IMG/VR virus record: IMGVR_UViG_3300031873_001030
Length of the DNA: 64,000 nt
From: a virus
Lineage: Duplodnaviria > Heunggongvirae > Uroviricota > Caudoviricetes
Reading direction: 5' to 3' (one strand)
Position numbers and translations under genes: made by a program. Within the stretch, counting starts at the first letter, position 1. The number at the start of each line of letters is the position of its first letter. Of the stretch, positions 1 through 64,000 are shown in pieces. The notes under the pieces were generated by a model that was not told the DNA's origin, did no database searches, and saw only the letters and a list, made by a program, of their open reading frames with translations.

Positions 1-73
1 GAAGAATTTGAAGACGGAGAATGGAGAGAATACTATAATGACGATAGTGAAGACATAATGGAGATGATAGATA

Positions 74-295
74 ATGGGAAATGAAGATGAATGGGATAAG
101 GTAAGGACAATATGTAAGGATTTGCTATACTTGGCTAAGATGAATGGATATGAGAAAGAATCCTTCTTTACATCTATGATTATACTGACAAACTTGAGGA
201 AGTCTTTGGATAGTGAAGATAATGTATGTATGCTTGAGGAAATGGAAAAGGAATTGAGGGAAGAGATACGTAGAAGGATAGGTGGATTTTCTTGA
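74..295 (+). CDS. hypothetical small acidic protein
   Basis: ORF track; co-oriented small-gene block; no recognisable motif. Confidence 0.4.
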   Translation: MGNEDEWDKVRTICKDLLYLAKMNGYEKESFFTSMIILTNLRKSLDSEDNVCMLEEMEKELREEIRRRIGGFS

Positions 296-371
296 GAGAG
301 GGATTTTGTAAAATAAAGAATGAGTATGCCTTCTGTTATTATTTTTCATTTGGACAGACTTATAATAGTCT

Positions 372-695
372 TTGTGGAAAGTTCAAGATAACTCCCACGA
401 AGAATGGATTTATAGTCAGAGAGAGGTGATACACGTATGTTTGAGGAAGAGGAAGAGATTGAAGAGAATGAGGAAGAAGAAGATGAAAAAGTGGAATGAC
501 AAGAAGTTAGTGAAAAATATAATGAAATACGAAGAAGGACTTATGGAAGACAAAGAAGTTGTGCTATTCTTTCAGTATCTTGTTGATATAGGAATGGCTT
601 GGACTTTACAAGGACACTATGGAAGGACTGCCCAATATCTTATTGACAGAGGATTTGTTGAAGACAAAAGAGGTAGGACGAATGTTGAACATTAA
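372..695 (+). CDS. small protein with C-terminal LVDIGMAWTLQGHYGRTAQYLIDRGF motif; start uncertain (in-frame ATGs at 468, 483, 522)
   Basis: ORF track. The C-terminal AW.LQG.YGR-type motif looks like a conserved phage/plasmid small-protein family (from memory, unverified). Basic low-complexity N-terminus. Confidence 0.5.
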   Translation: MWKVQDNSHEEWIYSQREVIHVCLRKRKRLKRMRKKKMKKWNDKKLVKNIMKYEEGLMEDKEVVLFFQYLVDIGMAWTLQGHYGRTAQYLIDRGFVEDKRGRTNVEH

Positions 696-697
696 AT

Positions 698-715
698 CAT
701 TAACATATGTTAATG
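698..715. repeat. 18-bp perfect palindrome CATTAACATATGTTAATG (core TTAACATATGTTAA at 700-713)
   Basis: Read directly; 5 nt after the stop of 372..695 and 25 nt before ATG 739. Confidence 0.95.
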
Positions 716-738
716 TAAAAAATATGGGATTGGTGTGA

Positions 739-975
739 ATGTTTGACGAGAAATGGATAGCTCATTTGGAGAAGGAACACAACGAGAGATGTTCTGATAG
801 GGATTTGAGAAAGAAGAATAAGATATATGAAGTTTCTAAAAAGTATGCTAAGGATTGTATCAAGTGTCAATATATCTGTGAGAGAAGCAATAATTTTCAA
901 TCCACGTTGAAAGAGTTGAAGAGAATGGGTTGGAAGATATATTTTCCTAAAGTGAGACAAACCAGAGGAGATTGA
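739..975 (+). CDS. hypothetical protein
   Basis: ORF track; bracketed by two copies of the TTAACATATGTTAA palindrome. Confidence 0.5.
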   Translation: MFDEKWIAHLEKEHNERCSDRDLRKKNKIYEVSKKYAKDCIKCQYICERSNNFQSTLKELKRMGWKIYFPKVRQTRGD

Positions 976-987
976 AATCTTATGTCA

Positions 988-1001
988 TTAACATATGTTA
1001 A
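988..1001. repeat. TTAACATATGTTAA palindrome
   Basis: Read directly; 13 nt after stop 975 and 38 nt before ATG 1040. Confidence 0.95.
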
Positions 1002-1039
1002 ACATTTTTTTTCTAGCGAACCAAACAGGAAGGTGTAGA

Positions 1040-1195
1040 ATGAAAAAGAAAAAAACATATTGGATAATTGATTGGTGTAATGTGGAAAATTGTAAAGTAG
1101 CATATACATTAACAGAAGCAAGAAAATTTGCGAAAGAATTATATGAAGATAGTTCTCGCGTAATCATATTTCAATATATAGAAGAAAAGAGTTAG
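1040..1195 (+). CDS. hypothetical small protein (track start 995 lies inside the palindrome; ATG 1040 preferred)
   Basis: AGGTG at 1031-1035 precedes ATG 1040; in frame with track ORF 995..1195. Confidence 0.45.
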   Translation: MKKKKTYWIIDWCNVENCKVAYTLTEARKFAKELYEDSSRVIIFQYIEEKS

Positions 1196-1206
1196 AGGTG
1201 TAGAAA

Positions 1207-1578
1207 ATGGGAATGTATAGTTCTACTGATTGGTGTGAATTGAAAGTGAAAAGGGGAAAGGAAATAGAATTTTTTGATTGGCTTAAGAGGAATGAAGATT
1301 GGAAAGAAGCGATAGAAGTATTGAATGGCGAAGTAGAGATACAAGTCAGTTGGAAGATTATAAGTTATTGGTATGACAGCTTCCTTGACGAACTTGAACA
1401 GCTTGCTGAATATATTACAGGAAAATGGATATTGCTTTATGAGACAGGAGAAAGCAAAGCCATAATAACATTTACAGAAGATGACGAAGTGAAGATAGAA
1501 GTTGGGGAAATGGATTATCACAAAATTGATATAGATGATTTGAGAAAGGAAAATATGAAAATGGAAAGGAGTGATTAA
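1207..1578 (+). CDS. hypothetical acidic protein
   Basis: ORF track; stop codon TAA lies inside palindrome 1575-1588. Confidence 0.55.
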   Translation: MGMYSSTDWCELKVKRGKEIEFFDWLKRNEDWKEAIEVLNGEVEIQVSWKIISYWYDSFLDELEQLAEYITGKWILLYETGESKAIITFTEDDEVKIEVGEMDYHKIDIDDLRKENMKMERSD

Positions 1579-1626
1579 CATATGTTAAGAGAGTCGGCGG
1601 ACCCTGAGTTGCTTAACATATGTTAA
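1575..1626. repeat. pair of TTAACATATGTTAA palindromes (1575-1588, 1613-1626) enclosing a 24-bp GC-rich insert
   Basis: Read directly; insert gagagtcggcggaccctgagttgc is 16/24 G+C. Confidence 0.95.
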
Positions 1627-1796
1627 GAAGCTTCATCCCGTTTCCATAGTAAATTTAAATACTATGGAAACTAATATTACATATGGTTAGATGGAAAAAA
1701 GATAGCCATATGATATTTGACAGCAACAATATCTATAATGATTTAGGTAATTGTTGGATTGACTTGAAAGCAAAGAAAAAAATGAGGTGATATGAA

Positions 1797-1886
1797 ATGC
1801 CTGTTGGAAGACCTAAAGGTTATAGTCCTAAGAGAGATAATCAGAAGTGGAACTATTGCCCAAATTGTGGGAAGAAAGTAAATTGA
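1797..1886 (+). CDS. 29-aa AT-hook (GRPKG) plus CxxC mini-protein
   Basis: GAGGTGA at 1784-1790 precedes ATG 1797; translation MPVGRPKGYSPKRDNQKWNYCPNCGKKVN; below the ORF-track size cutoff. Confidence 0.35.
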   Translation: MPVGRPKGYSPKRDNQKWNYCPNCGKKVN

Positions 1887-1905
1887 ACTAAAGAGGTAAT
1901 GAATT

Positions 1906-2094
1906 GTGAATTTGGAGAAGATTGTAAAGAAGATACAATTCCATAAAGAGATATTGATAAAGTTGAAGAATGATATGATTAAGAAGCATAGTCCTTTAGC
2001 TCCTGCGTATATAACTCATATACGTAGTTTGGAAGGTTTCTTGGCATATCTTGAAAAGGAGTTCAAAGCTATTGGAGAACAGAAAGAAGATTGA
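1906..2094 (+). CDS. hypothetical small protein
   Basis: ORF track; AGAGGT upstream. Confidence 0.45.
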   Translation: MNLEKIVKKIQFHKEILIKLKNDMIKKHSPLAPAYITHIRSLEGFLAYLEKEFKAIGEQKED

Positions 2095-2313
2095 TATGCT
2101 GAAAGGAAGTCTTTATAGATATTTCTTTTGTAAGGAAAAGAAAGAAAAAGAATATAGGTGTCCAAAATGCGATTGTATTTTGGAGATAGAGATAAAATGT
2201 GGACCCAAGTGATATTGATGAATAAATTACACGTAGATATATTTGGTATGGATATGGATTTTGTTAAATGTAATTCTATAAAAAATTCTCAGACAAGCGC
2301 TTCTGAAGACAAC

Positions 2314-2504
2314 TTAACATATGTTAAGAATTCAGCAGTACCTGCAGCAAGCAACTCATTAACATATGTTAAGTATCTCCATCGAATCATCCTTGGCAAA
2401 CGCCAGACCCAGGAACACAAGTCTTTAACATATGTTAATGTAATCATTGGCCGCATTGCCTCAAACAAGAAAGAAAATCCCAGTCGCCCATTAACATATG
2501 TTAA
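2314..2504. repeat. four-copy TTAACATATGTTAA array (2314, 2359, 2425, 2491) with unique 31-, 52- and 52-bp spacers
   Basis: Read directly. It produces mirror-image artefact ORFs 2158..2559(+) and 2289..2564(-) with repeated LTYV(N/K). Confidence 0.95.
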
Positions 2505-2641
2505 TAAGTTGGTGCCAGCAATTGCTTGGCAACCAACAGCATACAAAGTGATATTATGAATCATATTCCTTTCATATGAAGCAGATATGTGGAAAATATT
2601 TGATACAATAATAGAAGGGAGAAAAAATGAGTTAAAAAGAG

Positions 2642-2854
2642 ATGCGAATAATGAAAATATTTAATTACAACGTGAGCATAACAATAAAGAAAGATTATCC
2701 TAATTGTAAAGCTCCTATTCAAAAGAGATATAGAGAAAAAAAGAGGATGCGTGGTTTTTGTATAAATGGTGGATGTTGGAACAAAGTTGAAAATAACCGT
2801 TCCAAATGTCCAATCTGTATGGAAAAAGATAGGAAGAGATGGAAAGTGAGATAG
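2642..2854 (+). CDS. small Cys-rich (zinc-ribbon-like) basic protein
   Basis: ORF track; CKAP...CINGGC...CPIC cysteine pairs. Confidence 0.5.
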   Translation: MRIMKIFNYNVSITIKKDYPNCKAPIQKRYREKKRMRGFCINGGCWNKVENNRSKCPICMEKDRKRWKVR

Positions 2855-2867
2855 TTAGTGATTATTT

Positions 2868-3089
2868 GTGGACATAATAATTTCAACATTGATAGCATTT
2901 GGCTCTTTGGTATTGGCGATATTTTTCATACTTATTGCGAGGTGGGACGCAAACAAAGTGATAGATAAGTTGTATAGAGAGGAATATAAAGAGAGAAATA
3001 GGATTGATGCGAATGTTGTCAAATCACTTGTAGGGAACTTGAAACAGAAAAGAGATGATGAAATATCTAGTTCGGAATATACAAAATGA
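2868..3089 (+). CDS. small membrane-anchored protein
   Basis: ORF track; N-terminal hydrophobic helix IISTLIAFGSLVLAIFFILIA. Confidence 0.5.
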   Translation: MDIIISTLIAFGSLVLAIFFILIARWDANKVIDKLYREEYKERNRIDANVVKSLVGNLKQKRDDEISSSEYTK

Positions 3090-3209
3090 TTTTTAAGTAG
3101 CAACGTGTAATTATTAGATTAGTTAGATATAGAGGAGTGAAGGAAGTAACTAAAGAATCTCGTTTCTTTGGATATTTTCTTTAAGAATAAAGTATAATGG
3201 AGGTGGCAA

Positions 3210-3296
3210 ATGTCATTCTACGAAAGATTGGAGAGGAGAGCAAAAGCACTTAATGATATAATGTGGGGTTCAGACGATGAGACTGAAAGTGAATAA
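3210..3296 (+). CDS. 28-aa hypothetical peptide
   Basis: GGAGGTG at 3199-3205 precedes ATG 3210; weak. Confidence 0.3.
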   Translation: MSFYERLERRAKALNDIMWGSDDETESE

Positions 3297-3365
3297 CTCT
3301 ACTATTAATACTTTAGCAATTAATTATACTATAGGGACTTTAGGAGTTCCTATGGTATAAAAAAT

Positions 3366-3409
3366 CTAGGGGCTTTGTTCCTAGTTAGAAAGGGATATTC
3401 TTCCTTTCT
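3366..3409 (+). promoter_or_regulatory. two adjacent short hairpins (CTAGG..CCTAG; AGAAAGG..CCTTTCT) upstream of the 3441 operon
   Basis: Inverted repeats read directly. The second resembles hairpin 7673-7699 (GAAAGGG..CCCTTTC followed by ATAAAA). Confidence 0.5.
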
Positions 3410-3440
3410 AAAAATATGGTAAAAATAAGGTGATATATAA

Positions 3441-4010
3441 ATGAAGACAATAGAAGTAGAAATAAAAGGTCCTATTTTGCTGATGCATAATCCGAAGTCT
3501 ATGCTAGACCCACAGACTACTGGAACGAAATCATCAACTGCGAAATATGACTATAATGTCGAAGCAGAGAAGTCTGCTTACAAGACGAAAAAAAATGAAT
3601 TATATATTCCTGCCCAAGCTATGTTCAGTTCCACATTGAATGGAGCTTCTTTCAAGAAAGTAGGAAAATATACTGCCAAGAGCATTATAGCTGGCAATAT
3701 GAGAATAGAGCCAGAAGAAATCCTGATTCTAGATAGCAAAGGGAAAGTCATGACAAAATATGAGATAGACTTGAGGACTGTGGTTATTGCTCAAGGTAAG
3801 AAAAGAAACCGAATAGTCAGGGCAAGAGCTATGGTAAAGGATTGGAGTGCTAGATTCAGAATAGTCTATAACGACCAATTCATAGGCGACCCTGCTATAA
3901 TAGAAGATTGCTTGAAGGATGCAGGTTCAAGGATAGGTCTGTTGGAATACAGACCACAGACAAGTGGAAGCTACGGAACATTTGAGATAGTGAAATTCAA
4001 GGTGATATAA
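3441..4010 (+). CDS. hypothetical protein, translationally coupled to the ParB-like gene
   Basis: ORF track; AAGGTGA upstream; stop abuts ATG 4011. Confidence 0.65.
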   Translation: MKTIEVEIKGPILLMHNPKSMLDPQTTGTKSSTAKYDYNVEAEKSAYKTKKNELYIPAQAMFSSTLNGASFKKVGKYTAKSIIAGNMRIEPEEILILDSKGKVMTKYEIDLRTVVIAQGKKRNRIVRARAMVKDWSARFRIVYNDQFIGDPAIIEDCLKDAGSRIGLLEYRPQTSGSYGTFEIVKFKVI

Positions 4011-4895
4011 ATGGCACTATGGGATAGGGAAGAAAGAAAGCATACGGAAAATAAAGTATTGCCACTCAAGGATATAGTATTTGATGAGAACATATATCCA
4101 AGACAAAGTTCATGGTGGCAAACTTCGTATAAATATGCCGAAGAGATGAAAGCAGGCGCAAGGTTTCCTCCAATCACAGTAGGTTTTGTGAATGGAAGAT
4201 ACGTGCTTGTGGATGGGAAGCATAGGAATGACGCACTTCTGATGAATAAGGAGACACATACATCAGTAGTAGTTCTCTATGGTTACACTTTGGATGAACT
4301 CTATATTGAAGCTGTAAAACTCAATAGGGCTCACGGTGTAGGACTTACTTCTTTCGACAAGGTCAAGATAATCAAGAGACTTGAAGATATGAAATATTCA
4401 TTGGGAGACATAGCCACGATAGTCCAGATTCCTTTGGGAAGCATAGAGAAATTTGTAGCACAGAGGATTACGTTAAATCCATTAGGACAAGTCACAGTAT
4501 TGAAATCTCCTCTCAAGTTTATGGCAGGAGGAACTATAACGATGACTGACGAAGAGCAAGATACTCTAAGTGTGAGGAGTGAGATAAGTCTGGTAAATCA
4601 GATGACACAGATATTCTCAAATCCGAAGATGCTAAGGGTTGATATAACATTCGTTGATGCTATCGAGAAGCTTTACCAACTGATTCAAGATTTCCTCAAA
4701 GAACAGAAAATTTTGAATGGAGCTGGAAATACAATAGAAGAAGTTCCAAAAGAGAAAATATACAAGAAAAGAGGAAGACCTAAGAAAATCAAGACTGAAA
4801 GTGAGACTTCAGAACCAAAGAAAAAGGGAAGACCTAAAGGTTCTAAGAACAAGCTTAAAGAACTTGATGTCAGTAACGTCAAAGAACAAGCATAA
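4011..4895 (+). CDS. ParB/Srx-fold (ParB-like nuclease domain) protein with two C-terminal AT-hooks
   Basis: N-terminal LPLKDIVFDENIYPR ... RFPPITV ... YVLVDGKHR matches the ParB N-domain pattern (DGxHR). C-terminal KKRGRPKK and KKKGRPKGSK are AT-hook cores. Confidence 0.7.
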   Translation: MALWDREERKHTENKVLPLKDIVFDENIYPRQSSWWQTSYKYAEEMKAGARFPPITVGFVNGRYVLVDGKHRNDALLMNKETHTSVVVLYGYTLDELYIEAVKLNRAHGVGLTSFDKVKIIKRLEDMKYSLGDIATIVQIPLGSIEKFVAQRITLNPLGQVTVLKSPLKFMAGGTITMTDEEQDTLSVRSEISLVNQMTQIFSNPKMLRVDITFVDAIEKLYQLIQDFLKEQKILNGAGNTIEEVPKEKIYKKRGRPKKIKTESETSEPKKKGRPKGSKNKLKELDVSNVKEQA

Positions 4896-4944
4896 ATAGT
4901 TAATCAGTTAGACTTTATTTGGAAAGAATGAAGCAGGGTTTAGT

Positions 4945-5015
4945 GACAACGAACCTCAGAGATAGAACTTACTGATTCTTAGAATCAGTTGGTTCTTACT
5001 GCGAGGTTCGTTGTC
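4945..5015 (+). repeat. 71-nt imperfect-hairpin element, copy 1 (candidate structured RNA or DNA cruciform site)
   Basis: Outer 13-bp stem GACAACGAACCTC/GAGGTTCGTTGTC, inner stems AGAAC/GTTCT and ACTGATTCT/AGAATCAGT; 50 nt after the ParB-like stop. Confidence 0.8.
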
Positions 5016-5431
5016 ATAGTTCCTTCCCTCTTCATACTTTCTTTAATATTAGGGAATTTATAAAAACTGTAGGTTTTTATTATGAGATAAGGTTCGGTTG
5101 GGTCAGTTGGGGTGGGTTCCGTTCCGATATGGTATGGTAAGATTATATTTATTGGACGTGGTAGGATAGGGTAGGATGCGATATGGTATTGTTACTTGTT
5201 CCGATATGGTTCGGTGATTTGGGGTTAGGTTAGGTCTGTTCCGATAGGGCAAGGTATGGTATTTTATTTATTCGATACGGTTCGGTTTGGTGGGTTTGGG
5301 TTAGGCAAGATAAGATAGGGTTAGACAAGGTATCTTACTTTTGTATCCGATTGGGTAAGGTCTGGTAGTATTCGGTCCGTTGTGGTTAGGCACGATATGG
5401 TGTGGTAAGGTTTGACATTTATAGTCAGTCA

Positions 5432-5491
5432 TTAACATATGATAAAGAGTTGGACCCAGTGCACGGGTGGCATTCCATTAACATATGTTAA
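5432..5491. repeat. palindrome pair (5432-5445 TTAACATATGATAA with 1 mismatch; 5478-5491 perfect) enclosing a 32-bp GC-rich insert
   Basis: Read directly; insert agagttggacccagtgcacgggtggcattcca is 19/32 G+C. Confidence 0.9.
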
Positions 5492-5525
5492 TGAGAAAAG
5501 ATAAGAAATAATGTAAAATGATAAT

Positions 5526-5798
5526 ATGAAGAAGATAAAGGAAGAATTTTGCTTTCGCAGGAATGATACTAGAACTTCATATGATATGCAGAAAGGCTAT
5601 CTGATATATGGCAAGATTGATGACATTTATAATATCATCACTTACAATCTATTTGAGATGTGGAATACTACAAAGTGTTTTAAAAGGTTTAGGAAATTGT
5701 TCGTCACTACTTCAAATCACGAATGGATACATTATCTTGTTCCAGATATAAAAGATGGAAGTCTGATGAAGAAGATTGAAAATTGGTTTAACTGGTAA
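5526..5798 (+). CDS. hypothetical protein embedded in the GGTNN tract
   Basis: ORF track; bracketed by a 42-bp perfect direct repeat that contains the palindrome. Confidence 0.45.
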   Translation: MKKIKEEFCFRRNDTRTSYDMQKGYLIYGKIDDIYNIITYNLFEMWNTTKCFKRFRKLFVTTSNHEWIHYLVPDIKDGSLMKKIENWFNW

Positions 5799-5822
5799 AA
5801 TGTATCGTTAACCAAAATTCCA

Positions 5823-5836
5823 TTAACATATGTTAA
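5823..5836. repeat. TTAACATATGTTAA palindrome (within the 42-bp direct repeat 5817-5858 = 5472-5513)
   Basis: Read directly. Confidence 0.95.
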
Positions 5837-5881
5837 TGAGAAAAGATAAGAAATAATGAAAATCAAAAAGAGGTAAAAAAA

Positions 5882-5989
5882 ATGAGATACTATTGCCGAG
5901 AACATAAGGAAAGTTTTGAGACTACTGTCTGCTTTCTTCAACATGTTCTTAAGGAACACCATAGCATATTTGACATCACAAGTGAATAG
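5882..5989 (+). CDS. 35-aa Cys/His-containing peptide
   Basis: ATG 5882 lies 45 nt after the palindrome; translation MRYYCREHKESFETTVCFLQHVLKEHHSIFDITSE; below the track cutoff. Confidence 0.3.
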   Translation: MRYYCREHKESFETTVCFLQHVLKEHHSIFDITSE

Positions 5990-6151
5990 ATATTTATGTG
6001 ATGAGGTGGGGTCAAGTCAGGTCGGTTCTGGTTGCGATACTGACCTTATCACACCAAACCTCACCTTACCAGGGTTCGATAAGTTGTGATTTGGTAGGAT
6101 AGGGTAAAGTTATTTATATTTGAAACACGTAATTATATGTCAAGGAAGTCT

Positions 6152-6223
6152 GACAACAAACCTCAGAGTTGGAACTTTCTGGTTCTAAAAAATCACTTAG
6201 TTCTTTCTGCGAGGTTTGTTGTC
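6152..6223 (+). repeat. imperfect-hairpin element, copy 2
   Basis: Outer stem GACAACAAACCTC/GAGGTTTGTTGTC. Confidence 0.8.
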
Positions 6224-6949
6224 TTTGTATCGACTTTATCATTCGGTCAGGTAAGGCGGGTTCAGGTGGGGTATAGTTTCGGTTCGGTATGGTAGTTTGA
6301 CATTTATACGATACGGTAAGGTGAGGTTTGGAAGATAGTCTTTATGATTCGGTAAGGTGGGGTCAGTTGCGATTGTGTGAGGTTTGATTTGGTTTGGTCT
6401 GATTTGGTAGTTTGAGGCAAGGTAAAGTTAATTCCTTTTATATGATAAGGTATGGTCTAATTCGGTCTGGTTTGGTTGGATGGGCTACGTTCCGATAAGG
6501 TTCGGTATGGTAATATGACACTTATACGATTAGGTTCGGTCAGGTAAGGTTGGGTCAAATGCGATTAGGTAAGATGAGGTTCGGTCAGATACGGCAAGAT
6601 ATGGTATAATATTTATTCGGTTAGGTGAGGTCAGTTTAGGTCTGGTCTGATGTAGTTTGGCATGGTAGTATAACACTTATCGGTTTGGTTCGGTATGATG
6701 CGATATGGTCAGATTCGGTTTGATATGGTAGTATGACACTTATTGGTCAGGTTTAGTAGAATATGGTAAGGTTCGGTTCGATACGGTGGGATATGGTCAG
6801 TTAGGATTTGGAAAAGGAGAGAATAGTTTCAAGAAAGAATCAGCCCTTGGGTGAGTCCCTTGAAATGAAAAATGCCGCACCAGAGATGGTGATATTAGGT
6901 AAACTAATATAAATCAAGGTTCGAACCGTCCGTTAGGCAACGGTTCTCT

Positions 6950-7020
6950 GACAACAAACCTCAGAGTTAGAACTTACTGGTTCTTGAAATCAGTTGGTTC
7001 TTTCTGCGAGGTTTGTTGTC
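6950..7020 (+). repeat. imperfect-hairpin element, copy 3
   Basis: Outer stem GACAACAAACCTC/GAGGTTTGTTGTC; preceded by hairpin GAACCGT..ACGGTTC (6923-6946). Confidence 0.8.
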
Positions 7021-7201
7021 TTCCTCCAAAAAATTACTTATTCGATAGGGTAAGGATAGGTATGCTATGTCAGGGTCAGGTTTGGTTAGGTTTGATATGG
7101 TATGGTAAGGTAATTTAATACTTTTGCTTTGGTGCAATATGGTAATATTCGGTAGGGTATAATTCGGTGGGTTCCGTTAAGGTATGGTAAGGATTATATT
7201 T

Positions 7202-7321
7202 ATGAAATACGTATATAGGAATAGAGATGATGAAAGGGAACTTAAATTTGAAGTTCCAGATAGTATGTCAATAGCTGAAGCATTTGAATTTGCAGAAAGG
7301 AAATGCGCCAGCATGGAGTGA
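7202..7321 (+). CDS. 39-aa hypothetical peptide inside the GGTNN tract
   Basis: Only non-repetitive, protein-like composition in this part of the tract (MKYVYRNRDDERELKFEVPDSMSIAEAFEFAERKCASME); weak. Confidence 0.3.
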   Translation: MKYVYRNRDDERELKFEVPDSMSIAEAFEFAERKCASME

Positions 7322-7672
7322 TTATAATTTTTGGTCTGGTAGGGTGCGATTAGGTACGATTGGGTTTGGTCAGATAGGATATGATATGGACTATTGTAAT
7401 TTTCGGTTAGGTGCGGTTAGGTCTGGTTTGGTGCGTTCGAGGTGTGGTCAGATAGGATATGGAACTTTCATTCGTACTTTTCGGTAGGGCATTATTCGGT
7501 CCGATATGGTCTGGTCAATTCCGCTCTGGTTCGGTTAGATAGTGTATGGTGATATATGTTAAGTCGTGGTTTGGTTCGGTCTGGTAGAATGAGGTTTATC
7601 TTTTTTGATAGGCTATCGTTCGGTCTGGTGAGGTATGGTTCGGTAGGGTTCGGCAAGGTTTAATCCTTTTAG

Positions 7673-7787
7673 GAAAGGGTCTTTGATTCATTCCCTTTCT
7701 ATAAAAGATTTATCCCACGTCTTCGGGATTTATCCCTTCTTTCAGAAGGGATTTATATATCACCGAATCTCGTTTTAAACGAGATTC
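7673..7787 (+). promoter_or_regulatory. cluster of four hairpins (7673-7699; 7707-7758 double ATCCC/GGGAT unit; 7765-7787 GAATCTCGTTT/AAACGAGATTC)
   Basis: Inverted repeats read directly. The GATTTATCCC-N6-8-GGGATTTAT unit recurs at 25703 and 43483. Confidence 0.6.
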
Positions 7788-7963
7788 ACAAAGAACTTGT
7801 GGTCGGGTCTGATACGGCAAGGTGTGATACGGTAAGATAAGATTGGGTTATGGTCTGGCAAGGAACTTTTTACTTATATGGTTTGGCACGGTCCATTCCG
7901 TTGCGTTTAGGTGTGGTAAGGCTTGGTATGGTTACGATTTATTTGGCGTAACATATGTAATAC

Positions 7964-8632
7964 GTGTATTTAAGGTTTCTTATGTATAGTTATGCTATGG
8001 CAAAAGATGAGAATAGGGAAATAAACGTCAGTGGAAAGACAATTGCCTTAATCCTTATGGTAATCATTACAATATTTTCAGTAGGCAGTCTGATAGTAGC
8101 CATAAATGATAAAGGTCAAGCTTCCTCAGATTCAACTAGCTGGCAGAACAAATATACAACTTGCAGTTCTGGATTAAGCTCTTGCAACTCTCAACTAAGC
8201 TCTTCTCAATCAAGCTCCTCTTCATGCGCTTCACAACTCAATACTTGCAATAGCAACCTTGATTATTATCAGAACACAGGAGGAACTTGCAGTTCAGATT
8301 TGAGCAATTGCAATGCCAATTATAATACCTGCAATGCCAATCTTAACAATTATAAGACACTTTATTCTAATTGCGGTGGCAGTCTGACTAACTATCAGAC
8401 ACTTTATTCTAACTGCCAGTCAAGCTATTCTACTTGTAATTCTAATTTCAATACTCTGACTTCCACTTACAATTCTCTGAAGTCAAATTCTGATGTCATG
8501 GCACAGAATTATGCCAGTATGAAATGCTGTCCAAGCTGGCCATCCACCAAATACAGCTATTACTATACAAGCAATGGAAATGTCTATTGCACTGATACAG
8601 CAACAGCAAGCACAAAACTTACAGGATGCTAA
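7964..8632 (+). CDS. membrane-anchored Ser/Asn/Cys-rich low-complexity protein
   Basis: ORF track; TM helix TIALILMVIITIFSVGSLIVAI followed by recurring C-N-S/A-N-(L/Y/F) motifs; start may be ATG 7982. Confidence 0.6.
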   Translation: MYLRFLMYSYAMAKDENREINVSGKTIALILMVIITIFSVGSLIVAINDKGQASSDSTSWQNKYTTCSSGLSSCNSQLSSSQSSSSSCASQLNTCNSNLDYYQNTGGTCSSDLSNCNANYNTCNANLNNYKTLYSNCGGSLTNYQTLYSNCQSSYSTCNSNFNTLTSTYNSLKSNSDVMAQNYASMKCCPSWPSTKYSYYYTSNGNVYCTDTATASTKLTGC

Positions 8633-8635
8633 ATC

Positions 8636-8761
8636 ATGAGAAAATATACATCCGACAAATGGTTGAAACCTGGTGAAAAATATATCAGCACTGCAGAGAA
8701 AGAACCTGTTCCTAAAAAGAAATATGGTCATGTAGAAATTCCAGATATAGAAGACGATTGA
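8636..8761 (+). CDS. 41-aa hypothetical peptide
   Basis: ATG 4 nt after the previous stop; below the track cutoff. Confidence 0.35.
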   Translation: MRKYTSDKWLKPGEKYISTAEKEPVPKKKYGHVEIPDIEDD

Positions 8762-8793
8762 TAACTAATATTATAATAGTTTTTAAGTGGTAA

Positions 8794-9276
8794 GTGATGA
8801 GTTACGACGAGACAAGTGATTTAGCATATCTGATATTATTCGTCGGTTGTATAATTGGATTGCTCATACTTATCGTTGGCTTAGTCGGATTTTTCAATCT
8901 TGTCCAAGGATTATATTTTTGGGATTGGTTCATACTATTTATCTTGACATTCCTAGCTTCAGAAGTTTTCTTCCTTCTTGTATTCAAGAAAAAACCGACA
9001 GGAAATGTATTCTGGAAGACATTTGGAAATAAGATTTTATCTTGGATGTCAGGTTCGTTGATAATCGCAGAATTTACTTCTTTCTATTATTACATTATTC
9101 TGAACATAATCAGAGATTGGCTTACCGTATTGGAAGTATTGACTACTATAGGAAAAATAATTGGAATAGGTGTGATGATTGCATCACTTATTGCTTTTTA
9201 CGTATGGTTCAACACTTTGAGATATAAAAATATCAAAGAACCTAAAGGGAAACTTAAAAAAGTATACAAGAGGTGA
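8794..9276 (+). CDS. polytopic membrane protein
   Basis: ORF track; four to five hydrophobic helices. Confidence 0.65.
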   Translation: MMSYDETSDLAYLILFVGCIIGLLILIVGLVGFFNLVQGLYFWDWFILFILTFLASEVFFLLVFKKKPTGNVFWKTFGNKILSWMSGSLIIAEFTSFYYYIILNIIRDWLTVLEVLTTIGKIIGIGVMIASLIAFYVWFNTLRYKNIKEPKGKLKKVYKR

Positions 9277-9280
9277 TTAG

Positions 9281-9610
9281 TTTCTGATAATTACTCAGAC
9301 ATTCACATTCGGACATAGTGAAAATCTTCTGGCAAGGATATTCTCCTCAAGCACAACACTTGCAAGATGCACATTTGTTTTCAATGAAAGACGCATAATA
9401 GAATATTATATCCGTGAAGAATGGGGTGGAAAAATTGCTGATACAAAAACTATTAATGGTTTCATAGACAGATTATGTAGAGACACCACGCATGAATTTG
9501 TTCATGCTCTTGGAAATTGCCATGTGGAATGGGTACCAAAGATGATGGATAGATGGATGAAAAAACGAATCATATATGCACATTCTGTGGGACAAAGGAA
9601 GGACCTATGA
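9281..9610 (+). CDS. HExxH (HEFVH) putative metallopeptidase-like ORF with no ATG/GTG/TTG near its 5' end
   Basis: Open frame from the stop at 9278-9280 to TGA 9608-9610. Its stop overlaps the next ATG (ATGA at 9607-9610). First canonical start is 87 codons in (GTG 9542); first ATG is 93 codons in (9560). Confidence 0.35.
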   Translation, partial: FLIITQTFTFGHSENLLARIFSSSTTLARCTFVFNERRIIEYYIREEWGGKIADTKTINGFIDRLCRDTTHEFVHALGNCHVEWVPKMMDRWMKKRIIYAHSVGQRKDL

Positions 9611-9681
9611 TACAGTTTGACTATGACGACTGGGAATGTGAAAAATGCCATAGGATGGGAAGACACATATCACGTAAATAA
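9607..9681 (+). CDS. 24-aa CxxC peptide
   Basis: ATGA overlap with the preceding ORF; MIQFDYDDWECEKCHRMGRHISRK. Confidence 0.3.
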   Translation: MIQFDYDDWECEKCHRMGRHISRK

Positions 9682-9702
9682 ATATGAATATCAAAATCAG
9701 AA

Positions 9703-10209
9703 TTGAAATATATGGAAGGATATAGTGTAAAGATTGGAAAGTGTTGTAATTGTAAAAAGGATATAACTAAAATGGGATTGAAAATAATAAAAGCAGAAGT
9801 TTTCACGAAAGAAGTATTTGACAAGATAATGAAAGGTGATTATATCGAAAATGCTAAGAAAGAGTATGAAAGCTTTTCCAATCAAAATCAGAGAAAAGGC
9901 CAATGGTTGTGGAATAAAATATGGGATAAAGTAGTTGATAAAGCAAAGAGACCAGAGAGTGAAAAAGATATTCTTGAAAATGAACAATTAGTTTCACATC
10001 ATCTATGGACTATGAAAGATTCTGAATTTGATGAGATGATGTCAAAGAGGGTAGATTGTTCTAAAATCTTGAAACTGATTGACGAATTTAGTAAAAAGTT
10101 TGATGTTAAGACTTTAGAATTATGTGGAGAAACTATAGAATATATTCCTATAACAATTGCAGACTGGAACAACTTTAAGGAAAAACTCAAGCAAGAGATT
10201 TTGAAATGA
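9703..10209 (+). CDS. hypothetical protein
   Basis: ORF track. Confidence 0.55.
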   Translation: MKYMEGYSVKIGKCCNCKKDITKMGLKIIKAEVFTKEVFDKIMKGDYIENAKKEYESFSNQNQRKGQWLWNKIWDKVVDKAKRPESEKDILENEQLVSHHLWTMKDSEFDEMMSKRVDCSKILKLIDEFSKKFDVKTLELCGETIEYIPITIADWNNFKEKLKQEILK

Positions 10210-10343
10210 TGATAACAACAGCAATATTCATATTACTGAAACTTTTTGTAGAGAATAATAGTGTATCTTGGTGGTGGATGTTACTTTTCATACTCTTTGA
10301 TTTGATGATGGTTCTTACTATCAGAGTAGATTTTGGAAGATGA
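10206..10343 (+). CDS. 45-aa small membrane protein
   Basis: ATGA overlap with the 9703..10209 stop; two hydrophobic helices (MMITTAIFILLKLF...WWWMLLFILFDLMMVLTI). Confidence 0.4.
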   Translation: MMITTAIFILLKLFVENNSVSWWWMLLFILFDLMMVLTIRVDFGR

Positions 10344-10347
10344 AATT

Positions 10348-10524
10348 ATGAGTTATAAATGTGAAAATTGTAAAGGAACAGTTCCAAACTGTATGCCACA
10401 AATAAAGATAATTGTAGAAAAGAGAGATAAGACATATCCGAATGGAAGCATTGGTTGGGAAACAGTCAAAGAGAAAGTATTGTGCAGTTCATGCAATAAG
10501 GATAAAGAGGTCAAAAAATCATAG
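10348..10524 (+). CDS. small zinc-ribbon protein (CENC...CSSC)
   Basis: ORF track (track start TTG 10333; ATG 10348 preferred). Confidence 0.5.
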   Translation: MSYKCENCKGTVPNCMPQIKIIVEKRDKTYPNGSIGWETVKEKVLCSSCNKDKEVKKS

Positions 10525-10649
10525 ATTTCAATCAGATAATTGACAAGTATCTGGATAGGGAAAGGAGAGAAAGAAAGATAGGGGAATATTATGTTAGCGA
10601 GATTCCATATTGTTTAAGATTAACTTGGTTTAGATTCAAACAGCCTAAA

Positions 10650-11186
10650 GTGACATCCAAAAAAACACTCAGGCTATTCGAGAGGGGCAATGTGATTCAT
10701 CAATTCATATCAAAAGTCCTATTGAGTTCGGAAGCAGTAAGGGAAGTAAAAAGTGAACAGTCACTAAGGATACCAAGGATATCTGACAACCCTAAGGAAA
10801 ATTTTCTAATCACAGGCAGATTTGATAACTTTATTGAATTAGTAGAAGGGGAAAATGTGCTGATTGAAGTGAAGACGACAAGAAATCTGGATTATCAGAA
10901 ATCAGCTTCATTGCATCATATCATGCAACTGACACCATATCTTTTATACAAGCAAGGTCTGAAAGGTGCCATATTGTATATAGACATGAACTTCCAGACA
11001 AAAGTATTTGAAGTGATTTATGACCCTAAATTGATGCTGGAAATAATGAAAAGGGCAGAAAATTTGCATATGTATTTAGTGGAAGACAAAATGCCGCTAC
11101 CAGAAGCCAAAGACATACCAGAAAAAAATTGGGAATGCAAATACATATGCAATTATAAAGAGGAATGTGATAAATGTGTTACCTAA
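10650..11186 (+). CDS. Cas4-like / RecB-family PD-(D/E)xK nuclease with Fe-S cysteines; the real N-terminus lies upstream of the track start
   Basis: GNVIH, GRFDNF...LIEVKT (D..ExK), QLTPY (QxxxY) and C-terminal CKYICNYKEEC. The conserved N-terminal SEIPYCLR with the fourth Cys is in frame upstream (10587-10610), where no canonical start exists. Confidence 0.7.
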   Translation: MTSKKTLRLFERGNVIHQFISKVLLSSEAVREVKSEQSLRIPRISDNPKENFLITGRFDNFIELVEGENVLIEVKTTRNLDYQKSASLHHIMQLTPYLLYKQGLKGAILYIDMNFQTKVFEVIYDPKLMLEIMKRAENLHMYLVEDKMPLPEAKDIPEKNWECKYICNYKEECDKCVT

Positions 11187-12039
11187 AGTCACATTTGCAG
11201 TCTGCGCATACAATGAGGAAAAGATTATCGCAGAATGTCTGAGACACATAAAGAACGTCGATTATCCTAACAAGGAGATAATAGTCGGAAGCGATGGGAC
11301 TGACAGGACAACTGAGATAGCACAAAATATTGGTGGTGTGGAAGTCATATCATCTGGAGAGAGGCTTGGAAAGACTCAGATGCTGATGAAGATAATAGAG
11401 CAAGCCAAAGGAGATATAATAATCATAAATGATGCTGAATTTTTCCTATTTCCAAATGACGCTGTCTACAAGATTGTAGAAAGTTTTGAGAACGAAAGGA
11501 TAGGAGGATTGTCATTTGGCTCTTCAGCTCCTCATGAGATTGACTTCACAAATTGGTGGGGACTCGTGGAACACGTGATACAGGACATATTCAGATATCA
11601 TAGGATGAAAAAGAACCCACTCACGTCATTGAAAGATGCTAATTTTATCATCGTAGCAAATGCTTTCAGAAAGGATATCATAACAAAGCTTGAGACGATA
11701 AATGATGATGCTGAGATAGGATATCAATTACTGTCTAAAAATCATTATCTGCTATATGTCCCTTCAGTCAGTTTCTATACACCTGGAGGTTCTGCAAAGA
11801 ACATAAAGGATAATATAAACCAGAGGTCAAGGACTGCAGTAGGATGGATACAGATAGGAAAGTTGTATAAGATAAACTTCTTGAGATTCTATATAATCTC
11901 TTTCTGGATGATTGTCAAACTGATATTCAGCCTGATAATCTGGACTGGAGTATTCATATTCAGCTACCTGAAAGGAAGATTCCTCTACATCATAGGCAGA
12001 AGGTCTTCAAAGCAAGTATGGACAAAGGTAAGAAGATGA
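11167..12039 (+). CDS. family-2 glycosyltransferase with C-terminal membrane helices
   Basis: VTFAVCAYNEEKII...YPNKEIIVGSDGTDRT and IIINDAEF (DxD-like) match the GT2 pattern. Confidence 0.8.
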   Translation: MINVLPKVTFAVCAYNEEKIIAECLRHIKNVDYPNKEIIVGSDGTDRTTEIAQNIGGVEVISSGERLGKTQMLMKIIEQAKGDIIIINDAEFFLFPNDAVYKIVESFENERIGGLSFGSSAPHEIDFTNWWGLVEHVIQDIFRYHRMKKNPLTSLKDANFIIVANAFRKDIITKLETINDDAEIGYQLLSKNHYLLYVPSVSFYTPGGSAKNIKDNINQRSRTAVGWIQIGKLYKINFLRFYIISFWMIVKLIFSLIIWTGVFIFSYLKGRFLYIIGRRSSKQVWTKVRR

Positions 12040-12374
12040 GAAAAAAATTCAATTATGAAAACTATTACAAGAAATATTATGAAAGTCATAAGGATAAGCA
12101 CTTGTATTATGTCAATGAATGGAAGAAGAAGCATAAAGATAGTGTAAGAATTTATTCCAAACGTTATTCCAAAAGTTGGAGATTGAGAAACAAAGAAAGA
12201 TTGAAGAAAACTTCAAAAAGATATTATGACAGGCATATCAGAAGTTCTTGGTTCGATAGGATATTTGGTTTCAAATGCAAAGTATGCGGCAAGAGATATA
12301 AAGATAAAAAGGCTTTGGGTGGGCATACCACATATTGTAAAAGAAAAAGGATTGAACTTATTAACATATGTTAA
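12018..12374 (+). CDS. basic Tyr/Lys-rich protein with C-terminal CxxC...HxxxC zinc finger
   Basis: ORF track; stop codon inside palindrome 12361-12374. Confidence 0.5.
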   Translation: MDKGKKMRKKFNYENYYKKYYESHKDKHLYYVNEWKKKHKDSVRIYSKRYSKSWRLRNKERLKKTSKRYYDRHIRSSWFDRIFGFKCKVCGKRYKDKKALGGHTTYCKRKRIELINIC

Positions 12375-12411
12375 AAAGATTGCATGCAGATAACTTCTTA
12401 ACATATGTTAA
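12361..12411. repeat. palindrome pair (12361-12374, 12398-12411) enclosing a 23-bp insert
   Basis: Read directly; insert aaagattgcatgcagataacttc. Confidence 0.95.
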
Positions 12412-12446
12412 TTGCTCGGAAATTCCGAAAAGCAGAAGGTAATGAC

Positions 12447-12995
12447 ATGGACCCATTGTGGAACAAGAAATTAGAGATAATAAAGAAGCATGGTATAGAC
12501 AATGCTATTTTGGATTTAGGATGCAACATAGGTGACTTCTCCTCATATTTCGTGAGAAATGGATATGATGTGACTGGCGTCGACATAGACAATGAAAATT
12601 TGCTCATAGCAAACAGCAGAGGGATACATACGAAAAAATGCAATCTGAATCTGAAATTGCCTATGAAAAGCAATTCATATCCTACCATCTTCGCATTGGA
12701 GATAATAGAGCATCTCATCAATCCAGACAATGTCATAAAGGAAGCGCATAGACTGCTCAAAGATGGCGGGAAGTTTTATGTGTCAGTCCCATACTTCGGA
12801 CTAGTAAAAAGAACAGCGATATCGCTGTTCTTTTTTGATGATGTCTTTCTATATAATGGTCCGCATATAAGATTTTTCTCTGAAAAATCTTTCCGTAATA
12901 TATTGACAAAAAATGGATTCAAGATTCTCAAGATTTATAAACTTGGAAGATTCTATCCAGTCTATATGGACATGCTTGCCGTATGCTCTAAATAA
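12447..12995 (+). CDS. class I SAM-dependent methyltransferase (Methyltransf_11-like)
   Basis: ILDLGCNIGDF motif I, LEIIEHL, LKDGGKFYVSVP. Track start 12405 is the ATG inside the palindrome; ATG 12447 preferred. Confidence 0.75.
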   Translation: MDPLWNKKLEIIKKHGIDNAILDLGCNIGDFSSYFVRNGYDVTGVDIDNENLLIANSRGIHTKKCNLNLKLPMKSNSYPTIFALEIIEHLINPDNVIKEAHRLLKDGGKFYVSVPYFGLVKRTAISLFFFDDVFLYNGPHIRFFSEKSFRNILTKNGFKILKIYKLGRFYPVYMDMLAVCSK

Positions 12996-13353
12996 GCAAT
13001 ATGCCTACTACAATCAATAACGAAAGCATTACGAAATTTATAAATCTCGAAGAATCAAATGAGATATTCTTCCCATTATACCAAAGGAATACAAAAGGTG
13101 ACATCCAGAAAAAATGTTTGTGCTTCAGTATGAACAGAGTATCTTCAAGAGTAAATTTGCTATGCCTCAAATCTTCTTTATAATCCTTTATGAAACTTTT
13201 TTCTACCAGATGCTTTTCCTCATGCTTTCTGAGCCTTAAGAACAAGCTTCTATTTTTTTTTAGAAATGGTTCCATGTAGATATTGCCATCTTCGACATAG
13301 GCTATGTTGAACGGGTCAAGCTTCTTATAGATAATCTGGTATTTCAAAGTCAT
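12988..13353 (-). CDS. hypothetical protein with C-terminal TM helix
   Basis: ORF track; start of the minus-strand block. Confidence 0.5.
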   Translation of the reverse strand: MTLKYQIIYKKLDPFNIAYVEDGNIYMEPFLKKNRSLFLRLRKHEEKHLVEKSFIKDYKEDLRHSKFTLEDTLFILKHKHFFWMSPFVFLWYNGKNISFDSSRFINFVMLSLLIVVGILLI

Positions 13354-13583
13354 TTATCATCATCAGAATCTTTTGTAAACAGAATTCCCAGATATTTCAA
13401 TCTATCTTCCTCTATTCTTTCAAATCTCAATCTTGTATTTCCAAGCCTGTATACTTCATGGTTGGTGCTATAGTTGTAAAACATGAACCTCAATTGGAAT
13501 TGTTCCAAATCTTTTTTCCCATATAATCTTCCTATCTCAAGTTCATTGTCATCCATCATTTCCTTTCTCCTATACATGAGCAA
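13350..13583 (-). CDS. hypothetical protein
   Basis: ORF track; 4-nt overlap with the downstream gene. Confidence 0.45.
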   Translation of the reverse strand: MLMYRRKEMMDDNELEIGRLYGKKDLEQFQLRFMFYNYSTNHEVYRLGNTRLRFERIEEDRLKYLGILFTKDSDDDK

Positions 13584-13723
13584 TTTTCACAAATCCAATA
13601 CATTGAATTTTTCATTTTGTCATGCCTTATTTTTATGCATTTATTTATGCAGGCAGACTTCCCACAGATGACACATGCTGCCAAAGCTGTCCTTTCGGCT
13701 CTACATATTTCACATGCCATTTA

Positions 13724-14488
13724 TTATCCTTTCCAATTATAATAATTTTTGCAATCATCTTTTGATTCGCACTGTTGGCATGATGTATCATCCTTATCAA
13801 AAAGTGTGAAGCAGTCATGAAAAGGTGGTCTCTTTATTATTTTTTTATTGCCCATGAACAATCCTAATTCGACCAATCTATCTGAACATTCGCTATCTTT
13901 AGCAGATATCACTTCTTCTAATTTGATTTTAAATAGCGCTAGCAAGACCATCGCTTGTCCTCTTTCTTTGCTCTCTCCTTTTGGAAAGTGCTTGTCCAGT
14001 TCATCAATAAGTTCTTCTATTACATTTGCAGACAAGATTTCAGAACAAGGATGCTGTTCTGTCCCTCTTGTTTTACAGGATGAATTGTTTGGGTTATCTG
14101 ACTTGCCTTTCAAAAAATTATTACGAACCTTTTTGAAATCATTAATCTCACCTTCAAGAGCTATGCCTCCGCTCCAATGTAATTGCTTCAGTTTTCTCAT
14201 GTTTTCCAATCTCTTGATTTCACTGTCCAGAATCTTAATTACATTGTCTTTTGCAATTCTTTTTTCATATCTGCTTGGATTGAATGAACACTTTTCCCAG
14301 CTCCTTACTTTCCCATCATTATATTCTCCATCCTCAGAAGTTCCGCATATCAAATCACAATGCAGGGCGACTAATCCCAAATCATTATCAGCATGTTTGC
14401 AACTGCCACAAGTCATCAGTTCTTCTTTGTTGCAACTTTTTATTATTATTTTTTTCATATTCATTTTCATTTTTTCATCTTCTGTCAT
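13724..14488 (-). CDS. Cys-rich hypothetical protein
   Basis: ORF track; preferred over the low-complexity antisense ORF 13848..14588. Confidence 0.55.
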   Translation of the reverse strand: MTEDEKMKMNMKKIIIKSCNKEELMTCGSCKHADNDLGLVALHCDLICGTSEDGEYNDGKVRSWEKCSFNPSRYEKRIAKDNVIKILDSEIKRLENMRKLKQLHWSGGIALEGEINDFKKVRNNFLKGKSDNPNNSSCKTRGTEQHPCSEILSANVIEELIDELDKHFPKGESKERGQAMVLLALFKIKLEEVISAKDSECSDRLVELGLFMGNKKIIKRPPFHDCFTLFDKDDTSCQQCESKDDCKNYYNWKG

Positions 14489-14822
14489 ATTTCACTACAA
14501 CAACTGTTTTGTTTTTCATAACGGCAGTAGCGATAGTATGTGCTGTTCCATAACTCCAACCATCCCAGAACGCAATGACAATATTTGAATCATTTACCAT
14601 TTCAATATTCCTTTTGAGATAATTGCCACTATCAGCAGGGAAATGTTCTATTTCAATATTATTCTCTCTTGCATATTCTTCTGCATATTCGTCAGCACTA
14701 TTCTTACAACAACCTTCAATAATTATGTCATCTTTATGCAAATGACATTTCAATGTATCAAATACTAATTCCTTATAAGATTCTTTCGTTCTTGTTCCAC
14801 ATATCAAGACTTTATTCATCAT
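14475..14822 (-). CDS. SLOG-fold / DUF2493-like protein
   Basis: VLICGTR...IIIEGCCKNSADEYAEEYA...AFWDGWSYGTAHTI matches the DUF2493 pattern (G.R...G...GaD...FWdG.S.GT) from memory. Confidence 0.55.
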   Translation of the reverse strand: MMNKVLICGTRTKESYKELVFDTLKCHLHKDDIIIEGCCKNSADEYAEEYARENNIEIEHFPADSGNYLKRNIEMVNDSNIVIAFWDGWSYGTAHTIATAVMKNKTVVVVKYDRR

Positions 14823-15055
14823 TTCACCTTTCTTTTTTTCTTATTCAAAGGCATCAAGTCATTCGTACCAATAGCAAAATAACCCATCTTTATCATAGGC
14901 GTGCTGTCTCGCAATATCTTTTTGGGATTATTCTTGTCAGCATAGATTGTAGTATTTCCAAATTGCCCTACTATCATGTCTTCACTTTCAAATGTCTCTA
15001 TCCTTGTATTTTTCACCCTCTCTATGAAATCCTTTAATTCTAATTTTATATCCAA
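14819..15055 (-). CDS. hypothetical protein
   Basis: ORF track; overlapping stop/start chain. Confidence 0.45.
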   Translation of the reverse strand: MDIKLELKDFIERVKNTRIETFESEDMIVGQFGNTTIYADKNNPKKILRDSTPMIKMGYFAIGTNDLMPLNKKKRKVK

Positions 15056-15059
15056 ATCA

Positions 15060-15419
15060 TTACCTCTTTAATTTCTTTTTTCGAAAGAAGGCATTGTCAT
15101 AAGTGCAATTCCATTCTGGTTTTCCAACGAGATAAAATCGTTCCTTGCTCAACTTGCCTCTTTTATATTTCTTCTTTTCAATCTTTCCGTAATGATAGCA
15201 TTTGCCTTCATCAAGGACATCATTGACCACATGCCAGAATTTCCTGAACATCAGATTTGCAGGCTTGTCCATATAATTAATCTTCAACCAATGCTGCATA
15301 TTCTTGTTCATCATGAAGAATCCCATGTCAAACATGGCTCTCAATTCATCTTCAGATATCGGTATCTGCAACCAATCCATATTTTTGTCATCAACTATGT
15401 TAATCGTCACTCTCTTCAT
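15060..15419 (-). CDS. hypothetical protein
   Basis: ORF track. Confidence 0.5.
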   Translation of the reverse strand: MKRVTINIVDDKNMDWLQIPISEDELRAMFDMGFFMMNKNMQHWLKINYMDKPANLMFRKFWHVVNDVLDEGKCYHYGKIEKKKYKRGKLSKERFYLVGKPEWNCTYDNAFFRKKKLKR

Positions 15420-15682
15420 AAGATATTCGCTCCTAGATTTCCTATGTTGAGTGCAAGTTTTTCACATCGCAGCCCATCATCAGTCACATCTATCACTTTA
15501 TATAATACTCCATTTTTATCCATGATTACTTTTCCGATATAGTTCTGCTTGTTGACTCTCATGTCTTTCAGCACTTCTGAAGTTATCGAACTCATGTCAA
15601 GAAATCCTCTTATATCATTTTTTTCTGTCCTTGCTCCAAAAATAATCCTTATGTCTCCCATATCATTCATCCTCCAACTCAT
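15416..15682 (-). CDS. hypothetical protein
   Basis: ORF track; 4-nt overlap. Confidence 0.45.
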   Translation of the reverse strand: MSWRMNDMGDIRIIFGARTEKNDIRGFLDMSSITSEVLKDMRVNKQNYIGKVIMDKNGVLYKVIDVTDDGLRCEKLALNIGNLGANIL

Positions 15683-15765
15683 TCAAATCCTTGTCAAATT
15701 CATATATGGCATTCTCATCTTCTGGCATGCACCATTTTTTCAAGAACTTTTTTAATTTCATTTAA

Positions 15766-15984
15766 TCAACCCTGGCAATAATGTCTTGTTCTCTTCTCAC
15801 CTTTGAAAATCCTTCTCGCTTTCCATATTTCCCGATTCTTGTTTACGACGAAGTTCAGGTATTCGCCATCATTATCCATCTTCTCCAAGTCAGCACAAAG
15901 CATGTTCTCATGATATGGACATGGATAATAGTTTCCTCCGCTTGTCCTGCATCCGCAGGCAAAGTCTGTTCCGATTTGAATCAC
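15766..15984 (-). CDS. small Cys-rich protein
   Basis: ORF track. Confidence 0.45.
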   Translation of the reverse strand: MIQIGTDFACGCRTSGGNYYPCPYHENMLCADLEKMDNDGEYLNFVVNKNREIWKARRIFKGEKRTRHYCQG

Positions 15985-16499
15985 CTAAGCTTTCGTATCT
16001 TGACTTCGATGAATGTCTCGGCATCGAAAAACTTTCCAAACTTCAGAGGAATCCATATTATCTTCCCTCTTTTTCCCATCTGACCCACCTTACATCTAAA
16101 ACTTATTTCATTTATCATAAAATATATTAGTTTCATTAGAATATAAAGTTTTAAATTCAATTATAATACAGCAAATAGAAGTGACAATTATACCAAACCC
16201 AAGTTGAGTCACTGAAATGAGGATTTATAGTTCAATCCAATCTTTACAATTTCCACAGAAGTCTCCACCACTCTTACAGCTTCCATCATAAAAATTTTTA
16301 CAACTACTGCAGCATCTCAAGTTTTAACCTATTTTTAGCTTCTTCTTCCAACTTACATATTTCATTTATCGTATACATCACAATAACCTCCACATCTTCA
16401 ATCTGACAGCGAGTTTATACATATTATGCCAAAACCAACTGCCTTCATTCTTTCTCGCAAACATATATATTCCAACATATGTTATCAATGACATAATTG

Positions 16500-16775
16500 T
16501 AAACCACAGATTACCAGACCATACCCGAACCTATAAGACCACATCACACCTGAGCGAAAAGTGTTAACCATACCACATCAGACTTTATCATGCCTTACCA
16601 GTCCTTAACATATCGTAACTTACCACAACGTAGCATAAATGACAATCCATATCTTACCACACACCAACATATCTTACCAAAACCCACCCTAACCCATCTA
16701 ACCCAATCATAAATATAATCCCTATCTTACCAAATCCCATCACAACGGACCCTACCAAATCAGACCCCGTTAAAT
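16500..16775 (-). repeat. GGTNN pentanucleotide tract on the minus strand (NNACC on +)
   Basis: 5-nt reading ttacc agacc atacc ... accaa aaccc accct aaccc; lies downstream (sense) of minus-strand gene 16869..17171. Confidence 0.8.
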
Positions 16776-16803
16776 AATTATAAGTTTCCCTTTAAAGAAA
16801 CAT

Positions 16804-16826
16804 GGAAGAGGACTTGTTCCTCTTCC
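16804..16826 (-). terminator. hairpin GGAAGAGGA-cttgt-TCCTCTTCC, 43 nt downstream of the 16869..17171 stop
   Basis: 9-bp perfect stem read directly, followed on the minus strand by a T-rich stretch. Confidence 0.5.
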
Positions 16827-16868
16827 CAACCAAATAATACCTTCTTGCCCTCTAAGTCAGTTACTTCT

Positions 16869-17171
16869 TTATCGAATAAAAACGTCGAAAGCTTTTGCCT
16901 TTCGTCCGCTTTTAGTTGAAACTAGACCCTTGAAGACAATTTTCAGTTCCTGACCAATTTTCACTGAACCCATCTGTCTCTCTAAAATCATAGAACCAAA
17001 GACAGTTCTGACTTTTCCAGTGTTGTCTTTGATGTCGTAGACTCTGGACTTACTTCCATCTGGCCTGAAGTAATTTCCATCTCGAATTTGCATGAGAGTT
17101 CCTTCCAGTGAGTCGTCTTCATTTTCGAATCTGAATATTTCTCCACTTGTAGATTGCCAATTTCCTGGCAT
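16869..17171 (-). CDS. hypothetical beta-rich protein (possible OB-like fold; speculative)
   Basis: ORF track; first gene of the minus-strand block. Confidence 0.55.
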   Translation of the reverse strand: MPGNWQSTSGEIFRFENEDDSLEGTLMQIRDGNYFRPDGSKSRVYDIKDNTGKVRTVFGSMILERQMGSVKIGQELKIVFKGLVSTKSGRKAKAFDVFIR

Positions 17172-17440
17172 GAATTATCAACTCCATTATTAATTAATAG
17201 AAACTATCAGTCTCTATCTAGATTATTTCATAACTTGGGAATAGTCTAGAATACAGACAAGCTCTTCAGTCTATATAAACATAATTGAAATCTGTGAGAT
17301 AAACTTCAGAAACTTTATCTCATGACTTATATCTTTCAAGATAAAGTTTCCCTGATAGAAAAGAGTATTTATAATCAAACATCAATATAATGACCGATAG
17401 CTTTTTAAAGCTATGCTTTATGTGATAAAGGAGAATAGGA

Positions 17441-17638
17441 ATGATAATAGACTATGGCAAGTTGAAAGGAAAGAAAGTGAAATTGTTATGCGTATTTGAA
17501 GGTCTGAGTCAGACTATCTATTACGATGGCATAATACTAGATTCATCTGAAGTCAATAAGGTTGTGACCATATCAGATAGATTTAGCAAGACAGTTCACA
17601 TTGATATGGATAGTATAAAACAAGTGGTAGAGTTATGA
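17441..17638 (+). CDS. small beta-rich protein (possibly Sm/KOW-like; speculative)
   Basis: ORF track; AAGGAG upstream. Confidence 0.45.
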   Translation: MIIDYGKLKGKKVKLLCVFEGLSQTIYYDGIILDSSEVNKVVTISDRFSKTVHIDMDSIKQVVEL

Positions 17639-17742
17639 TTGAGAGAAAGAAAGACAGAACAAAGGTGGATAACCATTAGTCCTGCCCTTCATCTGTATAA
17701 GATATTGCTTTTTCTAGTATATAAGTCTTACTTGGTGGTATT

Positions 17743-18933
17743 ATGACGTTGAAGAATCTTGTAACGCCATTGGAACTTAAGACTCTCTGGGATTCTGAAT
17801 ATTACAAATCAATATTGACAGCTACAGCTAGCAGCTGCCAATTTGGAAGGATAAGAGAACACCAACGTAATAATACATTCAAAGAAATCAGAGCCAATCT
17901 GAATGCTCTGATAGTTGGAGAATATGGAATTGGGAAATCCACAATGTTGGACATTAAGAATGTCCCAATAGTCAGGGCTAATACAGTTTCAGTTGCTGGA
18001 CTAGCTGGAACTACGACAAGAAGTGGGGAACACGTTATTGGAGCTGCATATAAAGCTAATAATAAATTACTAATTATAGATGACGTTGGTAGTGGTGAAA
18101 ATTCTTATATAGATAATTCTGTAAAACGATGCATGAATCTGCTATTGGAACCTCCGCATACTTTTTCACGAATGTTAGGATTTAAGATGAACATTCCTGT
18201 GAAAGAGAAGAAGGGTGGAGCTTGGGTGAAAGGAAGTGAGAATCAGTTTACATTGCGTTCTAAGTTCAGTTGCATCGTAGCTACAACATCAGTTGTAATT
18301 CGAAATACTGATGACAAAGCTTGGATGTCAAGATTCGTACCAGTAAAACTACATGGTAGTGTGGATTACATGTTTGAATTTTTATCTGGTTCTAATCCAT
18401 TTACAATTACTGGTTTGAATCGGAAAGTCAAGTTATTTGAATTTCCAGATTATCTGGAATTCTTGGAATTCTATGAAGAACATTTTCGTGGAAGTCTGTG
18501 GGAGAAAAGCATAATAGAAAAGGAAGATGAAGTCGGTTCTATAGCGAGAAATACTGGTGACTTGGTAAGATTGGCTGCTTTCAATTGCGCTGTCGATGAT
18601 AGAATAAATATAGAATTTGAAGATGCCAAGAAAGTTTTTGATAGGTTCTACAATCAGATATGGTTCAATATCCAAGTTGGACCACTGACTCATGAACAAT
18701 ATAGAGTTCTATTACTTCTCAATAAGAAGTTGACTGAAGATGAGATAGCAGAAACTATACAAAGGTCACAGCCTTACGTATCTAAGATGATAGAGAAATT
18801 TGAAAGTAAGGGAATACTTGTAGACAGAAAAGTTGCGAAAGAAGTTGAAAACTTTAAACAAACTTCATGGGAAAAACTCGAACCACAGCAGACTTTATCA
18901 GAATCTGTAAAGTTAGATGGTAGTCATGAGTGA
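17743..18933 (+). CDS. MCM-like AAA+ ATPase with C-terminal winged helix-turn-helix
   Basis: Walker A VGEYGIGKST, Walker B LLIIDDVG, sensor-1-like CIVATTS, Arg-finger-like MSRF (MCM SRFD), and C-terminal LTEDEIAETIQRSQPYVSKMIEKFESKGIL. Confidence 0.65.
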   Translation: MTLKNLVTPLELKTLWDSEYYKSILTATASSCQFGRIREHQRNNTFKEIRANLNALIVGEYGIGKSTMLDIKNVPIVRANTVSVAGLAGTTTRSGEHVIGAAYKANNKLLIIDDVGSGENSYIDNSVKRCMNLLLEPPHTFSRMLGFKMNIPVKEKKGGAWVKGSENQFTLRSKFSCIVATTSVVIRNTDDKAWMSRFVPVKLHGSVDYMFEFLSGSNPFTITGLNRKVKLFEFPDYLEFLEFYEEHFRGSLWEKSIIEKEDEVGSIARNTGDLVRLAAFNCAVDDRINIEFEDAKKVFDRFYNQIWFNIQVGPLTHEQYRVLLLLNKKLTEDEIAETIQRSQPYVSKMIEKFESKGILVDRKVAKEVENFKQTSWEKLEPQQTLSESVKLDGSHE

Positions 18934-19090
18934 TTATAAAGATAAATTGCATTATAGTGAACGTGATGATAGATATTACACAATGAGTGACTATGAAAAA
19001 AAATATCGACAAACTAAAAAGTACAAGGAATATAGAAAAAAATATCGGAAAAAACTGAAAGAGAAAAGGTTGATGAGAAGTTACAAATGA
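18926..19090 (+). CDS. 54-aa basic Tyr/Lys-rich peptide
   Basis: Overlaps the ATPase stop by 8 nt; YEKKYRQTKKYKEYRKKYRKK; below the track cutoff. Confidence 0.4.
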   Translation: MSDYKDKLHYSERDDRYYTMSDYEKKYRQTKKYKEYRKKYRKKLKEKRLMRSYK

Positions 19091-19236
19091 TATTACAAAA
19101 TCGGCGCGCGCAAGTTTAACTAAAGCTATTAGCTGATGTGATGAGACTACTATGTAGGAGTAATGCTATATGAAGAACTCTAAGTAGTAAAAATAAAAAA
19201 ATTATATAATATATATATTAGAGTATATGAATGAAA

Positions 19237-19452
19237 TCGTTGTTGGAGTTAAGGCGTAGAATGTCTCCGTTGGGGTAATTCATCTAGTCTGTATAGAGTA
19301 GAGGAAGAATATTCCAAATCGCAGAACATAGAGAGAGAGAGAGAGAAAATCTTGACTTCTTGTTTTGCCAAATGGAATATTTTGCTAGTAGTCTATAAAG
19401 ACTAGATGAACAAGGCTAACGGAGACAATTTACGCCTTCTTTCCAATAACGA
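19237..19452. repeat. 216-bp imperfect palindrome (~66-bp arms) centred on a (GA)8 microsatellite
   Basis: Left arm 19237-19304 aligns to the reverse complement of 19385-19452 at roughly three quarters identity by eye. Inner inverted pair AATATTCCA/TGGAATATT. (GA)8 at 19331-19346. Confidence 0.8.
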
Positions 19453-19672
19453 AAAACGCAGTTTTTTTGCCAAAAATGATATTGAAAAAAGCCACTTTTT
19501 CGTTGTTTTTTGAAACAGCACTAAATTCATAGACTAGTAGTAAAAAAAACTCAAATTAAGTATATGCTTCAAAACATACTTCATATGATATAATTTAACG
19601 AAGGATGACATTTCATGCATTGAAGATATTTAAACTTGAAAAACGAAAGTTATCATTAGTTTAAGTGATAAG

Positions 19673-20074
19673 ATGTTGGAAGAAAAACATAAAGGTTCTT
19701 CAAGTTTTTTACTGATTTTGCTTGGAATTTTTATTGGTGTAGCTATTATGTTTTTGATTGGTTTCATTTCAGATTCAAATCCAGATTTTGATTCACCTTC
19801 AGTCAAACTTTTGGGAACTTGGCAGACTTTCATACCAATCAATGGTGTTCAGAATTTATTCACATTCAGTTTTGACAAGAACGCTAGCACAATCATAGCT
19901 TCAGAAACTGCATCAGTCAGTGGAAAATATGAGATTAAAGGTTCAAGTCTGACTATCTTCGATTCCAGCAATCAGACAATTTCAGTTTATACTTATCAAT
20001 TTATTACAGATAACTCTTTGAGTCTGATTCAGTCTGGACAAAATTTAGGAATTATTCTGACTAGATTGGCATAA
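19673..20074 (+). CDS. signal-anchored secreted/membrane protein
   Basis: ORF track; N-terminal hydrophobic FLLILLGIFIGVAIMFLIGFI. Confidence 0.55.
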   Translation: MLEEKHKGSSSFLLILLGIFIGVAIMFLIGFISDSNPDFDSPSVKLLGTWQTFIPINGVQNLFTFSFDKNASTIIASETASVSGKYEIKGSSLTIFDSSNQTISVYTYQFITDNSLSLIQSGQNLGIILTRLA

Positions 20075-20128
20075 AAATTTTAAAACTTTATAAAGAATGA
20101 TTCCTAAATGAATTGTAGGAAATTTTAA

Positions 20129-20344
20129 TTGGTAAATATGGATTTTATACCTGGAAAATTTTACAGTGTTAAGGAAATAGATGAAGGACTTACAGATTTG
20201 AGAGTCATACACAAGATTAAGGGTGTCGATTATCATCTTTTTAGGAATAAATCACATGATGATGGGAATAGGTATTATCTTATGTATGTTTCAAAAGCGT
20301 ATTGGTTGAAAGAAATACGGGAACGAGGTTTGTTGAAAATATGA
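20129..20344 (+). CDS. hypothetical protein
   Basis: ORF track. Confidence 0.4.
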   Translation: MVNMDFIPGKFYSVKEIDEGLTDLRVIHKIKGVDYHLFRNKSHDDGNRYYLMYVSKAYWLKEIRERGLLKI

Positions 20345-20502
20345 CAAGAGAAGATAGAAGAAACAAAGTCGCACCAGGATGGAAATTTCTCCATAGCAAG
20401 AATAAGACCCTGCTGTTGAGATACGACAATGAAAATAAATAAAATCAGGAAAGTGAAAAATAGATGACTCACCAAATATAAAGAATAATGAAAGTGAAAT
20501 AG

Positions 20503-21249
20503 ATGAGTATCATAGAAGTCAGAAAAGATGCTGCTTATAGAGCTATGAAAGATATTATTTCGCTGATTAATAATGTTAATACAGTTTATGATGTGGGTGG
20601 GAGGAATGGTTGTGACAAACTTTTGAAGAAAGTGAAAAATGTTATCATTTTGGATAGGAATAAAGAGATGCTTGCAAGAGCACGGAGGAAAGGATTCAGA
20701 ACTATCTGTTGTGATTTGAATTACAAGCTTCCATTGAAAAGCAATTCTATAGAAGCATATTTTTGTGCTAATCTAGTGGAGCACATAGTAAATATAGATA
20801 TACTCATATCTGAGATGTGGAGGACTTTGAAACCAGGTGGAACTTTATTTATTCTGACGCCGAATTTGGTCTCGCTGCATAATCGGTTCTTGTTCTTATT
20901 TGGAAAATTACCGACTTGTTGCTGTGTATCTGATTTGTTCTATGTTGGAAGTTCTGGAGAAGAGGGGATATCCCATCGGCATATAAGAATGCATACATTC
21001 TCGTCTCTTGCGAGACTATTTGAACTTCATGGTTTTGATTCTGTGCTTATGAAGGGTTCTGGGTTCTATCCAAGTTTCCTCAATTTCATGTCAGGTGTAG
21101 TGCCTACATTCTCGGTGTATATAATAGCGGTATTTAGAAAGGGAAAAGTTCCAAAAGATGATGTCAGGAGACTTTTGTATAGGAAGCTATATGATGATGA
21201 TATGGAACTGTTAAAAAGAAAATTGTTAGATAGCAGATATGATTTATAG
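20503..21249 (+). CDS. class I SAM-dependent methyltransferase
   Basis: VYDVGGRNG, LVEHIVN, LKPGGTLFILTPN. Confidence 0.7.
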   Translation: MSIIEVRKDAAYRAMKDIISLINNVNTVYDVGGRNGCDKLLKKVKNVIILDRNKEMLARARRKGFRTICCDLNYKLPLKSNSIEAYFCANLVEHIVNIDILISEMWRTLKPGGTLFILTPNLVSLHNRFLFLFGKLPTCCCVSDLFYVGSSGEEGISHRHIRMHTFSSLARLFELHGFDSVLMKGSGFYPSFLNFMSGVVPTFSVYIIAVFRKGKVPKDDVRRLLYRKLYDDDMELLKRKLLDSRYDL

Positions 21250-21672
21250 AGACTATGTTTTGGATGTCGGTTGTGGAAAAGGAAATCTTGAAGTGATATT
21301 GGAAAGAAGGGGATTTGAAAATCTTTTTGCATTGGACAGTTCCAAAATGGCATTGGCAGAACTTAAATTGAGAACAAGAAAAAGCAAGACATCCAAAATC
21401 CTATGCAAGTCATAAAGGAATGCATGAGAGTTGGCAGACAAGCTATCATAGCCGTTCCTAATGGATTTTGGGTCGAACTGATACCTAAGAATTGGACTAT
21501 GCCAATTCCAAATTACTATGCACCTACAAAGAAATTGTTGAAATCTGCTGTGCATTGGTTGGGAGGAGAGATAATAGAATGGAATTATTACTATTCAGAT
21601 TTCAGATTCATAAGAAAATTCTTTCCAAGATGGTTCAGTACTAGCTTCATAGTAAGAGTAAAAAAACGATAA
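21239..21672 (+). pseudogene. decayed methyltransferase: N-fragment 21239..21415 (motif I VLDVGCGKGN) and C-fragment 21403..21672 (RVGRQAIIAVPN) in different frames, middle missing
   Basis: Translated by hand. Premature TAA at 21413-21415. The C-part is open in another frame from 21367. The motif II region is absent. Confidence 0.5.
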
Positions 21673-21728
21673 GTTTATATACTTTCACAAACAATATATA
21701 ATATGCTTCAGAGACATGAAGTTAACTA

Positions 21729-22961
21729 TTGGAGATGAAAGTGATGAACATAGGTGAAGTTGAAATTGGAAAACCTTGGCAATATAAGGAAAATTCTATT
21801 GGAATTGTTGTTCCACTTTTAAGGAAGAATCAAGTCAAAAGAAATTATAAGACAGTTGAGGAAGTTAAGGAGATGATGAATATCAAGGATACTGGAAATA
21901 TAGACAGTGTTGAAATTTCCTCAAAAGTCAATGAACCAGTTTTTATCAGGAGCGGGACGATGTTTGAAGGGGTTGGAACTCAGAGCAGGACGCCAACAAC
22001 TAGCATTGTCATAATTCCAAATCAACAGCCTATGAAAGTTCCTGTAAAATGCATACATGCTTCTCATCACATATCTTCTGGAAGCAACTTTAAAGTCGCA
22101 GGTAGTATTCCCCACTATATTGGTTATGCAGCTTTTGGACCAAGGGCTAGTCAATCTCGTGTGTGGTCTTCTGTAAGCATGCAAGCAAGTTCTGTAAGCC
22201 ATCATGCTATGCATCTTTCTGACAATCTTATCGATAACGTAAGAAAAATAGAAACTTTTAAGAAAGATATTGGCGAAGCAGTTAAAAACTATCCGATATT
22301 GAAAAATCAAGTTGGTATAGTTGTTCTTGATTTTAACGGGGTTGTTGGTCTTGAGATGTTTGATAATTCTGAATCTTGGGCAGCAGTATGTAAAGACATA
22401 ATCAATAAGTATTCTGACACAATAACACAGCTTGTTGACAGTCCTTTATTTTCATTGAATGAAGAAAGCATAAAACCAAAGATATTGGAATTCTTGAAGA
22501 AGCTGACAGAAGCAAAAGAAGAGATTATCTTTCAAGCAGATGTGATGAAAACAATCTTATTGGAAAATGGAGATATCATTGGAGAATGTACGAGTATTGA
22601 TGGCAGGATGATACATCTCATGGGAATGAAAAAGAAGGATGAGGAAAGGACATATGGTTCAGTTGCTCCAAATAATTTACCATTTACACCACAAAATTGG
22701 ACAACCAGAGGTTCTAACTATTCTGTGCTATCTGCACTTGGAGATGGAAGTAGGAGATTTTCAGAAATAGAGAAAACAACTAAATTATCCCCAGCTACAG
22801 TAAGCAAAAATTTAAGCAAGTTCCATTCTCTTGGATTTATTGACAAGTCAGCAGAAATAATAAACAACAAGGCCCGTGAAGTTTATAGCCTTACAAGCAA
22901 CGGTAAAAATGCATTTTTTACTATGCATGATGTCAGGAAGAAATTGATGAAGCTTGGATAA
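21729..22961 (+). CDS. uncharacterised N-domain fused to a C-terminal wHTH (ArsR/TrmB-like)
   Basis: C-terminal YSVLSALGDGSRRFSEIEKTTKLSPATVSKNLSKFHSLGFI. Confidence 0.6.
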   Translation: MEMKVMNIGEVEIGKPWQYKENSIGIVVPLLRKNQVKRNYKTVEEVKEMMNIKDTGNIDSVEISSKVNEPVFIRSGTMFEGVGTQSRTPTTSIVIIPNQQPMKVPVKCIHASHHISSGSNFKVAGSIPHYIGYAAFGPRASQSRVWSSVSMQASSVSHHAMHLSDNLIDNVRKIETFKKDIGEAVKNYPILKNQVGIVVLDFNGVVGLEMFDNSESWAAVCKDIINKYSDTITQLVDSPLFSLNEESIKPKILEFLKKLTEAKEEIIFQADVMKTILLENGDIIGECTSIDGRMIHLMGMKKKDEERTYGSVAPNNLPFTPQNWTTRGSNYSVLSALGDGSRRFSEIEKTTKLSPATVSKNLSKFHSLGFIDKSAEIINNKAREVYSLTSNGKNAFFTMHDVRKKLMKLG

Positions 22962-23109
22962 GCCTTAAATACTTTAACAGCCAATATTTTTTAGATATCA
23001 AATGAGAATCTACGATAATGTCACGATATAAGTTACACATTATGTGTAACCTCTCTATCTTTGCCTAGCAAGTGAAGACAGGGACATAAAAGAAAAAGAG
23101 GTAGATTCA

Positions 23110-23427
23110 ATGGTATTAATGTATAGGCAGGGAGACTTGCTTTTCAGAAAAGTAGAGAAGATTCCTTCTAATGCAGATGTCGTTAAAAATGGCGTTATTC
23201 TAAAAGGTGAAGCGACTGGACATGCTCACAAGCTTGTAGGCGGTACAGTATTTTCACAGTCAACTGGATTCATGGGAAATGGTCCAAGACAAATGTTCCT
23301 TCAAGTTGAAAAGAGCGGAAGAGTTGTTCATGAAGAACATAAAACAATTGAACTTGAAATTGGGTTCTACATCGTAATCCGTCAACGTGAATATAACCCA
23401 TACAGAATCTCATTAGTCGGGGATTAG
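23110..23427 (+). CDS. hypothetical protein (QGDLLF...GEATGHAH motif)
   Basis: ORF track. The motif resembles a small family seen in phage genomes (memory only). Confidence 0.55.
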   Translation: MVLMYRQGDLLFRKVEKIPSNADVVKNGVILKGEATGHAHKLVGGTVFSQSTGFMGNGPRQMFLQVEKSGRVVHEEHKTIELEIGFYIVIRQREYNPYRISLVGD

Positions 23428-24054
23428 ATGATGGACGAATTCAAGAACACAATGAAAGGATTCTTTCACAGTTTTGATTATCTTCCTGAAGTGTTCAAGA
23501 CTCTTCATATCATAAGGCTAGTTCCAGGAAAGTTCGAGGTCAAGATGAAGCAGCCAATGATAATCCTTGGAAACCTGAGATTCCTGAATGAGACAAAACA
23601 TAGATGGCAGGAATACAATTTCGAAACTTTCTTCCTCAAAAAGAGAATTCCAGATTGCCAATGCAAAGAAGTCATGGATGCTGCAAAGGAATACATCCTA
23701 TTCAAAAGACTGCATGAGAACCAGAAAATCAGTGCAAGAGAAATAATGAATTGCAAAAATCTCGAATTGAGGAGAGCATTACTTGAAAGGTTTGGTTATG
23801 AGAAAATGTTGAATGAGCTTGGTGGACATATGATAGATGCAGAAGGAAATTACATTCTTTTCAAAATGGATTTCAGGGAAGTAAATGAATCTGTAAAATT
23901 AAATGAGGATGTAAAACTTTTGAAGATGAAGGATTCCTCAACAGAAAGATGGTATGTATTAAGGGTTCCTCCAAATGTAAAAAATTGCACTGAAGCTGTG
24001 TCATGGTCTTTCAATACGCCAGTTGAAGAATACAAATTAGAAGTGGAAACATAG
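23428..24054 (+). CDS. hypothetical protein
   Basis: ORF track; abuts the previous stop. Confidence 0.55.
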   Translation: MMDEFKNTMKGFFHSFDYLPEVFKTLHIIRLVPGKFEVKMKQPMIILGNLRFLNETKHRWQEYNFETFFLKKRIPDCQCKEVMDAAKEYILFKRLHENQKISAREIMNCKNLELRRALLERFGYEKMLNELGGHMIDAEGNYILFKMDFREVNESVKLNEDVKLLKMKDSSTERWYVLRVPPNVKNCTEAVSWSFNTPVEEYKLEVET

Positions 24055-24110
24055 TGCGTGTGACAGGATTTGAACCTGTAAGGCACTAAGCAACGGATAT
24101 CCAAGTCCTA
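24055..24110 (-). other. tRNA 3'-part-like fragment (T-arm ACAGG-TTCAAAT-CCTGT plus acceptor strand CACACGC plus A); no matching 5' acceptor strand found
   Basis: Read on the minus strand. The complementary GCGTGTG occurs once (31075-31081), inside ORF 31056..31520 and about 7 kb away, so it cannot be the 5' acceptor strand. Confidence 0.35.
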
Positions 24111-24415
24111 ATCGTTTAAGTTTACTCTTGGTTTGAGCCTTTGAGTTTGGGCCTCTAAGTCCGCCTATCTTTTAAATAATTATATATGCTGTAATATATA
24201 TTATGAAAAAGCGAAAACTAATTTAACTGTTGAAATTAAAGTTATTGGATATGTCTTACTGTAAAGCATGCAGAATATGCCTTCCTTTCTTAATTCATCA
24301 TGCAATTTTATAATTAAGAAGGTTATAATGTTGACTTTGATACTCTTCTTTCCAGCACAAGCTCATATCTTTTTAATACCTTCCTTATTGCAGCAATGAT
24401 ACTTATCTTTTTCTC

Positions 24416-24479
24416 TTAACATATGTTAATCAGTGATGCAGCATAATGCAAAATTCCTTCAGTCTTTAACATATGTTAA
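24416..24479. repeat. palindrome pair (24416-24429, 24466-24479) enclosing a 36-bp insert
   Basis: Read directly; lies between the tRNA fragment and tRNA-Tyr. Confidence 0.95.
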
Positions 24480-24527
24480 TGTCAAATTAGAAATGCAATA
24501 CGATTGTTAACAAGAAAGTTAACAAAG

Positions 24528-24598
24528 TCTCACCTGCCAGAATTGCACCAGCATCTACGAGGCTACAGCTCGTTGTTCTACTGTTGAACTAAGGCGAG
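24528..24598 (-). tRNA. tRNA-Tyr (GTA)
   Basis: Hand fold CTCGCCT-TA-GTTC-AACAGTA-GAAC-A-ACGAG-CTGTAGC-CTCGT-AGAT-GCTGG-TGCAATT-CTGGC-AGGTGAG-A; C1-G72 as in archaeal/eukaryal tRNA-Tyr. Confidence 0.75.
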
Positions 24599-24601
24599 TT
24601 G

Positions 24602-24674
24602 TGGGGATGCTGAGATTTGAACTCAGATTATTCGCTTCCAGAGCGAAGGTTCTAACAAGTTATACTACATCCCC
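24602..24674 (-). tRNA. tRNA-Pro (TGG)
   Basis: Acceptor GGGGATG/CATCCCC, anticodon arm TTCGC-TCTGGAA-GCGAA, T arm CTGAG-TTCAAAT-CTCAG. Confidence 0.85.
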
Positions 24675-24677
24675 AAG

Positions 24678-24751
24678 GGAGAATAGAGGGATTTGAACCC
24701 TCTCTAACAAGTTCACAGCTTGACGTGCTCGCCTACTACACCATATTCTCC
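24678..24751 (-). tRNA. tRNA-His (GTG) with genomically encoded G-1
   Basis: G-GAGAATA...TATTCTC-C, D stem GTGT/GCAC, anticodon loop CTGTGAA, T arm GAGGG-TTCAAAT-CCCTC. Confidence 0.8.
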
Positions 24752-25212
24752 ATTTTATTATGTTCTTCTCTATGGCAATTTGCACATAGAAGTTTGCATT
24801 TCTGCAATTCTTTTCGTATCACCTCGAGACTATTATGCCATATTCTGGATATTTCATATTTCTTTTCTCCGTTCATATGATGAAATTCAAGTGCTGCGAA
24901 ACATTTGTTATATCCACATTTTTGACATTTACCTCCAAATTCCATTTTCATAATTTTTGTTTTTTCTTGGTTTTTACGCTTTTGTGCTATATACCACAAA
25001 TGTCTCTGAGGGAGAGATGATTTTTGTTTATGTTGTTTTATATATTTTCTCATATATTCTCTATGATATTTTTTCCTTTTTTCTCTGTTTTCAGGGTTTG
25101 ACAACCAAATTTTCCATCGTTCTTTTTCTTGCTCACGGTGTGATTTTCTATATAATCTATTTATTTCACACAATCGTTCTTTGTTTTTTTCATAATATTT
25201 TTTACTGGTCAT
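24736..25212 (-). CDS. HNH endonuclease with N-terminal basic Tyr/Lys-rich region, inserted in the tRNA cluster
   Basis: CQKCGY...LEFHH...N...CANCHREEH; its 3' end overlaps tRNA-His by 16 nt. Confidence 0.8.
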   Translation of the reverse strand: MTSKKYYEKNKERLCEINRLYRKSHREQEKERWKIWLSNPENREKRKKYHREYMRKYIKQHKQKSSLPQRHLWYIAQKRKNQEKTKIMKMEFGGKCQKCGYNKCFAALEFHHMNGEKKYEISRIWHNSLEVIRKELQKCKLLCANCHREEHNKMENMV

Positions 25213-25255
25213 ATAATGTAATTGTTTAATACCATTTATATTTGTTGTTGAACTA

Positions 25256-25330
25256 CGCTCTGGGCAAGACTCGAACTTGCAATTTCTCCGTTAACAGCGG
25301 AGCGCTTGTACCTGTTTAAGCTGCCAGAGC
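25256..25330 (-). tRNA. tRNA-Asn (GTT)
   Basis: GCTCTGG-CA-GCTT-AAACAGGTAC-AAGC-G-CTCCG-CTGTTAA-CGGAG-AAATT-GCAAG-TTCGAGT-CTTGC-CCAGAGC-G. Confidence 0.85.
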
Positions 25331-25333
25331 AAG

Positions 25334-25437
25334 TACTCCCCGAATGATTCGAACATTCGTCTCTTGGTTTCTCCAAGTTTCAGATTCTTGTTGAAATTAT
25401 CAAAGCCAAGCATCTTTGTCCACTGGACGAGGGGAGT
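25334..25437 (-). tRNA. tRNA-Gln (TTG) with a ~31-nt intron after position 37
   Basis: Acceptor ACTCCCC/GGGGAGT (A1-U72); anticodon stem CTTGG/CCAAG enclosing CTTTGA-[intron]-A; T arm GAATG-TTCGAAT-CATTC. Confidence 0.65.
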
Positions 25438-25466
25438 ATATTGATTGTAGTTCTTTTTAAAAACTA

Positions 25467-25538
25467 TGGACACAAGCGGGAATCGAACTCGCATCTCTTT
25501 CTTGCAAGGGAAGTATCCTACCATTAAACGATTGGCCC
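25467..25538 (-). ncRNA. degenerate tRNA-like element (Ala TGC-like anticodon loop CTTGCAA) with mismatches in the acceptor, anticodon and T stems
   Basis: GGGCCAA...TTGTGTCCA pairs at only 5 of 7 acceptor positions (2 mismatches). Anticodon stem CTTCC/GAAAG and T stem GCGAG/CCCGC each carry an A-C mismatch. Confidence 0.35.
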
Positions 25539-25702
25539 GTCATTGAAGAAAAAAGAACTAGCTCTATTGATTTGCCTTATGGGCGGGCTGTTGATTATAT
25601 GCTTCAATAGACATATTAGAAAATTTAGTCTTGATGATTGATTTGATTTTGTATTATGTGATATATAGAATGCAATATATATTTTAGAAGCATTATTTTC
25701 TA

Positions 25703-25729
25703 GATTTATCCCTCTAACGGGATTTATAT
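25703..25729. promoter_or_regulatory. GATTTATCCC-tctaac-GGGATTTATAT hairpin unit overlapping the XPF stop codon
   Basis: Read directly; same unit as 7707-7758 and 43483-43508. Confidence 0.5.
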
Positions 25730-26358
25730 TTTTCAGTCAATATCTTCTTGATTCTAGTTGAAAGTACGTCTCCTATTCCCTTTGCTTTCTGCAAGTCTTC
25801 CTCACTGGCTAAAAGTACTTTTTCAACAGAACCGAGATTTTCCAACAGCCTTTTGGATATTGTCGAATTTACTCCAGGAATGGAGGAGACTATCTGCTCT
25901 TGTATCTTTGACATTTCTGTCGGCACCTTTTCAAATTTGTATGATACAGTTCTTTTGCTTTCAACTTGCTCTTTTTTCGCAAGATGATATATCATTCTGG
26001 CAGTGTCCATTTTGTCCTTAGTATTTACTATGGAAATGTTGAATCTGATGATTAGACTTGCCATAGCGGCTTTCACAATGTTCACATCTATGCGTTCATT
26101 TGGAAATCCTTCTATGATTATGATGACAATCTTAAAATTGTCCTTCATCCTAGTTGTCTGTTCAAATAACCTTCCATCAAATATTGACGCTACAAAATCT
26201 TGATATGTCTTCCTTTCAATCACTGTCCTATCCGAAACTATGAAGTCTCCAACTTCCAAGAAAGATTCATTCAAGTTGACGTTGGCAAAATTTCTCAGAA
26301 AGTATATCAGCTCTTTTTCCCTGGAATCTGCTGATATCGTGATTTTAAATTCTTCCAT
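25714..26358 (-). CDS. short-form XPF/Hef-type ERCC4 nuclease with C-terminal (HhH)2
   Basis: DSRE...VGDFIV...VIERKTYQDFVASIFDGRLFEQ...IIIIEG; C-terminal IPGVNSTISKRLLENLGS...AKGIGDVLSTRI. Confidence 0.85.
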   Translation of the reverse strand: MEEFKITISADSREKELIYFLRNFANVNLNESFLEVGDFIVSDRTVIERKTYQDFVASIFDGRLFEQTTRMKDNFKIVIIIIEGFPNERIDVNIVKAAMASLIIRFNISIVNTKDKMDTARMIYHLAKKEQVESKRTVSYKFEKVPTEMSKIQEQIVSSIPGVNSTISKRLLENLGSVEKVLLASEEDLQKAKGIGDVLSTRIKKILTEKYKSR

Positions 26359-26598
26359 AGTATTATCAGTAATTGCAAAAATATATCTCCGAAATCGGGA
26401 AGGTTACAGATTCACTGGAAACCAGCGAAGCATTGTCGATGCTATGAAATCCTTCCCAGTAGGAGATAAATTTATTTGTGCAGATAATCTTAAATACTTT
26501 AACAACCGATATAATTGTATCTCTCATACAGCTATGGGATTCATAATACAACAACAGGATGTAGTACAGTTTCCGTAGCGATTTTGGAGGGTACATTT

Positions 26599-26859
26599 AT
26601 GGATACCATCACGCTATATATACTTAGAACAAAGCCAGAGACACATTTCTATGTTGGAATTACTAAAGACCTTGATAAGAGATTAGAACAGCATAAAAAT
26701 AATCCAAATGTCTCTTGGGTAAAAAGAAGAAACTTTAAATTTGATTTAGTATGGAGAGAGAAATTTCCTGATTTGAAATCTGCAAGGAAAAAGGAGAAAT
26801 ATTATAAGAAAATGGAAAGGAAAAGACTCTTAAAAATCATTGGGATAAAAGGAGTGTGA
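26599..26859 (+). CDS. GIY-YIG nuclease-domain protein (paralog 1)
   Basis: LYILRTKPETHFYVGITKDLDKRLEQH...RKKEKYYKK; GGAGGG precedes ATG 26599 (track start 26515 is less likely). Confidence 0.8.
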   Translation: MDTITLYILRTKPETHFYVGITKDLDKRLEQHKNNPNVSWVKRRNFKFDLVWREKFPDLKSARKKEKYYKKMERKRLLKIIGIKGV

Positions 26860-26863
26860 TGGT

Positions 26864-28279
26864 ATGGAACTAAACAAAGGTTCAAAAAGAACGAGAAAAG
26901 TAATTAATCCTGAAGGTTCTATAGTATTGAAACGTTCAGATGAAATCCAGCTATATCTTGAAGCAAGCAATCTCAACATAAAGGAAGATAAGTTCTATCA
27001 GAGTGCTAAGGACAAGCTGGCAAGCTTGATAAAGATGGCTAGGGAAGCCAATCAGGCATACGTCTTTGGTCTTGGAAGATTCTTAACTGACAACGGATTG
27101 AAACTTTCTCCAGTTGTGTTATATTCAGTACTGTCTGACAGACATGTTCCAATTAATGCAAGTGCAATAAAGACATTCAACACTCCTCAAAGAATAGCAG
27201 AAGCTGTATCATTGCAGAATCTTAAGATAGTTAAATTGAACAACCAATTCAAGAAAAAGATTCTTAAGAAAGCCTTGGAAAACATGTCAGAATTTACTTT
27301 GAGAAAGAACAAGATGCTTAAGAGAAAAGTCAAGGAAAAGGACTTGATTAAACTTTTGAGGCCTAAGCCAGCAAATGCAGAAATGGCAAAGCTATACAAG
27401 GCAATTATAGAAGATGACAAGCTTTCAAAGATGAAGGAGACTGAAACATTTGTAAGAGTGAAGTCTTCAAAAGAAATGAACACTAAAGATAAGCTTGATT
27501 ATTTGACAAATAACGTAGACAGGCTTCCAATAAATGAATTGATAAGAAATCTTAAGTTCATCTCTGAAAATGCAGACTTCAGGAAAGACTTTGAATTGAA
27601 GAGCAAAGTGATAGCAAAATTGCAGAATATAAAGGACATGAGGTTCTTGAACGTTTTTGATTTGATAACCACTGTGGTTTATGTTCCAGACTTCAGCAAG
27701 GCACTGTCAGAAGTTGTAAAGAAATTTTGCGATGATGTTAAAGCTAAGTTTGACTACAATGAAAGTGCAACTGTATTATTTGACTTGTCTGGAAGTATGG
27801 AAGGGGAGGGAATAGAAAAAGGTTTTAAGTACTTGGTACTGTTTGCAAATATATTTGGCAATTTGAAATTGAGATGCTTTAGTGAAGAATTGCTTAAGGA
27901 CACTTACCAGAATGTCATCACTGACATAAATAAAGGAAATTACAAGATTGCATTGAACAAGCTTGACACTATCGGTGGAACTGCATTGCTTGATTCTTTG
28001 GACAAACTTATAGATGAGGGAAAGACTGAATCTAATATAATCATTATAAGCGATGAAGTGAGCTGGCTTGAAGGAGATGACTTGAGTGTGAGAATAAAGG
28101 AAATTTCAGACAAGCTTAAGGGAAAGAAAGTGATACTGGTAAATCCTGTAGTTTATAAGGGAACAGTATTCAGGGACAATATAATTGCATTTGCAAGCCT
28201 TACCTCAAATGTCATTTACAATCTGATGATAGGAACAAAGCCAGAAGCATTTGTAAAGATGATAAAAGAATATAAGTGA
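26864..28279 (+). CDS. Ro60-like TROVE domain plus vWA (MIDAS) protein
   Basis: NPEGS...FYQS, KDLIKLLRPKP (compare Ro60 KDLLRLSHLKP), LIRNLKF; vWA MIDAS residues DLSGSM, GGT, SDE. Confidence 0.65.
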   Translation: MELNKGSKRTRKVINPEGSIVLKRSDEIQLYLEASNLNIKEDKFYQSAKDKLASLIKMAREANQAYVFGLGRFLTDNGLKLSPVVLYSVLSDRHVPINASAIKTFNTPQRIAEAVSLQNLKIVKLNNQFKKKILKKALENMSEFTLRKNKMLKRKVKEKDLIKLLRPKPANAEMAKLYKAIIEDDKLSKMKETETFVRVKSSKEMNTKDKLDYLTNNVDRLPINELIRNLKFISENADFRKDFELKSKVIAKLQNIKDMRFLNVFDLITTVVYVPDFSKALSEVVKKFCDDVKAKFDYNESATVLFDLSGSMEGEGIEKGFKYLVLFANIFGNLKLRCFSEELLKDTYQNVITDINKGNYKIALNKLDTIGGTALLDSLDKLIDEGKTESNIIIISDEVSWLEGDDLSVRIKEISDKLKGKKVILVNPVVYKGTVFRDNIIAFASLTSNVIYNLMIGTKPEAFVKMIKEYK

Positions 28280-28299
28280 TAAAAAAGGAAGTGAAATAA

Positions 28300-28599
28300 A
28301 TGGGAATGTTTGATTATGTATTGGCAGATTTCAAATGTCCTTACTGCAAATTTATTGTTGCACAAGAAAGCATGCAGAAAAGTGTAAACACTGGGGAATA
28401 TGACACATGGCAAACAAAAGATTTGAGTTGCGGTTTGAGGATAATAAAGGTTGGTGACAAGATAAAATTAAGTGGGATGCATATCGGAAAAGGATTCCTA
28501 AACATTCATCACATATGCCCAAAATGCGACAAGCTTGTCGAAGCAAGAATCAAAATAAAGAATTACAAGCTTACAAACAAAAAGAGATACATAATATGA
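28300..28599 (+). CDS. zinc-ribbon protein (CPYC...CPKC)
   Basis: ORF track. Confidence 0.55.
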   Translation: MGMFDYVLADFKCPYCKFIVAQESMQKSVNTGEYDTWQTKDLSCGLRIIKVGDKIKLSGMHIGKGFLNIHHICPKCDKLVEARIKIKNYKLTNKKRYII

Positions 28600-28844
28600 A
28601 CTTTGAAGACTCATCAAGAGAAAGGATAGAATCCATGAAGAAATTAAAGGACGAATTTTTAGAGGAAGTATTCAAGAAATTTGGAATGTCCAAAACTGGA
28701 AGTAATGATATCTATAAGGTGAAGGACATGTCAATAGGTATCGTTAGAGATGAACTATATCAAGTGTTCAGAAAATTGGCAAAGCAGGAATTGCGAAATA
28801 CCTTTACTAAATTATGCAAGGAAATAGATGGTGATGAAGATTAA
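28596..28844 (+). CDS. hypothetical protein (ATG 28596 overlaps the previous stop; track start 28515 is less likely)
   Basis: ATATGA overlap; in frame with the track ORF. Confidence 0.45.
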   Translation: MNFEDSSRERIESMKKLKDEFLEEVFKKFGMSKTGSNDIYKVKDMSIGIVRDELYQVFRKLAKQELRNTFTKLCKEIDGDED

Positions 28845-29322
28845 GCAATACAAGATAGTCTATCCAAAAGAGTTTGAGGTCAACGAAACTTGGGGAAAAT
28901 CATTTGTTTTTCCATTTGAACCATTGGATTTGTCAAATAAGCCAGATAGCTTGGGAAGAATTGAGTGGCATATAGAACTTGTAATGGATAAGAAAAAGAG
29001 CAAGGTCAGCAAATCATTTTCAAAATATTACATAAAGGAATTGTGGGTATTTGCCACACAGACAAAAGATAAGAGGTACATAGGTAAAATATTCAAGATA
29101 CCGTGCCATACAGAAACTCTTACTGCTTCTTCTTTCCATCCTGAGGACTATTTGAACAACTTATGGAAATTCACATTCTGCGATGAGCACAAGAACCCAC
29201 TCTTTTCTGCATATCCAAAAGATGAGCACAAATATTTTGTGATTGATGCATCAAGTTCCATTTCAATAGAACCAAAATTCATGTCAAAATTACCTGTTAA
29301 AGATGTACTGCATAAGAGTTAG
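28828..29322 (+). CDS. hypothetical protein
   Basis: ORF track. Confidence 0.5.
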   Translation: MVMKIKQYKIVYPKEFEVNETWGKSFVFPFEPLDLSNKPDSLGRIEWHIELVMDKKKSKVSKSFSKYYIKELWVFATQTKDKRYIGKIFKIPCHTETLTASSFHPEDYLNNLWKFTFCDEHKNPLFSAYPKDEHKYFVIDASSSISIEPKFMSKLPVKDVLHKS

Positions 29323-29483
29323 AATAAAGTAATGATGTAAAATGTATGTTGCGATATATAATTTCTGAAATCTAAAACAATATTAATCATCTTTCATAAA
29401 TTTTATTCTGCTCCTAAAAGTTTGTCTTAATAAGCTAGCTTTACGGAGTATTTGATAAGTAAGTAAGTAACTAGGTAATAATA

Positions 29484-29903
29484 ATGGATAAGCCTAAATC
29501 AAATGAAGAGGAAAAGTTTGAGAAGGGAGCAGAGGCTAGTTCATCTACCCTTGCTCCTTCTTCAAAATTAAAAGAAGAGAGAAAAATTCCTGAGGCGACT
29601 TTTGTGGTTCCTACTTCTACTATTGGGACTTTTGTGAAGAAGGATGATAAAGACGTTTCATTTCCAGAATGGGAGGGACGGTATAGGAAACGGGCTAGGA
29701 GGCTTGGGATTATTTTCACGGTCTGCTGTATTTTGGCTGTCATTTGGTTGTTATACATTTACATTGCTGGAAACAAGGATGTCCTTAGTACGATAACATA
29801 TACTCTTCTGATGTGGATACTTGTGATAGTGTTCCTGAAGTTTGCTGTGAATAGGAGAGTAAAGCAGAAAGAGAATTCCTATAGAAAGAAAGCGGAGGGC
29901 TAG
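29484..29903 (+). CDS. membrane protein (two TM helices, acidic/basic N-tail)
   Basis: ORF track. Confidence 0.55.
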   Translation: MDKPKSNEEEKFEKGAEASSSTLAPSSKLKEERKIPEATFVVPTSTIGTFVKKDDKDVSFPEWEGRYRKRARRLGIIFTVCCILAVIWLLYIYIAGNKDVLSTITYTLLMWILVIVFLKFAVNRRVKQKENSYRKKAEG

Positions 29904-29905
29904 TT

Positions 29906-30238
29906 GTGGGAAATTACAGATTTCTTATAACTCTTGAGCTCCTTGGGAGATTAGTCTTGGGTGTGAGCTGGCTTATTTTCGTCAGCGCTTTTGTGCGGTT
30001 TGGTGAATATTTTTCGGCTTTTGCGTTTGTAGTTTTTGGATTGTCATCTATCGCAATGGTTTACTGGATGTTCGTTCCATTCTTCATTCCTGTTGCTTTA
30101 TTGACCCCACTGATGGGGTTGACAAGAAAGAAAGATGAGAAACTGGATAGCAGAAGGAAACCAGAGGAATTTTCTGGAATGATACTTTTCAACTTGGCCT
30201 ATGAAAGATTAAAACAGAGAGTAGAGCGAGGTTCATAA
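29906..30238 (+). CDS. membrane protein (three TM helices)
   Basis: ORF track. Confidence 0.5.
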   Translation: MGNYRFLITLELLGRLVLGVSWLIFVSAFVRFGEYFSAFAFVVFGLSSIAMVYWMFVPFFIPVALLTPLMGLTRKKDEKLDSRRKPEEFSGMILFNLAYERLKQRVERGS

Positions 30239-30241
30239 TCA

Positions 30242-31066
30242 ATGGCTAAACTTACTGCTACTGTAAATGATGTTGTCATGTTCAAGTCTCTTTTTGGTCT
30301 GTTGTGCAGGAATTCTGATATGCTAAAATTTAAAGTCGATAAGGAAGGTATAAGTTCTGTTACTATGCCTGCGGATATGGCGACTTTTCTTAGTGTTTTG
30401 ATAAAGCCAAATTTCTTTGAGGAATGGAATTTTGAAGGTTCGTTCATGTATTGCTATTTTGACCCGCAGCAATTTTCTCGGATGATGAAGAATCTTACCT
30501 CGAAGAAGATTGAGATGGTGCTTGATGAGAATTATATAAATTTCAGTCTTGAGAACGAGGGAAGAAAGAAACATATCTCATTGGTACAGATTACTGGAGA
30601 ATTGTCAGAGCTTCCTGGGAATTTGGGAACTGATTTTGATTTTTCATGGATTATTGAGATAGAGACTTTGAAAAGCATTGTGGATGATATTGTCAATGTC
30701 GATGACAATGCGGATTTGTCTTCCATCTATTTCACATGGGAAAAAGACAGTCTGAAAGTTGAAGCAAGGGAGAGTAAGGTCATGAAGTTTGAGACTATTA
30801 TTGGCCCACCTTTTGTGAAATGTGGTAGCGGGCATTCTTCTTTTAGGACCAATTATTTTTCAAAGATAGTCTGGGCTGGTCTTGGTAAGATTAGATTTTC
30901 AATCTTGAATACTGACGGTCCAGCTTTTATGGAGACTTGTGATGATAGCAAGTTCTCATTGAAATTTATTGTGGCGCCTTTTGTGGCAAGTAATCCTGAT
31001 ATGGATATCACGTCCGAGAATGACGGTAAAAGTTCACAAGATAGTGAGGTGGTAAGTGATGGGTAA
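30242..31066 (+). CDS. divergent PCNA-like sliding clamp with acidic C-terminal tail
   Basis: Colinear resemblance to archaeal PCNA recalled from memory: FKVDKEGISSVTMPADMATFLSV vs FKVTEDGISMRAMDPSRVVLIDL, and terminal LKFIVAPFV vs LTFLLAPRV; ~250-aa core. Confidence 0.65.
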   Translation: MAKLTATVNDVVMFKSLFGLLCRNSDMLKFKVDKEGISSVTMPADMATFLSVLIKPNFFEEWNFEGSFMYCYFDPQQFSRMMKNLTSKKIEMVLDENYINFSLENEGRKKHISLVQITGELSELPGNLGTDFDFSWIIEIETLKSIVDDIVNVDDNADLSSIYFTWEKDSLKVEARESKVMKFETIIGPPFVKCGSGHSSFRTNYFSKIVWAGLGKIRFSILNTDGPAFMETCDDSKFSLKFIVAPFVASNPDMDITSENDGKSSQDSEVVSDG

Positions 31067-31520
31067 ATGTACAGCGTGTGGAAAAAACATAGGAATGTTT
31101 GGTAGCAGCAAGTCTTGCGATGCTGAAGATTGTAAAGTTGAAGGTCTGTGCAAGGAATGTTCGTCTGCCAAATTGTCAGACTGCGAAAAATGCGGATATA
31201 CATTCTGCATTGCTCACATAAAAAATCATGAATGCGAAGAGGAAAGTGATAAGGAAGAGAGTGAGGATTCTGAAGATGGAGAAGAGGAGGAAGAGCCTGT
31301 TGAATTGTCTGAAGATGATGTCCATATCTCAAAGGATAAGAAATTTAAGATGCTTCTTTTGGAAGATTACTATAATGAAGATATTGTAAACTTCCTTGAA
31401 GAGACGGAAAAGGAAGGGTATGTGCTTATCGGCACCGATATGGGCAATAGCATGTACTTATTCAAGAACTTTTCTTTAGAAAAGAAAAGTTCACAAAAGA
31501 AAGAAGGAGAAAGTGCATGA
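31056..31520 (+). CDS. Cys-rich zinc-finger (AN1-like second half CxxCx4CxxHx3HxC) protein with an acidic linker
   Basis: CEKCGYTFCIAHIKNHEC; Glu/Asp-rich run. Confidence 0.5.
   Translation: MMGKCTACGKNIGMFGSSKSCDAEDCKVEGLCKECSSAKLSDCEKCGYTFCIAHIKNHECEEESDKEESEDSEDGEEEEEPVELSEDDVHISKDKKFKMLLLEDYYNEDIVNFLEETEKEGYVLIGTDMGNSMYLFKNFSLEKKSSQKKEGESA
31466..31492. repeat. GAACTTTTCTT-tagaa-AAGAAAAGTTC palindrome plus ACAAAAGAAA tail, inside the 3' end of ORF 31056..31520
   Basis: Read directly. Confidence 0.9.
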
Positions 31521-31547
31521 AGAATCAAGAATCAGAAAATTCTTTGT

Positions 31548-31569
31548 ATACTTTCTTTGAAGAAAGTAT
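31548..31569. promoter_or_regulatory. ATACTTTCTT-tg-AAGAAAGTAT palindrome upstream of the SPFH gene
   Basis: Part of the 29-bp block TTCTTTGTATACTTTCTTTGAAGAAAGTA (31541-31569), repeated exactly at 33876-33904; followed by GGAGGT and ATG 31587. Confidence 0.85.
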
Positions 31570-31586
31570 TTGGAGGTTATAAAGAA

Positions 31587-32483
31587 ATGATAATGACAAC
31601 AGGAAGTTGGATATTGGCAGGATTAGGTGCCTTCATATTCATAATGTTTCTTTCTGGAATAAGGATAGTAAGGCCTTTGGAAAGGGGTTTGGTTGAAAGG
31701 TTTGGTAAGTATCATAGGTTTGCCATGCCAGGTTTCAATTGGATAATCCCAGTATTTGACAGCATGTACAGAATCAACATCACCGAGACTATGGTGAATG
31801 CTGAACCTCAGCAGATTATTACTATGGATAAACTGAATGCCACAGTTGATGCGCAGGTTTATTTCAAGGTAAAAGATGATGAGACTTCTGTGAAGGCTTC
31901 TCAATATAACGTCTACAACTACAGGTACCAGATTGTAAATCTTGCGAGGACTACTCTGAGAAACATCATAGGTACGATGTCCCTTACTGATGCAAATAGC
32001 AAGAGGGATGTGATAAACAAGGATTTGATGGATACTCTCAGTGTCGAGACAAAGAATTGGGGTATACAAGTTGTGAGGACTGAATTGAAGGAGATAGACC
32101 CGCCAGAAGATGTACAAGCTACAATGAACAGGGTAGTGAAAGCGGAGAATGAAAAGATGGCTGCCATAGACTTTGCAACAGCTGCAGAGACTCAGGCAGA
32201 TGGTCTTAAGAGAGCGAAGATAAAGGAAGCGGAAGGTCTGAGGCAATTTGAGATATTGCGTGCAGAAGGTAATAAGCAGGCGACTATACTTGAAGCTGAC
32301 GGAAGAGCTCAGGCTATCAAGCTTGTGAATGAGGCTGCAGAAAAGTATTTCATTGGAAATGCCCAGAAATTGAAGACTCTCGAAGTCACTCAGAGTTCAT
32401 TGGAAAGCAATACAAAAATAATAGTTCCGAACGACCAGAAAATCATAAATGTGATAGGAAACTTAATCGGCGAAAAATTATAG
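31587..32483 (+). CDS. SPFH/band-7 (stomatin/prohibitin-like) membrane protein
   Basis: N-terminal TM, then IRIVRPLERGLVERFGKY...GFNWIIPVFD...VDAQVYFKV and a C-terminal coiled Ala/Glu-rich region. Confidence 0.85.
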   Translation: MIMTTGSWILAGLGAFIFIMFLSGIRIVRPLERGLVERFGKYHRFAMPGFNWIIPVFDSMYRINITETMVNAEPQQIITMDKLNATVDAQVYFKVKDDETSVKASQYNVYNYRYQIVNLARTTLRNIIGTMSLTDANSKRDVINKDLMDTLSVETKNWGIQVVRTELKEIDPPEDVQATMNRVVKAENEKMAAIDFATAAETQADGLKRAKIKEAEGLRQFEILRAEGNKQATILEADGRAQAIKLVNEAAEKYFIGNAQKLKTLEVTQSSLESNTKIIVPNDQKIINVIGNLIGEKL

Positions 32484-32484
32484 A

Positions 32485-32506
32485 GAAACTTTTTCAAAAA
32501 AGTTTC
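32485..32506. repeat. GAAACTTTTT-ca-AAAAAGTTTC palindrome 1 nt after the SPFH stop
   Basis: Read directly. Confidence 0.85.
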
Positions 32507-32564
32507 ATCAAAAAATCTGTGGTAGGGTTTGGTATATTGATTTTGTTAGTGAGGAGTATATAAA

Positions 32565-32807
32565 ATGACGAAAACAATAGTTGAGGAAAGTGTGATGCCG
32601 CATAAAAATGATTTCAGTTTTGACGAAGGAAAATCTTTTCTTGTAGAGGAATTTAAGATTAATGATAATCTTAGAAGAAGATATGTGAAGCTTATTGACC
32701 AGCATGGAAAATTCGAATTGTCTTTGTCACAGTTCAAATGGATTGTTGAAAAAGTCAATTGCATAGAATCTGAAGTAAATGTATATGAAAAACAATTGAG
32801 ATTGTGA
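32565..32807 (+). CDS. hypothetical protein
   Basis: ORF track. Confidence 0.45.
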   Translation: MTKTIVEESVMPHKNDFSFDEGKSFLVEEFKINDNLRRRYVKLIDQHGKFELSLSQFKWIVEKVNCIESEVNVYEKQLRL

Positions 32808-33193
32808 ATATGAAAAATATAAAGATAACGACAAAAATTTGTGACAAGCATTTTGCAATTTTGAGATATGAAAGTGATGATATGATTAGTGCGAAGAAGG
32901 TTTTCAATAAGCTGAATTGTAAGTTTAATTTCAAAGAGACTTGGTTCGTATCTGTTGATGGGATGATTTTTTCCATATCTTTCTGCCTTTATACTTGGTC
33001 GAAATACAAGTCGATGATTTATGCAAAAGGTATTTCAAAGAATTTCCGTGAAGGATGTTTGAAGGATAGGTGCGGTTGTCTTGTGTTGAAACCTGGCTGC
33101 AAGTTTAAAGTATTGTACAAATTCAATCAGGAGCGTTCGAATCAGGAACTTAAGAATAGCATTCAAGATATATTAACTAGGAAAGAATTATAA
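32804..33193 (+). CDS. hypothetical protein
   Basis: ORF track; 4-nt overlap. Confidence 0.45.
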   Translation: MNMKNIKITTKICDKHFAILRYESDDMISAKKVFNKLNCKFNFKETWFVSVDGMIFSISFCLYTWSKYKSMIYAKGISKNFREGCLKDRCGCLVLKPGCKFKVLYKFNQERSNQELKNSIQDILTRKEL

Positions 33194-33200
33194 TTATGGA

Positions 33201-33222
33201 GAACTTTCTTCAAAGAAAGTTC
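33201..33222. promoter_or_regulatory. GAACTTTCTT-ca-AAGAAAGTTC palindrome plus ACAAAGAAA tail
   Basis: Read directly; followed by GGAGGT and ATG 33247. Confidence 0.85.
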
Positions 33223-33246
33223 ACAAAGAAATTGGAGGTAACTGGT

Positions 33247-33501
33247 ATGAGTAAAGAAGCTGCAAGTAAGGAAGATGGTAGAGGAAGAAACGCAGTTTCT
33301 TCCCTAATGCATAAGCTGAAGATGGAAAAAAGATATAAAGGTAAGAAGATTGTTTCGATGAAGGAACGGTTCCTTAAGACTGCGCATCAGAGAGGGAAGA
33401 TGAAAAAAGGAATGACTAAATCCCAGATGAAGAAAGAAATCAAGCAAAGATTAAAAGATAAAAAACCAATATATCAATCAAGGCTTACCGATTATGTTTA
33501 A
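33247..33501 (+). CDS. small basic Lys-rich protein (track start 33196 lies before the palindrome)
   Basis: GGAGGT 8 nt before ATG 33247; in frame with the track ORF. Confidence 0.45.
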   Translation: MSKEAASKEDGRGRNAVSSLMHKLKMEKRYKGKKIVSMKERFLKTAHQRGKMKKGMTKSQMKKEIKQRLKDKKPIYQSRLTDYV

Positions 33502-33829
33502 GAAGAAAAAAGTTTCGGCGAGACAGGAAGTAGAAGATATACGGAATAAAGTACATCAATCTGTACATTCTAAAGATAGGATGTCTTTAAAGGAAGAGCT
33601 TGATGAACTTCATGCACAGATACATGAGTCTGGAAAAGTTCGGATGCCTACTAGGGGGGAGATATATGGACATCCAACAAAGCCGATTGGAATCTGCTTG
33701 AAATGCAAAAAGATGTTTCCGACTGAGCAGCTTCAACGTTATTATATAAATCCAGAAGAGTGTTATTGGTTGTGTCCAAAGTGCGGTTTCAAGAAAAGAA
33801 TGAGAGAAAAGTTTTCATCGAGATTATAA
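33494..33829 (+). CDS. protein with C-terminal zinc ribbon (CLKC...CPKC)
   Basis: ORF track. Confidence 0.5.
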   Translation: MFKKKKVSARQEVEDIRNKVHQSVHSKDRMSLKEELDELHAQIHESGKVRMPTRGEIYGHPTKPIGICLKCKKMFPTEQLQRYYINPEECYWLCPKCGFKKRMREKFSSRL

Positions 33830-33882
33830 TTAAGTGATAAGAGGCAATAGAAAGTGAAAGAAGAAATCATTAATTTCTTTGT

Positions 33883-33904
33883 ATACTTTCTTTGAAGAAA
33901 GTAT
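33883..33904. promoter_or_regulatory. ATACTTTCTT-tg-AAGAAAGTAT palindrome abutting the PrimPol-like start
   Basis: Identical to 31548-31569. Confidence 0.85.
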
Positions 33905-33905
33905 T

Positions 33906-34622
33906 ATGATAGAAGATGAAATTATAAGCGGGAGAATTTCTATTGGTCGGGTTGGTATTTATCTTAATGCTAAGACTAAAGGTGGTTACAATATAGGATT
34001 TAATTTTCTTAATAGTCCAGAGCTGAGGACTGCGGGCGTGTGCAATATCACGAAGGACCAGATGTTTATAATGTTTGCTGATTTTGACAATATAGGTTAT
34101 GAAAAACTTAAAGACCAGTTGGATTTCATAAATAGGAATCATGATGTGAGCAATTTTCTTGTTCTTACGACTGGAAAGAATCGATATCATGTGATAAGTT
34201 TTGAAAAATTCTGGAAACAGGAATTAGTTGACATATTGAAGAATACTTTCTGCGATTATACGTATAAAAGTTTTGTTCCGTTGAAAGTTGACAAGGGCTG
34301 GATACTTAGGGTGACTGAAAAGAGGGATTTGGATAATAATGTTGTGAAGGACAGGCCTGAATATGTAGAATCGTTTTCTTATTCTGAAGTCCCTAAGAGG
34401 AGATTGTCGCGTGCTCACGTAGAATTTTTTTCGAGAATGTATCCTGAATTCAGGAAATTTGCAGAGGAGAAGCTTGATAAAAATTATTGGGATGAGTTTA
34501 CTGTGATTCAGCTGCTGAAATATGGGACAAGCCATGAGAATCTTATTGCAAAATTTGACTTGAAGGATTTGATAGATTCCAAGAAGCTTGAAATAGTGTG
34601 GAAGGACAATATATTTGATTAG
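33906..34622 (+). CDS. archaeo-eukaryotic primase (AEP)/PrimPol-like replication protein (tentative)
   Basis: FIMFADFDNI (hhhDxD) and LTTGKNRYHVISF (sGxxxH) occur in the order and spacing of AEP motifs I and II; motif III is unclear. Confidence 0.5.
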   Translation: MIEDEIISGRISIGRVGIYLNAKTKGGYNIGFNFLNSPELRTAGVCNITKDQMFIMFADFDNIGYEKLKDQLDFINRNHDVSNFLVLTTGKNRYHVISFEKFWKQELVDILKNTFCDYTYKSFVPLKVDKGWILRVTEKRDLDNNVVKDRPEYVESFSYSEVPKRRLSRAHVEFFSRMYPEFRKFAEEKLDKNYWDEFTVIQLLKYGTSHENLIAKFDLKDLIDSKKLEIVWKDNIFD

Positions 34623-34623
34623 T

Positions 34624-34694
34624 GACAATGAACCTCAGAGTAGGAACCAACTGGAAAGTGGAATCAGCAAGTCATAACTGCGAGGTTCATTGTC
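34624..34694 (+). repeat. imperfect-hairpin element, copy 4
   Basis: Outer stem GACAATGAACCTC/GAGGTTCATTGTC; starts 2 nt after the stop of 33906..34622. Confidence 0.75.
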
Positions 34695-34739
34695 AGGCTT
34701 TTATTGTACAAAAACGAAGATTAATATTGAGGACCTTTT

Positions 34740-35402
34740 ATGACCGATATCGATGCCGAAAAAGTTTGGAGCTCTCTTAGAAGGGAAAAGACATTGGATT
34801 TGTTAGGGCTTACTGACAGTGAATTGAGGGATATTGTTGATTCGCTTATTGATGAGGCTGGATTTCCTGCGACTAATTTGGGAGATGAAGCTAGGGAATT
34901 GCTGACAGATGAGGCTAGAAAGGAAGCTGGTCCTGAGGAGGAAGTTGAAAGAGAAAAAGAGATAGAGGAAGCAGAAGAAGTCACTGAAGAAGAGCTTGAA
35001 GCTGCTAGGGAAGGAAGAGCTGAAGAGAGAAGGGAAGAGCGTCTTGAACGTCTTGGAGAAAGGAGACCAAGAAGGGAAAGAGGAGTTGGAATTGAGCCTA
35101 TGGAATTGCCTAAAGTGAAGATTCCAGAAGAGAGGATTCCAGAAATAAGAGTTCCTCCTGGAGTTGAACTTCCAGTTATTCGGGAATTTGAAACTCCATC
35201 TAAGCGCATGGAAAGGGTCATAGGTGAAGTTGAGGGTGGTGTAGAGAAGAGAATAAAAGAGACTGATGAAAAGACAAAAGAGATTAGTAAAGGTCCAGTT
35301 AGTTTTGGCCAGAGAGTTGCCGATACTGCAAGAAATGTGAGGGATACTGTTATTAATGTTTCAAAGCGTATAATTGATAGAATAAGGCAATTAGGTAGAT
35401 AA
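34740..35402 (+). CDS. Glu/Arg-rich acidic protein
   Basis: ORF track; preferred over the Ser-rich antisense ORF 34721..35221. Confidence 0.55.
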   Translation: MTDIDAEKVWSSLRREKTLDLLGLTDSELRDIVDSLIDEAGFPATNLGDEARELLTDEARKEAGPEEEVEREKEIEEAEEVTEEELEAAREGRAEERREERLERLGERRPRRERGVGIEPMELPKVKIPEERIPEIRVPPGVELPVIREFETPSKRMERVIGEVEGGVEKRIKETDEKTKEISKGPVSFGQRVADTARNVRDTVINVSKRIIDRIRQLGR

Positions 35403-35408
35403 TCTTTA

Positions 35409-35490
35409 TGTGATGAGTTAGGGTCCGATGGGGTAAGTTAGGATATTGTGAGGTCGGATGTGGTATGTTTGGTGAGGTAAGGTATGGTCC
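35409..35490 (+). repeat. short GGTNN tract filling the intergenic gap
   Basis: gttag ggtcc gatgg ggtaa gttag ... ggtga ggtaa ggtat ggtcc gatat ggttt. Confidence 0.7.
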
Positions 35491-35502
35491 GATATGGTTT
35501 AA

Positions 35503-35982
35503 GTGATTGATATGAAAATTGAAGTAAGGATGCACCATCTTAGCGAACTTAAGAGAAAGTTGCTTGATTCTGATATGAATCATACCAAGTATATTTTACT
35601 GGATGAGATGAGAGCGACGATAGATAAGTTGAAGGGTGACAGGAATCTCATGTTCAAGATTGTTGCTATGATGTCGAAAGTGACTACTGCTTCTCGGTTG
35701 ACTACTGAAGGGATGATAATGGCTTTGGAAAATATGGTTTTGTTTGATATAATGCAATATGATATTTTACAGGATGGTGATGTGACTGTTTTGAATCTGA
35801 ATGTTGATGATAATTATTTTGAGATTTTTAACAAGATTCCTCTGATTGGCAGGTTTATCTCAACTCTTTCTGGAGGAAGAAAAAGATATTTGGAAGAGGT
35901 GAGAAAAACTATAGAGGAGGATTATACAAAAGATTATACACTGAAAATAATCATGGATGATACAAAGGAGGTTCATGAATAA
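35503..35982 (+). CDS. hypothetical protein
   Basis: ORF track. Confidence 0.5.
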   Translation: MIDMKIEVRMHHLSELKRKLLDSDMNHTKYILLDEMRATIDKLKGDRNLMFKIVAMMSKVTTASRLTTEGMIMALENMVLFDIMQYDILQDGDVTVLNLNVDDNYFEIFNKIPLIGRFISTLSGGRKRYLEEVRKTIEEDYTKDYTLKIIMDDTKEVHE

Positions 35983-36239
35983 TGAATCGCGTCACATTGT
36001 ACATATTAAAATGCGATAATGGAATGTTTTATACTGGTATTACTAGAGATTTAAAAAAGAGACTTTTTCAGCATAGAAATTGTAAAAGTTCTTCATTTGT
36101 AAAAAGAAGAAATTTAAATTTTGATGTTGTTTATACTGAAACTTTTGGGAATTGGACACTTGCTAGAAAAAAGGAAAAATATTATAAGAAGATGAATAGG
36201 GAAAAATTAAAAAAAATTATAAAGAGTGTGACGCGATGA
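35982..36239 (+). CDS. GIY-YIG nuclease-domain protein (paralog 2)
   Basis: LYILKCDNGMFYTGITRDLKKRLFQH...RKKEKYYKKM; colinear with 26599..26859. Confidence 0.8.
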   Translation: MNRVTLYILKCDNGMFYTGITRDLKKRLFQHRNCKSSSFVKRRNLNFDVVYTETFGNWTLARKKEKYYKKMNREKLKKIIKSVTR

Positions 36240-36646
36240 ATTCACTTGTGTGGATTTTGTTGATACTTTATGTTCTGATAGGTGTTGGAGTAGCTGTCAG
36301 CAAGAAATGGATAACGAATAGCACGGGTGAGATAAACTTGCAGAATGTGTTGAGGCTGCAGACTTGGACAAGATTGTTTTTCAATCCATGGACTGTTTTG
36401 ATTTTAGCGGTCTCTATAGGATTGTTCGGAGTTTCTATGTGGGTGTTTTCTCTTGAGAAAGCTAACAGTATAATTTTAGTGAGCATGGTTCTTGGATTAC
36501 CAGCTACGTTGTTCAACGTATTCTTGAATAAGAGGATTCTTGGTGAGATTGTGTCATCTTCACAGTACGTTCCAATTTCTATGACTGTTGTCGGTTATAT
36601 GCTGATGATTGCTGGAGTCTGGTATTTCGTTGGAGGGATAAAGTGA
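36236..36646 (+). CDS. four-TM small transporter-like protein (EamA/SMR-like; possible lipid-sugar flippase subunit)
   Basis: Four hydrophobic helices; function inferred only from the glycan-cluster context. Confidence 0.5.
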   Translation: MNSLVWILLILYVLIGVGVAVSKKWITNSTGEINLQNVLRLQTWTRLFFNPWTVLILAVSIGLFGVSMWVFSLEKANSIILVSMVLGLPATLFNVFLNKRILGEIVSSSQYVPISMTVVGYMLMIAGVWYFVGGIK

Positions 36647-36771
36647 AATTGTCAGATGAAGATAAAAAAGTCTTGAAGGATAAGAAATGGTGGGTTCTTT
36701 TAGCGTTTTCTTTGCTGCTTCTTGGAGTTTTTATATGGTTTGTTAGTTCTCACAGTGGAGCAGGTTTATGA
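36643..36771 (+). CDS. 42-aa single-TM peptide
   Basis: GTGA and ATGA overlaps with both neighbours. Confidence 0.35.
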   Translation: MKLSDEDKKVLKDKKWWVLLAFSLLLLGVFIWFVSSHSGAGL

Positions 36772-37862
36772 AGATAGCAATTCTATTTGATTTCATAGAA
36801 GGATGTGCGGGTGGAGAGAAGTTGTTAAAATTCCTAGCTCAAAAATATGATGCTGATATTTATACTGGCTATGTGGATTGGGACAATACTTATCCAGAAT
36901 TTAAGAATATGCGTATAACTGTCATAGGAAAAATATCAAAGATTCAGATATTGAAGCAGGAGATGCTGATAAGAAGTTTCAGGAAATTGGATTTGTCTGG
37001 ATATGATAAGATAATATGTCTTGGATTGTATTCAATCTACGCAGCGGAGAACTTTTCTTTGAAGAAAAGTTCACAAAAGAAATCAGAGATAATTTGGTAT
37101 CCTTATGGAGTGAGTCCTTTCTACAAAAAGAGAGCCAATATGGATGATAGTTTTGCTAATCAGAGTTTGATTTGGAAGATAGGTGCTTGGATATTGACGC
37201 AAAGGACTAAAGGATATAATAAAAAGATTGTTCAAAATAATATTGACAGGATAGTGACGATATCCACGTATTCAAGGAAATCTTTCAGGGAATATTATGG
37301 AAGGGATTCTGCTGTGATATCGCCGCCAGTGGATATGGATAAACATTATTGGAAACAAAACAAAGGATACTATCTGATTGTATCAAGGTTGCTTGCTGGA
37401 AAGAGAGTTGACTTGGTGATAGAGGCTTTCAAAAAAATGCCAGACAAGATTCTTTATATCGAAGGGATAGGTCATATGGAAAATAAATTGAAGGAGCTTG
37501 CAAATGGATATGATAATATAAAATTTCTTGGAAGGATTCAGTCTGACAAGCTTCCAGAACTTTATTCTGAATGCATAGCTTTTGTGGGAACTGCTCTATA
37601 TGATGATTGGAGCATGCCTATGGTGGAAGCTTTGGCATCAGGGAAACCTTGCATAGCTGTGAATAAGGGGGCATATCCTGAAATCATAAATGACAGGGTT
37701 GGCATATTGGTTGAAGGGACGCCAGAAGGGATAATTGCAGGTGTGAATAAGATTACTCCAGGAATCGCTGAGAGCATGAAGGATGAGTGCATCAAAAGGG
37801 CAAGAAGATGGGGCATGGTAGAATTTGGAAATAAATGGGATAAGATATGCGAAGTATATTAA
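36768..37862 (+). CDS. GT-B glycosyltransferase (GT4-like)
   Basis: C-terminal WSMPMVEALASGKPCIAVNKGAYPEII (E-x7-E type motif). Confidence 0.8.
   Translation: MKIAILFDFIEGCAGGEKLLKFLAQKYDADIYTGYVDWDNTYPEFKNMRITVIGKISKIQILKQEMLIRSFRKLDLSGYDKIICLGLYSIYAAENFSLKKSSQKKSEIIWYPYGVSPFYKKRANMDDSFANQSLIWKIGAWILTQRTKGYNKKIVQNNIDRIVTISTYSRKSFREYYGRDSAVISPPVDMDKHYWKQNKGYYLIVSRLLAGKRVDLVIEAFKKMPDKILYIEGIGHMENKLKELANGYDNIKFLGRIQSDKLPELYSECIAFVGTALYDDWSMPMVEALASGKPCIAVNKGAYPEIINDRVGILVEGTPEGIIAGVNKITPGIAESMKDECIKRARRWGMVEFGNKWDKICEVY
37049..37072. repeat. GAACTTTTCTT-tg-AAGAAAAGTTC palindrome plus ACAAAAGAAA tail, in frame inside the GT4 gene
   Basis: Read directly; encodes ENFSLKKSSQKK. Confidence 0.9.
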
Positions 37863-39082
37863 AATGCAGGTCATGTGGTAGTAAAAAATTGATTCCTTTA
37901 CTGTCATTGGGAAATCAATACATATCTAATTTTGTAAAAAAATCTGAAGAGAGGGGAAAGAAGATACCTCTGACTCTTCTGTTGTGTGAAAATTGCAAAT
38001 TGGTGCAGTCGAAATATACAGCGCCTCGGGAATTGCTATATTCAAAGTATTGGTACAAATCTGGGATAAGTTCTACAATCAGGGATGACTTGAAAGATAT
38101 AGTAGATAGTGTGAAAAAATTTGTTGCTTTGGAGAGGAATGACAAAGTGATTGACATAGGTTGCAATGATGGGACTTTGCTGCGGTATTATAAGAATGAT
38201 GTGGTCAAGATAGGATTTGAACCGTCGGATTTGTATAAGGAAGCTGAAGATGGAAATGATTGGATAGTCCATGATTATTTCAGTCTGCATCCCAAAGGGT
38301 TGGGATATGAAAATTTCTTTGATGTCAGGGCAAAAGTTGTGACTGCAATCTCGATGTTCTATGACTTGGATGACCCGAACCAATTTCTTGAGGATGTGAA
38401 AAATATTCTGCATGAGGATGGCATATTTGTCATACAGCAGAATTATCTTGTGTCCATGATGGAGCAGAATGCTTTTGATAACATTGTACATGAGCATCTG
38501 GAATATTATTCATTGTATTCTTTGGAGAAACTTTTGGACAGGCATGGCATGGAAATTTTTGATGTCAAGATAAGCGGCATAAATGGCGGAAGTTTTAGGA
38601 CATACATAAGATTGAAGAAAGGAAATAAAATCCCGTCAAGACGGGATAAATGTTCTTCTTATTCTCTAAAGTCAATGAGAAAAAAAGAAAAACTTTTGAA
38701 GTTGGACAAAAAAGAAATTTATATGAGATTTGGAAAAAGGGTAAAAAAAATAAGAAGAGATTTGAAATCATTGCTGCTAAAGCTGAAAAAACAGAAGAAG
38801 AGCATAGGGATATATGGGGCATCGACAAGGGGAAATACGATTCTCCAATATTGCGGCATAGACAAATCCATAGTTGATTTTGCGACAGACAAGAATCCAG
38901 ATAAATGGGGCAAGCATACAATCACGATGATACCGATAATATCAATAGAAGAATATAGGAAAAGAAAACCAGATGTCCTTCTTGTGATGACTTGGCATTT
39001 CTTTGACGAGATAAAAAAACAGGAAAAAGATTATGAAGGTGTATTCATAATTCCAATGCCTAAGGTGAGGCTAGTAGCATGA
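37847..39082 (+). CDS. sugar C-methyltransferase-type SAM enzyme (N-terminal Zn-ribbon, SAM domain, C-terminal C-MT domain)
   Basis: CRSCGS...CENC, VIDIGCNDGTLL; overall architecture of NDP-hexose C-methyltransferases. Confidence 0.75.
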   Translation: MRSILKCRSCGSKKLIPLLSLGNQYISNFVKKSEERGKKIPLTLLLCENCKLVQSKYTAPRELLYSKYWYKSGISSTIRDDLKDIVDSVKKFVALERNDKVIDIGCNDGTLLRYYKNDVVKIGFEPSDLYKEAEDGNDWIVHDYFSLHPKGLGYENFFDVRAKVVTAISMFYDLDDPNQFLEDVKNILHEDGIFVIQQNYLVSMMEQNAFDNIVHEHLEYYSLYSLEKLLDRHGMEIFDVKISGINGGSFRTYIRLKKGNKIPSRRDKCSSYSLKSMRKKEKLLKLDKKEIYMRFGKRVKKIRRDLKSLLLKLKKQKKSIGIYGASTRGNTILQYCGIDKSIVDFATDKNPDKWGKHTITMIPIISIEEYRKRKPDVLLVMTWHFFDEIKKQEKDYEGVFIIPMPKVRLVA

Positions 39083-39213
39083 TGTTATGGATAAAAATTG
39101 TGATTGGAATTGCATCGTTCATAGTTGCTGCATTCATATTTTTGGTGATTTCTTTCTACTTTCTGATGAAAGAGCTTGAGAAACGGGAAAGGGAGATGGG
39201 GGAATCTCAATGA
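39079..39213 (+). CDS. 44-aa single-TM peptide
   Basis: ATGA overlaps at both ends. Confidence 0.35.
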   Translation: MMLWIKIVIGIASFIVAAFIFLVISFYFLMKELEKREREMGESQ

Positions 39214-40823
39214 TGGAAATAAAATTTGACCCATATCTGATTGTTTTTATTATCATCGCTCTCGGTGTTTTGGTATTTGAATTGATTGTGACTGTCGGCA
39301 AGCCTCTGGCTTTCGGTGACGAGGCATATCATGCTTACATCGGAAAATATATTGGAACTACGCATACATTTCCAAAGGACCTTCCAGGATTCGGAGGTCT
39401 TTACACGTATTCTCCATTGTTGCATATCATATTGGGTGTGATATATGTATTGCCTTCTGCGTTATGGGTATTGGCAAAGACTGTAGTGCCATTGACTGTT
39501 CTTGTGATAGGGATGTCGATGTTCATTCTTCTGTCGAAATTATATAATAGCAGGCTGGCATTTGTAGCTTCAGTGATAATAATCGCATTGCCGATATTTG
39601 TGACTTATTCAGTTTTGATTTATACTGACATGCTGATGGTATTGTTTTTCTTCCTTTCATTTGCTTTCACATTATTGGCAGATAAATTTGGTAGTAAAAA
39701 ATATTGGTTTCTTGCTGTCGTATTTGCATCTCTTTCTTACTTGTCAAAAACTCCAGGAATAGTGAGTTTCTTGTTCATCGGTGGGTTGCTGGTATATAAA
39801 TTTGCGAAGAAGGAATTGTCTCTGAAACAATTCTTGGCAATATCATTGATATCTATCGGGATTGTGGCAGCATTAGTCGGTTGGTGGTGGGTGAGGAATT
39901 ATGTTGATTTCAAGACGATTGATTGCAATCTTCCTCTTACATTTTTCAACACCGTTATCGGTGTCAAATCAGAATGTTACAATCTGTCGGATGTGATTAC
40001 TAAGGAGAGTGCTGATAAGTTTGCTGGATATGTTGCACCGACTGGTTCGAATCTGGACGTGCTTCATTTTGGATTGAAAGGATTCATGGAATTTGTGTAT
40101 GGAAAAATGTTGTTGGTTCCACTGTTCGTATTTTGTGGAATAATTCTGATGTTGAGAAGGAGAGAACGGAATGACATTTATTTGCTGGTATTATTGCTGC
40201 TGTCTGTATTGCCAGTGATATTTGTAAGTTCTGCAAGAGTGGAGGATGTTGGAAGGTATATAATTCTGTCAACTGTGACTTTTGCCCTGATGTCTGCAGT
40301 TTTTCTTGAGGAGTTTTTCAAGTCAGTGCAAAAGTTTTGGAAATACATACCTGTGTTAATCATCATTGTGATGCTGATATTGTTTTGGCCTGTGTTTAAG
40401 AGCAGGTTGGATACGATGTCACAAGTGAAGACTTTCTCTCCATTGTTCTTTGATGCGTGCGATTGGATAAAAGGAAATACGCCAAATGATGGGATATTCC
40501 TGTCTTTATGGTCAGCTCCTACTGCATATAATTGCGAAAGGACATCAAAATGGAGCACTAATGATTTGCCTGATATTGTACTGAGTCAGAATGTGACGAT
40601 TGTATTGGATGCGTTGGAAAGTGAAAAAATAAATTATATATTCATCCAGAAATTTGCAATGAGCGGTGCTGCATATATAACCATGGTTCCTTACAATTTT
40701 GTAGTATTTCTAGAGAGTAATCCAAATAACTTTCAGAAGGTTTATGAGAATGGACCTTCCTTGAATGATTGTGCGAGTGCTGGCGGATGTGACGGAACTA
40801 TAGTTTATAAAGTGATAAAATGA
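39210..40823 (+). CDS. GT-C family glycosyltransferase (PMT/ArnT-like)
   Basis: ~12 TM helices, a first-loop FGDEAYHAY acidic motif, and a C-terminal soluble domain. Confidence 0.7.
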   Translation: MMEIKFDPYLIVFIIIALGVLVFELIVTVGKPLAFGDEAYHAYIGKYIGTTHTFPKDLPGFGGLYTYSPLLHIILGVIYVLPSALWVLAKTVVPLTVLVIGMSMFILLSKLYNSRLAFVASVIIIALPIFVTYSVLIYTDMLMVLFFFLSFAFTLLADKFGSKKYWFLAVVFASLSYLSKTPGIVSFLFIGGLLVYKFAKKELSLKQFLAISLISIGIVAALVGWWWVRNYVDFKTIDCNLPLTFFNTVIGVKSECYNLSDVITKESADKFAGYVAPTGSNLDVLHFGLKGFMEFVYGKMLLVPLFVFCGIILMLRRRERNDIYLLVLLLLSVLPVIFVSSARVEDVGRYIILSTVTFALMSAVFLEEFFKSVQKFWKYIPVLIIIVMLILFWPVFKSRLDTMSQVKTFSPLFFDACDWIKGNTPNDGIFLSLWSAPTAYNCERTSKWSTNDLPDIVLSQNVTIVLDALESEKINYIFIQKFAMSGAAYITMVPYNFVVFLESNPNNFQKVYENGPSLNDCASAGGCDGTIVYKVIK

Positions 40824-40978
40824 AATCAAAGGAACGGAGATTGCTATTGGCATGTGAAAAGCTGTCTAAGTTAAAACAAGAGGAAAGAGAATTGGAAGAT
40901 AAGTTATATCATGTAAGGATAAAAATTGAAGAATTGTATTATGGGAAGAGGCAAGCAAATGAAATCAGTAAATATTAG
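40820..40978 (+). CDS. 52-aa coiled-coil peptide
   Basis: ATGA overlap with the GT-C stop. Confidence 0.35.
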   Translation: MKSKERRLLLACEKLSKLKQEERELEDKLYHVRIKIEELYYGKRQANEISKY

Positions 40979-41090
40979 GACAGAATCAAAATCAGTGACT
41001 TATGTTTCTTATGAGGATAATCCAGATGAAAAGGAAATGAGAGACTATATTTTGAAGACATTGAACTTTAGAGGTGACTTTCTTTTATGA
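40959..41090 (+). CDS. 43-aa peptide
   Basis: Overlaps both neighbours (ATGA at 41087). Confidence 0.3.
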   Translation: MKSVNIRTESKSVTYVSYEDNPDEKEMRDYILKTLNFRGDFLL

Positions 41091-41671
41091 CAGATTTGAG
41101 CAGAGTGATAGAAAATAGCGGGGTAGTGTTGAAATATTGCGAGGGGATTAAGAATCCGAAGATAATAGAATTTGGCGGTGGAAACAATAGGTTGGTGCTT
41201 CCATACAAAGTTGATGAATTGGATTACATAAGATTGAAGAAAGGCGATATGATTGCGGATTTGGAAAAGAGACTTCCGATAAAGAGCAATTCTTATGATA
41301 TCATATTCTCATCATCAGTCTTCGAACATGTGTTCAACATCAAGCAGCTTTTCAATGAATGCCATAGGATACTCAGACCAGAAGGGAAATTGATATGTTT
41401 CATTCCGCATTTTGCATCGTTATCGTCTATACACTTTCTGCATCAGAAATTCTTTTCAACAACATCTTTTGGAGTTCTGACCGAAATTGATACTGATTTC
41501 AATTATGAGTTTAGAGGAAAGTTGTGGAAGATAGTTGAGATGAGAATAACTTGTCCGTTGAAATTCTTGGAGCCATTGATAAACTTGAACCAGAGATTTT
41601 ATGAAGGTACGATACTGAAAAATATAGTTCCTCCACGATTCTTGGTTGTTGTGCTGGAAAAGGTTTTATAA
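41087..41671 (+). CDS. class I SAM-dependent methyltransferase
   Basis: IIEFGGGNN, LPIKSNSYDIIFSSSVFEHV, LRPEGKLICFIPH. Confidence 0.7.
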   Translation: MTDLSRVIENSGVVLKYCEGIKNPKIIEFGGGNNRLVLPYKVDELDYIRLKKGDMIADLEKRLPIKSNSYDIIFSSSVFEHVFNIKQLFNECHRILRPEGKLICFIPHFASLSSIHFLHQKFFSTTSFGVLTEIDTDFNYEFRGKLWKIVEMRITCPLKFLEPLINLNQRFYEGTILKNIVPPRFLVVVLEKVL

Positions 41672-41696
41672 ACTTTGATTACCAATTATTATGACA

Positions 41697-41745
41697 GCGT
41701 ATGGTTAGGTCTGGTTGGATGTGATAAGATAAGGTTTGGTAAGAT
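41697..41745 (+). repeat. short GGTNN tract in the intergenic gap
   Basis: gcgtatggttaggtctggttggatgtgataagataaggtttggtaagat. Confidence 0.65.
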
Positions 41746-41763
41746 AATAAAGAGGTAATGTAA

Positions 41764-42054
41764 ATGGGAATACTTGATATGTTTACGCAATCTGACAGAC
41801 TGAAAAATGTTTTGTTGGGAATTATTAATATGTTGCTTCTTTTGGGAATTTTTCTTCTTGGCCATAATTCTGCGATATGGACAAATGAACAAATACAAAC
41901 ATATTGTTCCATAGATTGGTGCAATGCTTATCGCATGAATACAGGAATTTTCAATACTTCTATCATAACTGGTGTGAATGATACTTTTAATATTTCAGAT
42001 TTAGGTCTGAATCCGAAATTGAATTTTACATTGGTGAATGTAAGTGGTAGCTAG
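41764..42054 (+). CDS. small signal-anchored protein with N-x-S/T sequons
   Basis: ORF track. Confidence 0.45.
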   Translation: MGILDMFTQSDRLKNVLLGIINMLLLLGIFLLGHNSAIWTNEQIQTYCSIDWCNAYRMNTGIFNTSIITGVNDTFNISDLGLNPKLNFTLVNVSGS

Positions 42055-42583
42055 AATCTTGAATGTCGGTTGTGGTAATGATACCTATGGAACGGATTTT
42101 ATAGACATGTATCCGATGAGAAAGGAAGTAAGAAGATGCGATATTGAGAATGAGAAGCTTCCATTCAAGGATAATACTTTTGACGAAGTGTATTCTGAAA
42201 ACTTTTTTGAGCATCTGAAAAATCCAAGCAATGTGTTGAAGGAAATGAGAAGAGTGTTGAAGCATGGAGGCAAGCTTGTAGTCATAACAGATAATGCTGG
42301 ATTCTGGGCATTTCATATTGCTGGTGCTACTACTCACTATGGAGGATATGAGAAGAAAAGTTTTGGAAAATTGGACAGGCATTTCGGATTGTTCACCCCT
42401 TGGCATCTGAAAAATCATTTTGAAGATATCGGACTGAAAAATATCATGTATAAATATAGGTTATTGAGAAAGAAAAATCCTTATTGGTATGTGAGAATAA
42501 TTTCAAATGTCATAAGTGTTGTGACTAAGAGAATGGGACAATCGCAGATAAGGATTGAAGGTATTAAACAATTTACCAAATAA
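42044..42583 (+). CDS. class I SAM-dependent methyltransferase
   Basis: ILNVGCGND, LPFKDNTFDEVYSENFFEHL, LKHGGKLVVITDN. Confidence 0.8.
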   Translation: MVARILNVGCGNDTYGTDFIDMYPMRKEVRRCDIENEKLPFKDNTFDEVYSENFFEHLKNPSNVLKEMRRVLKHGGKLVVITDNAGFWAFHIAGATTHYGGYEKKSFGKLDRHFGLFTPWHLKNHFEDIGLKNIMYKYRLLRKKNPYWYVRIISNVISVVTKRMGQSQIRIEGIKQFTK

Positions 42584-43328
42584 TTTGGTACAATTCAATT
42601 GTTCTATTTGGAAAACCAAAAGAATTTGATGTGTTTACTTCTTCATCATTTTGAGGTTCGATGAAAATTCTACCTTTGTCTGTAGTGTTGAATATTATTA
42701 TTGCATGCCCTATTGTGTAATTTTTCCATTCAATATATACTAAGCCAATACTGATGTGTTGTTTAAGAGAATTTAATATGATGTCTCGACTAAAGTCCCA
42801 ACAATTATAAGTTTCATTATATGTGTTTTCATTTGTCTTATCAGTAGCTATGAAATTTTTCATATCATTATATGTTGGGTCTTGAGAATTTTCATAGAAA
42901 AGGTAGTCATTTAAATTCCACGTATTACGATAGAATGTTGTCAAGTTAGTTGTGTTAAAGACTGATATATTTGTTATGTTCAATACTGTCAAATTAGTTG
43001 TGTTAAAGACTGATATATTTGTTATGTTCAATACTGTCAAATTAGTTGTGTTAAAGACTGATATATTTGTTATGTTCAATGTTGTCAATTCTGTTATGTT
43101 CGTTACGTTTAATACTGTGATATTAGTTATGTTAAGAATTTTGATGTTTGATATCGAACTGTTGACTAAATTTATCTTATCGTCTAAAAGAGTTTTTACA
43201 CTGCTTAGTTCATTTTGTGTGGAAGTTAGACTTTTTTGTATTTCAGATGTTTTTTGAATCTGAAAAATTATTGTAATCAAGGTTGCAATAAAAATTGTGG
43301 AAAAGACGAAGATTGTCTTTGAATCCAT
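42573..43328 (-). CDS. membrane-anchored protein: NIT/NTT 16-aa repeats plus a C-terminal Cys-His domain (possible thiol-peptidase/transglutaminase-like core)
   Basis: TM helix near the N-terminus; NITNISVFNTTNLTVL x3; YNCWDF...IGHAIIIF...IEPQNDE. Confidence 0.65.
   Translation of the reverse strand: MDSKTIFVFSTIFIATLITIIFQIQKTSEIQKSLTSTQNELSSVKTLLDDKINLVNSSISNIKILNITNITVLNVTNITELTTLNITNISVFNTTNLTVLNITNISVFNTTNLTVLNITNISVFNTTNLTTFYRNTWNLNDYLFYENSQDPTYNDMKNFIATDKTNENTYNETYNCWDFSRDIILNSLKQHISIGLVYIEWKNYTIGHAIIIFNTTDKGRIFIEPQNDEEVNTSNSFGFPNRTIELYQIIW
42939..43082 (-). repeat. 48-bp tandem repeat x3 (near perfect), with degenerate copies to ~43140, inside CDS 42573..43328
   Basis: Units start at 42939, 42987 and 43035. 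Confidence 0.9.
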
Positions 43329-43482
43329 AATTTATCATAGTGTTCGTTGAACTTAAGACAATCGCAGATTCTGCAACATACAGGTTGAGTCTTGTATATA
43401 CGTAGAATCATGTCCTAAACTATATGATTAAGCTTATATATTTCCAAAGCTTAATTACTAATTGTGACCAAATTACATAAAA

Positions 43483-43508
43483 CTTTTATCCCGAAGACGG
43501 GATTTAAG
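43483..43508. promoter_or_regulatory. CTTTTATCCC-gaagac-GGGATTTAAG hairpin unit upstream of the RHH gene
   Basis: Near reverse complement of the 7711-7730 unit (ATCCCGAAGACG(T)GGGAT). Confidence 0.5.
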
Positions 43509-43538
43509 AGAAATTTGTTGAATCCTATTTCACAGAGG

Positions 43539-43721
43539 ATGAGTTTTGTATTTCCTGTTTCTTTTTACAGATTGTTGGGAGGCATCAGTATGAAGTACAA
43601 TCGTGATATGACATATATCATGATGGAAGCTGTGAATGAATGGACGATGAAGAGGGAAGGAATAAATCTTGCAGAACTTTCAAACAATGGAAGAAAAATA
43701 AAAATAGGAGGTAGATTGTAA
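43539..43721 (+). CDS. ribbon-helix-helix (CopG/MetJ-like) DNA-binding protein
   Basis: FVFPVS (strand), FYRLLGGISMKYN (helix), RDMTYIMMEAVNEW (helix); first gene of the plus-strand surface module; start uncertain (43464/43539/43590). Confidence 0.5.
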   Translation: MSFVFPVSFYRLLGGISMKYNRDMTYIMMEAVNEWTMKREGINLAELSNNGRKIKIGGRL

Positions 43722-43919
43722 ATGGGCGGTGAATCGATAGAAGATAAGATTGCAGGTACGATACCATTAGTCATAACTACTGGAGTTGCTATGAATGTCT
43801 ATGAGAGGACTTTGGGCAGTAGCGGAAAGAAACCGAAGAAAAAGATGGTGAATAAAGTATTTGGTGCGAAGAAAATTTCTTTCGGGAATTCAAAGAAAAA
43901 TGGATTGTATGACTTGTGA
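43722..43919 (+). CDS. hypothetical small protein
   Basis: ORF track. Confidence 0.4.
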   Translation: MGGESIEDKIAGTIPLVITTGVAMNVYERTLGSSGKKPKKKMVNKVFGAKKISFGNSKKNGLYDL

Positions 43920-44162
43920 TGTGAGTTGAAGAAAACATGTCACATGGGGAAAAAAGACAGAGAAGGAAAAAAACTAAGAAGCAAAGGCAAAGAAAAAGGA
44001 TGAAAGAGAGGAGAGACAAAGGGAGGTAATCTATGAATGAGATTGACATCCATGAAATGAATTATTTCATCGACATGGTGTCACCAGCTTATCAAGATGA
44101 GTTGTGAAAAAAATGAGATGCGAAAACAATAGGGGTAATTGCCCAATTTGGAGGGTTTTGTA

Positions 44163-47100
44163 ATGGCAAATAGTATTTTTGGTCAGCCTCAGCCAAATCC
44201 ATTTTCACCAGGCACGACATTGCCGTCATCAAATGTAAGTGTGACGCCAAGTATGCCCATTGGTGGATTGACTGTAGGATTAGGAGGAAGTGGAAATGTT
44301 TATTATGGAGGAGCGCCTGCTGGAGGAGTTGGTCAGACTACAACAACAACTGGAGGTCCTGCGATTTATATTCCTCCACAGGAGACTGCAAAAGCAGCAG
44401 AAAAAACAATAACTCCTGCTTTGATTCCTGAAATAAAACCGCCAACTTTAAAAGTTGGTGTCGGCGGATTGGTAGAAGGTTTGGGAAAATCTGGTAATGT
44501 ATATGAAGGTGGTGTGCTTGTTGGAGGTACTACTCCATGGGGTCCTGTAGTTAAGGAAGGTGGTGTCAGTTATGTCCCAACTGGAAGGACAGCTGAAACT
44601 GGAGAGACAATTTATTCTGGAACTCAGATAAGTTCTGCAACACCTATTGGAACTTTTGTGCCTGCAAAGAGAATTGAAATAACTCCACTGATGCCAGAGA
44701 TTAGTGTACAACCAGCTACAGCTGGTGCTATAGGTCTTTCATTTCCTGCAGGTGTTTTGTCTGTAAAATCTGGTCCAGTTGATGTGAGCAAACTTTCTCC
44801 AGATGTGCAGACTGCGTTGGGAAATCTTCAAGGAAAGGTGCAGGCTGAATATCCAGGATTCAAGCTTGCAAGTTGGACTCGTGAAGGTGATGAGCTGAAA
44901 GGTGTTTTGGAACCTGTGAAGTATGTCTCACTTGGAACTGATGTTACGAAAGCGACTGCTGCCATAAAGGATTTGGGATTGAAAGAAGGTGATTATAAAT
45001 TATATACTGGAATTGGTGGGGATTATCAGCTTGTGACTGATAAGGTGTCAAGCCAGAAATACGTGAGTGGTCTTCTTTCCAGTTATTCAGTTATTCCTAT
45101 AACTGGGTATGGACAGTATAGAGGGTCTGATGAGAGGATTGCATTGAAGTTTCTTGATAAGGAAGGTTATATCAAAGATGGTGTGATAAGCAAAGATGTT
45201 CAAGTGATAGGGGATATAGGAGTAGGAGGAACTGGTGCGATGATAGTTTTAAAGGGAAGTACAAAGAGTTCTGAAGATTTGTCAAAGACTTATTTTTCTT
45301 CCTTGACTGAAGTGCAGAAGGAAGATACTGCGATGGCAAGAGGAGAGTTGCAGATTGCTCAGGAAAAGGAACTTTTGAGACAACCTGGTATGAGTGTTGA
45401 AAAGGGAGCTGCTTGGTGGAATTTGAATGTTGGTCCTTATATGCTTTCTCCAAAGGACCCTCTTGGTCTGAGGAGTGCTTACATAGGAGTTGAAGGTTTG
45501 GTAAAAGGAACTCCTGTCAGTGTCATACAAAAGGACATAGAAGCTAGCAGGCTTTCTGCAGAACAGGAATTTCTTCAGAGAAAATATATGGGAGAGTCTT
45601 GGACTAAATCATTATGGGAAGCTCCTGCAACGCAGCCTTTGAAAGTTGCTGCTACTTGGTATGGCGGTGGTCTTTTGTTGGGAGGTGCTGCTGGAGTTCT
45701 TAAAACTGCTGAAGTAGGTGCTGGTATAGTATCAAAAGCTCCATGGCTTGCAACTACAGGAAGAGTTATTTCAACTGCTGGAAAAGTTGCGACAAGTGTT
45801 CCAGGACAAGTTGTAATTGGTTCAGGATTGTATGGTTTTACTGAAAGAGGAAATATAATGGCACTTGCAAAAGGAGGTGTTCCAAGAGACATTGTTCCTG
45901 GAATGATTTTTGACGCATCACAATTTGGATTTGCATATGGCGGTGCAGCTGCAGGTTTTCCAGTTGGTTATTCTAGAGGTGCTGGATTGGGTTATGCTTT
46001 CAAGCCTGGTGCATTGCCTCCATCTGAAACATTCGTGGCAGAAATCAGAGGGACTGGAGTATCTGGAATTCCAGGTGAATTGCAAGGATTGAAACTTGGG
46101 ACAAGGGTTGCTGGAGAAGTTCCAAAGGGTTTTGTTCCAAAAGGATTTAGTGAAGGTGTTCCTTATAGGGCGTTCTTGCAGGAGGGTGTGACAGTTACAA
46201 GAGCTGGAGAAGTTGTACCTTCTGGGACTTTGATGCCAACTATTGCAGAAATGGAACCTGCAAAACCTTTGATGCAGAGGATTGCCACTGCAATGACAAA
46301 GCCAAGCGAATTGATTCCTAAGATGCTTCCTGGAGGACCTACTGTTGAAGCTCCTTTTCTTGAATCAATCAGATATGGTGAAGAAAAGATAGCGAAAGGA
46401 GGAACTAAGGATATTTATGCTGCAGGTTATCAGCCAGGAACTACAATATGGTCAAGATTGAAGATGCCTGTTGAAGGAGCGCAGTATGGGATTGCTGAAG
46501 GTTTTAAGACTGTTACAGCTGAGAGTCCTCTTGCTTCGTTGACAGAAAAATACACTACAAGGATGGCATTGAGAGCTACTGGCGCTCCTATTGAAGCGGG
46601 AGATGTTGTTCCAGTGAAAATAATGGCAAAGACAGATTTTATTGTAAATGATGAAGGGATAGCTGCGATGTTGAAATCTGGAAAGAATCTTGCAGATATT
46701 GAAAAATTGAAAGGTGCTGATATAATACAGCGTGATATTGAATTTGCAGATAAGCCTGCTGTAAGGTACACTAGATTTATTGATAAGGAAACTGGAAAAT
46801 CTTTGGTTGTGTTGAAGCAGACTGCAGCTCCTACAATAGAGGAAGTTGTTGCTTTGGCAGAGGAAGGAAAGACTTTGATAAAACCTGAATATGTTGGAGG
46901 AAAGGTTGCAGGCTATAGTATAAGAGGTACTGAAATAGTTGGAGAGGGGAAAGAATTTGCAGGAGGAGTGCGTTATAAAAAGGGTGTTGAAGTAGTTGGT
47001 AAGGAACAAGTGACAGGAATAGCTCTTGATGATAAGACATTTAACGCATTGATGGATAAATATGGAAACAAGATATTGAGGGTTTCATCTCCGACAACTG

Positions 47101-48161
47101 CAAGAGATATAGCAGCTCTTGAGGCAAGTGCTGAAGGCGGTGTCACAAGAGGGACAAGCGAGCTTTCTGTCATCAGATACGTCTCAAGGGGACAATTTGA
47201 AGATTATCTGAAATCAAGAACTGGAGTAAGTAGTGTGAAGGGTGGTGAATATCCTCCTACTGAAGCTGGAACTTTTGGAACTGTTTCAATTGAAAGGCCT
47301 GAAGTTCCTAGACTTCCTAAGGTACCAGAAGAAAAAATAGTTCCACCTGAAGCTGGAGTTTCAAAAGGAGGTCTTATGTCTGAAGGCGAGAGAGTGATGT
47401 CAATTGCTCTTTCAGAAGAAGTTGGAAGACCAGCAGTCGGATTGGAAGAACGTCCTTTGAGATTCACTGAAAAGTATTTTGGGATGCAAACTCCATCCTT
47501 TGGAGTGACATCTGTTGAAGGTGCAGGGATAATAAGTTCTGACATAGCCATTGCTACAAAGTCTGCTGTTGGAATGCGTGAACAATTAGTTGCAGCTCCA
47601 GAGATTAGTGTTAGAACTATGTTGAAACCATCTGCAATTATGACTAGTGTAAATATTGAGGATGTGTTGCTTAAGATTTCTGAAAGTATTTTAGGCAAGT
47701 TGCAGCCAAGGATAAGTACTGATATCACTGATGTAGGAATGAGGATTGAACCGATAACTTCTCCTATTGTTACAACTAAGGTTACAACTGCTGTTGATAT
47801 AACACCTATACCTATGAATTTGATAGCTCCTATTACAACTTTTAAAGGACCAATTGTGACTGTCAGACCTCCAATAATACCTCCTGGTGGTGGGGGCGGT
47901 GGTGGAGAAGGTAAAAAACCTGAAAGAGAATATTTTGGATATTTCGGTCGTAAAAAAGCAGGAAAGAGAATTTTAAGTTCTGATTTGTTTTCTGTTGCTG
48001 TGTCTCAGGCTGCGTATGGAAAAGCCACTACTCCAAAGTTTAGTAGGAAAGAAGTTTCTGAACTTGAGAGCAGAGGTTTGATAAGAGTTCCTACAGCTGA
48101 GATATCTGGAATCCCAAGTTCTGGAGAATTATTGAAAAGATTGTTAGGAGGTAGAAAATGA
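44163..48161 (+). CDS. 1332-aa Gly/Val/Ala/Pro/Thr-rich protein of unknown function
   Basis: Uninterrupted ORF; GGAGGG precedes ATG 44163; no TM helix seen; G7 run and basic tail near the C-terminus. Confidence 0.8.
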   Translation: MANSIFGQPQPNPFSPGTTLPSSNVSVTPSMPIGGLTVGLGGSGNVYYGGAPAGGVGQTTTTTGGPAIYIPPQETAKAAEKTITPALIPEIKPPTLKVGVGGLVEGLGKSGNVYEGGVLVGGTTPWGPVVKEGGVSYVPTGRTAETGETIYSGTQISSATPIGTFVPAKRIEITPLMPEISVQPATAGAIGLSFPAGVLSVKSGPVDVSKLSPDVQTALGNLQGKVQAEYPGFKLASWTREGDELKGVLEPVKYVSLGTDVTKATAAIKDLGLKEGDYKLYTGIGGDYQLVTDKVSSQKYVSGLLSSYSVIPITGYGQYRGSDERIALKFLDKEGYIKDGVISKDVQVIGDIGVGGTGAMIVLKGSTKSSEDLSKTYFSSLTEVQKEDTAMARGELQIAQEKELLRQPGMSVEKGAAWWNLNVGPYMLSPKDPLGLRSAYIGVEGLVKGTPVSVIQKDIEASRLSAEQEFLQRKYMGESWTKSLWEAPATQPLKVAATWYGGGLLLGGAAGVLKTAEVGAGIVSKAPWLATTGRVISTAGKVATSVPGQVVIGSGLYGFTERGNIMALAKGGVPRDIVPGMIFDASQFGFAYGGAAAGFPVGYSRGAGLGYAFKPGALPPSETFVAEIRGTGVSGIPGELQGLKLGTRVAGEVPKGFVPKGFSEGVPYRAFLQEGVTVTRAGEVVPSGTLMPTIAEMEPAKPLMQRIATAMTKPSELIPKMLPGGPTVEAPFLESIRYGEEKIAKGGTKDIYAAGYQPGTTIWSRLKMPVEGAQYGIAEGFKTVTAESPLASLTEKYTTRMALRATGAPIEAGDVVPVKIMAKTDFIVNDEGIAAMLKSGKNLADIEKLKGADIIQRDIEFADKPAVRYTRFIDKETGKSLVVLKQTAAPTIEEVVALAEEGKTLIKPEYVGGKVAGYSIRGTEIVGEGKEFAGGVRYKKGVEVVGKEQVTGIALDDKTFNALMDKYGNKILRVSSPTTARDIAALEASAEGGVTRGTSELSVIRYVSRGQFEDYLKSRTGVSSVKGGEYPPTEAGTFGTVSIERPEVPRLPKVPEEKIVPPEAGVSKGGLMSEGERVMSIALSEEVGRPAVGLEERPLRFTEKYFGMQTPSFGVTSVEGAGIISSDIAIATKSAVGMREQLVAAPEISVRTMLKPSAIMTSVNIEDVLLKISESILGKLQPRISTDITDVGMRIEPITSPIVTTKVTTAVDITPIPMNLIAPITTFKGPIVTVRPPIIPPGGGGGGGEGKKPEREYFGYFGRKKAGKRILSSDLFSVAVSQAAYGKATTPKFSRKEVSELESRGLIRVPTAEISGIPSSGELLKRLLGGRK

Positions 48162-48304
48162 AACTTACAAAGGAAAAGATAGCGTATTTCATCAAGGACG
48201 AGAAGAAAGCTGTGAAGGAATATCACAAGTATGGCCTGCACAATCTTGAAAAGGACGAGCGCAAGCATAAGAAATTCCTGCTTAAAAAATTAGGGGGAAA
48301 GTAA
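48158..48304 (+). CDS. 48-aa basic peptide
   Basis: ATGA overlap with the previous stop; abuts ATG 48305. Confidence 0.4.
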   Translation: MKLTKEKIAYFIKDEKKAVKEYHKYGLHNLEKDERKHKKFLLKKLGGK

Positions 48305-48928
48305 ATGCCAGAAGAAAAATGGAGGAAAAGATTAACATTTCAACCTTCTCCTGGAGCTTCTATAATGGATGCTTTTAAGATTGCAGAAGATTTGCCGCAA
48401 CTGACTACAGGAAAATTGCCATTGGGAGAAACAGAAAGAGAAATCAAGTCAAAAGAATGGTATGGGGCGACACGTCCAGAGGAATATGAGGAAAGGGAAC
48501 GGATAAAGAGAGAGGCTATGGTAAGGGAAGGAGTTAGGAGAAATCCGAAGTTGCCTGAACCTGAGATGGTTGGTGGGAAGGAAGGAATTGAAATTTTTAG
48601 TCCTGCTAAATCCTCGCTAACTTATGGTAGTCAGCCTCAAATAAGGGAAGCTGAAGATGTTCTCTCAAGGAAAGAAAAACTTAGAGCTAGGGCGCAAGTA
48701 TTGTCTGAAAAGGTTGAAGCAGAAAGTTTAAGAAGAAGAGAATTTGAAGAATGGAGAAGTTCTCCGAAAGGTGCTCCATTGAGATTTGCAGAGACTGTTG
48801 GTGCAAGATTTCTTAATCCAAGAGAGCTTCGTAGGATTCCCGCAATACCAAAAATGCCATTTGGCGGGTATAAAAAATATGGAAGGGGAATTGAAAGGAG
48901 AAAAGCTAAATTGCTTTTCAGCAGGTAA
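48305..48928 (+). CDS. Arg/Glu/Lys-rich protein
   Basis: ORF track. Confidence 0.55.
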   Translation: MPEEKWRKRLTFQPSPGASIMDAFKIAEDLPQLTTGKLPLGETEREIKSKEWYGATRPEEYEERERIKREAMVREGVRRNPKLPEPEMVGGKEGIEIFSPAKSSLTYGSQPQIREAEDVLSRKEKLRARAQVLSEKVEAESLRRREFEEWRSSPKGAPLRFAETVGARFLNPRELRRIPAIPKMPFGGYKKYGRGIERRKAKLLFSR

Positions 48929-49089
48929 AATAAAAATGGGAGATTCAAGATGAAATTAGTTAAAAGGAATGGTCAGTTCTTGGAGGAATGAACTAAGATG
49001 AATATCACTAGACAATTGTGGTTAGAAAAAAATAGAGATATGATTAGTGATTATAATAAAAATTATTATCTGAAGGAGGAAAAAAAATA

Positions 49090-49320
49090 ATGAGATTAAA
49101 AAAAGTCAAAGGTCAGTTTCTCATAGTTTCCATGATTGCCACATTTATGACAGTGACGGCATTCATCGTAATCTATCCGATATTGAGCAGCCAGATAAAT
49201 TCAGCAGTTGGAGATATGGATGTTTATTCTGCAACTATGCTGAAACTGACTCCGTTCTTCATATTGGTTAGCATAATACTGACGATAGTGTTCGCATCAA
49301 TGCCTATGAGAGAAGGTTGA
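49090..49320 (+). CDS. type IV pilin-like small protein (class III signal peptide)
   Basis: MRLKKVKG/QFLIVSMIATFMTVTAFIV: basic N-terminus, KG-Q junction, then a hydrophobic helix. Confidence 0.55.
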   Translation: MRLKKVKGQFLIVSMIATFMTVTAFIVIYPILSSQINSAVGDMDVYSATMLKLTPFFILVSIILTIVFASMPMREG

Positions 49321-49388
49321 ACACCGATAACGGTGTTGAAGAACTTTTTCAAATTAGGAGGAACTGACATGAAAGTAAAGAGTACAAT

Positions 49389-52300
49389 ATGCATTGGAAA
49401 CATTTACTTACTCATAAGTCTCTTTTTCTGGAGGGGATTCGAATCAGTATAAGATTGTCAAAGGCAACTGTAAAGATTACAAGCTTGATATTCGCATTGG
49501 CTCTGATTGGAACTTTTGGCTATCTTTTTATCTCCAATGTCAGCAACAAAGTGAGTGGAGATTCTTATAATGACATAAATATGAGTGATATAGTCAATAA
49601 TACTATAGTGACAGCATCTAGTTATTCGAATTATGAATATGAGGTGACTAAAAATGTATACAAGACTTATTTCCAAGACAATATCAATTCAGGTGAAGCT
49701 GTAAGGTTTGAGAAGGATGGATATTATTTCATATATGATTTGAGTGGTGGAAAGATTCAGTGGGCAGAACAAGATGGAAACCCTACGAAGACAAAGTCCA
49801 TAGGAGCAATATTATCTTCTCCGATAAGTCTTGCTGGTGATAAAGTTTATTACAATGATGCTTTTGCATATACAAATGTGAGTTATCTTATCTTGAATGA
49901 CATGCTCAAAGAGAATTTCATATTGTCATCATCGTTGCCGATAGATGACACATACTTGTATTTGGAATATACTGGTGAGATAAAGCATTCGGATAGTCTG
50001 ATGATTTATGCAAATGATAAGAATCAGACTGAAAAGAATTTTGTAACTCAAGGTAAGATAGAATTCAAGGATGTAAATGGAACTACGATATTTTTCTTAC
50101 CAGCACCTACAGTAACTGATTCGAATGGAAAGTCGGAATATGGTTTTTATGATATAAAAATTTCCAGTGGAAAGATTGCATTCAATCTTAGAGTGAACAG
50201 CACTTTCTTGAAAAATGCCGCTTACCCAGTGTATATAGACCCAACTATTAGAACTTTCAATGATACATTATCATCAAAAAACTTGACATTTATATGGAAT
50301 CAGAATCAGACACTTTATATATCAATACCAAAAAATGCTATAGTTACAAATGCTTACTTGAATTTGAGTGGATTCCCGGCACAGAATAATGTAAATTTCT
50401 TTGACCCCTTAGACAATGGAAATTATATTAGTTCAACCAATGCTATAGTAAGTGGCGGGCAAATAACATTAAATCGTCAAAACAATACAGGGGAAAGTTT
50501 TACTTCACCTCCCTGCAGTGAAATACAATATATAGGCGGTACCGTACCAGGTACTTATGCAACTGCACAATCCTTTAGAGCATCGGGTGTGTATCTTTCA
50601 TATATTAAAGTCAAGTTCTTCAATCAAGTCACCGCAACATTATCAATAAGGTCGAGTTTAGCTGGAGCCAATCTTGTTTCTACAAGTGTTGCAAGCGGAG
50701 ATGAGAGATATTATGAATGGTATATCACAAACCCACCAGCGCTCACTGTTGGTAATACTTACTACATAGTTCTTACATGGAGTTCTGACGGAAGCAATTA
50801 TGGAGGCTTGAGACAGGCTTGCTACAATTATTTGTATCCGAACGGAACTTATTATGCTTACTTGTTAAGTTCCTGGAACACTGAACCGAATGGGGCTTAC
50901 TATGACCATGCTTTTGAAACAAAATACTGGGAGTATGATACAAGCAATTATGTTAATTCAGTTGCAATAGACACCACATCATATTATTTGAATGCAACCT
51001 TAACAAAATCAGATAACATACCAGCAGGAACATCAATAACTTATTATTTAAGTTCAAATGGTGGCGCGTCTTGGGAACAAGTCACCTCAGGCATAAATCA
51101 TACATTCTCTAATATCGGGCAAGATATCAGATGGAGAGGAGTATTGACAACAAATTCTGATAGGTCATCAACACCAACACTTTATAACATGACTGTGAAT
51201 GCATCTCAAGGGTATTGGCCAATGAATCCTTATCTTGATATTTCTGGGGATGGAGACGTGGAATGGAATTATACAGGAACATTTAATCAATCAAACAATA
51301 GGACAGCAAACTTATCCTCTGAAATAAACACATATTTGTCGACTTGTACACCAACAAGTGGGAATTGCACAATGCCATTAGTATTCCATTCAGATACAGC
51401 AGGAATAATTCAGGTTTCAGATATCAACATAACATATAATGTGCCTTTTATATCGGTTTGGAATACTTCAAAGGCAGGAACTAGCAACTCTACACAGATT
51501 GAATTGCCTTTATACAATGGAGGCACTTATGCATTTACAGTGGACTGGGGTGATGGAACAACAGATTACATCACTTCATATCTGAATGATAACCACACTT
51601 ATGCGACAGCAGGGGTTTACGTTGTGAACATAGCTGGGACTATAAATGGATTCAGGTTCAACAATGGTGGCGACAGATTAAAGATTATCAACATCACACA
51701 ATGGGGAGACTTGAATGTAGGAAATTCTGGTAATTATTTTCACGGTTGTGCTAATTTGAATAGCAATGCCACTGATAACTTGAATTTGGCAGGAACTACG
51801 GATTTGTCTAATATGTTTTATTCAGCTACTTCCTTCAATGGAAGTATTTCAGGCTGGGATACAAGTGGTGTCACTTCCATGTATACTATGTTCTATGGCG
51901 CTTCTAATTTTAATTCGAATATTTCAAGCTGGAATACAGGAAATGTAATCAATATGGAATATATGTTTTATACCGCTTCTTCCTTTAATCAGAATATTTC
52001 AAACTGGAATACAGGAAAAGTCACTAGTATGTTAAGTATGTTTCATGGTGCCACTTCTTTCAATCAGAACATAAGCAATTGGGATGTCAGTAAAGTCACT
52101 ACTATGTCTGATATGTTTCATAGTGCTACTTCCTTCAATGGAAATATTTCAGGCTGGAATGTAGTCAATGTCACTACTATGTATGATATGTTCCATAGTG
52201 CCACTTCTTTCAATCAGAGTATGAGTAGTTGGAATACAGGAAATGTTGCTACTATGTTTTCCATGTTTTATGGTGCTACTGCTTTCAATGGCAATATTTC

Positions 52301-55300
52301 AGGCTGGAATACAGGAAATGTCAATAATATGGTAGCTATGTTTTATAATACTCCTTTTAATCAGAATATTGGAAATTGGAATGTCAGCAGTGTCACTACC
52401 ACATATCAGATGTTTTATAGTGCTTCTATTTTCAATCAGAATATCAGTAGTTGGAACACAAGTAAAGTCATTACTATGAGTGAGATGTTTCGTGGTGCTT
52501 CTGCTTTCAATCAGAATATAAGCAATTGGGATACAAGCAAAGTCACTACTATGACCAATATGTTTTATGATGCTACTTCATTCAATGGCAATGTTTCAGG
52601 CTGGAATATAGGAAATGTCACTACTATTGATTATATGTTCCGTGGTGCTACTTCTTTCAACCAGAGTATGAATAATTGGAACACAAGTAAAGTCACTACT
52701 ATGTATGCTATGTTCTATGGCGCTTCTAATTTTAATGGAAATATTTCAAATTGGAATACAAGCAATGTCATTGCCATGGATTATATGTTTTATAATACTG
52801 CTTTCAATCAGAATATTTCAAGCTGGAATACAGGAAAAGTCGCTAGTATGGCAGGTATGTTTCAGAGTGCTGCTTCCTTCAATCAGAATCTTAGTTCTTG
52901 GAATGTCAGTTCAGTGACTAATGCGGCAAATATGTTTTTGTCTGTGACATTATCTACTCCCAATTATGATTCCTTGCTTGTTGGATGGGGCAGCAGGGTT
53001 GAAAAGAATGCTACTGTTTTTTCGGGAGGTAATTCCAAGTATTCTGCTGCTGGTCTTGCTGGCAGGAATAATTTGACTGGTATTTATAATAATTGGACTA
53101 TCACTGATGGTGGTCCTGTGGACATAATTAATCCGACATATACTAACTTCGGTTCAGATTACACGAATAACACAGCAGTAAATGGCGGAAGTATTTTAAC
53201 TTATTATGCGAAATGGATAGATAATATCCAATTAGACAAATGTGTAAACTCAAGCAAGATAAATACCTCAGGCAGCTGGACTAATGGAACTTGGGCATCA
53301 GCAGGAACAGGTAACTGGACTAACTACACAGTAAAATTTCCAGCAGAAGTAGGAAGCAACTATACAGTAAAAATCTATTGTAACGATACTTCTGGATACA
53401 TGAATGTGACTGGAACTTTATTCTGGTGGGCAGAGAGTTTTGTGATAACTCAGAATCATACTTGGCAAGGTACGACATTGGAAGATGACAATACATTCGC
53501 ATATTCTCCAACGTTGAATGTGAGTTTCCAGATGACTGCATTGAATTTTGACAATGGAACATTTGAATTTGACGGAGCTAATTATACAATTTCTACAAAT
53601 CCAAAAGTTTACAACAATACCAATGGAGTTTATTGGATTAATTTTACAAATAAAAAACCAGGAAATTATAATTTCAAATGGTATGCCAGTACGATTAGTG
53701 GAATATGGAAAAATACAAGTCAAGTGACTTTGATAGTTACAAAGGCATATCCTGCATTTTCAAATTCAGTTACAACACCGATAAATTATCTTACTGCATC
53801 TGATTATGCAAGTAATGGAAATAATTTAGGTTGTGATGACTGTACATATTATACAAAAAGGAATGGAACTCAGATATGTGTTGGAGCTTGTTCAGATACG
53901 ACTGTATTAGGAGCAAGTGCATATAATTATACAATCTATACGGCTGGAGGTGAGAATTATACTTCAGGCCAGAGTGAATTGGATTTGACTGTGAATAAAA
54001 TCATATTGTCAGGTACGATAAATTCTCCTGATGTGACTTATCCTACTGGAATGTCAATAACTGGAAGCGAATCAAATACTGGAGATGGAGATGTCGCATA
54101 TCAAACTTGTTTAGATAATGTATGTACATTAGGCAAGGGACCAAATACTTTTAATTATGGTGCGAATACTTACACTTGCAAGTTCAACACCACTGGAGCT
54201 ACTTTTGAAAACTATACGGCAAGTGCAAGCATAGCTATAGACTCATGCACTATAAACAAAGGTACGTCACTTTCGCTGTCGATAAATTCAAATGTGACAT
54301 CACCGATAACATATCCTATACCATCATCGATAAACGGAAGTGGGTGTGTGTTTGGAGCTGGTTATGGGACAGATATAGTTTGTACTTTATACAGAGGAAA
54401 TTCAACTTGGTCAGGAACTGGAAATGATACGGCAATCTTAGGAGCGGGCATCTATGCATATAATTATTCTACTCCAGGAGGAACAAACTGGACTGCAACA
54501 TCTGCAAGCAATTATACACTGATAGTGAACAGGGGAAGTCTTTCTTTATCGATAAATTCCAATGTCACGTCTCCGATAACATATCCTACACCATCATCGG
54601 TAAATGGAAGTGGATGTGCAGGAAGTGATGTAGTCTGCACTTTATACAGAGGAAATTCGTCTTGGTCTGGAACAGGAAATGATTCTGCAGTTTTATCTGC
54701 AGGTGTGTATGCATATAATTATTCCACTCCAGGTGGAACTAACTATTCAGCAGCATCTGCTGTTAATTATACATTGGTAGTGCTTGGTAATACTCCGCCA
54801 ACATATTCGTATTTTGGTGCAACTGTTCCAAATAATACAGTAGTGGTTGGTGGAAGTGTTGTGACTTATTATGCAAAATGGTCAGATGATGTCCAATTGG
54901 ATAAGTGTGCAAATTCTTCGAGAGTGAATAATTCAGCATGGGTTAATGGGACATGGGTATCTCCAGGAACAGGCAATTGGACGAACTATACAGTAGCATT
55001 TCCATCTGAGCGTGGGAGCAACTTGACAATAAGGATTTATTGCAATGATAGTGTCGGGCAGATGGTTGAGACTGGAACTTTGTTCTGGATTATAGATTAT
55101 TATCCATATTCAAATTCTACAGGACAAGCAAGCAATTCGATACCTTCAGGGACTAACAACACGTTATTTTCTAAATTATTTGCTGGTGGCGGAGGCACTA
55201 CACTTAGTTGGGCATGGCTATCTACAAATGAAACAGGAGCGTGGAAAAATTATACAATTACTAATTATACGTATTATAGTGTAATCTTAAATGAATCAAA

Positions 55301-58300
55301 TAGTGGTAATATTGGTGATACTTTTGAGGCAGGTAGTAGTAATCCTAATATAAATAATGGTATATATCCAAGTCTGGAAGTCTATGCATTTTATGGTATG
55401 CGAACATTTTTGTTGTGGAATTTGTCAATAATACCAACAGGTGCTACAATAGTTAGTGCTAATTTGTCTTTATATGGGTATGATATTGCACATGGTGGAC
55501 TTGGTTCAAGATTGTATAATGCATATAATACATCTACATATACTCTCAATGATTGTGGGCAGCAATGGATAGAAGGAACAAGGAACCAGTCAGCTAATGT
55601 GACCTGTAATGAATTGGTATATAACAATCAGCCATCTTTGAATATTTTACAGGATTCTATTTGGACTGGAACTACAAGTAATGTTTGGTTATCTTGGAAT
55701 GTGACAAACGCCACTATATCAACTTATTCAAATACAACCAATAAAAATATGAGCATAGTAATAAAAGAAAATACTGAAGTTGACAATATTTATTCACTTT
55801 TCTTCTCAAAAGAATATACAGGTAACATAGCATTAAGGCCACAATTGAATATAACATATGCATTGCCTTCTCCTTATATTGCTGGAAGTTTATTCAATTG
55901 GGTTAATTTCACGTGGCAGAACAATTCCATAATTGCTGGAAACATAATAGGTTGGAAGATATATTTCAATGATTCTTTAGGGCATGAAAATGTGACTGAG
56001 ACATATAACTTTACTATTGAGAGTAGCAAACCGATAATATCCCAGAATCATACTTGGCAAGGTACGACATTGGAAGATGATAATACATTTACATATTCTC
56101 CAACTTTGAATGTCAGTTTCCAGATTACTGCATGGGCTTATGATTTGAACATTCTTACTGCGACATTTGAATTTAACGGAGTCAATTATACAAATTCAAC
56201 AACAACTAGGGTCTATAATAATACAAATAATGTGTTCTGGATTAACTTCACTTCGATGAAAGCTGGCAATTATAATTTCAGGTGGTATGTCAATGATACT
56301 GTAGGTGGATGGAGCAATACAAGTCAAGTTGTATTGGCAATAGGTAAAGCTACATTGGTTGGAACAATATCCTCTCCAGATGTGTATTTTCCTGCTGACA
56401 TGTCACTGACTGGTTTGGAAAGCAATGCAGGAGATGTGGATGTTGCATATCAGACTTGTCTAGGTGATGCATGTAAACCTGGATTAGGACCAAATCTTTT
56501 TGGTTCATGTTGTGAATATCCTGCAGATACTTACACTTGCAAATTCAATACGACTGGAGCTGTCTTTGAGAATTATACTTCAAATGCCAACATAGCTACA
56601 GATTCTTGTACAATCAATAAAGGAGGACTTGTAGGAACAATAACAAGTCCAGATGTAACTTATCCAGCTGACTTATTTTTAACTGGTTCAGAGAGCAATG
56701 TAGGTGATACAGATGTCACATATCAGACTTGTGTCAGCAACATATGTAAGGCAGGTTTGGGTGCGAATAGTTTTGATATTGGAGGAGGAACATATAATTG
56801 CATATTCAATACTACAGGAGCTACTTTTGCAAATTGGACGGCAAGTGCAAGCATGCAGACTGACAGTTGCACTGTAAACAAAGGAATATTGACAGGAAGT
56901 TCTTCATCACCAGCAGTGACTTATCCTGCTGGATTGACAGCGACAGGAACTGAAACTAACACAGTGGATACTGATGTCGCATACAGGGAATATTGTGAAT
57001 TAGGAACAAAAGGAGTTTTGATGGGTTCTGCCTTAGGTGGAAATCCTTCAGGAACTGTTGTGCTTGATGTAGGGACATGGACATGCAAGCTTAACACCAC
57101 AGGCGGACCATTTGCCAATTGGACTGCATCCGCAAGCATAGGAACATCTGTTGGAATAGTAAGCATAGGAACATTGACTGGGACTATATCATCTCCAGAT
57201 GTCACTTATCCGACTGATATGACAATCACTGGAATTGAGACTAATACTGGTGATAGTGATGTTGCTTATAGGACTTGTTTAAGTGGCAGTGGTGAATGCA
57301 AGTCAGGAAAGGGACCAAATACTTTTGATTATCCTCCTGGAACTTATAGTTGCGTATTTAACACTACAGGTGCGGCATTTGCAAATTGGACGTCATCATC
57401 AAATATTGCTACGGATGTGTGTGTCATAAACAATGGAACGCTTACAATACAATTGTCAACACCAACTCCTATAACTTATGAAGCTGTAGCTGGTATCGAA
57501 GGATGGATTACTAATAACGCTGGAGATGGTGGATGTACTTATATCTTATTGAGGAATGGCACTCAAATCAATACCAGTATTCATGTCACTGATAACACAA
57601 TACTAGGTGCTGGATATTACAACTATACTTATTATACAGCAGGTTGTGCAAATTATACTATCAATAGGCTTGCTGATGTGCCATTGACTGTGAATCAGAA
57701 AAATGCATTTGTAAGAGTCTATCCATGGACAGGTCCTATAACATATGAGACAAGTGTATTTCAATATTGTACATCCTTATCTACATTGGTAAATTGTACG
57801 ATGTACAGGAATGGAACTACAGTTACGAATGGAACGAATATAGTATTAGGAGTTGGAGCTTATCTTTTCAAGGCTAACATATCAGATGCTGCCAATTATA
57901 CAAATTATGATGACTTGAATATTCTGACTGTCGATAAAAAACAGTTGGCAGCAAATTTATGGATTAATGGTCACTTGAATCAGAATACAACTGTGGTTCA
58001 AACATTCCCATACATTCCTAAATATGCGACTTCAAATGCGACGAATATCAATGGATTGAGTGGTTCTCTATATAGAGATGATGCACCTGTTGCAGGTGAT
58101 ACTGATACAATTCCACCTGTGCAAGGAACATATAAATACAAGGCCAATGCGACTGGAAATGTAAATTATACAAGCGATTCTGTAGGGCAGACATTTTATG
58201 CAAGTGTCATCTCAGCTCACAACATAACAATCTCAAGTCCAGTAAATGGAAGTTCGATTGGGATATTGCCAAATACAAATAAGAGTGTCCAAATAAATTA

Positions 58301-60647
58301 TACGGTTGGAAATCCAGTTTCAATTGTTTGCGCATATGCGATAGATGCTGGAATCAATACATCATATCGTGTAAATATGCTGACATGTGAGAATGTGACT
58401 TCTATTGGCATAAGTCAGATTGGGAGCCATAACTTGACAGTAGCTGTTTGGGATACGTTCTTCACTACATATAATGAAAGCAGTGTCTTCTTTGACATAG
58501 ATTTTGTCAATCAGTGGATTGTGACTAATGGCGGTGGTGTTGTGCTGACTGATGGAAATGTATCATTTTCAAATGGAACGTATAGCTTTAACTTGTCTAC
58601 AACTAATGGAACGTTTTCGACAAATACATCTCTGCTTCCGAAAGGTAATGTGTCAGCTACATTCAAAGATTTTGTGACGTATGCAGATAAAACTGTATAC
58701 TACAATGTGACTAATGAGACTCAAATTTCTACAACTATTGTTCTTTCATTTTCTGGAGTCACTATAAGGGTATTTGGAGAAGATTCGCTTTCTCCGATAA
58801 ATTGGTATAAAGTGACGATGACAAATGGGACTGCAAGCACTGGAGCGTATACTACGCAATTGACAGTTGGAAAGGGAAATCCTGGGGGTTACTTGATAAA
58901 TTTCCTTGATGATGATATCAATACTTATGAGAGCAATCTGAATGCCTTGTTCACTTATGAATTTGGATTTACAAATGCGACATTTGCATTGACATATAAT
59001 ATATCTGATGCTGTTGGAAATAGCACCAATCTTACATTGAAGATTTATAACAATACAGTAGGTGCATGGGATACTGTCTTCAATCTGACAAATTCTGGAA
59101 ATAGTGGAGGAATCACGACAAGATATTTCACGATAGACAATAGTCCGTCGATATATGCAAATTATGGGGACATATTCACAAGCTGTCTTGGAACATATTG
59201 CCCATTGTTCATGATGAACATGACACCAGCTGGTTCTGCAGTGATAAAAGTTTATGAGATGAGATTGACAGAACCATATACTTATGATACAAACGGATTT
59301 GCACAGATTAATTTCACAAAGTTCCCGATTACTAGCGGAACTAGCAGATTCATGTTTCAATCTCCTGTATATGCTTCATCATTGAATAATTATGGACTGA
59401 GGACTTATTTCATAAATCCATCTGCGATGGCTACGATAAATTTGGATGCATATCTTAGTAACTTATGTTATATACAGCAGTTCCAAACTGTCCAATCTAG
59501 TTTGGCTACTACAAATCCTATTCCAGTTCCTGATGTGTTGCTTACATTGATGAAGGTATTTGGAACTGAATTGAAGATAGTCGACCAGCAGAAGAGCGAT
59601 TATTCTGGCATTGCAAGATTGTGTGTGGAAGCTGGTTATCCATATACTATGACTTTTGTGAAGAGTGGATATCAGACACAGACTGCTTATGATGAAGTGT
59701 TTTCAAACGCTGGTCCTTATTATGTCAACATGTTTACAGTGAACGCAAGCGATTACTTTTCAAACCCATATTCTACAAACATTTCGATAACTCCTGCAGA
59801 TAATTATATACACAATTCTACAACAATCTATACATGTGCTGTACTGGCTCCATATAATCCATGGGGACCTTCTGGAAATGTATTACTCTCATCTTTCCTT
59901 AGAATATATCATTCTTATGAGTTTGCTGCATATCCTCCAAACATATCTTCAGCGTTATATCCACCAAGTTCTGGATTCTGTAATGGTACTGCTCCATTTT
60001 GCACTAACTATTATACAAATACGACTTGTGCAGCAGTTGTAGGATGTAATTGGGTAAATTGGATTGTTACTGGTGCTTGTAATGGACCACCAACTTGCCT
60101 TAGTCATCTGAAAGAATCAACTTGTTTGAATGAGACTGGATGTGATTGGACACGTTTTGGACCATTTGGAATATCAACATTGCATAATTCGACATTGGTA
60201 TCTAATCAGACTTCAACAAATCCGCTTGGAGCTATATTCACTTATGGATTGAATGAGTCTGGAACTTACAACATAACTTGTGGAGGATATTTTCGTGTAG
60301 TGAATGATACTTCAATCTTCAATGCGACTGGGAGTATTATCGAAATTTCTAAGCAGAGGGTAATATGGGTAGAACCTACTGGAGGTGGAATAGCTGGTGC
60401 TGGAAAAGACTTGATAGGAAACATAAGCGAATCTGCGTTATATTTTGTAGTGCTGATATTGGATATGATTATAACAAGTTTCTTTGTCCGTCACTTTGGT
60501 ATGAAAAGTGCGTTTATATTCCTTGTAGTATGGGCTATGGCAATGGTGATATTAGGAGGTTGGGGTTTCAATGCACAGACTGGAGTATTCTCAGTTGGAT
60601 TTTTGTTATGGATAGCACTCATGTTCTATCCATATAGGAGGGAATAA
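49389..60647 (+). CDS. 3752-aa giant surface protein with DUF285/BspA-type repeats, duplicated modules, a Cys-rich region and C-terminal TM helices
   Basis: Uninterrupted ORF; N-terminal TM; ~15 x 25-aa MFxxAxxFNxNISxWNTxxVxxMxx repeats; very dense N-x-S/T sequons; DNRLRE-like segment (LLWNLSIIPTGATIVSANLSLYGY). Confidence 0.9.
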   Translation: MHWKHLLTHKSLFLEGIRISIRLSKATVKITSLIFALALIGTFGYLFISNVSNKVSGDSYNDINMSDIVNNTIVTASSYSNYEYEVTKNVYKTYFQDNINSGEAVRFEKDGYYFIYDLSGGKIQWAEQDGNPTKTKSIGAILSSPISLAGDKVYYNDAFAYTNVSYLILNDMLKENFILSSSLPIDDTYLYLEYTGEIKHSDSLMIYANDKNQTEKNFVTQGKIEFKDVNGTTIFFLPAPTVTDSNGKSEYGFYDIKISSGKIAFNLRVNSTFLKNAAYPVYIDPTIRTFNDTLSSKNLTFIWNQNQTLYISIPKNAIVTNAYLNLSGFPAQNNVNFFDPLDNGNYISSTNAIVSGGQITLNRQNNTGESFTSPPCSEIQYIGGTVPGTYATAQSFRASGVYLSYIKVKFFNQVTATLSIRSSLAGANLVSTSVASGDERYYEWYITNPPALTVGNTYYIVLTWSSDGSNYGGLRQACYNYLYPNGTYYAYLLSSWNTEPNGAYYDHAFETKYWEYDTSNYVNSVAIDTTSYYLNATLTKSDNIPAGTSITYYLSSNGGASWEQVTSGINHTFSNIGQDIRWRGVLTTNSDRSSTPTLYNMTVNASQGYWPMNPYLDISGDGDVEWNYTGTFNQSNNRTANLSSEINTYLSTCTPTSGNCTMPLVFHSDTAGIIQVSDINITYNVPFISVWNTSKAGTSNSTQIELPLYNGGTYAFTVDWGDGTTDYITSYLNDNHTYATAGVYVVNIAGTINGFRFNNGGDRLKIINITQWGDLNVGNSGNYFHGCANLNSNATDNLNLAGTTDLSNMFYSATSFNGSISGWDTSGVTSMYTMFYGASNFNSNISSWNTGNVINMEYMFYTASSFNQNISNWNTGKVTSMLSMFHGATSFNQNISNWDVSKVTTMSDMFHSATSFNGNISGWNVVNVTTMYDMFHSATSFNQSMSSWNTGNVATMFSMFYGATAFNGNISGWNTGNVNNMVAMFYNTPFNQNIGNWNVSSVTTTYQMFYSASIFNQNISSWNTSKVITMSEMFRGASAFNQNISNWDTSKVTTMTNMFYDATSFNGNVSGWNIGNVTTIDYMFRGATSFNQSMNNWNTSKVTTMYAMFYGASNFNGNISNWNTSNVIAMDYMFYNTAFNQNISSWNTGKVASMAGMFQSAASFNQNLSSWNVSSVTNAANMFLSVTLSTPNYDSLLVGWGSRVEKNATVFSGGNSKYSAAGLAGRNNLTGIYNNWTITDGGPVDIINPTYTNFGSDYTNNTAVNGGSILTYYAKWIDNIQLDKCVNSSKINTSGSWTNGTWASAGTGNWTNYTVKFPAEVGSNYTVKIYCNDTSGYMNVTGTLFWWAESFVITQNHTWQGTTLEDDNTFAYSPTLNVSFQMTALNFDNGTFEFDGANYTISTNPKVYNNTNGVYWINFTNKKPGNYNFKWYASTISGIWKNTSQVTLIVTKAYPAFSNSVTTPINYLTASDYASNGNNLGCDDCTYYTKRNGTQICVGACSDTTVLGASAYNYTIYTAGGENYTSGQSELDLTVNKIILSGTINSPDVTYPTGMSITGSESNTGDGDVAYQTCLDNVCTLGKGPNTFNYGANTYTCKFNTTGATFENYTASASIAIDSCTINKGTSLSLSINSNVTSPITYPIPSSINGSGCVFGAGYGTDIVCTLYRGNSTWSGTGNDTAILGAGIYAYNYSTPGGTNWTATSASNYTLIVNRGSLSLSINSNVTSPITYPTPSSVNGSGCAGSDVVCTLYRGNSSWSGTGNDSAVLSAGVYAYNYSTPGGTNYSAASAVNYTLVVLGNTPPTYSYFGATVPNNTVVVGGSVVTYYAKWSDDVQLDKCANSSRVNNSAWVNGTWVSPGTGNWTNYTVAFPSERGSNLTIRIYCNDSVGQMVETGTLFWIIDYYPYSNSTGQASNSIPSGTNNTLFSKLFAGGGGTTLSWAWLSTNETGAWKNYTITNYTYYSVILNESNSGNIGDTFEAGSSNPNINNGIYPSLEVYAFYGMRTFLLWNLSIIPTGATIVSANLSLYGYDIAHGGLGSRLYNAYNTSTYTLNDCGQQWIEGTRNQSANVTCNELVYNNQPSLNILQDSIWTGTTSNVWLSWNVTNATISTYSNTTNKNMSIVIKENTEVDNIYSLFFSKEYTGNIALRPQLNITYALPSPYIAGSLFNWVNFTWQNNSIIAGNIIGWKIYFNDSLGHENVTETYNFTIESSKPIISQNHTWQGTTLEDDNTFTYSPTLNVSFQITAWAYDLNILTATFEFNGVNYTNSTTTRVYNNTNNVFWINFTSMKAGNYNFRWYVNDTVGGWSNTSQVVLAIGKATLVGTISSPDVYFPADMSLTGLESNAGDVDVAYQTCLGDACKPGLGPNLFGSCCEYPADTYTCKFNTTGAVFENYTSNANIATDSCTINKGGLVGTITSPDVTYPADLFLTGSESNVGDTDVTYQTCVSNICKAGLGANSFDIGGGTYNCIFNTTGATFANWTASASMQTDSCTVNKGILTGSSSSPAVTYPAGLTATGTETNTVDTDVAYREYCELGTKGVLMGSALGGNPSGTVVLDVGTWTCKLNTTGGPFANWTASASIGTSVGIVSIGTLTGTISSPDVTYPTDMTITGIETNTGDSDVAYRTCLSGSGECKSGKGPNTFDYPPGTYSCVFNTTGAAFANWTSSSNIATDVCVINNGTLTIQLSTPTPITYEAVAGIEGWITNNAGDGGCTYILLRNGTQINTSIHVTDNTILGAGYYNYTYYTAGCANYTINRLADVPLTVNQKNAFVRVYPWTGPITYETSVFQYCTSLSTLVNCTMYRNGTTVTNGTNIVLGVGAYLFKANISDAANYTNYDDLNILTVDKKQLAANLWINGHLNQNTTVVQTFPYIPKYATSNATNINGLSGSLYRDDAPVAGDTDTIPPVQGTYKYKANATGNVNYTSDSVGQTFYASVISAHNITISSPVNGSSIGILPNTNKSVQINYTVGNPVSIVCAYAIDAGINTSYRVNMLTCENVTSIGISQIGSHNLTVAVWDTFFTTYNESSVFFDIDFVNQWIVTNGGGVVLTDGNVSFSNGTYSFNLSTTNGTFSTNTSLLPKGNVSATFKDFVTYADKTVYYNVTNETQISTTIVLSFSGVTIRVFGEDSLSPINWYKVTMTNGTASTGAYTTQLTVGKGNPGGYLINFLDDDINTYESNLNALFTYEFGFTNATFALTYNISDAVGNSTNLTLKIYNNTVGAWDTVFNLTNSGNSGGITTRYFTIDNSPSIYANYGDIFTSCLGTYCPLFMMNMTPAGSAVIKVYEMRLTEPYTYDTNGFAQINFTKFPITSGTSRFMFQSPVYASSLNNYGLRTYFINPSAMATINLDAYLSNLCYIQQFQTVQSSLATTNPIPVPDVLLTLMKVFGTELKIVDQQKSDYSGIARLCVEAGYPYTMTFVKSGYQTQTAYDEVFSNAGPYYVNMFTVNASDYFSNPYSTNISITPADNYIHNSTTIYTCAVLAPYNPWGPSGNVLLSSFLRIYHSYEFAAYPPNISSALYPPSSGFCNGTAPFCTNYYTNTTCAAVVGCNWVNWIVTGACNGPPTCLSHLKESTCLNETGCDWTRFGPFGISTLHNSTLVSNQTSTNPLGAIFTYGLNESGTYNITCGGYFRVVNDTSIFNATGSIIEISKQRVIWVEPTGGGIAGAGKDLIGNISESALYFVVLILDMIITSFFVRHFGMKSAFIFLVVWAMAMVILGGWGFNAQTGVFSVGFLLWIALMFYPYRRE
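51790..52945 (+). repeat. ~15 tandem 75-bp (25-aa) DUF285-type repeats inside the giant ORF
   Basis: Successive ATGTT(T/C) unit starts at 51813 and 51888 are 75 bp apart. Confidence 0.9.
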
Positions 60648-60649
60648 TC

Positions 60650-61099
60650 ATGAAAATGATATATAGGAAAGCAGCATCGTTGACTTTATTATTATCCATA
60701 TGGGCTGGAATAATAGGAGTTGGTGTATTGGCATATCCAAGCGGATATAAATCTACTTGGGACCAGATACAGACAGTATATTCAAATCCAGTTGGTGCAA
60801 TTCCAGTGATAATTAAGAATGCATTTTCAGCAGGGAATCTTGGTATGTTTGGAGGATTGTTAGTTGCTGGAGCAGTATCTGCAGTGATATTTACAACTTC
60901 TGTCTTGGGTGGTGGATTTTCCCAGCTGTTTGCAATTCCACTATTGATTATATTTGCAGTTGTCAATATGTTTGTCTTGCCAACGACTCAGATATTGTCA
61001 GAAAGTGGTGCGCCTTATGCAGTGCAGGTAATCTATACGCTTTTCATAGGGACACTTACTATTTTGACGGCATTGACATTCACTTCAGGTAGACCATAA
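60650..61099 (+). CDS. polytopic membrane protein
   Basis: ORF track; 3 nt after the giant ORF stop. Confidence 0.6.
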   Translation: MKMIYRKAASLTLLLSIWAGIIGVGVLAYPSGYKSTWDQIQTVYSNPVGAIPVIIKNAFSAGNLGMFGGLLVAGAVSAVIFTTSVLGGGFSQLFAIPLLIIFAVVNMFVLPTTQILSESGAPYAVQVIYTLFIGTLTILTALTFTSGRP

Positions 61100-61149
61100 G
61101 AGGCAAATGATATGAAAAAAGAAGATACAGAGAAGGAGGGAATGAGAAA

Positions 61150-61425
61150 ATGGTAGTATCTTTTCCATTCTTATGGGATGAATTGATTCAACAATTGTTA
61201 CTTAGTGTGACAGGTAGCCCATTACTTGTTGGTCTAATCGGAATATTTTTCATCGGAGTGTTAGGATTGGCAATGAGATTGACATTAGAGATACAGCTAA
61301 TTGCGATGTTCTTTTTTATAATGCTAATTGCTGTCGCATATATACCATGGATAAGTGGAGTTGTGCTAATTGTAGCTGGAATATTCGTTGGAATGTTTTT
61401 CTTTTACACGTTTTTCAGAGGATAA
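61150..61425 (+). CDS. small membrane protein (three TM helices)
   Basis: ORF track. Confidence 0.55.
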   Translation: MVVSFPFLWDELIQQLLLSVTGSPLLVGLIGIFFIGVLGLAMRLTLEIQLIAMFFFIMLIAVAYIPWISGVVLIVAGIFVGMFFFYTFFRG

Positions 61426-61426
61426 T

Positions 61427-61615
61427 ATGGAATTTGAAAAAGAATTGCAGTGCCCAAGATGCAGGACAAATTCACTGATAGATATAGGTGATTGGGATGA
61501 TGAGAATCTTTTCAAGTGCGTGTCTTGCAGATATTGGTTTCTGGAATCTTACATAAGAGGAAAAAATAATGATGCGTTGTGTCTGCATGAAGTGCCGATA
61601 GGAGATTTAAAATGA
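61427..61615 (+). CDS. zinc-ribbon protein (CPRC...CVSC)
   Basis: ATG 61427 lies 2 nt after the previous stop; in frame with track ORF 61388..61615. Confidence 0.5.
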   Translation: MEFEKELQCPRCRTNSLIDIGDWDDENLFKCVSCRYWFLESYIRGKNNDALCLHEVPIGDLK

Positions 61616-61830
61616 AATATCTGTACAACAAAGTTTCAGAAAAAATAGATGAGCTGATAAGGAAGAGCCCGAAGAGGGAGTTGGATATGGAATTATTGAA
61701 GAGGAGTCTTCCAAATAAGATAAGGCTTACAAGATTTGACGTATTGAGCATTGTGAGAGAAATGGAAAAAGATGGTTGTTTCGTTATCGATGGCAATAAA
61801 CTCAGAAAGGAGGTGAAAACCGATGGTTGA
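61612..61830 (+). CDS. small wHTH-like protein
   Basis: ORF track; ATGA overlap. Confidence 0.45.
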   Translation: MKYLYNKVSEKIDELIRKSPKRELDMELLKRSLPNKIRLTRFDVLSIVREMEKDGCFVIDGNKLRKEVKTDG

Positions 61831-61942
61831 ATACATTGTGAAAATATATAAAAGGAAAAGAGACGGAACTCTGACTGCTAATCTTGTGAGGCATTCTTAT
61901 AAGAAAGGAAAGGCTATAAAGATGGCTAAAGTCAATATTTGA
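61823..61942 (+). CDS. 39-aa basic peptide
   Basis: Overlaps the previous stop by 8 nt. Confidence 0.3.
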   Translation: MVEYIVKIYKRKRDGTLTANLVRHSYKKGKAIKMAKVNI

Positions 61943-61978
61943 TGAATTAAGATATAAAATAGTGGAGGTGAAAAAGAA

Positions 61979-62053
61979 ATGGCAAAAAAATGTTCAAATA
62001 AAGGAAAATTACTCAAAGTCAAGGGAAAAGTTCCCAAAGGTTGGAAAAAATGA
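61979..62053 (+). CDS. 24-aa basic peptide ending GKVPKGWKK
   Basis: GGAGGTG 8 nt upstream; 3' end lies in the 37-bp repeat 62024-62060. Confidence 0.35.
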   Translation: MAKKCSNKGKLLKVKGKVPKGWKK

Positions 62054-62092
62054 AAGAGTTGAAAAATATAAGATGATGGGGGTGAAAAAGAA

Positions 62093-62206
62093 ATGCAAAA
62101 ATGGAAAATTGAAAAAAGCAAAGTGAAAAAATTGAAAAAAATGAAAGGGAAATTTGATAAGATTGACATATATGAAGGAAAAGTTCCAAAAGGTTGGAAA
62201 AAATGA
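62093..62206 (+). CDS. 37-aa basic peptide ending GKVPKGWKK (paralog)
   Basis: GGGGGTG upstream; 3' end lies in the 37-bp repeat 62177-62213. Confidence 0.35.
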   Translation: MQKWKIEKSKVKKLKKMKGKFDKIDIYEGKVPKGWKK

Positions 62207-62349
62207 AAGAGTTAGGAACTGTGAAAAGAGGCAAGGTGAAGATATATTCAGAGAAACAGATGAAGTATCTTCATTTTAAGGAATTGCCTCACACTCACTA
62301 TAAGTATGTTGGAGGAAAGTTAATAAAAAAGAGGCATATATATACATGA
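62203..62349 (+). CDS. 48-aa basic peptide
   Basis: ATGA overlaps at both ends. Confidence 0.35.
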   Translation: MKELGTVKRGKVKIYSEKQMKYLHFKELPHTHYKYVGGKLIKKRHIYT

Positions 62350-64000
62350 CGCTTAAATTTGGAAAAATCAATAAGTTTAGTATGAGATGGCTTATCCTAT
62401 TAGCTATAGTGCCACTGATATTTTTCTCAGGATGTACTAGTCAACCAGGCATAATTTTATCTGCACCAAGCGGTAATCAGACTATATTTTTGACTCATGT
62501 TAATACGACTGTATTTGCATGGAATGGAACAGCTTTATCAGATTTGAATATGAGCATGTATTCGATAATAAATGCGACTTGGGTTAATACCACAAATATA
62601 AATGTCAGTCAGATTTGTTTCAATGGAACTTGTCTATTGTCATGGCCTATAAATTCATCTGCACAGATTATTGCTGTAATAAATAATTCTGGATATTACA
62701 ATATCACAGCTGCGATAGCTTCATACATAAATAATGCGACTGAGAGAAATCTGTTTACTGCGACATATAACATAACTTACAATACATGGGCATACAACCA
62801 GACATCTCCAGCAGTCAGCTATATAGATTGGTTGATACTTGTTTTTAATTCCACTTGGAATTCTACGTATAATGTTACGTATGATACTTGGGCTTATAAC
62901 CAGACAACACCTGCAGTAAATTATGTAGATTGGATTGTAGATACTTTCAATTCAACTTGGAACACCACTTATAACTCGACGTATGACACATGGGCATATA
63001 ACCAGACCACTCCAGCAGTCAGTTATACAAATTGGATTGTAGATATTTTCAACGCGACTTGGAACACAACTTATAATTCTACTTATGACCAATGGACTTA
63101 TAATCAAACACTTCCTGCTATCACATATGCGAACAGTCAATTCATAAATATGTCAAATGCAACTGTAAACCAATGGTTATACAATCAGACAACTCCTGCT
63201 ATAGACTGGGTTATAGCTCAAGGGTACATTAGCCAAGAATCAGAATATAATTCCAATCCACTTGGTTACATAAATGATACTTCGTGGAACATAACTGCAT
63301 GGAACGGTACTTTAGCTTTCAATAATACTTTATCAACTTATGACACATGGGCATATAACCAGACTACACCAGCTATAGATTGGGTCATAGCTCAAGGATA
63401 TACTGGAAATGCTTCATGGAACCAATCGTTAGCTGATACGTTATATTACAGTATCTTGAATCCGAATAATTTCATAAACAGTAGTTATAATGCAACTTAT
63501 GATACATGGTCATACAATCAGACTACTCCAGCTATTGACTGGGTCACAGCTCAAAATTATACTACTAGTAATTTTACATGGAACCAGTCATTAGCAGATA
63601 CACTTTACTACTGGATAACAAATCCAGATAATTTTGTGAATAATACTTATAATTCTACCTATGATACATGGGCTTATAATCAAACAACTCCAGCTATAGA
63701 TTACATACTGTCAAATCCTTATGGCTGGCTTAATACGAGTTATAACTCAACGTATAACACTTATGCTTATAACCAGACACAGCCAGCAATAGATTGGGTT
63801 ATAGCTCAAGGGTACATTAGTCAAGAGTCAGAGTATAACTCAAATCCACTTGGTTACATAAATGATACAAGTTGGAACATATCAGCTTGGAATGGTACTT
63901 TAGCTTTTAACGACACATTGGCTACATATGATACTTGGGCATATAACCAGACACTTCCAGCAATAGATTATGCAAATAGCCAATTCATAAACATGACTAA
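62347..64000 (+). CDS. lipoprotein-like surface protein with (S/N)TYDTWAYNQTTPAIDW repeats; 3' end beyond the window
   Basis: Hand translation shows the frame open from ATG 62347 to the window end. It is not in the ORF track because no stop is reached. N-terminal MRWLILLAIVPLIFFSGC is lipobox-like. At least 11 W/Y-AYNQT units. Confidence 0.8.

What the first reader, a model, noticed from the sequence alone, without database searches (positions are those of the whole stretch)
2314..2504. Four-repeat palindrome array with long GC-rich unique spacers: repeat-spacer architecture that is not CRISPR
Four palindrome copies are separated by unique spacers of 31, 52 and 52 bp (2328-2358, 2373-2424, 2439-2490). 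The 52-bp spacer 2373-2424 is 26/52 G+C in a visibly AT-rich background. The spacers share no obvious similarity apart from a GACCCAG-like word (2410-2416), which also occurs in the inserts at 1589-1612 and 5446-5477. The only ORFs here are mirror-image artefacts (repeated LTYVN on both strands). Two equal 52-bp spacers next to short fixed repeats suggest measured insertion. The array could be operator sites, empty or minimal cassettes of a recombination system, or a small-RNA array processed at the palindromes.
Basis: partly seen in the sequence, partly recalled or inferred. Interest (0 to 1): 0.65.

Follow-up and report, generated by a model that had tools for sequence, protein, structure and literature searches.

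The report
Clustered palindromic protein-binding sites, not CRISPR
The four "repeats" are the densest cluster of a 14-base perfect palindrome found at gene boundaries across this uncultured virus-like genome; it is most likely the docking site of a dimeric DNA-binding regulator, an ordinary kind of feature in a new genome lineage.

Summary
TTAACATATGTTAA occurs exactly at 2314, 2359, 2425 and 2491, with unrelated spacers of 31, 52 and 52 bp. The array is not a separate object: the window has 14 exact copies (0.9 expected), as singles, pairs and this one quadruple, all between small genes. Relatives at about 88% protein identity carry the same palindrome. One relative at 75% carries TTATCATATGATAA plus seven hybrid copies whose two half-sites differ. 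Five other relatives have none. Independently varying half-sites, unstructured spacers and single copies point to recognition by a dimeric DNA-binding protein. They argue against a hairpin, a small-RNA array or CRISPR. The binding protein is not identified, and the neighbouring ParB-like protein does not co-vary with the sites. Spacers match nothing and are replaced between relatives even where a pair is conserved in position. No recombinase was found, and no spacer occurs twice. Repeats containing the palindrome flank a gene, and one strain-level synteny breakpoint falls inside a palindrome. The sites are therefore also crossover points for module shuffling, as with T4 PeSL cassettes. Unexplained: the G+C-rich spacers, and the array staying open in one frame on both strands. 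Verdict: new member of a known kind; modest interest.

The parts
2314..2327 (.). Palindrome copy 1 of the array (TTAACATATGTTAA)
   Evidence: Exact match; sequence.
2328..2358 (.). Spacer 1, 31 nt, 48% G+C
   Evidence: No similarity to other spacers, no matches elsewhere, and folding z = -0.03 / -0.54.
2359..2372 (.). Palindrome copy 2
   Evidence: Exact match.
2373..2424 (.). Spacer 2, 52 nt, 50% G+C, C-rich on the + strand; contains GACCCAG at 2406-2412
   Evidence: folding z = -0.7 to -0.8.
2425..2438 (.). Palindrome copy 3 (extended to the 18-nt form with flank TG)
   Evidence: Exact match; flanks.
2439..2490 (.). Spacer 3, 52 nt, 46% G+C; unrelated to spacer 2
   Evidence: folding z = +0.95 to +1.2.
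2491..2504 (.). Palindrome copy 4 (flank CA gives the 18-nt form)
   Evidence: Exact match.
2167..2559 (+). Orphan ORF (130 aa) that reads through all four palindromes as LTYV(K/N). The N-terminal third looks coding; the array part does not.
   Evidence: ORF. It was called as a gene on contig L132. Its only homologue among 5.8 billion proteins is itself. Codon score is +0.19 for 2167-2313 and -0.19 for 2314-2559.
2289..2564 (-). Antisense ORF (91 aa) open through the array; orphan
   Evidence: ORF; no homologue; no Pfam hit. Its codon score of +0.08 reflects the C-rich + strand.
700..713 (.). Single copy, 4 nt after the stop of ORF 372-695 and 25 nt before the ATG at 739
988..1001 (.). Single copy between ORF 739-975 and the ATG at 1040
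1575..1626 (.). Pair (1575-1588 and 1613-1626) with a 24-nt, 67% G+C spacer. The first copy supplies the stop codon of ORF 1207-1578. The orthologous gene in relative L177 also ends at a copy.
5432..5491 (.). Pair with a 32-nt spacer. The first copy is the hybrid TTAACATATGATAA. An orthologous pair in L161 has an unrelated 22-nt spacer.
5472..5517 (+). 46-nt composite cassette (palindrome plus TGAGAAAAGATAAGAAATAATG), first of two direct repeats flanking ORF 5526-5798
   Evidence: family D16, 98% identical. The same arm occurs in L161, L177 and L179, and inverted at 24416.
5817..5862 (+). Second copy of the 46-nt cassette (palindrome at 5823-5836), upstream of ORF 5882-5989
12361..12411 (.). 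Pair with a 23-nt spacer. The first copy holds the stop codon of the C2H2 zinc-finger ORF 12018-12374. The second lies just before the methyltransferase ORF.
24416..24479 (.). Pair with a 36-nt spacer beside the minus-strand tRNA cluster. The left arm is the cassette arm in inverted orientation.

Best explanation
The array is the densest cluster of a genome-wide set of recognition sites for one sequence-specific, dimeric DNA-binding protein. The site is TTAWCAT|ATGWTAA, with each monomer reading one 7-bp half. The protein is probably encoded by the element but has not been identified; a host protein is possible. The sites sit at cistron boundaries in the small-gene region, usually within about 0-25 nt of the upstream stop codon and 17-45 nt before the next start codon. 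Some carry a fixed, directional A-rich arm (TGAGAAAAGATAAG...) that points towards the downstream gene. The protein would therefore act as a global regulator of these small transcription units. It could act as a repressor or roadblock, as mycobacteriophage stoperators and plasmid KorA/KorB operators do, or as an activator placed just upstream of promoter elements. Four sites within 191 bp would give the strongest, cooperative occupancy. The spacers are linker DNA whose sequence is not constrained. As a passive by-product, the identical 14-mers are the only homology shared between neighbouring modules. They therefore serve as crossover points for gain, loss and exchange of small genes and of 'spacer plus palindrome' units, as T4 PeSL cassettes do. 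Shown here: enrichment, intergenic placement, conservation of the sites against diverged flanks, independent half-site variation, lack of spacer structure, and breakpoints at the sites. Inferred: that a protein binds, which protein it is, and the direction of the regulation.
For: (1) There are 14 exact copies against 0.9 expected, with nothing in between except one 1-mismatch copy. CATATG itself is not unusual elsewhere: 22 occurrences outside the palindromes against about 21 expected. (2) Outside the array, copies lie between ORFs or supply their stop codon. The only ORFs that contain copies are two orphans at the array. (3) The sites are conserved while their surroundings are not. Relatives L142/L179, L161, L138 and L176/L177 keep the identical 14-mer at 72-75% nucleotide identity in shared genes. 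This includes orthologous positions: the end of the gene 1207-1578, and the pair after the conserved 40-nt element at 5350-5389. The spacers of those pairs are unrelated. (4) Relative L156 has TTATCATATGATAA 7 times and hybrid copies (TTAAC...GATAA or TTATC...GTTAA) 7 times. With T-type half-sites at 21/28, independent assortment predicts 7.9 / 5.3 / 0.9, and the observed counts are 7 / 7 / 0. So the two halves vary independently. That fits two protein monomers and does not fit base-pairing. (5) The flanks beyond the 14 bp are not conserved, apart from a weak extension of the dyad. (6) Spacers do not fold better than shuffles (combined z = -0.6). (7) The directional arm points with the downstream gene on both strands. 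(8) The palindrome is lineage-specific: five relatives of similar distance lack any enriched palindrome. This fits an accessory regulator with its regulon.
Against: No binding protein is identified. The ParB-like protein next door (4011-4895) is conserved, including its helix-turn-helix region, in relatives with the other palindrome type or with none. No classical repressor fold was found among about 75 ORFs scanned. Fourteen perfectly identical copies with almost no degenerate ones is unusual for a regulon and looks more like recent spread. Spacing between paired sites shows no helical phasing (36-82 bp centre to centre). The model does not explain why the spacers are G+C-rich. It also does not explain why the array keeps one frame open on both strands (p about 0.02 given in-frame spacing, about 0.001 including the spacing).
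Confidence: 0.55

Rival explanations
1. The palindromes are primarily recombination junctions. They would be crossover sites of a module-shuffling system, PeSL-like or integron-like. The array would then be a row of emptied or minimal cassettes.
For: ORF 5526-5798 is flanked by 46-nt direct repeats that contain the palindrome. In L179 a non-coding unit is flanked by repeats of about 50 nt that contain it. Between strains L176 and L177, 99.6% identical downstream, homology starts inside a degenerate palindrome: TTAATATATGTTAA against GAAACATATGTTAA. A pair-containing 153-nt segment is present or absent among 99%-identical strains. The array position is hypervariable: 4 copies in the window, 2 in L179, 0 in L161. 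Palindromes have no orientation, so crossovers could also invert segments. That would fit the array spacers being C-rich against the genome's G-rich coding-strand bias.
Against: No tyrosine or serine recombinase or transposase was found in the window. No spacer or cassette was seen at two places. The 153-nt indel ends 62 nt to the left and 11 nt to the right of the palindromes, not at them. Recombination between two copies deletes everything between them, so it does not produce short unique spacers. Fourteen bp of identity is enough for passive homologous or microhomology crossovers without any dedicated system.
Confidence: 0.17
2. The element works at the RNA level. In polycistronic transcripts two nearby copies would pair into a 14-16-bp stem around the spacer loop. 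The stem would serve as a processing, stability or termination signal, or would release small RNAs.
For: Every pair folds into such a hairpin with z = -3.5 to -6.9, and the array folds with z = -4.8 (+) and -4.0 (-). Copies lie between cistrons. In two pairs the outer flanks extend the stem.
Against: The fold scores follow automatically from repeating a palindrome. Half of the copies are singles, which can form only a 5-bp A/U stem. Hybrid half-sites in L156 and at 5432 break the pairing and are not compensated. Spacers have no structure of their own. Rfam gives no hit. There is no T-run after the stems.
Confidence: 0.1
3. The sites are centromere-like or replication-related: dispersed partition sites bound by the adjacent ParB-like protein, or origin boxes.
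For: A ParB-like protein with a helix-turn-helix and two AT-hooks is encoded at 4011-4895. Eleven of the 15 copies lie within 3.5 kb of it. Dispersed palindromic parS or operator sites are known for ParB-family proteins; KorB is an example (PMC11790492).
Against: The ParB-like protein and its DNA-binding region are conserved in relatives that have the variant palindrome or none. What co-occurs with the protein in all relatives is the (GGTNN)n block downstream, not the palindrome. There is no skew inflection at the array, and the array is far from the MCM-like gene at 17743.
Confidence: 0.08
4. The array is part of a real protein-coding gene, and the repeats are kept as an LTYV(K/N) peptide motif. 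The gene would be 2167-2559 on the + strand or 2289-2564 on the - strand.
For: The three distances are all multiples of 3 and both strands are open, which is unlikely by chance. There is a Shine-Dalgarno-like sequence before 2167 and the N-terminal part looks coding. In L156, variant palindromes lie in frame inside called ORFs.
Against: Eleven other copies are non-coding or only supply a stop codon. The 14 nt are identical at the DNA level with no synonymous variation. Both ORFs lack any homologue or domain. Codon usage of the array part in the + frame is non-coding-like. Across the family only 5 of 11 pair distances are multiples of 3.
Confidence: 0.05
5. The array is a CRISPR-like or mini-CRISPR array.
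For: The layout superficially resembles repeat-spacer. Spacers are unique, and they differ between relatives.
Against: The repeat is 14 bp (18 at most). Spacers are unequal. Copies occur singly all over the genome. No Cas-type domain was found other than one spurious weak hit in the XPF nuclease. Spacers match nothing.
Confidence: 0.01

Closest known systems
Stoperators of cluster A mycobacteriophages (L5, D29): 13-bp repressor sites dispersed through the genome (own knowledge: Brown et al. 1997; described in PMC12266134)
   Same: These are many near-identical short sites spread over the genome. They sit in short intergenic gaps, often touching stop or start codons. They are lineage-specific, and some are associated with promoters.
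   Different: Stoperators are asymmetric and oriented with transcription, and their binding protein (gp71) is known. Here the site is a perfect dyad, has no orientation, and has no identified binder.
Cluster O mycobacteriophage palindromic repeats, 5'-TGTTCGGNNNCCGAACA (PMC4351075)
   Same: This is a conserved 17-bp palindrome repeated many times at intergenic positions of a phage genome. Its function is unproven and is assumed to be protein binding.
   Different: It has a 3-nt non-conserved centre. No arrays with G+C-rich spacers have been described for it, and the host is bacterial.
KorA (OA, TGTTTAGCTAAACA) and KorB (OB, TTTAGCGGCTAAA) operators of plasmid RK2 (PMC11790492)
   Same: These are 13-14-bp perfect palindromes dispersed over a mobile element. 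They are bound by dimeric global regulators, one of which belongs to the ParB family. A ParB-like gene lies next to most of the copies here.
   Different: Here the ParB-like protein does not co-vary or co-occur with the palindrome. No CTPase motif was examined.
PeSL regulatory cassettes of T4-type phages (PMC2839356; PMC4122927)
   Same: These are repeated regulatory cassettes between small non-essential genes in hypervariable regions. Recombination between them shuffles, deletes and inserts modules. Here, direct repeats of a palindrome-containing cassette flank an ORF, and one strain breakpoint lies inside a palindrome.
   Different: PeSLs are a sigma-70 promoter plus a terminator hairpin of defined polarity. 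Here the invariant core is a 14-bp dyad, promoter activity is not shown, and mini-circles have not been observed.

Membership tests
CRISPR array | Direct repeats of about 23-50 nt | tested here: not met
   The conserved core is 14 nt, and at most 18 nt in some copies.
CRISPR array | Spacers of nearly uniform length; repeats confined to arrays | tested here: not met
   Array spacers are 31/52/52 nt and spacers of other pairs are 23-36 nt. Three copies in the window are singles at gene boundaries.
CRISPR array | Cas genes nearby, or repeats identical to a host array | tested here: inconclusive
   No Cas family was found among about 75 ORFs scanned with Pfam or PHROGs. The host is unknown, so host repeats could not be compared.
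Dispersed operator / stoperator-type binding sites | Short conserved site, strongly over-represented and placed in non-coding DNA | tested here: met
   There are 14 exact copies against 0.9 expected.
Dispersed operator / stoperator-type binding sites | Site under selection while the flanks diverge; half-sites behave as independent units | tested here: met
   The 14-mer is identical in relatives with 72-75% nucleotide identity in shared genes and unrelated flanks or spacers. L156 has 7 symmetric and 7 hybrid copies.
Dispersed operator / stoperator-type binding sites | A cognate DNA-binding protein that binds the site and changes transcription | not testable with these tools
   No candidate co-varies with the site. 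Possible DNA binders in the window are the C2H2 zinc-finger ORF 12018-12374, the Zn-ribbon ORF 2642-2854 and the winged-helix protein 21729-22961.
ParB-parS / KorB-OB system | Sites co-occur and co-vary with the ParB-family protein | tested here: not met
   The ParB-like protein is present with a near-identical helix-turn-helix region in relatives carrying the other palindrome type (L156) or none (L153, L159, L163, L165, L167).
Integron attC / gene-cassette array | Adjacent site-specific (tyrosine) recombinase | tested here: not met
   None was found in the 64-kb window. The remaining 28 kb of the 92-kb contig was not seen.
Integron attC / gene-cassette array | Imperfect 57-141-nt recombination sites; the same cassette found at different positions | tested here: not met
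   The sites are perfect 14-bp dyads. No spacer or cassette recurs in the window or in relatives.
PeSL-type mobile regulatory cassettes | Repeated intergenic cassettes at the borders of indels or replacements between close relatives | tested here: inconclusive
   One breakpoint lies inside a degenerate palindrome (L176 against L177). Two modules are flanked by direct repeats that contain the palindrome. The 153-nt strain indel does not end at the palindromes.
PeSL-type mobile regulatory cassettes | Promoter plus terminator activity; mini-circles | not testable with these tools
   The consensus scan shows no promoter or terminator excess (38 against 30.7 and 5 against 2.6). The host's promoter type is unknown.
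REP / BIME / MITE-type mobile palindromic elements | Copies share the whole element, inner sequence included; an associated transposase | tested here: not met
   Only the 14-bp core is shared, plus one arm in some copies, and the inner sequences are all different. No transposase or RAYT was found.
Structured non-coding RNA | Match to a known family, or a conserved structure with compensatory changes | tested here: not met
   Rfam gives no relevant hit. Spacers are unstructured. Hybrid half-sites are uncompensated.

The most novel reading that the evidence does not exclude
The palindromes are the substrate of a dedicated, still unrecognised palindrome-specific recombination or insertion machinery in a probably archaeal virus lineage. 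That machinery would capture short G+C-rich DNA segments and small genes between copies, with possible inversion. It would build non-CRISPR repeat-spacer arrays that stay open for translation. The G+C-rich, stop-free spacers and the strain-level gain and loss of 'palindrome-spacer-palindrome' units would be its footprints.
Probability: 0.07. Interest if true: 0.8.

Novelty: new member of a known kind. Interest (0 to 1): 0.35.

Why it matters
If the reading is right, the 14-mer defines the regulon of an unknown global regulator in an uncultured element lineage with archaeal-type replication and repair genes, for which nothing is known about gene control. The symmetric A-to-T switch at half-site position 4 between sister lineages gives a clean handle for finding the binding protein by co-variation. 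The same sites mark where small genes are swapped between strains. They could therefore help explain how the hypervariable small-gene region evolves. None of this changes current concepts: dispersed palindromic operators and cassette shuffling are well known in phages and plasmids.

Tried and rejected
- **DNA similarity to known phages.** The first 8 kb and the array region gave nothing.
- **IMG/VR scans.** The paired pattern gave no hit. The bare 14-mer gave only single chance hits. The 18-mer gave 8 unrelated contigs. The ParB-like protein found no relatives there, and the 189-aa protein found only 31-35% relatives without the palindrome.
- **Paired-pattern scans of metagenomes and GTDB genomes.** Most hits (L133-L137, L139-L141, L143-L152) are unrelated local duplications or operator-like pairs in other organisms, including CPR bacteria and one Pacearchaeota contig. 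They are not relatives.
- **Spacer origin.** No spacer matches the window, any relative or the phage database.
- **Duplication origin of the two 52-mers.** Rejected.
- **Structure in the spacers.** Rejected.
- **Promoter reading.** No consistent -35/-10 or TATA geometry relative to the palindrome. The scan shows no enrichment.
- **Restriction-site avoidance or selection of CATATG.** Not seen.
- **ParB-like protein as binder.** Rejected on co-variation.
- **HNH endonuclease 24736-25212 as binder.** It has a homologue only in L156 among the loci held. Coverage of the other genomes is too partial to use this.
- **Strain variants of the window's own array.** Only one other contig exists (L132), and it is 100% identical.
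- **Literature.** The 14-mer is not in the paper library.

Full report
**Observation.** The spacers are 31, 52 and 52 nt. The 14-mer is a perfect dyad. The window holds 14 exact copies and one with a single mismatch (5432, TTAACATATGATAA). Dinucleotide shuffles give 0.9 matches at up to 2 mismatches. The copies come in three forms:
- singles at 700, 988 and 5823;
- pairs at 1575/1613, 5432/5478, 12361/12398 and 24416/24466;
- the one quadruple.

Eleven of the 15 lie in the first 6 kb. This region is packed with small + strand ORFs preceded by GGTG-type Shine-Dalgarno sequences. The array is therefore one cluster of a dispersed family, not a self-contained object.

The spacers are unrelated to each other. 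They are clearly richer in G+C than the genome: 48.8% against 35.9%, z = 4.2. The shared word is real but short. GACCCAG lies at 2406-2412, not 2410-2416.

**What the element is.** The window matches no deposited phage. It encodes the following:
- an ERCC4/XPF nuclease with a helix-hairpin-helix domain;
- a weak MCM-like P-loop protein with a winged helix;
- an ARPP-1 protein with a winged helix;
- a C2H2 zinc-finger protein;
- HNH and GIY-YIG nucleases;
- several methyl- and glycosyl-transferases;
- a 3752-aa DUF285 protein;
- four tRNAs.

No capsid or terminase family was recognised. I treat it as an uncultured virus-like or plasmid-like element, probably archaeal. That assignment is an inference from the gene set.

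**Relatives.** A paired-palindrome scan of metagenomes found two true relatives, L138 and L142. Homologues of the 189-aa protein 3441-4010 then led to a graded series of contigs.
- L142/L179, L176-L178 and L180 (88% protein identity), L161 (87%) and L138 carry the identical 14-mer.
- L156 (75%) carries TTATCATATGATAA seven times and seven hybrid copies with one half-site of each type. It also has six copies with a CAGATG/CATCTG centre that lie in frame inside ORFs.
- L153, L159, L163, L165 and L167 (58-76%) have no enriched palindrome of any kind.

So the palindrome is a lineage-specific accessory feature with a symmetric A-to-T switch at half-site position 4.

**Protein site rather than hairpin.** A symmetric switch alone fits either base-pairing or a dimeric protein. 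The hybrids decide between them. In L156 the three classes occur 7 / 7 / 0. Independent assortment of half-sites at 75% T-type predicts 7.9 / 5.3 / 0.9 (my arithmetic). A stem would select against hybrids. Other points agree:
- Many copies are single and could form only a 5-bp A/U stem.
- Spacers fold no better than shuffles.
- Rfam finds nothing.
- The strong z-scores of pairs and of the array follow automatically from repeating a palindrome.

Flanks beyond the 14 bp are not conserved, apart from a weak extension of the dyad. The exception is one recurrent, directional arm, TGAGAAAAGATAAG.... It follows the palindrome at 5478 and 5823 and in L161, L177 and L179. It occurs inverted at 24416, next to minus-strand genes. 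This looks like a composite regulatory cassette with the palindrome as its invariant core.

**Placement.** Copies sit between cistrons, usually 0-25 nt after the upstream stop codon. Three supply the stop themselves, because TAA is in two frames at each end of the palindrome. The next start codon follows 17-45 nt later. Sites are kept at orthologous places while everything around them changes:
- The gene 1207-1578 ends at a copy in the window and in L177, at 72% gene identity.
- The pair after the conserved 40-nt element 5350-5389 is present in the window and in L161, but with unrelated spacers of 32 and 22 nt.

The arrangement of sites is therefore under selection and the spacer sequence is not.

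**Who binds?** This is not resolved. The obvious candidate is the ParB-like protein with a helix-turn-helix and two AT-hooks at 4011-4895. It is conserved, DNA-binding region included, in relatives with the other palindrome type or with none. What accompanies it everywhere is the (GGTNN)n block downstream. About 75 ORFs were scanned without finding a classical repressor or any recombinase.

**Dynamics.** L178 and L179 carry a segment of about 153 nt that is absent from L176, L177 and L180, with 99%-identical flanks. The segment comprises 62 nt of ORF tail, a palindrome, 50 nt, a second palindrome and 11 nt. The boundaries are not at the palindromes, so this event is an ordinary deletion or replacement.

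Other observations do tie rearrangements to the palindromes:
- Between L176 and L177, homology begins inside a degenerate copy.
- ORF 5526-5798 in the window is bracketed by 46-nt direct repeats containing the palindrome.
- A non-coding unit in L179 is bracketed by repeats of about 50 nt containing the palindrome.
- The position of the array is hypervariable: four copies here, two in L179 and none in L161.

This matches the behaviour of PeSL cassettes in T4-type phages (PMC2839356). I read it as a passive consequence of identical 14-mers being the only shared homology between modules. No recombinase was found, and no spacer or cassette was seen in two places.

**Coding question.** The palindrome has one stop-free frame per strand. 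All three repeat distances are multiples of 3, and both strands stay open. That has p of about 0.02 given the spacing and about 0.001 including it. The + ORF has a ribosome-binding site and a coding-like first third. Codon usage of the array part is non-coding-like in the + frame and slightly positive in the antisense frame, which reflects the C-rich + strand. Both ORFs are orphans without domains. Across the family only 5 of 11 pair distances are multiples of 3. I consider translation of the array incidental at best, but the open frames and the G+C-rich spacers remain unexplained.

**Comparison with known systems.** The closest analogues are:
- mycobacteriophage stoperators (PMC12266134; own knowledge for the original description);
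- the cluster O palindromes (PMC4351075);
- the KorA/KorB operators of RK2 (PMC11790492);
- PeSL cassettes, for the evolutionary side.

Membership of the CRISPR, integron attC, REP/MITE and ParB-parS families fails on defining features that were tested here. The feature is a new member of the known kind 'dispersed palindromic operator-like sites on a mobile genome'.

**Verdict.** The best explanation is a cluster of binding sites for a dimeric regulator (confidence 0.55), with passive module shuffling at the sites. Interest is modest (0.35).

Noticed in passing
window 5040-5430 and 6000-7960 (+ strand); smaller inverted block 16501-17000; relatives L153 11251-15250, L156 11251-12750, L161 6501-7500, and others: About 2.4 kb of non-coding DNA with a strict 5-nt period. 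The in-register pentamer is G(92%) G(80%) T(98%) N N. There are about 35 GGT per 500 nt against about 4 in the background. Autocorrelation is 0.36, 0.32, 0.24 and 0.25 at lags 5, 10, 15 and 20. In every relative fetched, such a block starts right after the ParB-like gene. The conserved module of this group is therefore '189-aa protein + ParB-like protein + (GGTNN)n'. No known counterpart comes to mind. It could be a centromere-like or protein-coating array, or a source of repetitive RNA. It seems more unusual than the palindromes.
   Followed up: partly
window 5350-5389; L179 2257-2296; L161 6849-6879: A 40-nt piece of the GGT block (GGTCTGGTAGTATTCGGTCCGTTGTGGTTAG...) is 97.5% identical in L179 and 94% in L161, although shared genes are only about 75% identical at the DNA level. 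It lies just upstream of a palindrome pair in the window (43 nt) and in L161 (105 nt).
   Followed up: no
window 4944-5016, 6151-6223, 6949-7020, 34619-34695: Four copies (75-90% identical) of a near-perfect hairpin of about 75 nt (36-nt arms, GACAACRAACCTCAGAG...). Three of them punctuate the GGT block. Rfam gives only a spurious sub-threshold miRNA hit. No blastn match was found in the relatives held.
   Followed up: partly
window 431, 2229, 3103, 6125, 7962; L161 3425, 3828, 3908, 7360: The motif ACACGTA / ACGTGTA recurs, preceded by an AT-rich TATA-like box (for example L161 'ctataaatacgtgtataac', window 'ttatatttgaaacacgtaatta'). It lies 15-35 nt upstream of small ORFs or of a hairpin. 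These may be the real promoters, of archaeal type, and they are distinct from the palindromes.
   Followed up: no
L156 3501, 8900, 8945, 9086, 9673, 11322: In relative L156, six identical copies of a centre-variant palindrome (TTATCAGATGATAA, or its complement) lie in frame inside called ORFs. They encode LSDD(N/K) or LSSDK, including in the lysine-rich tail of the ParB-like protein and in an AT-hook protein. Identity at the DNA level across different genes suggests selection on the DNA rather than on the peptide.
   Followed up: partly
window 24505-24525: Two direct GTTAACA half-site-like words 12 nt apart lie between the palindrome pair 24416/24466 and the 3' end of tRNA-Tyr. Four tRNAs (Tyr, Pro, His, Asn) and an HNH endonuclease gene (24736-25212) lie on the minus strand here. 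An HNH homologue sits near a palindrome in L156.
   Followed up: no
loci L147, L151, L150, L141/L145, L137/L146: The same 14-mer occurs as operator-like pairs 25-28 bp apart in unrelated contigs, including Peregrinibacteria, Patescibacteria and Parcubacteria MAGs. L147 and L151 look like homologous upstream regions. TTAACATATGTTAA may be the operator of a regulator family in CPR bacteria.
   Followed up: no

Follow-up and report, generated by a model that had tools for sequence, protein, structure and literature searches.

Four copies of a palindromic hairpin, a candidate mobile element, in a tailed-virus genome with a VIPR guide-RNA array

Is an imperfect hairpin of about 70 nt that is present four times in the genome of a tailed virus a structure maintained by selection, or does it owe its distribution to some other process? 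This question was raised by a stretch of 64,000 nt from the IMG/VR virus record IMGVR_UViG_3300031873_001030 (Caudoviricetes), called the window below. An initial annotation, made from the letters alone, had described four copies of the hairpin, had noted paired base changes in the outer stem, and had taken this covariation to argue for selection on structure. Sequence reading and alignment bore out the four copies at the positions it had given, all of them on the + strand. The copies and, as they appear in the first copy, the two ends are as follows:

4944–5016, + strand: hairpin copy 1 (c1), 73 nt, TGACAACGAACCTCAGAG ... CTGCGAGGTTCGTTGTCA; covariance model score 99.4 bits
4944–4961, + strand: left 18-nt end, TGACAAYRAACCTCAGAG; invariant in the four copies apart from the YR (CpG) positions
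4999–5016, + strand: right 18-nt end, CTGCGAGGTTYRTTGTC(A/T); the reverse complement of the left end save for positions 15–16
6151–6224, + strand: hairpin copy 2 (c2), 74 nt, within the vrRNA array; 89 bits
6949–7021, + strand: hairpin copy 3 (c3), 73 nt, within the vrRNA array; 98.4 bits
34623–34695, + strand: hairpin copy 4 (c4), 73 nt; 81 bits

All four copies are intergenic, and the element, 71–74 nt in length, contains no ORF. The T that flanks the hairpin is invariant and pairs with a 3' A in c1 and c4, which results in the 73-nt unit there. The orientation is the same in 4/4 copies and follows the direction of the neighbouring genes. Two copies begin shortly past stop codons, c1 at 49 nt from the stop of a ParB-like gene and ahead of the first vrRNA block, and c4 at 1 nt; the spacer that holds c4 measures 117 nt, separates two genes of the same direction, and is 27 kb distant from the array. 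Pairwise identities among the copies range from 68% to 91%; the highest value is that of c3 versus c2 (91%), and c4, with intact ends and a diverged interior, is 68–74% identical to c1–c3. The covariance model that the initial annotation had proposed was built from the four copies and searched against the window. It recovered exactly these four (E = 1e-20 to 1e-25) and none elsewhere, the next match having E = 0.33. With the flanks included (an extra 16 kb of the same genome, 9.2 kb upstream in L028 and 7.1 kb downstream in L024), no further copy was found in the ~80 kb of genome covered. The virus is present in the samples SRR9651338, ERZ27247974, SRR35959834, and JGI 3300052989; contig k141_1406800 of ERZ27247974 (91,950 bp versus 92,011 bp) is 99.96% identical over the part compared, and other strains reach 99.5–99.7%. 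A pattern search for the arms, counting both arms on both strands, gave 10 matches versus 1.8 expected, a number that was equalled in 0/100 shuffles.

The alignment of the four copies gave the same outer arms as the initial annotation, namely GACAACGAACCTC/GAGGTTCGTTGTC in c1, GACAACAAACCTC/GAGGTTTGTTGTC in c2 and c3, and GACAATGAACCTC/GAGGTTCATTGTC in c4, with the general form GACAA-YR-AACCTC / GAGGTT-YR-TTGTC. The 13-bp outer stem is perfect in 4/4 copies, and two adjacent columns do differ on both arms with pairing kept, as had been described. All copies are predicted to fold into one long hairpin, in which the 13-bp stem is followed by a 2x2 loop, 2 bp, a second 2x2 loop, and an inner part with a 6-bp stem, a 1x1 loop, and a 7–8-bp stem. 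The AGAG and CTGC motifs on the inner side of the outer stem, previously described as invariant and unpaired, are invariant but not fully unpaired, because the second AG pairs with CU in the predicted fold and leaves the two 2x2 internal loops. The RNA fold energies of c1–c4 are −40.5, −31.5, −37.2, and −23.9 kcal/mol, with z-scores of −8.4, −7.2, −7.3, and −4.6; the z-scores of the DNA folds, −11.4 to −4.4, are likewise far below those of shuffles. The inner stems had been reported as kept in c1–c3 and degenerate in c4. This holds for c1 and c3, in which they are intact, and for c4, in which 9 of the 16 inner pairs are not Watson-Crick (7 unpaired, 2 G.T wobbles), but c2 has kept them only in part (3 unpaired cells and 2 G.T wobbles). 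Read on the + strand, the non-Watson-Crick cells of c1–c3 are mostly G.U (5 versus 2); over all copies, G.U versus A.C amounts to 7 versus 5, which does not single out the strand of action.

Several known structured motifs were compared with this fold and rejected. A K-turn was ruled out because the internal loops are symmetric (2x2; fold inspected by eye), the archaeal bulge-helix-bulge splice motif because there are no paired 3-nt bulges 4 bp apart, and a C/D-box sRNA because the UGAUGA box is absent. A REPIN doublet was discarded as well, since neither half of the hairpin is palindromic by itself.

The ends of the element differ markedly from its interior. Only 5 of 36 columns are variable in the ends, four of them being the CpG positions, versus 23 of 38 in the interior (Fisher p = 4e-5), and the ends are clearly under constraint at the sequence level. 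In 4/4 copies they form terminal inverted repeats that can be read as 13–14 bp without mismatch or as 18 nt with a 2-nt mismatch, and this mismatch, AG versus GC at positions 15–16, is fixed in all four copies. Outside the ends, direct repeats are present at c1 (TAG/TAG) and absent at c4, which has a clean TAG-GG junction; c2 and c3 have a single T at most. The left flanks are TTAGT, AGTCT, TCTCT, and TTAGT, without GTAG. Target-site repeats of miniature elements (MITEs) are described as fading with age (PMC10969869).

Do the paired changes in the stem demonstrate selection on structure, as had been argued? The two compensated columns are C-G in three copies and U-A in one, and A-U in two copies and G-C in two. 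The test rests on four sequences and on these two columns, that is, on two independent events, and the number of doubly changed pairs was matched in 281 of 500 column shuffles and the covariation score in 93 of 500. Furthermore, both compensated columns fall on the sole CpG in the outer stem, whose states are CG/CG in c1, CA/TG in c2 and c3, and TG/CA in c4. The observed/expected ratio of CpG is 0.50 in the window, and TG and CA are in excess; therefore, CpG is either hypermutable or counter-selected here. By our calculation, the loss of a CpG on each arm has a 1-in-2 chance of leaving the arms complementary, so that two such events would do so in about 1 of 4 cases. The interior of c4, which is the most diverged part, has its pairing broken rather than compensated. 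Thus, the paired changes do not suffice to demonstrate selection on structure, and the interpretation of the initial annotation is supported in part only: the hairpin family is real, and its ends are constrained.

Three of the four copies had been placed at or in a "GGTNN tract". The placement stands, and the tract can be given another identity. The features of this region, all of them outside the element, are:

3441–4010, + strand: vipr, a Vipr homolog (RAMP-like, 189 aa; phrog_4652)
4011–4895, + strand: ParB-like gene (phrog_1033, ParB-like; homologs carry PF02195)
5080–7940, + strand: vrRNA array of GGT-NN blocks, ~2.9 kb

A first PDB search with 3441–4010 gave a weak match to "SUSP1 Vipr protein". 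A profile made from this gene and 13 homologs (n = 14) matched the same entry, 36pp_D, with E = 4.4e-23 over the full length (positions 1–185 versus 1–189). VIPR, described in two 2026 preprints, consists of the RAMP-like Vipr protein, an accessory vap gene, and vrRNAs, which guide DNA recognition; a vrRNA is defined as 9–16 YNNGG repeats (alternating GGY/NN pentamers) with a 3' tail, and the arrays may have a plain or a staggered form or contain hammerhead ribozymes between the vrRNAs (bioRxiv 10.64898/2026.04.26.720920). The ParB-like gene sits between vipr and the array, which matches the published locus layout, and is probably a vap gene. In the tract, GGT spacings are multiples of 5 nt only, and the blocks have lengths of ~70–110 nt; when parsed strictly in phase, the blocks are broken by phase shifts. 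They extend approximately over 5080–5420, 5990–6130, 6240–6810, 7040–7200, 7320–7680, and 7800–7940, and the interruptions consist of small ORFs, operator-like palindromes, and c2 and c3. A like tract was found 3' of the vipr/ParB-like pair in three related loci (L011, L012, and L014) and 3' of Vipr homologs with 31–35% identity in eight IMG/VR contigs, so that strict 5-nt GGT periodicity beside Vipr homologs was seen at 11 other loci in total. By its fit to the published definition, the tract is accordingly identifiable as a VIPR vrRNA array. No 70-nt palindromic hairpin is mentioned in the VIPR preprints (bioRxiv 10.64898/2026.04.26.720920), and the arrays of 10 related VIPR loci contain no comparable long palindromes.

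The label "PrimPol-like" that had been attached to the gene at 33879–34622, 5' of c4, found no support in sequence searches of Pfam, PHROGs, NCBIfam, and PDB. Elsewhere in the genome, an XPF gene hints at an archaeal host.

What do the corresponding sites look like in related genomes? In relatives with 68–75% protein identity, the flanks of c1 and c4 are kept and the hairpin is absent. The most informative locus for c1 is L011, from another sample, the Vipr and ParB-like proteins of which are 87% and 75% identical to those of the window. At the c1 site the two sequences align on both sides, at 80% in the left flank and 97% in the right, and the alignment gap coincides exactly with the element: the window has GGGTT[TAG-73 nt-TAG]TTCCTTCCCTCTTCATACTTTC, and L011 has GGGTTGTTGTTCCTTCCCTCTTCATACTTTC. 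In L012 and L014, the stop of the ParB-like gene leads directly into the array, with no hairpin between. For c4, homologs of the upstream gene with 61–74% identity were compared. The spacer of 117 nt in the window corresponds to 35 nt in L018 and to 43 nt in L022/L023, in which the gene 3' of the spacer is homologous to that of the window; in L019 and L020 the genes overlap at the equivalent site, and none of these relatives has the hairpin. Removal of the 73 nt of c4 leaves TAG followed by GGCTTTTATTGTA (GGC..ATTGTA), to be compared with TAG followed by GGACATTGTA in L022. The empty-site evidence for c2 and c3, which comes from L011, is less clean than that for c1 and c4. The vrRNA block 3' of c2 (6233–6294) is 87% identical to L011 6897–6957, and the block 3' of c3 (7061–7106) matches L011 7282–7327 at 89%; in both cases the hairpin is absent from L011, where the orthologous blocks are preceded directly by the tail of the preceding vrRNA. 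In addition, two vrRNAs that directly neighbour each other in L011 are separated in the window by an extra segment of ~810 bp, which ends at c2.

Altogether, the hairpin was absent from 24 related loci searched with the covariance model. A marginal match in L012 (6828–6885, E = 0.008) is a different hairpin of 58 nt amid a cluster of TGGAGTG motifs and was judged unrelated. These comparisons show what appears to be a lineage-specific insertion. The opposite polarity, loss of the element in the relatives, is formally admissible and would need several independent precise deletions. Because the hairpin was not found in 13 related VIPR loci (L011 and 12 more), it is, on this comparison, no core part of VIPR.

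To what, then, is the element related? Four patterns (exact core, split arms, or ends) gave only chance matches in IMG/VR, without the GACAA arms, and no match beyond chance in the JGI metagenomes or the GTDB representative genomes; a blastn search of phage and plasmid records with the element as query returned short chance matches within genes only. In Rfam, which the initial annotation had also suggested searching, tRNAs alone passed the gathering threshold, and no family matched the hairpin even in permissive mode, in which there were two generic sub-threshold hairpin matches (E = 0.17–0.42). No longer element with the same ends was found in the window, the flanks, or the scans of public databases. 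Among 55 ORFs scanned, none carries a transposase, RAYT/TnpA, Y1/HUH, tyrosine recombinase, or integrase domain; the transposase search yielded small GIY-YIG proteins only. Promoter and terminator scans around the copies gave counts at the level of shuffles, and no intrinsic (rho-independent) terminator was reported for the whole element, the outer stem being followed by ATAGTT, TTTGTA, TTCCTC, and AGGCTT, without a U-tract.

Several explanations in which the hairpin has a function have to be weighed against these results. A selected cis-acting RNA hairpin on the + strand, serving as a 3'-end stabiliser, as an RNase III-type processing site as in T7, or as a transcription-unit insulator, could have been spread by duplication or kept after insertion. 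It would account for the agreement of all four copies with the direction of the surrounding genes, for the positions of c1 and c4 shortly 3' of stop codons, for the high stability of the RNA folds, and for the two compensated stem positions, and the invariant 2x2 internal loop (AG/GC) and the G.U excess of c1–c3 on the + strand also agree with it. Nevertheless, this explanation is unlikely: the hairpin is absent at the same sites in every relative, the inner helices of c4 are broken without compensation, the G.U excess shrinks when all copies are counted, the covariation is non-significant and limited to one CpG, and neither a U-tract after the stem nor an Rfam match was found. RNase III processing is, moreover, an improbable route in an archaeal host. 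Could the hairpin instead be a dedicated component of the VIPR locus, serving the array as leader, spacer, or processing module in a manner comparable to the hammerhead ribozymes between vrRNAs? Structured RNAs between vrRNAs have precedent, and 3/4 copies (c1–c3) lie at the start of the array or inside it, each 15–70 nt 5' of a GGT-NN block. However, the L011 array lacks the hairpin despite an 87% identical Vipr and orthologous vrRNAs, as do the 12 further VIPR loci; ~20 vrRNA blocks in the window carry none, there is no vrRNA near c4, and no ribozyme was matched in Rfam. The presence of three copies in the array need not imply a function, because the array is the largest non-coding stretch in the window, where a selfish insertion would be tolerated, and a dedicated VIPR component is very doubtful indeed. 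Still more improbable is a palindrome bound by protein as a double strand, such as a parS-like site in which the 13-bp arms would be half-sites for the ParB-like protein encoded next to c1. A position shortly downstream of a parB gene, such as that of c1, is typical for parS, and the copies are dispersed and conserved in sequence at their ends. However, 45 bp separate the two arms, a symmetric dimer site would not be expected to show a fixed AG/GC asymmetry and one orientation throughout, and the ParB-like gene is better explained as a VIPR accessory gene. The parS idea was rejected because the L011 locus, which encodes a 75% identical ParB-like protein, lacks the site.

The initial annotation had also considered a folded single-stranded site for recombination or replication, following the logic of integron attC or of rolling-circle hairpins; ssi hairpins and a site for the exchange of vrRNA blocks are further examples of such a DNA site for recombinase or replication proteins. 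The hairpin folds well as DNA, and it shares with attC the imperfect palindrome, the similar length, the conserved mismatches, the single orientation, the location just past ORFs, and extremities with AAC/GTT, as in the R boxes; the extra segment of ~810 bp that ends at c2 would agree with an exchange site. The core sites R''/R' of attC are RYYYAAC / GTTRRRY, and TGACAAC/GTTGTCA fits this consensus only at AAC/GTT. In further contrast to attC, the internal loops are symmetric (2x2, 1x1) and lack extrahelical bases, and neither an IntI gene nor a cassette structure is present. The scanned ORFs include no tyrosine recombinase or HUH protein, the hairpin alone was inserted at c1 and c4, and the ~810-bp segment bears a hairpin at one end only. 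A folded single-stranded site of this kind is therefore very improbable, and for the non-coding RNA and attC-like candidates of the initial annotation nothing was found in favour, neither an Rfam match nor fitting core sites. Somewhat less remote, though still improbable, is a module used by the VIPR locus of this particular lineage, with c4 as a stray copy. As an array-cutting or insulating stem, it would cut a very long array transcript into sub-arrays; alternatively, as a direct repeat or folded-DNA site, it would serve the gain and loss of vrRNA blocks and small-ORF islands, and the ~810-bp segment would then represent one such event.

In our assessment, the hairpin copies in this virus probably form a new family of palindromic insertions that are non-autonomous and MITE/REPIN-like, a reading that is favoured without being secure. 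Small size, terminal inverted repeats, conserved ends with a decaying interior, intergenic location, and empty sites in relatives are the signature of type II MITEs, and taken together these features lead to the reading as a non-autonomous mobile element. A small, non-coding palindromic element would have entered this virus lineage and would now occupy four non-essential intergenic places, three in or beside the VIPR array and one between two genes. An enzyme acting in trans would recognise its ends, which are conserved and, owing to AG versus GC at positions 15–16, slightly asymmetric; the gene for this enzyme may lie in the host or in the ~12 kb of viral genome outside the covered sequence. 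The element would probably move as a folded single strand, which fits the near-absence of target duplications, the uniform orientation, and the kept complementarity of the ends. Any effect at the RNA level, for example through a stable stem at the 3' end of the transcript from upstream, would be a by-product. Several points weigh against the mobile-element reading: target duplications are not consistent, a partner transposase is missing, there are four copies only, and the IMG/VR, JGI, GTDB, phage, and plasmid records yielded none from any other genome. Furthermore, the perfect stem with its two compensated positions and the common orientation of 4/4 copies would also fit a selected RNA or single-stranded DNA structure. 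With no copy elsewhere in the databases searched, a source population and active mobility have the status of candidates only.

The hairpin can be compared with several known systems. REP/REPIN and IS200/IS605-derived palindromes reportedly move as single-stranded DNA hairpins via RAYT/TnpA. The element resembles these in consisting of a single imperfect hairpin (~70 nt), in the near-absence of target duplication, in its strand and orientation bias, and in arms that stay complementary; unlike them, it lacks the 5' GTAG, its halves are not REP-like palindromes, and no Y1/HUH gene was found in the scanned ORFs. In type II MITEs, conservation is confined to the terminal inverted repeats (PMC10969869). 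The hairpin shares with the members of this class (Correia/NEMIS, RUP, QMITE; PMC10969869) the small size, the lack of coding capacity, the presence in multiple copies, the terminal inverted repeats, insertion into AT-rich intergenic regions, a stable stem-loop as transcript or single strand, ends that are kept while the interior decays, and presence/absence differences between relatives. It differs from them in that target duplication is inconsistent, in that no IS or transposase related to it was identified, and in that the four copies are all viral and in one orientation, without any sequence match in the databases. The initial annotation had named a known MITE as the outcome that would speak against a constrained structure; the lineage-specific insertion comes close to this, although no known MITE was matched. 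The PeSL cassettes of T4-type phages (PMC2839356) are likewise stem-loops that recur in a viral genome, in intergenic regions that are plastic and non-essential and at sites that differ between close relatives, and they too are direct repeats able to support modular shuffling. However, PeSLs consist of a sigma-70 promoter and a terminator (PMC2839356), and the hairpin has no convincing promoter or U-tract; moreover, the gain at c1 and c4 is the hairpin alone. By analogy, a PeSL-like role in modular shuffling (PMC2839356) is conceivable. The structured RNAs of VIPR arrays, namely vrRNA 3' tails and hammerhead arrays (bioRxiv 10.64898/2026.04.26.720920), also lie between vrRNA blocks. In contrast to these, the hairpin is not conserved in related arrays, is not a ribozyme, and has one copy outside the array.

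A mobile palindromic repeat is ordinary in kind; MITE-like elements have, however, seldom been documented in viral genomes. The paired changes in its stem provide a cautionary case, in that CpG decay within an inverted repeat can mimic "compensatory" changes without any selection on RNA structure. The VIPR context itself has already been published, and the by-product of greater value may be the VIPR locus of the window, which is unusually large and belongs to a genome that also has repair genes of archaeal type. If the hairpin were, after all, a module of this lineage's VIPR locus, it would offer a first handle on the turnover of VIPR arrays, a question that the VIPR papers leave open. As a mobile element, the hairpin would have colonised the guide-RNA array of a system described only in 2026, and there it could mark or even promote rearrangement.

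The window carries a large locus (positions 3441-7960) of the VIPR type, an RNA-guide system that combines a RAMP-like Vipr protein, an accessory vap gene and vrRNAs made of GGY-NN pentamers. It is composed of the following elements:

3441-4010, Vipr homolog
4011-4895, ParB-like gene, the probable accessory gene
about 2.9 kb of GGT-NN blocks in strict 5-nt phasing, the vrRNA array

Each vrRNA block terminates in ATGGTA.. and an A/T-rich motif that is either TTATATTTAT or GACACTTATAC. For the SUSP1 phage, 1-4 vrRNAs have been described, and the array in the window is much longer. A short stretch of it (6035-6070) runs in the reverse-complement sense, with ACC-NN phasing, and matches positions 7190-7217 of L011, the locus of the closest relative, at 93% on the opposite strand. 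The stretch is therefore an inverted vrRNA fragment.

A palindrome and a hairpin other than the 71-nt element are present in the array, both with counterparts in the relative:

window 5476-5493 and 5821-5838, perfect 18-nt palindrome CATTAACATATGTTAATG, with a half-site at 5429-5445
L011 6984-7033, 7574-7593 and 7659-7674, the same palindrome, conserved
window 7657-7715 and L011 7112-7183, hairpin closing a vrRNA block

The palindrome, which looks like an operator, lies about 35-45 nt 5' of the start of small ORFs (5526 and 5883) that are embedded within the array. The block-closing hairpin occupies a conserved position in both genomes, with an upper stem that differs between them (AGGAAAGGG/CCCTTTCT in the window versus AGGAAGGAGAT/ATCTCCTTTCT in L011), and is a better candidate for a selected structure than the 71-nt element. 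In L012, the locus of a more distant relative, ACTCCA/TGGAGTG motifs in both orientations form a cluster at 6776-7070 that looks like an iteron set and surrounds a 58-nt hairpin, TTTACAACACTCCAA...TTGGAGTGTTGTAAA. This hairpin is judged to be unrelated to the 71-nt element.

More distant Vipr homologs (31-35% identical) were found on IMG/VR contigs of about 50% GC (L033-L040), with GGY-NN blocks following directly. On one of these (L036, 10570-11170), a small terminator-like hairpin, GGTTTCTCTGGCGAGAAATTTTTAT, closes each block.

The gene upstream of copy 4 of the 71-nt element (33879-34622) had been designated PrimPol-like in the initial annotation, a label that sequence searches against Pfam, PHROGs, NCBIfam and PDB did not support. 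Small ORFs yield two GIY-YIG matches, one of which lies downstream of copy 4. This ORF and other features of the window are:

35982-36239, stand-alone GIY-YIG nuclease-domain ORF of 85 aa, 1.3 kb downstream of copy 4
24527-25538, minus strand, 4-5 clustered tRNA genes: Tyr, Pro, His and Asn, with one weaker Rfam match
25468-25538, minus strand, the weaker Rfam match, a possible fifth tRNA
49389-60647, giant ORF of 3752 aa with repeated DUF285 (BspA-like) domains

Beyond the window, the downstream extension (L024) continues after the giant ORF with ORFs of 1736 aa and >1460 aa. At least four independent samples contain strains nearly identical to this genome, at 99.5-99.96% (L024, L025, L026 and L027, compared with window 50650-64000), and one full-length strain contig is 61 bp shorter (91,950 versus 92,011 bp). 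Across the whole window, CpG stands at 0.50 of expectation, TG and CA at 1.2, and TA at 0.75; methylation plus deamination or restriction avoidance could be the cause.

Archaeal-type replication and repair genes occur in the window, in a relative and in the upstream flank:

window 25714-26358, minus strand, short XPF (ERCC4 + HhH2), top PDB match Aeropyrum pernix XPF (E = 7e-33)
L020 956-1711, weak PCNA_N match, in a relative
L028 7763-8587, ATP-dependent DNA ligase, upstream of the window

The virus may infect an archaeon, yet Vipr homologs are also carried by Pseudomonas and Gordonia phages.

Follow-up and report, generated by a model that had tools for sequence, protein, structure and literature searches.

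The stretch of viral DNA analysed here (64,000 nucleotides, hereafter the window) exhibits two adjoining plus-strand genes, followed by a 2.9-kb tract (5088-7945) built from a degenerate GGTNN pentamer. The first gene encodes a 189-aa protein with a Cas7 fold, the only RAMP among the six-frame ORFs of the window. The second ORF begins directly after the stop codon of the first and is matched by phrog_1033. The features of the locus are listed below. The sub-arrays were delimited with a hidden Markov model (HMM) and, for A, C, D, E and F, with a unit table; their assignment to vrRNAs, the guide RNAs of the VIPR system introduced below, is putative.

3441..4010, plus strand: vipr, minimal Cas7-like RAMP (189 aa, 21.3 kDa, pI 9.6)
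4011..4895, plus strand: vap-like accessory gene (candidate), with a ParB/Srx N-domain, an HTH and two C-terminal AT-hooks (RGRPKK, KGRPKG)
5084..5423, plus strand: putative vrRNA sub-array A, 4-5 units (5084-5153; 5154-5273, probably two; 5274-5342; 5343-5423)
5424..5996, plus strand: non-repeat island with ORF 5526-5798, flanking 40-nt copies and one short ORF
5997..6121, plus strand: putative vrRNA sub-array B, short and degenerate
6040-6072, minus strand: inverted pentamer piece in sub-array B, found by the HMM
6242..6811, plus strand: putative vrRNA sub-array C, 8-10 abutting units (6245-6309; 6310-6443, probably two; 6444-6527; 6528-6618; 6619-6681; 6682-6744; 6745-6811)
7041..7203, plus strand: putative vrRNA sub-array D, 2-3 units
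7330..7671, plus strand: putative vrRNA sub-array E, about 5 units (7333-7404, 7405-7473, 7480-7556, 7557-7606, 7607-7671)
7798..7944, plus strand: putative vrRNA sub-array F, 2 units
16493..16768 (HMM 16503-16766), minus strand: putative distal vrRNA array, 4 units, intergenic
35409..35500, plus strand: distal vrRNA-like array found by the HMM, 1-2 units, between ORFs 34740-35402 and 35503-35982
41690..41751 (HMM 41699-41745), plus strand: distal vrRNA-like single unit, upstream of a gene start
4937..5015, 6149-6225, 6942-7020 and 34616-34694, no strand assigned: hairpin element copies (repeat survey, families D14/D18)

The five-nucleotide periodicity of the tract had been proposed in a sequence-only reading of the window, and it is strong. 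At lag 5, G and GG both reach an autocorrelation of 0.30 over 5088-7945 and GGT reaches 0.37 (z = 16.5, 14.9 and 19.9 for G, GG and GGT, respectively, against 300 dinucleotide-preserving shuffles), and the periodic signal is still present at lags 10-25. Fourier power at period 5, followed along all 64 kb in a sliding scan, exceeds 12 essentially nowhere but at 5.0-7.9 kb. Segmentation with a 5-state cyclic HMM placed the repeats at 5083-5414, 5997-6033, 6073-6111, 6242-6811, 7041-7192, 7330-7462, 7480-7661, 7798-7863 and 7877-7933, nearly coinciding with the six periodic blocks of the sequence-only reading. The HMM labelled about 309 pentamers of the form G-G/A-T-N-N on one strand, with G at 0.84 in the first phase, G at 0.59 or A at 0.28 in the second and T at 0.93 in the third; the last two positions are near-random and G-poor. 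An anchor-based count independent of the HMM gave G 0.86, G 0.72 and T 0.94. Two earlier local counts were reproduced exactly: GGT or GAT in 13 of the 16 pentamers of 6531-6610, and, among the 13 pentamers of 6446-6510, T in 13 and GG in 8. GGT occurs at 60.5 per kb in the tract versus 10.9 per kb outside. ACC is not enriched in the tract, which is therefore strand-asymmetric; it is also non-coding as previously described, its ORFs all being shorter than 100 aa. Searches with Rfam 15 at the gathering score and with a cut-off of E <= 1 returned tRNAs alone, nothing in 4850-8050 having an E-value better than 0.18, and blastn with the tract found no match in GenBank phages. Tandem Repeats Finder reports only fragments of the tract, because the repeats are too degenerate. 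Many pentamers depart from the consensus (GAT, GTT, AAT), and some array units may have decayed.

Automatic delimitation yielded 19 units, each containing 4-18 matches to G[GA][TC] and followed by a recurrent G-free tail; all units differ in sequence. Most of them end in GGTATGGTA(A/G) and then a G-free AT-rich block of 8-16 nt, such as TATGACACTTAT. These blocks had been recognized as recurrent, correctly at 6727, 6664 and 5411, while those given at 6508 and 6297 start at 6509 and 6296. Folded as RNA, the units exhibit no more structure than shuffled sequences (z from -2.3 to +2.8), and no stable structure is predicted in the AT-rich tails. Allowing for composite units, the array would comprise about 20-25 units in 2.9 kb, if predicted transcription, unit boundaries and processing are correct. 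The three distal arrays had been missed in the sequence-only reading. The one at 16493..16768 has its G-rich strand in the sense orientation of the minus-strand genes on either side, and its tails are of the same type as in the main tract (GGGATTATATTTAT).

Two further kinds of element interrupt the tract. ORF 5526-5798 (90 aa, no family) is flanked by two identical 40-nt copies, each with the 18-bp perfect palindrome CATTAACATATGTTAATG; the whole island is missing from the orthologous tract of one relative (L001), where palindromes alone are found. The hairpin element folds with a dG of -26 to -44 kcal/mol (z from -4.5 to -9.6), has no Rfam family, and is missing at the orthologous site of L001. 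It is probably an inserted, MITE-like palindromic element that is not part of the VIPR system.

Tracts of this kind are present in relatives as well. A search for syntenic copies, proposed with the original description, found an array after the gene pair in every relative examined: the order vipr, ParB-like gene, array occurs in L001, L002-4, L005-7, L009, L010 and L011-12, the tract of L009 being 3.7 kb long. Two units, 5343-5423 in sub-array A and 7058-7107 in sub-array D, are common to L001 and L009. Across a wider sample, 40 of 53 IMG/VR vipr loci exhibit an in-phase GGY array on the vipr strand, and none on the opposite strand, within -800/+1500 nt of vipr. Dozens of unrelated contigs of viral origin carry such arrays, as units of 65-120 bp, next to vipr, and GGC replaces GGT in high-GC genomes. 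In distant loci read individually, array and RAMP gene lie side by side, with no ParB-like gene evident next to the array. In alignments of two orthologous units, with three sequences each and read by eye, the NN dinucleotides appear to be kept while the GGY positions drift.

These observations point to a known system. VIPR stands for Viral Interference Programmable Repeat and denotes a CRISPR-like weapon of viruses that entered the literature with preprints in 2026; it has been characterised in Escherichia phage SUSP1 and in a Pseudomonas fulva prophage (type II) (10.64898/2026.04.26.720920, 10.64898/2026.04.26.720927). Its vrRNAs consist of GGY repeats, and the protein assembles along them into an oligomer in which each 5-nt repeat is occupied by one protomer (10.64898/2026.04.26.720927). 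The published description matches our locus point by point. The tract is made of tandem YNNGG/GGYNN repeats on the vipr strand, with GGY conserved and NN hypervariable within the array. It follows vipr and a vap-like gene arranged as a two-gene operon, the second encoding a candidate DNA-interacting accessory, and this pair is kept in all close relatives. The context is not that of a CRISPR locus: the repeat survey found no CRISPR repeat-spacer array in the window, and Pfam scans of the neighbouring genes found no cas genes except a Cas4-like PD-(D/E)XK nuclease (10650-11186). The tract is thus very probably an array of VIPR guide RNAs (vrRNAs) in the genome of an uncultured virus whose gene content has an archaeal flavour. 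The earlier statement that no standard feature class explains the tract was right until the preprints of April-June 2026; the GGTNN tract is not a new feature class. Archaeal-histone positioning, a ribosome/tRNA-3'-end sponge and Rho utilisation, ideas drawn from the sequence, were set aside for VIPR.

The RAMP is only 25-28% identical to the Viprs of cultured phages. The ParB-like protein is a candidate VIPR accessory (Vap), an assignment made from its position only; neither VIPR preprint speaks of a Vap resembling ParB (10.64898/2026.04.26.720920, 10.64898/2026.04.26.720927). Only 13 homologs of it occur among 5.8 billion proteins, and a scan of genome contigs with its profile gave one uninformative match.

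We decoded the units by the published 1-nt-skip rule, in which the NN dinucleotides pair with the target and every third base is skipped. Two guides have identified targets.

5086..5130, plus strand: guide 1, NN = AA TC TG CA GG GG CC CC AT
6444..6503, plus strand: guide 2, NN = AA AT CT TC CT TT TG GG AC CC AA TC

The antisense of guide 1 reads I-G-G-P-P-C-Q-D/E-F/L, that is, motif IV of C5-methyltransferases (IGGPPCQDF). Guide 2 reads D/E-F/L-G-V-P-Q-N-R-E-R-I-F/L in antisense, corresponding to motif VIII of the same enzymes (DFGVPQNRERIF). Collection scans used exact patterns, and the chance expectation was taken empirically from four null guides, not from database size. The 18-base gapped pattern of guide 1 has 94 exact matches in IMG/VR, and 94/94 encode (I/L)IGGPPCQ(D/E)F(S/T). 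For 20 specified bases of guide 2 there are 69 exact matches, 69/69 encoding FGVP(Q/H)(N/K)R(E/D)RI, and 22 of them reach 24/24. The four null guides (5198-5262, 6528-6597, 7483-7545 and 5349-5398), with 20 specified bases each, gave 0 exact IMG/VR matches apiece. In metagenomes guide 2 has at least 120 exact 24/24 matches, as opposed to 0 for the one null guide scanned there. The skipped base falls on the third (wobble) codon position in the matches of both guides. The match of guide 2 to L036 (22/24), where the skipped base is again the wobble position, lies inside a 389-aa C5-methyltransferase ORF. L283, a perfect match to guide 2, comes from the same sample as the relative L011, which itself carries guide 2; the NN code of this guide appears to be kept in the L011 and L009 orthologs.

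Skip-0 and skip-2 rules produced low-complexity near-matches alone. The window contains no self-target of the guides and encodes no C5-methyltransferase motif. No single contig matches both guides well; they address different C5-methyltransferase subfamilies. The remaining guides had no match in 3 Mb of fetched loci. Targets are identified for 2 of about 25 guides.

Other explanations of the tract have to be weighed against this reading. The sequence-only reading had offered a centromere- or telomere-like array, an idea made attractive by the ParB-like nature of the upstream gene. That protein, with its ParB/Srx fold, HTH and AT-hooks, would bind and spread over GGTNN double-stranded DNA to partition or condense the genome, as with the omega-protein heptad arrays of pSM19035 or ParB-parS; the AT-rich blocks and the position of the tract directly downstream of the gene in close relatives would fit. 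No ParA is found among the neighbouring genes to complete a ParABS set, homologs of the ParB-like protein are very rare, and in the distant loci read individually arrays lie against the RAMP gene with no ParB-like gene evident alongside; the centromere reading, taken up from the phrog_1033 match, was dropped on the last observation. A 5-bp direct repeat of strict strand polarity (0 minus-strand arrays, always the sense strand) is unexpected for the site of an HTH dimer; the palindrome CATTAACATATGTTAATG is a better parS candidate. Conservation that appears to fall on NN rather than GGY, and two units encoding methyltransferase motifs, further argue against a centromere, which we regard as very unlikely. 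Much closer to our result was the earlier suggestion of GGU-repeat RNAs associated with an oligomerising protein, which agrees with vrRNAs. A rival reading in this direction is a TRAP- or CsrB-like titrating or attenuator RNA that would only sequester an oligomeric RNA-binding protein and hold no targeting information. Such an RNA would account for the 5-nt register, for the published one repeat per Vipr protomer and for the many units with no identifiable target. It is very unlikely all the same, because two units decode in frame to a single enzyme family (69 and 94 matches versus 0 for controls); the NN code appears to be kept across relatives, and the window has no MtrB/TRAP or CsrA homolog, the partner being of Cas7 fold. 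The probable role is that of a guide whose variable NN dinucleotides specify a DNA target.

A replication origin, packaging site or R-loop/G-quadruplex region, comparable to immunoglobulin switch regions, is extremely unlikely. The sense strand is G-rich, its GGNNN runs could form two-tetrad G-quadruplexes, and the AT-rich blocks could serve as unwinding elements; cumulative GC skew has no turning point at the tract, the same arrays stand beside vipr in unrelated viral contigs, and the decoded guides would be left unexplained. The replication or packaging role once suggested thus finds no support. The chance that the tract is an assembly artefact or a collapsed simple repeat is practically negligible. 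Contigs of L002-L004, L008 and L010 do end within the tract. Against this, the independent Logan assembly L008 (SRR9651338) is 100% identical to the window over 4900-5501, where its coverage ends, and so supports the first 330 bp of the tract, including all of sub-array A. Moreover the units all differ, orthologous units exist in three other assemblies, and L001, L009 and L011 bridge full tracts.

For the VIPR array, we take the mechanism from the published systems. The array would be transcribed from its G-rich strand, and the RNA cut or terminated at the AT-rich tails to give units of about 55-90 nt with 8-14 GGY-NN pentamers each. The 21-kDa RAMP would polymerise along each unit, one protomer per pentamer, flipping out and sequestering each GGY and presenting the NN dinucleotides. 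These would pair with one strand of a double-stranded DNA target, skipping every third base, to form an R-loop or triplex that blocks transcription, with the ParB/Srx-HTH protein as the DNA-interacting accessory. The likely purpose would be to silence methyltransferase genes and further genes of competing mobile elements, and silenced competitors might be exposed to host restriction.

A more specific proposal is that this clade has a distinct VIPR architecture with guides aimed at peptide-level invariants, a joint reading that we hold as possible rather than probable. Its defining traits may be a ParB/Srx-type, possibly clamp-like accessory, kilobase-scale abutting arrays, minimal AT-rich tails and dispersed extra arrays. 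By matching the PC and QNRER catalytic motifs, one guide may cover hundreds of divergent genes of any codon usage, and the virus could turn off, in any competitor, the methylation that counters restriction. The ParB-like protein is perhaps loaded at the R-loop, spreading the silencing.

A feature visible by eye in the raw sequence thus falls into a class of RNA-guided system described only recently, and this class can be recognized and decoded purely in silico from its periodicity, the adjoining RAMP fold and the NN-x code. Guides 1 and 2, which match the best-conserved motifs of cytosine methyltransferases, provide a natural example of family-level, codon-usage-independent targeting, read in a wobble-skipping frame. 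They raise the testable idea that viruses may employ VIPR to deprive rivals of the DNA methylation that protects these. Some 25 natural guides could also be drawn from the locus, together with a small effector of 21 kDa whose lineage is far removed from the characterised type II systems.

Compared with published VIPR, the locus exhibits the same plan: a RAMP of about 20 kDa with a single RRM, then a candidate DNA-interacting accessory gene, with sense-strand GGY-NN units alongside, in a viral context with neither cas genes nor a CRISPR array. GGY is conserved and NN variable, units have about 9-16 repeats and a recurrent putative 3' tail, and guides decoded with a 1-nt skip correspond to coding sequences in other elements, the skip falling on the wobble position, and have no self-target. 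Specific to our locus are the array size, the three distal arrays, the accessory gene and the predicted methyltransferase targeting. SUSP1 has four vrRNAs, as opposed to the 20-25 or so abutting units and three distal arrays here. The type II tail is structured or pseudoknotted, whereas the present tail is a short AT-rich block with no predicted structure, and the ParB/Srx, HTH and AT-hook architecture of the accessory is unmentioned in the preprint text. The targets reported in the preprint are satellite and prophage regulators; those decoded here correspond to C5 DNA methyltransferase catalytic motifs.

Class 1 CRISPR-Cas was rejected as an identity, since the window has no repeat-spacer array, Cas1/Cas2 or multi-subunit effector. 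Its Cas7, Csm3 and Cmr4 proteins bind crRNA in a 6-nt register with one base sequestered, whereas the register here is 5 nt with three bases sequestered, and the guide information is virus-encoded and non-contiguous, in 2-nt units within 5-nt repeats. ParB/KorB-type DNA clamps and the archaeal pNOB8 ParB-N domain recall the accessory protein; the ParA partner is not found in the present locus, and, unlike those clamps, this protein occupies the position of the VIPR accessory gene. The trp leader RNA bound by TRAP carries 11 G/UAG triplets with 2-3-nt spacers. It resembles the array in having a triplet about every 5 nt and one oligomer subunit per repeat. TRAP is an unrelated protein that forms a closed ring and acts by attenuation, whereas an open helical filament and DNA targeting are proposed here; and the spacers, which carry no information in the TRAP system, are the information in the present array.

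The tract of degenerate GGTNN pentamers at 5088-7945 exhibits lag-5 autocorrelations of 0.30 for G, 0.30 for GG and 0.37 for GGT (indicator sequences), well above 300 dinucleotide-preserving shuffles (z = 16.5, 14.9 and 19.9, respectively). The periodic signal falls off slowly across lags 10-25, and across the 64 kb a sliding Fourier scan confines strong period-5 power to 5.0-7.9 kb. The pentamer following an anchored GGT consists of G (0.86), G (0.72, with A at 0.18), T (0.94) and two near-random G-poor positions. Segmentation with a cyclic HMM gives about 309 pentamers, in segments nearly identical to the six blocks proposed by the sequence-only reading, whose pentamer counts were reproduced exactly and whose quoted AT-rich blocks were placed correctly to within one base. 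GGT density is 60.5 per kb in the tract and 10.9 per kb elsewhere in the window; ACC is not enriched in the tract. An independent Logan assembly (L008, SRR9651338) is 100% identical across 4900-5501, a confirmation limited to the first part of the tract because this assembly ends at 5501. The tract is a genuine feature, and had been correctly described.

Two abutting genes immediately precede the tract:

3441-4010 (+), gene for a 189-aa protein
4011-4895 (+), gene for a 294-aa protein with a weak ParB-like PHROG match, the few homologs of which have PF02195

Relatives had been suggested as a place to look for similar tracts. In every fetched locus, a GGNNN tract begins just past the stop codon of the ParB-like homolog:

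L001, homolog of 75% identity, tract of about 700 bp
L002-L004, homolog of 52% identity, tract reaching the contig end
L005-L007, homolog of 42% identity, 65-bp GGC-type array (genome of 55% GC)

The 189-aa gene is kept upstream of the ParB-like gene in all of these loci, and homologs of its product led to L009 (tract of 3.7 kb, in an NCBI assembly) and L011/L012. In IMG/VR, a profile scan identified 53 viral loci that code for relatives of the 189-aa protein, with no opposite-strand array in about 650 kb. An in-phase GGY array on the same strand is present within -800/+1500 nt of the gene at 40 of the 53 (e.g. ggcaaggcctggcgaggcgaggcatggcggggcaagg in the locus L044). The array's conserved partner is therefore the 189-aa protein rather than ParB.

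A literature search on phage pentanucleotide repeats located a description of VIPR systems, mostly virus-encoded (bioRxiv 10.64898/2026.04.26.720920). Their components are Vipr, an ancestral RAMP of roughly 20 kDa, the accessory gene vap, and vrRNAs. A vrRNA has 9-16 YNNGG repeats, in which GGY is conserved and NN hypervariable, and ends in a 3' tail. Pairing with dsDNA is through the NN dinucleotides and follows a 1-nt-skip rule, the skipped base usually being a codon wobble position; natural targets are in competing phages and self-targeting does not occur (10.64898/2026.04.26.720920). Cryo-EM reveals one Vipr protomer per repeat, with GGY flipped out and sequestered, and an R-loop triplex formed on the target (10.64898/2026.04.26.720927). 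At the sequence level, the locus matches this description feature by feature. The sequence-only reading had named no standard feature class for the tract; the feature is real, and its class was described in 2026. In the high-GC L005 (1852-3677), and likewise in L006 and L007, two Vipr paralogs of 166 and 169 aa flank the ParB-like gene, and the single 65-bp GGC-type array lies between them.

NN dinucleotides were taken from every in-phase run and searched under skip rules 0-3. The unit at 6444-6503 (guide 2) matches L036 at 22 of 24 positions, under the 1-nt-skip rule only. The match is inside a 389-aa C5-cytosine methyltransferase ORF, the skipped bases being codon third positions. Read as antisense codons, guide 2 is [DE][FL]GVPQNRER[IM][FL], motif VIII; guide 1 (the first unit, 5086-5130) spells IGGPPCQ[DE][FL], motif IV. 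The two address different methyltransferase subfamilies. In exact-pattern scans, the 20 specified bases of guide 2 gave 69 IMG/VR matches, all 69 encoding FGVP(Q/H)(N/K)R(E/D)RI and 22 agreeing at all 24 guide bases, and the 18 specified bases of guide 1 gave 94, all 94 encoding IGGPPCQ(D/E)F(S/T). With all 24 bases, guide 2 has at least 120 metagenome matches. Four other guides (20 specified bases each), which provide the empirical null, gave no IMG/VR match. For most guides the scans identified no target, partly because they cover exact patterns only. The window holds neither a self-target nor a C5-methyltransferase motif. One of these metagenome matches, a perfect 24/24 guide 2 target, occurs inside a methyltransferase-like gene of L283 (Ga0315281_10003137), from the same metagenome as L011 (Ga0315281_10000317), a relative bearing guide 2; L283 is a candidate for a natural rival element sharing the community of L011. 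For two orthologous units (window, L011 and L009; window, L001 and L009), alignments judged by eye and uncounted suggest that the NN code is conserved while GGY positions drift. This appears to be the opposite of paralogous units, as target constraint on a guide would predict.

Array units are 38-134 nt long with about 8-14 recognisable pentamers apiece, the longest probably being doublets. Most terminate in GGTATGGTA(A/G) followed by an 8-16-nt G-free AT-rich block (e.g. TATGACACTTAT, ATTATATTTATT, ACATTTATA), and the next unit starts after 0-6 nt. Units exhibit no excess RNA structure over shuffled sequence. The first unit is preceded, at a distance of about 25 nt, by a TTTATAAA box that would suit a promoter of archaeal type. 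A separate promoter for each unit seems less likely, given that the units abut, than termination at the T-rich blocks or the processing of a long precursor. Turnover of array content is rapid, relatives with 72-87% identical Vipr sharing only a few units with the window. The cyclic HMM also located three vrRNA-type arrays far from vipr, absent from the list of the sequence-only reading:

16493-16768 (HMM segment 16503-16766), minus strand, distal array
35409-35500, plus strand, distal array
41690-41751 (HMM segment 41699-41745), plus strand, distal array

All are intergenic, their G-rich strand being the sense strand of the flanking genes.

The islands within the tract are insertions, probably outside the VIPR system. 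These islands, and the hairpin and palindrome repeats, are:

5526-5798, island, palindrome-flanked 90-aa ORF
island, hairpin cluster
4937-5015, 6149-6225, 6942-7020 and 34616-34694, four copies of a 73-79-nt hairpin element, those inside the tract being islands
698, 5476 and 5821, palindrome (CA)TTAACATATGTTAA(TG), 18-bp form
988, 1575, 1613, 2314, 2359, 2425, 2491, 12361, 12398, 24416 and 24466, 14-bp core of the palindrome
L001 6985, 7022, 7575 and 7668, the same palindrome in this relative

The hairpin copies are imperfect but very stable (RNA dG -26 to -44 kcal/mol, z -4.5 to -9.6); their internal loops are conserved, and they match no Rfam family. The ParB-like gene is followed by a terminator hairpin, the loop of which contains copy 1. 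This copy is missing at the orthologous L001 site, which suggests a MITE-like mobile palindrome or a structured RNA. The perfect palindrome recurs intergenically, and ORF 5526-5798 lies between two identical 40-nt copies. A regulator probably uses the palindrome as its operator, and as a parS-like site for the ParB/HTH protein it is a better candidate than the pentamers are.

The element has a putative archaeal flavour, owing to the ERCC4-HhH, Cas4-like and Hjc genes that it and its relatives contain. The ERCC4+HhH nuclease gene (25714-26358) adjoins a minus-strand tRNA cluster at 24527-25538 (Tyr, Pro, His, Asn and one at 25468-25538 detected by Rfam only). Two products may be adhesins or host-recognition proteins: that of 49389-60647 (3752 aa), with multiple DUF285 (BspA-like) repeats and 75-nt repeats inside its DNA, and that of the 1340-aa ORF 44139-48161, without family match. 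Tandem 24-nt repeats (42934-43157, about 7-9 copies) lie within the minus-strand ORF 42573-43328.

Pseudomonas phage LESphi2, a distant cultured relative (E 2e-9), has, upstream of its homolog, three GGY arrays whose tails are structured. The unit tail in the window differs from that of characterised type II VIPR systems. The VIPR preprint text mentions neither a ParB-like accessory gene nor methyltransferase-motif targeting, and does not describe dispersed arrays such as those of this window. The specific interest of this locus lies in the size and dispersal of its arrays, its putative ParB-like accessory gene and its predicted targeting of methyltransferase motifs.
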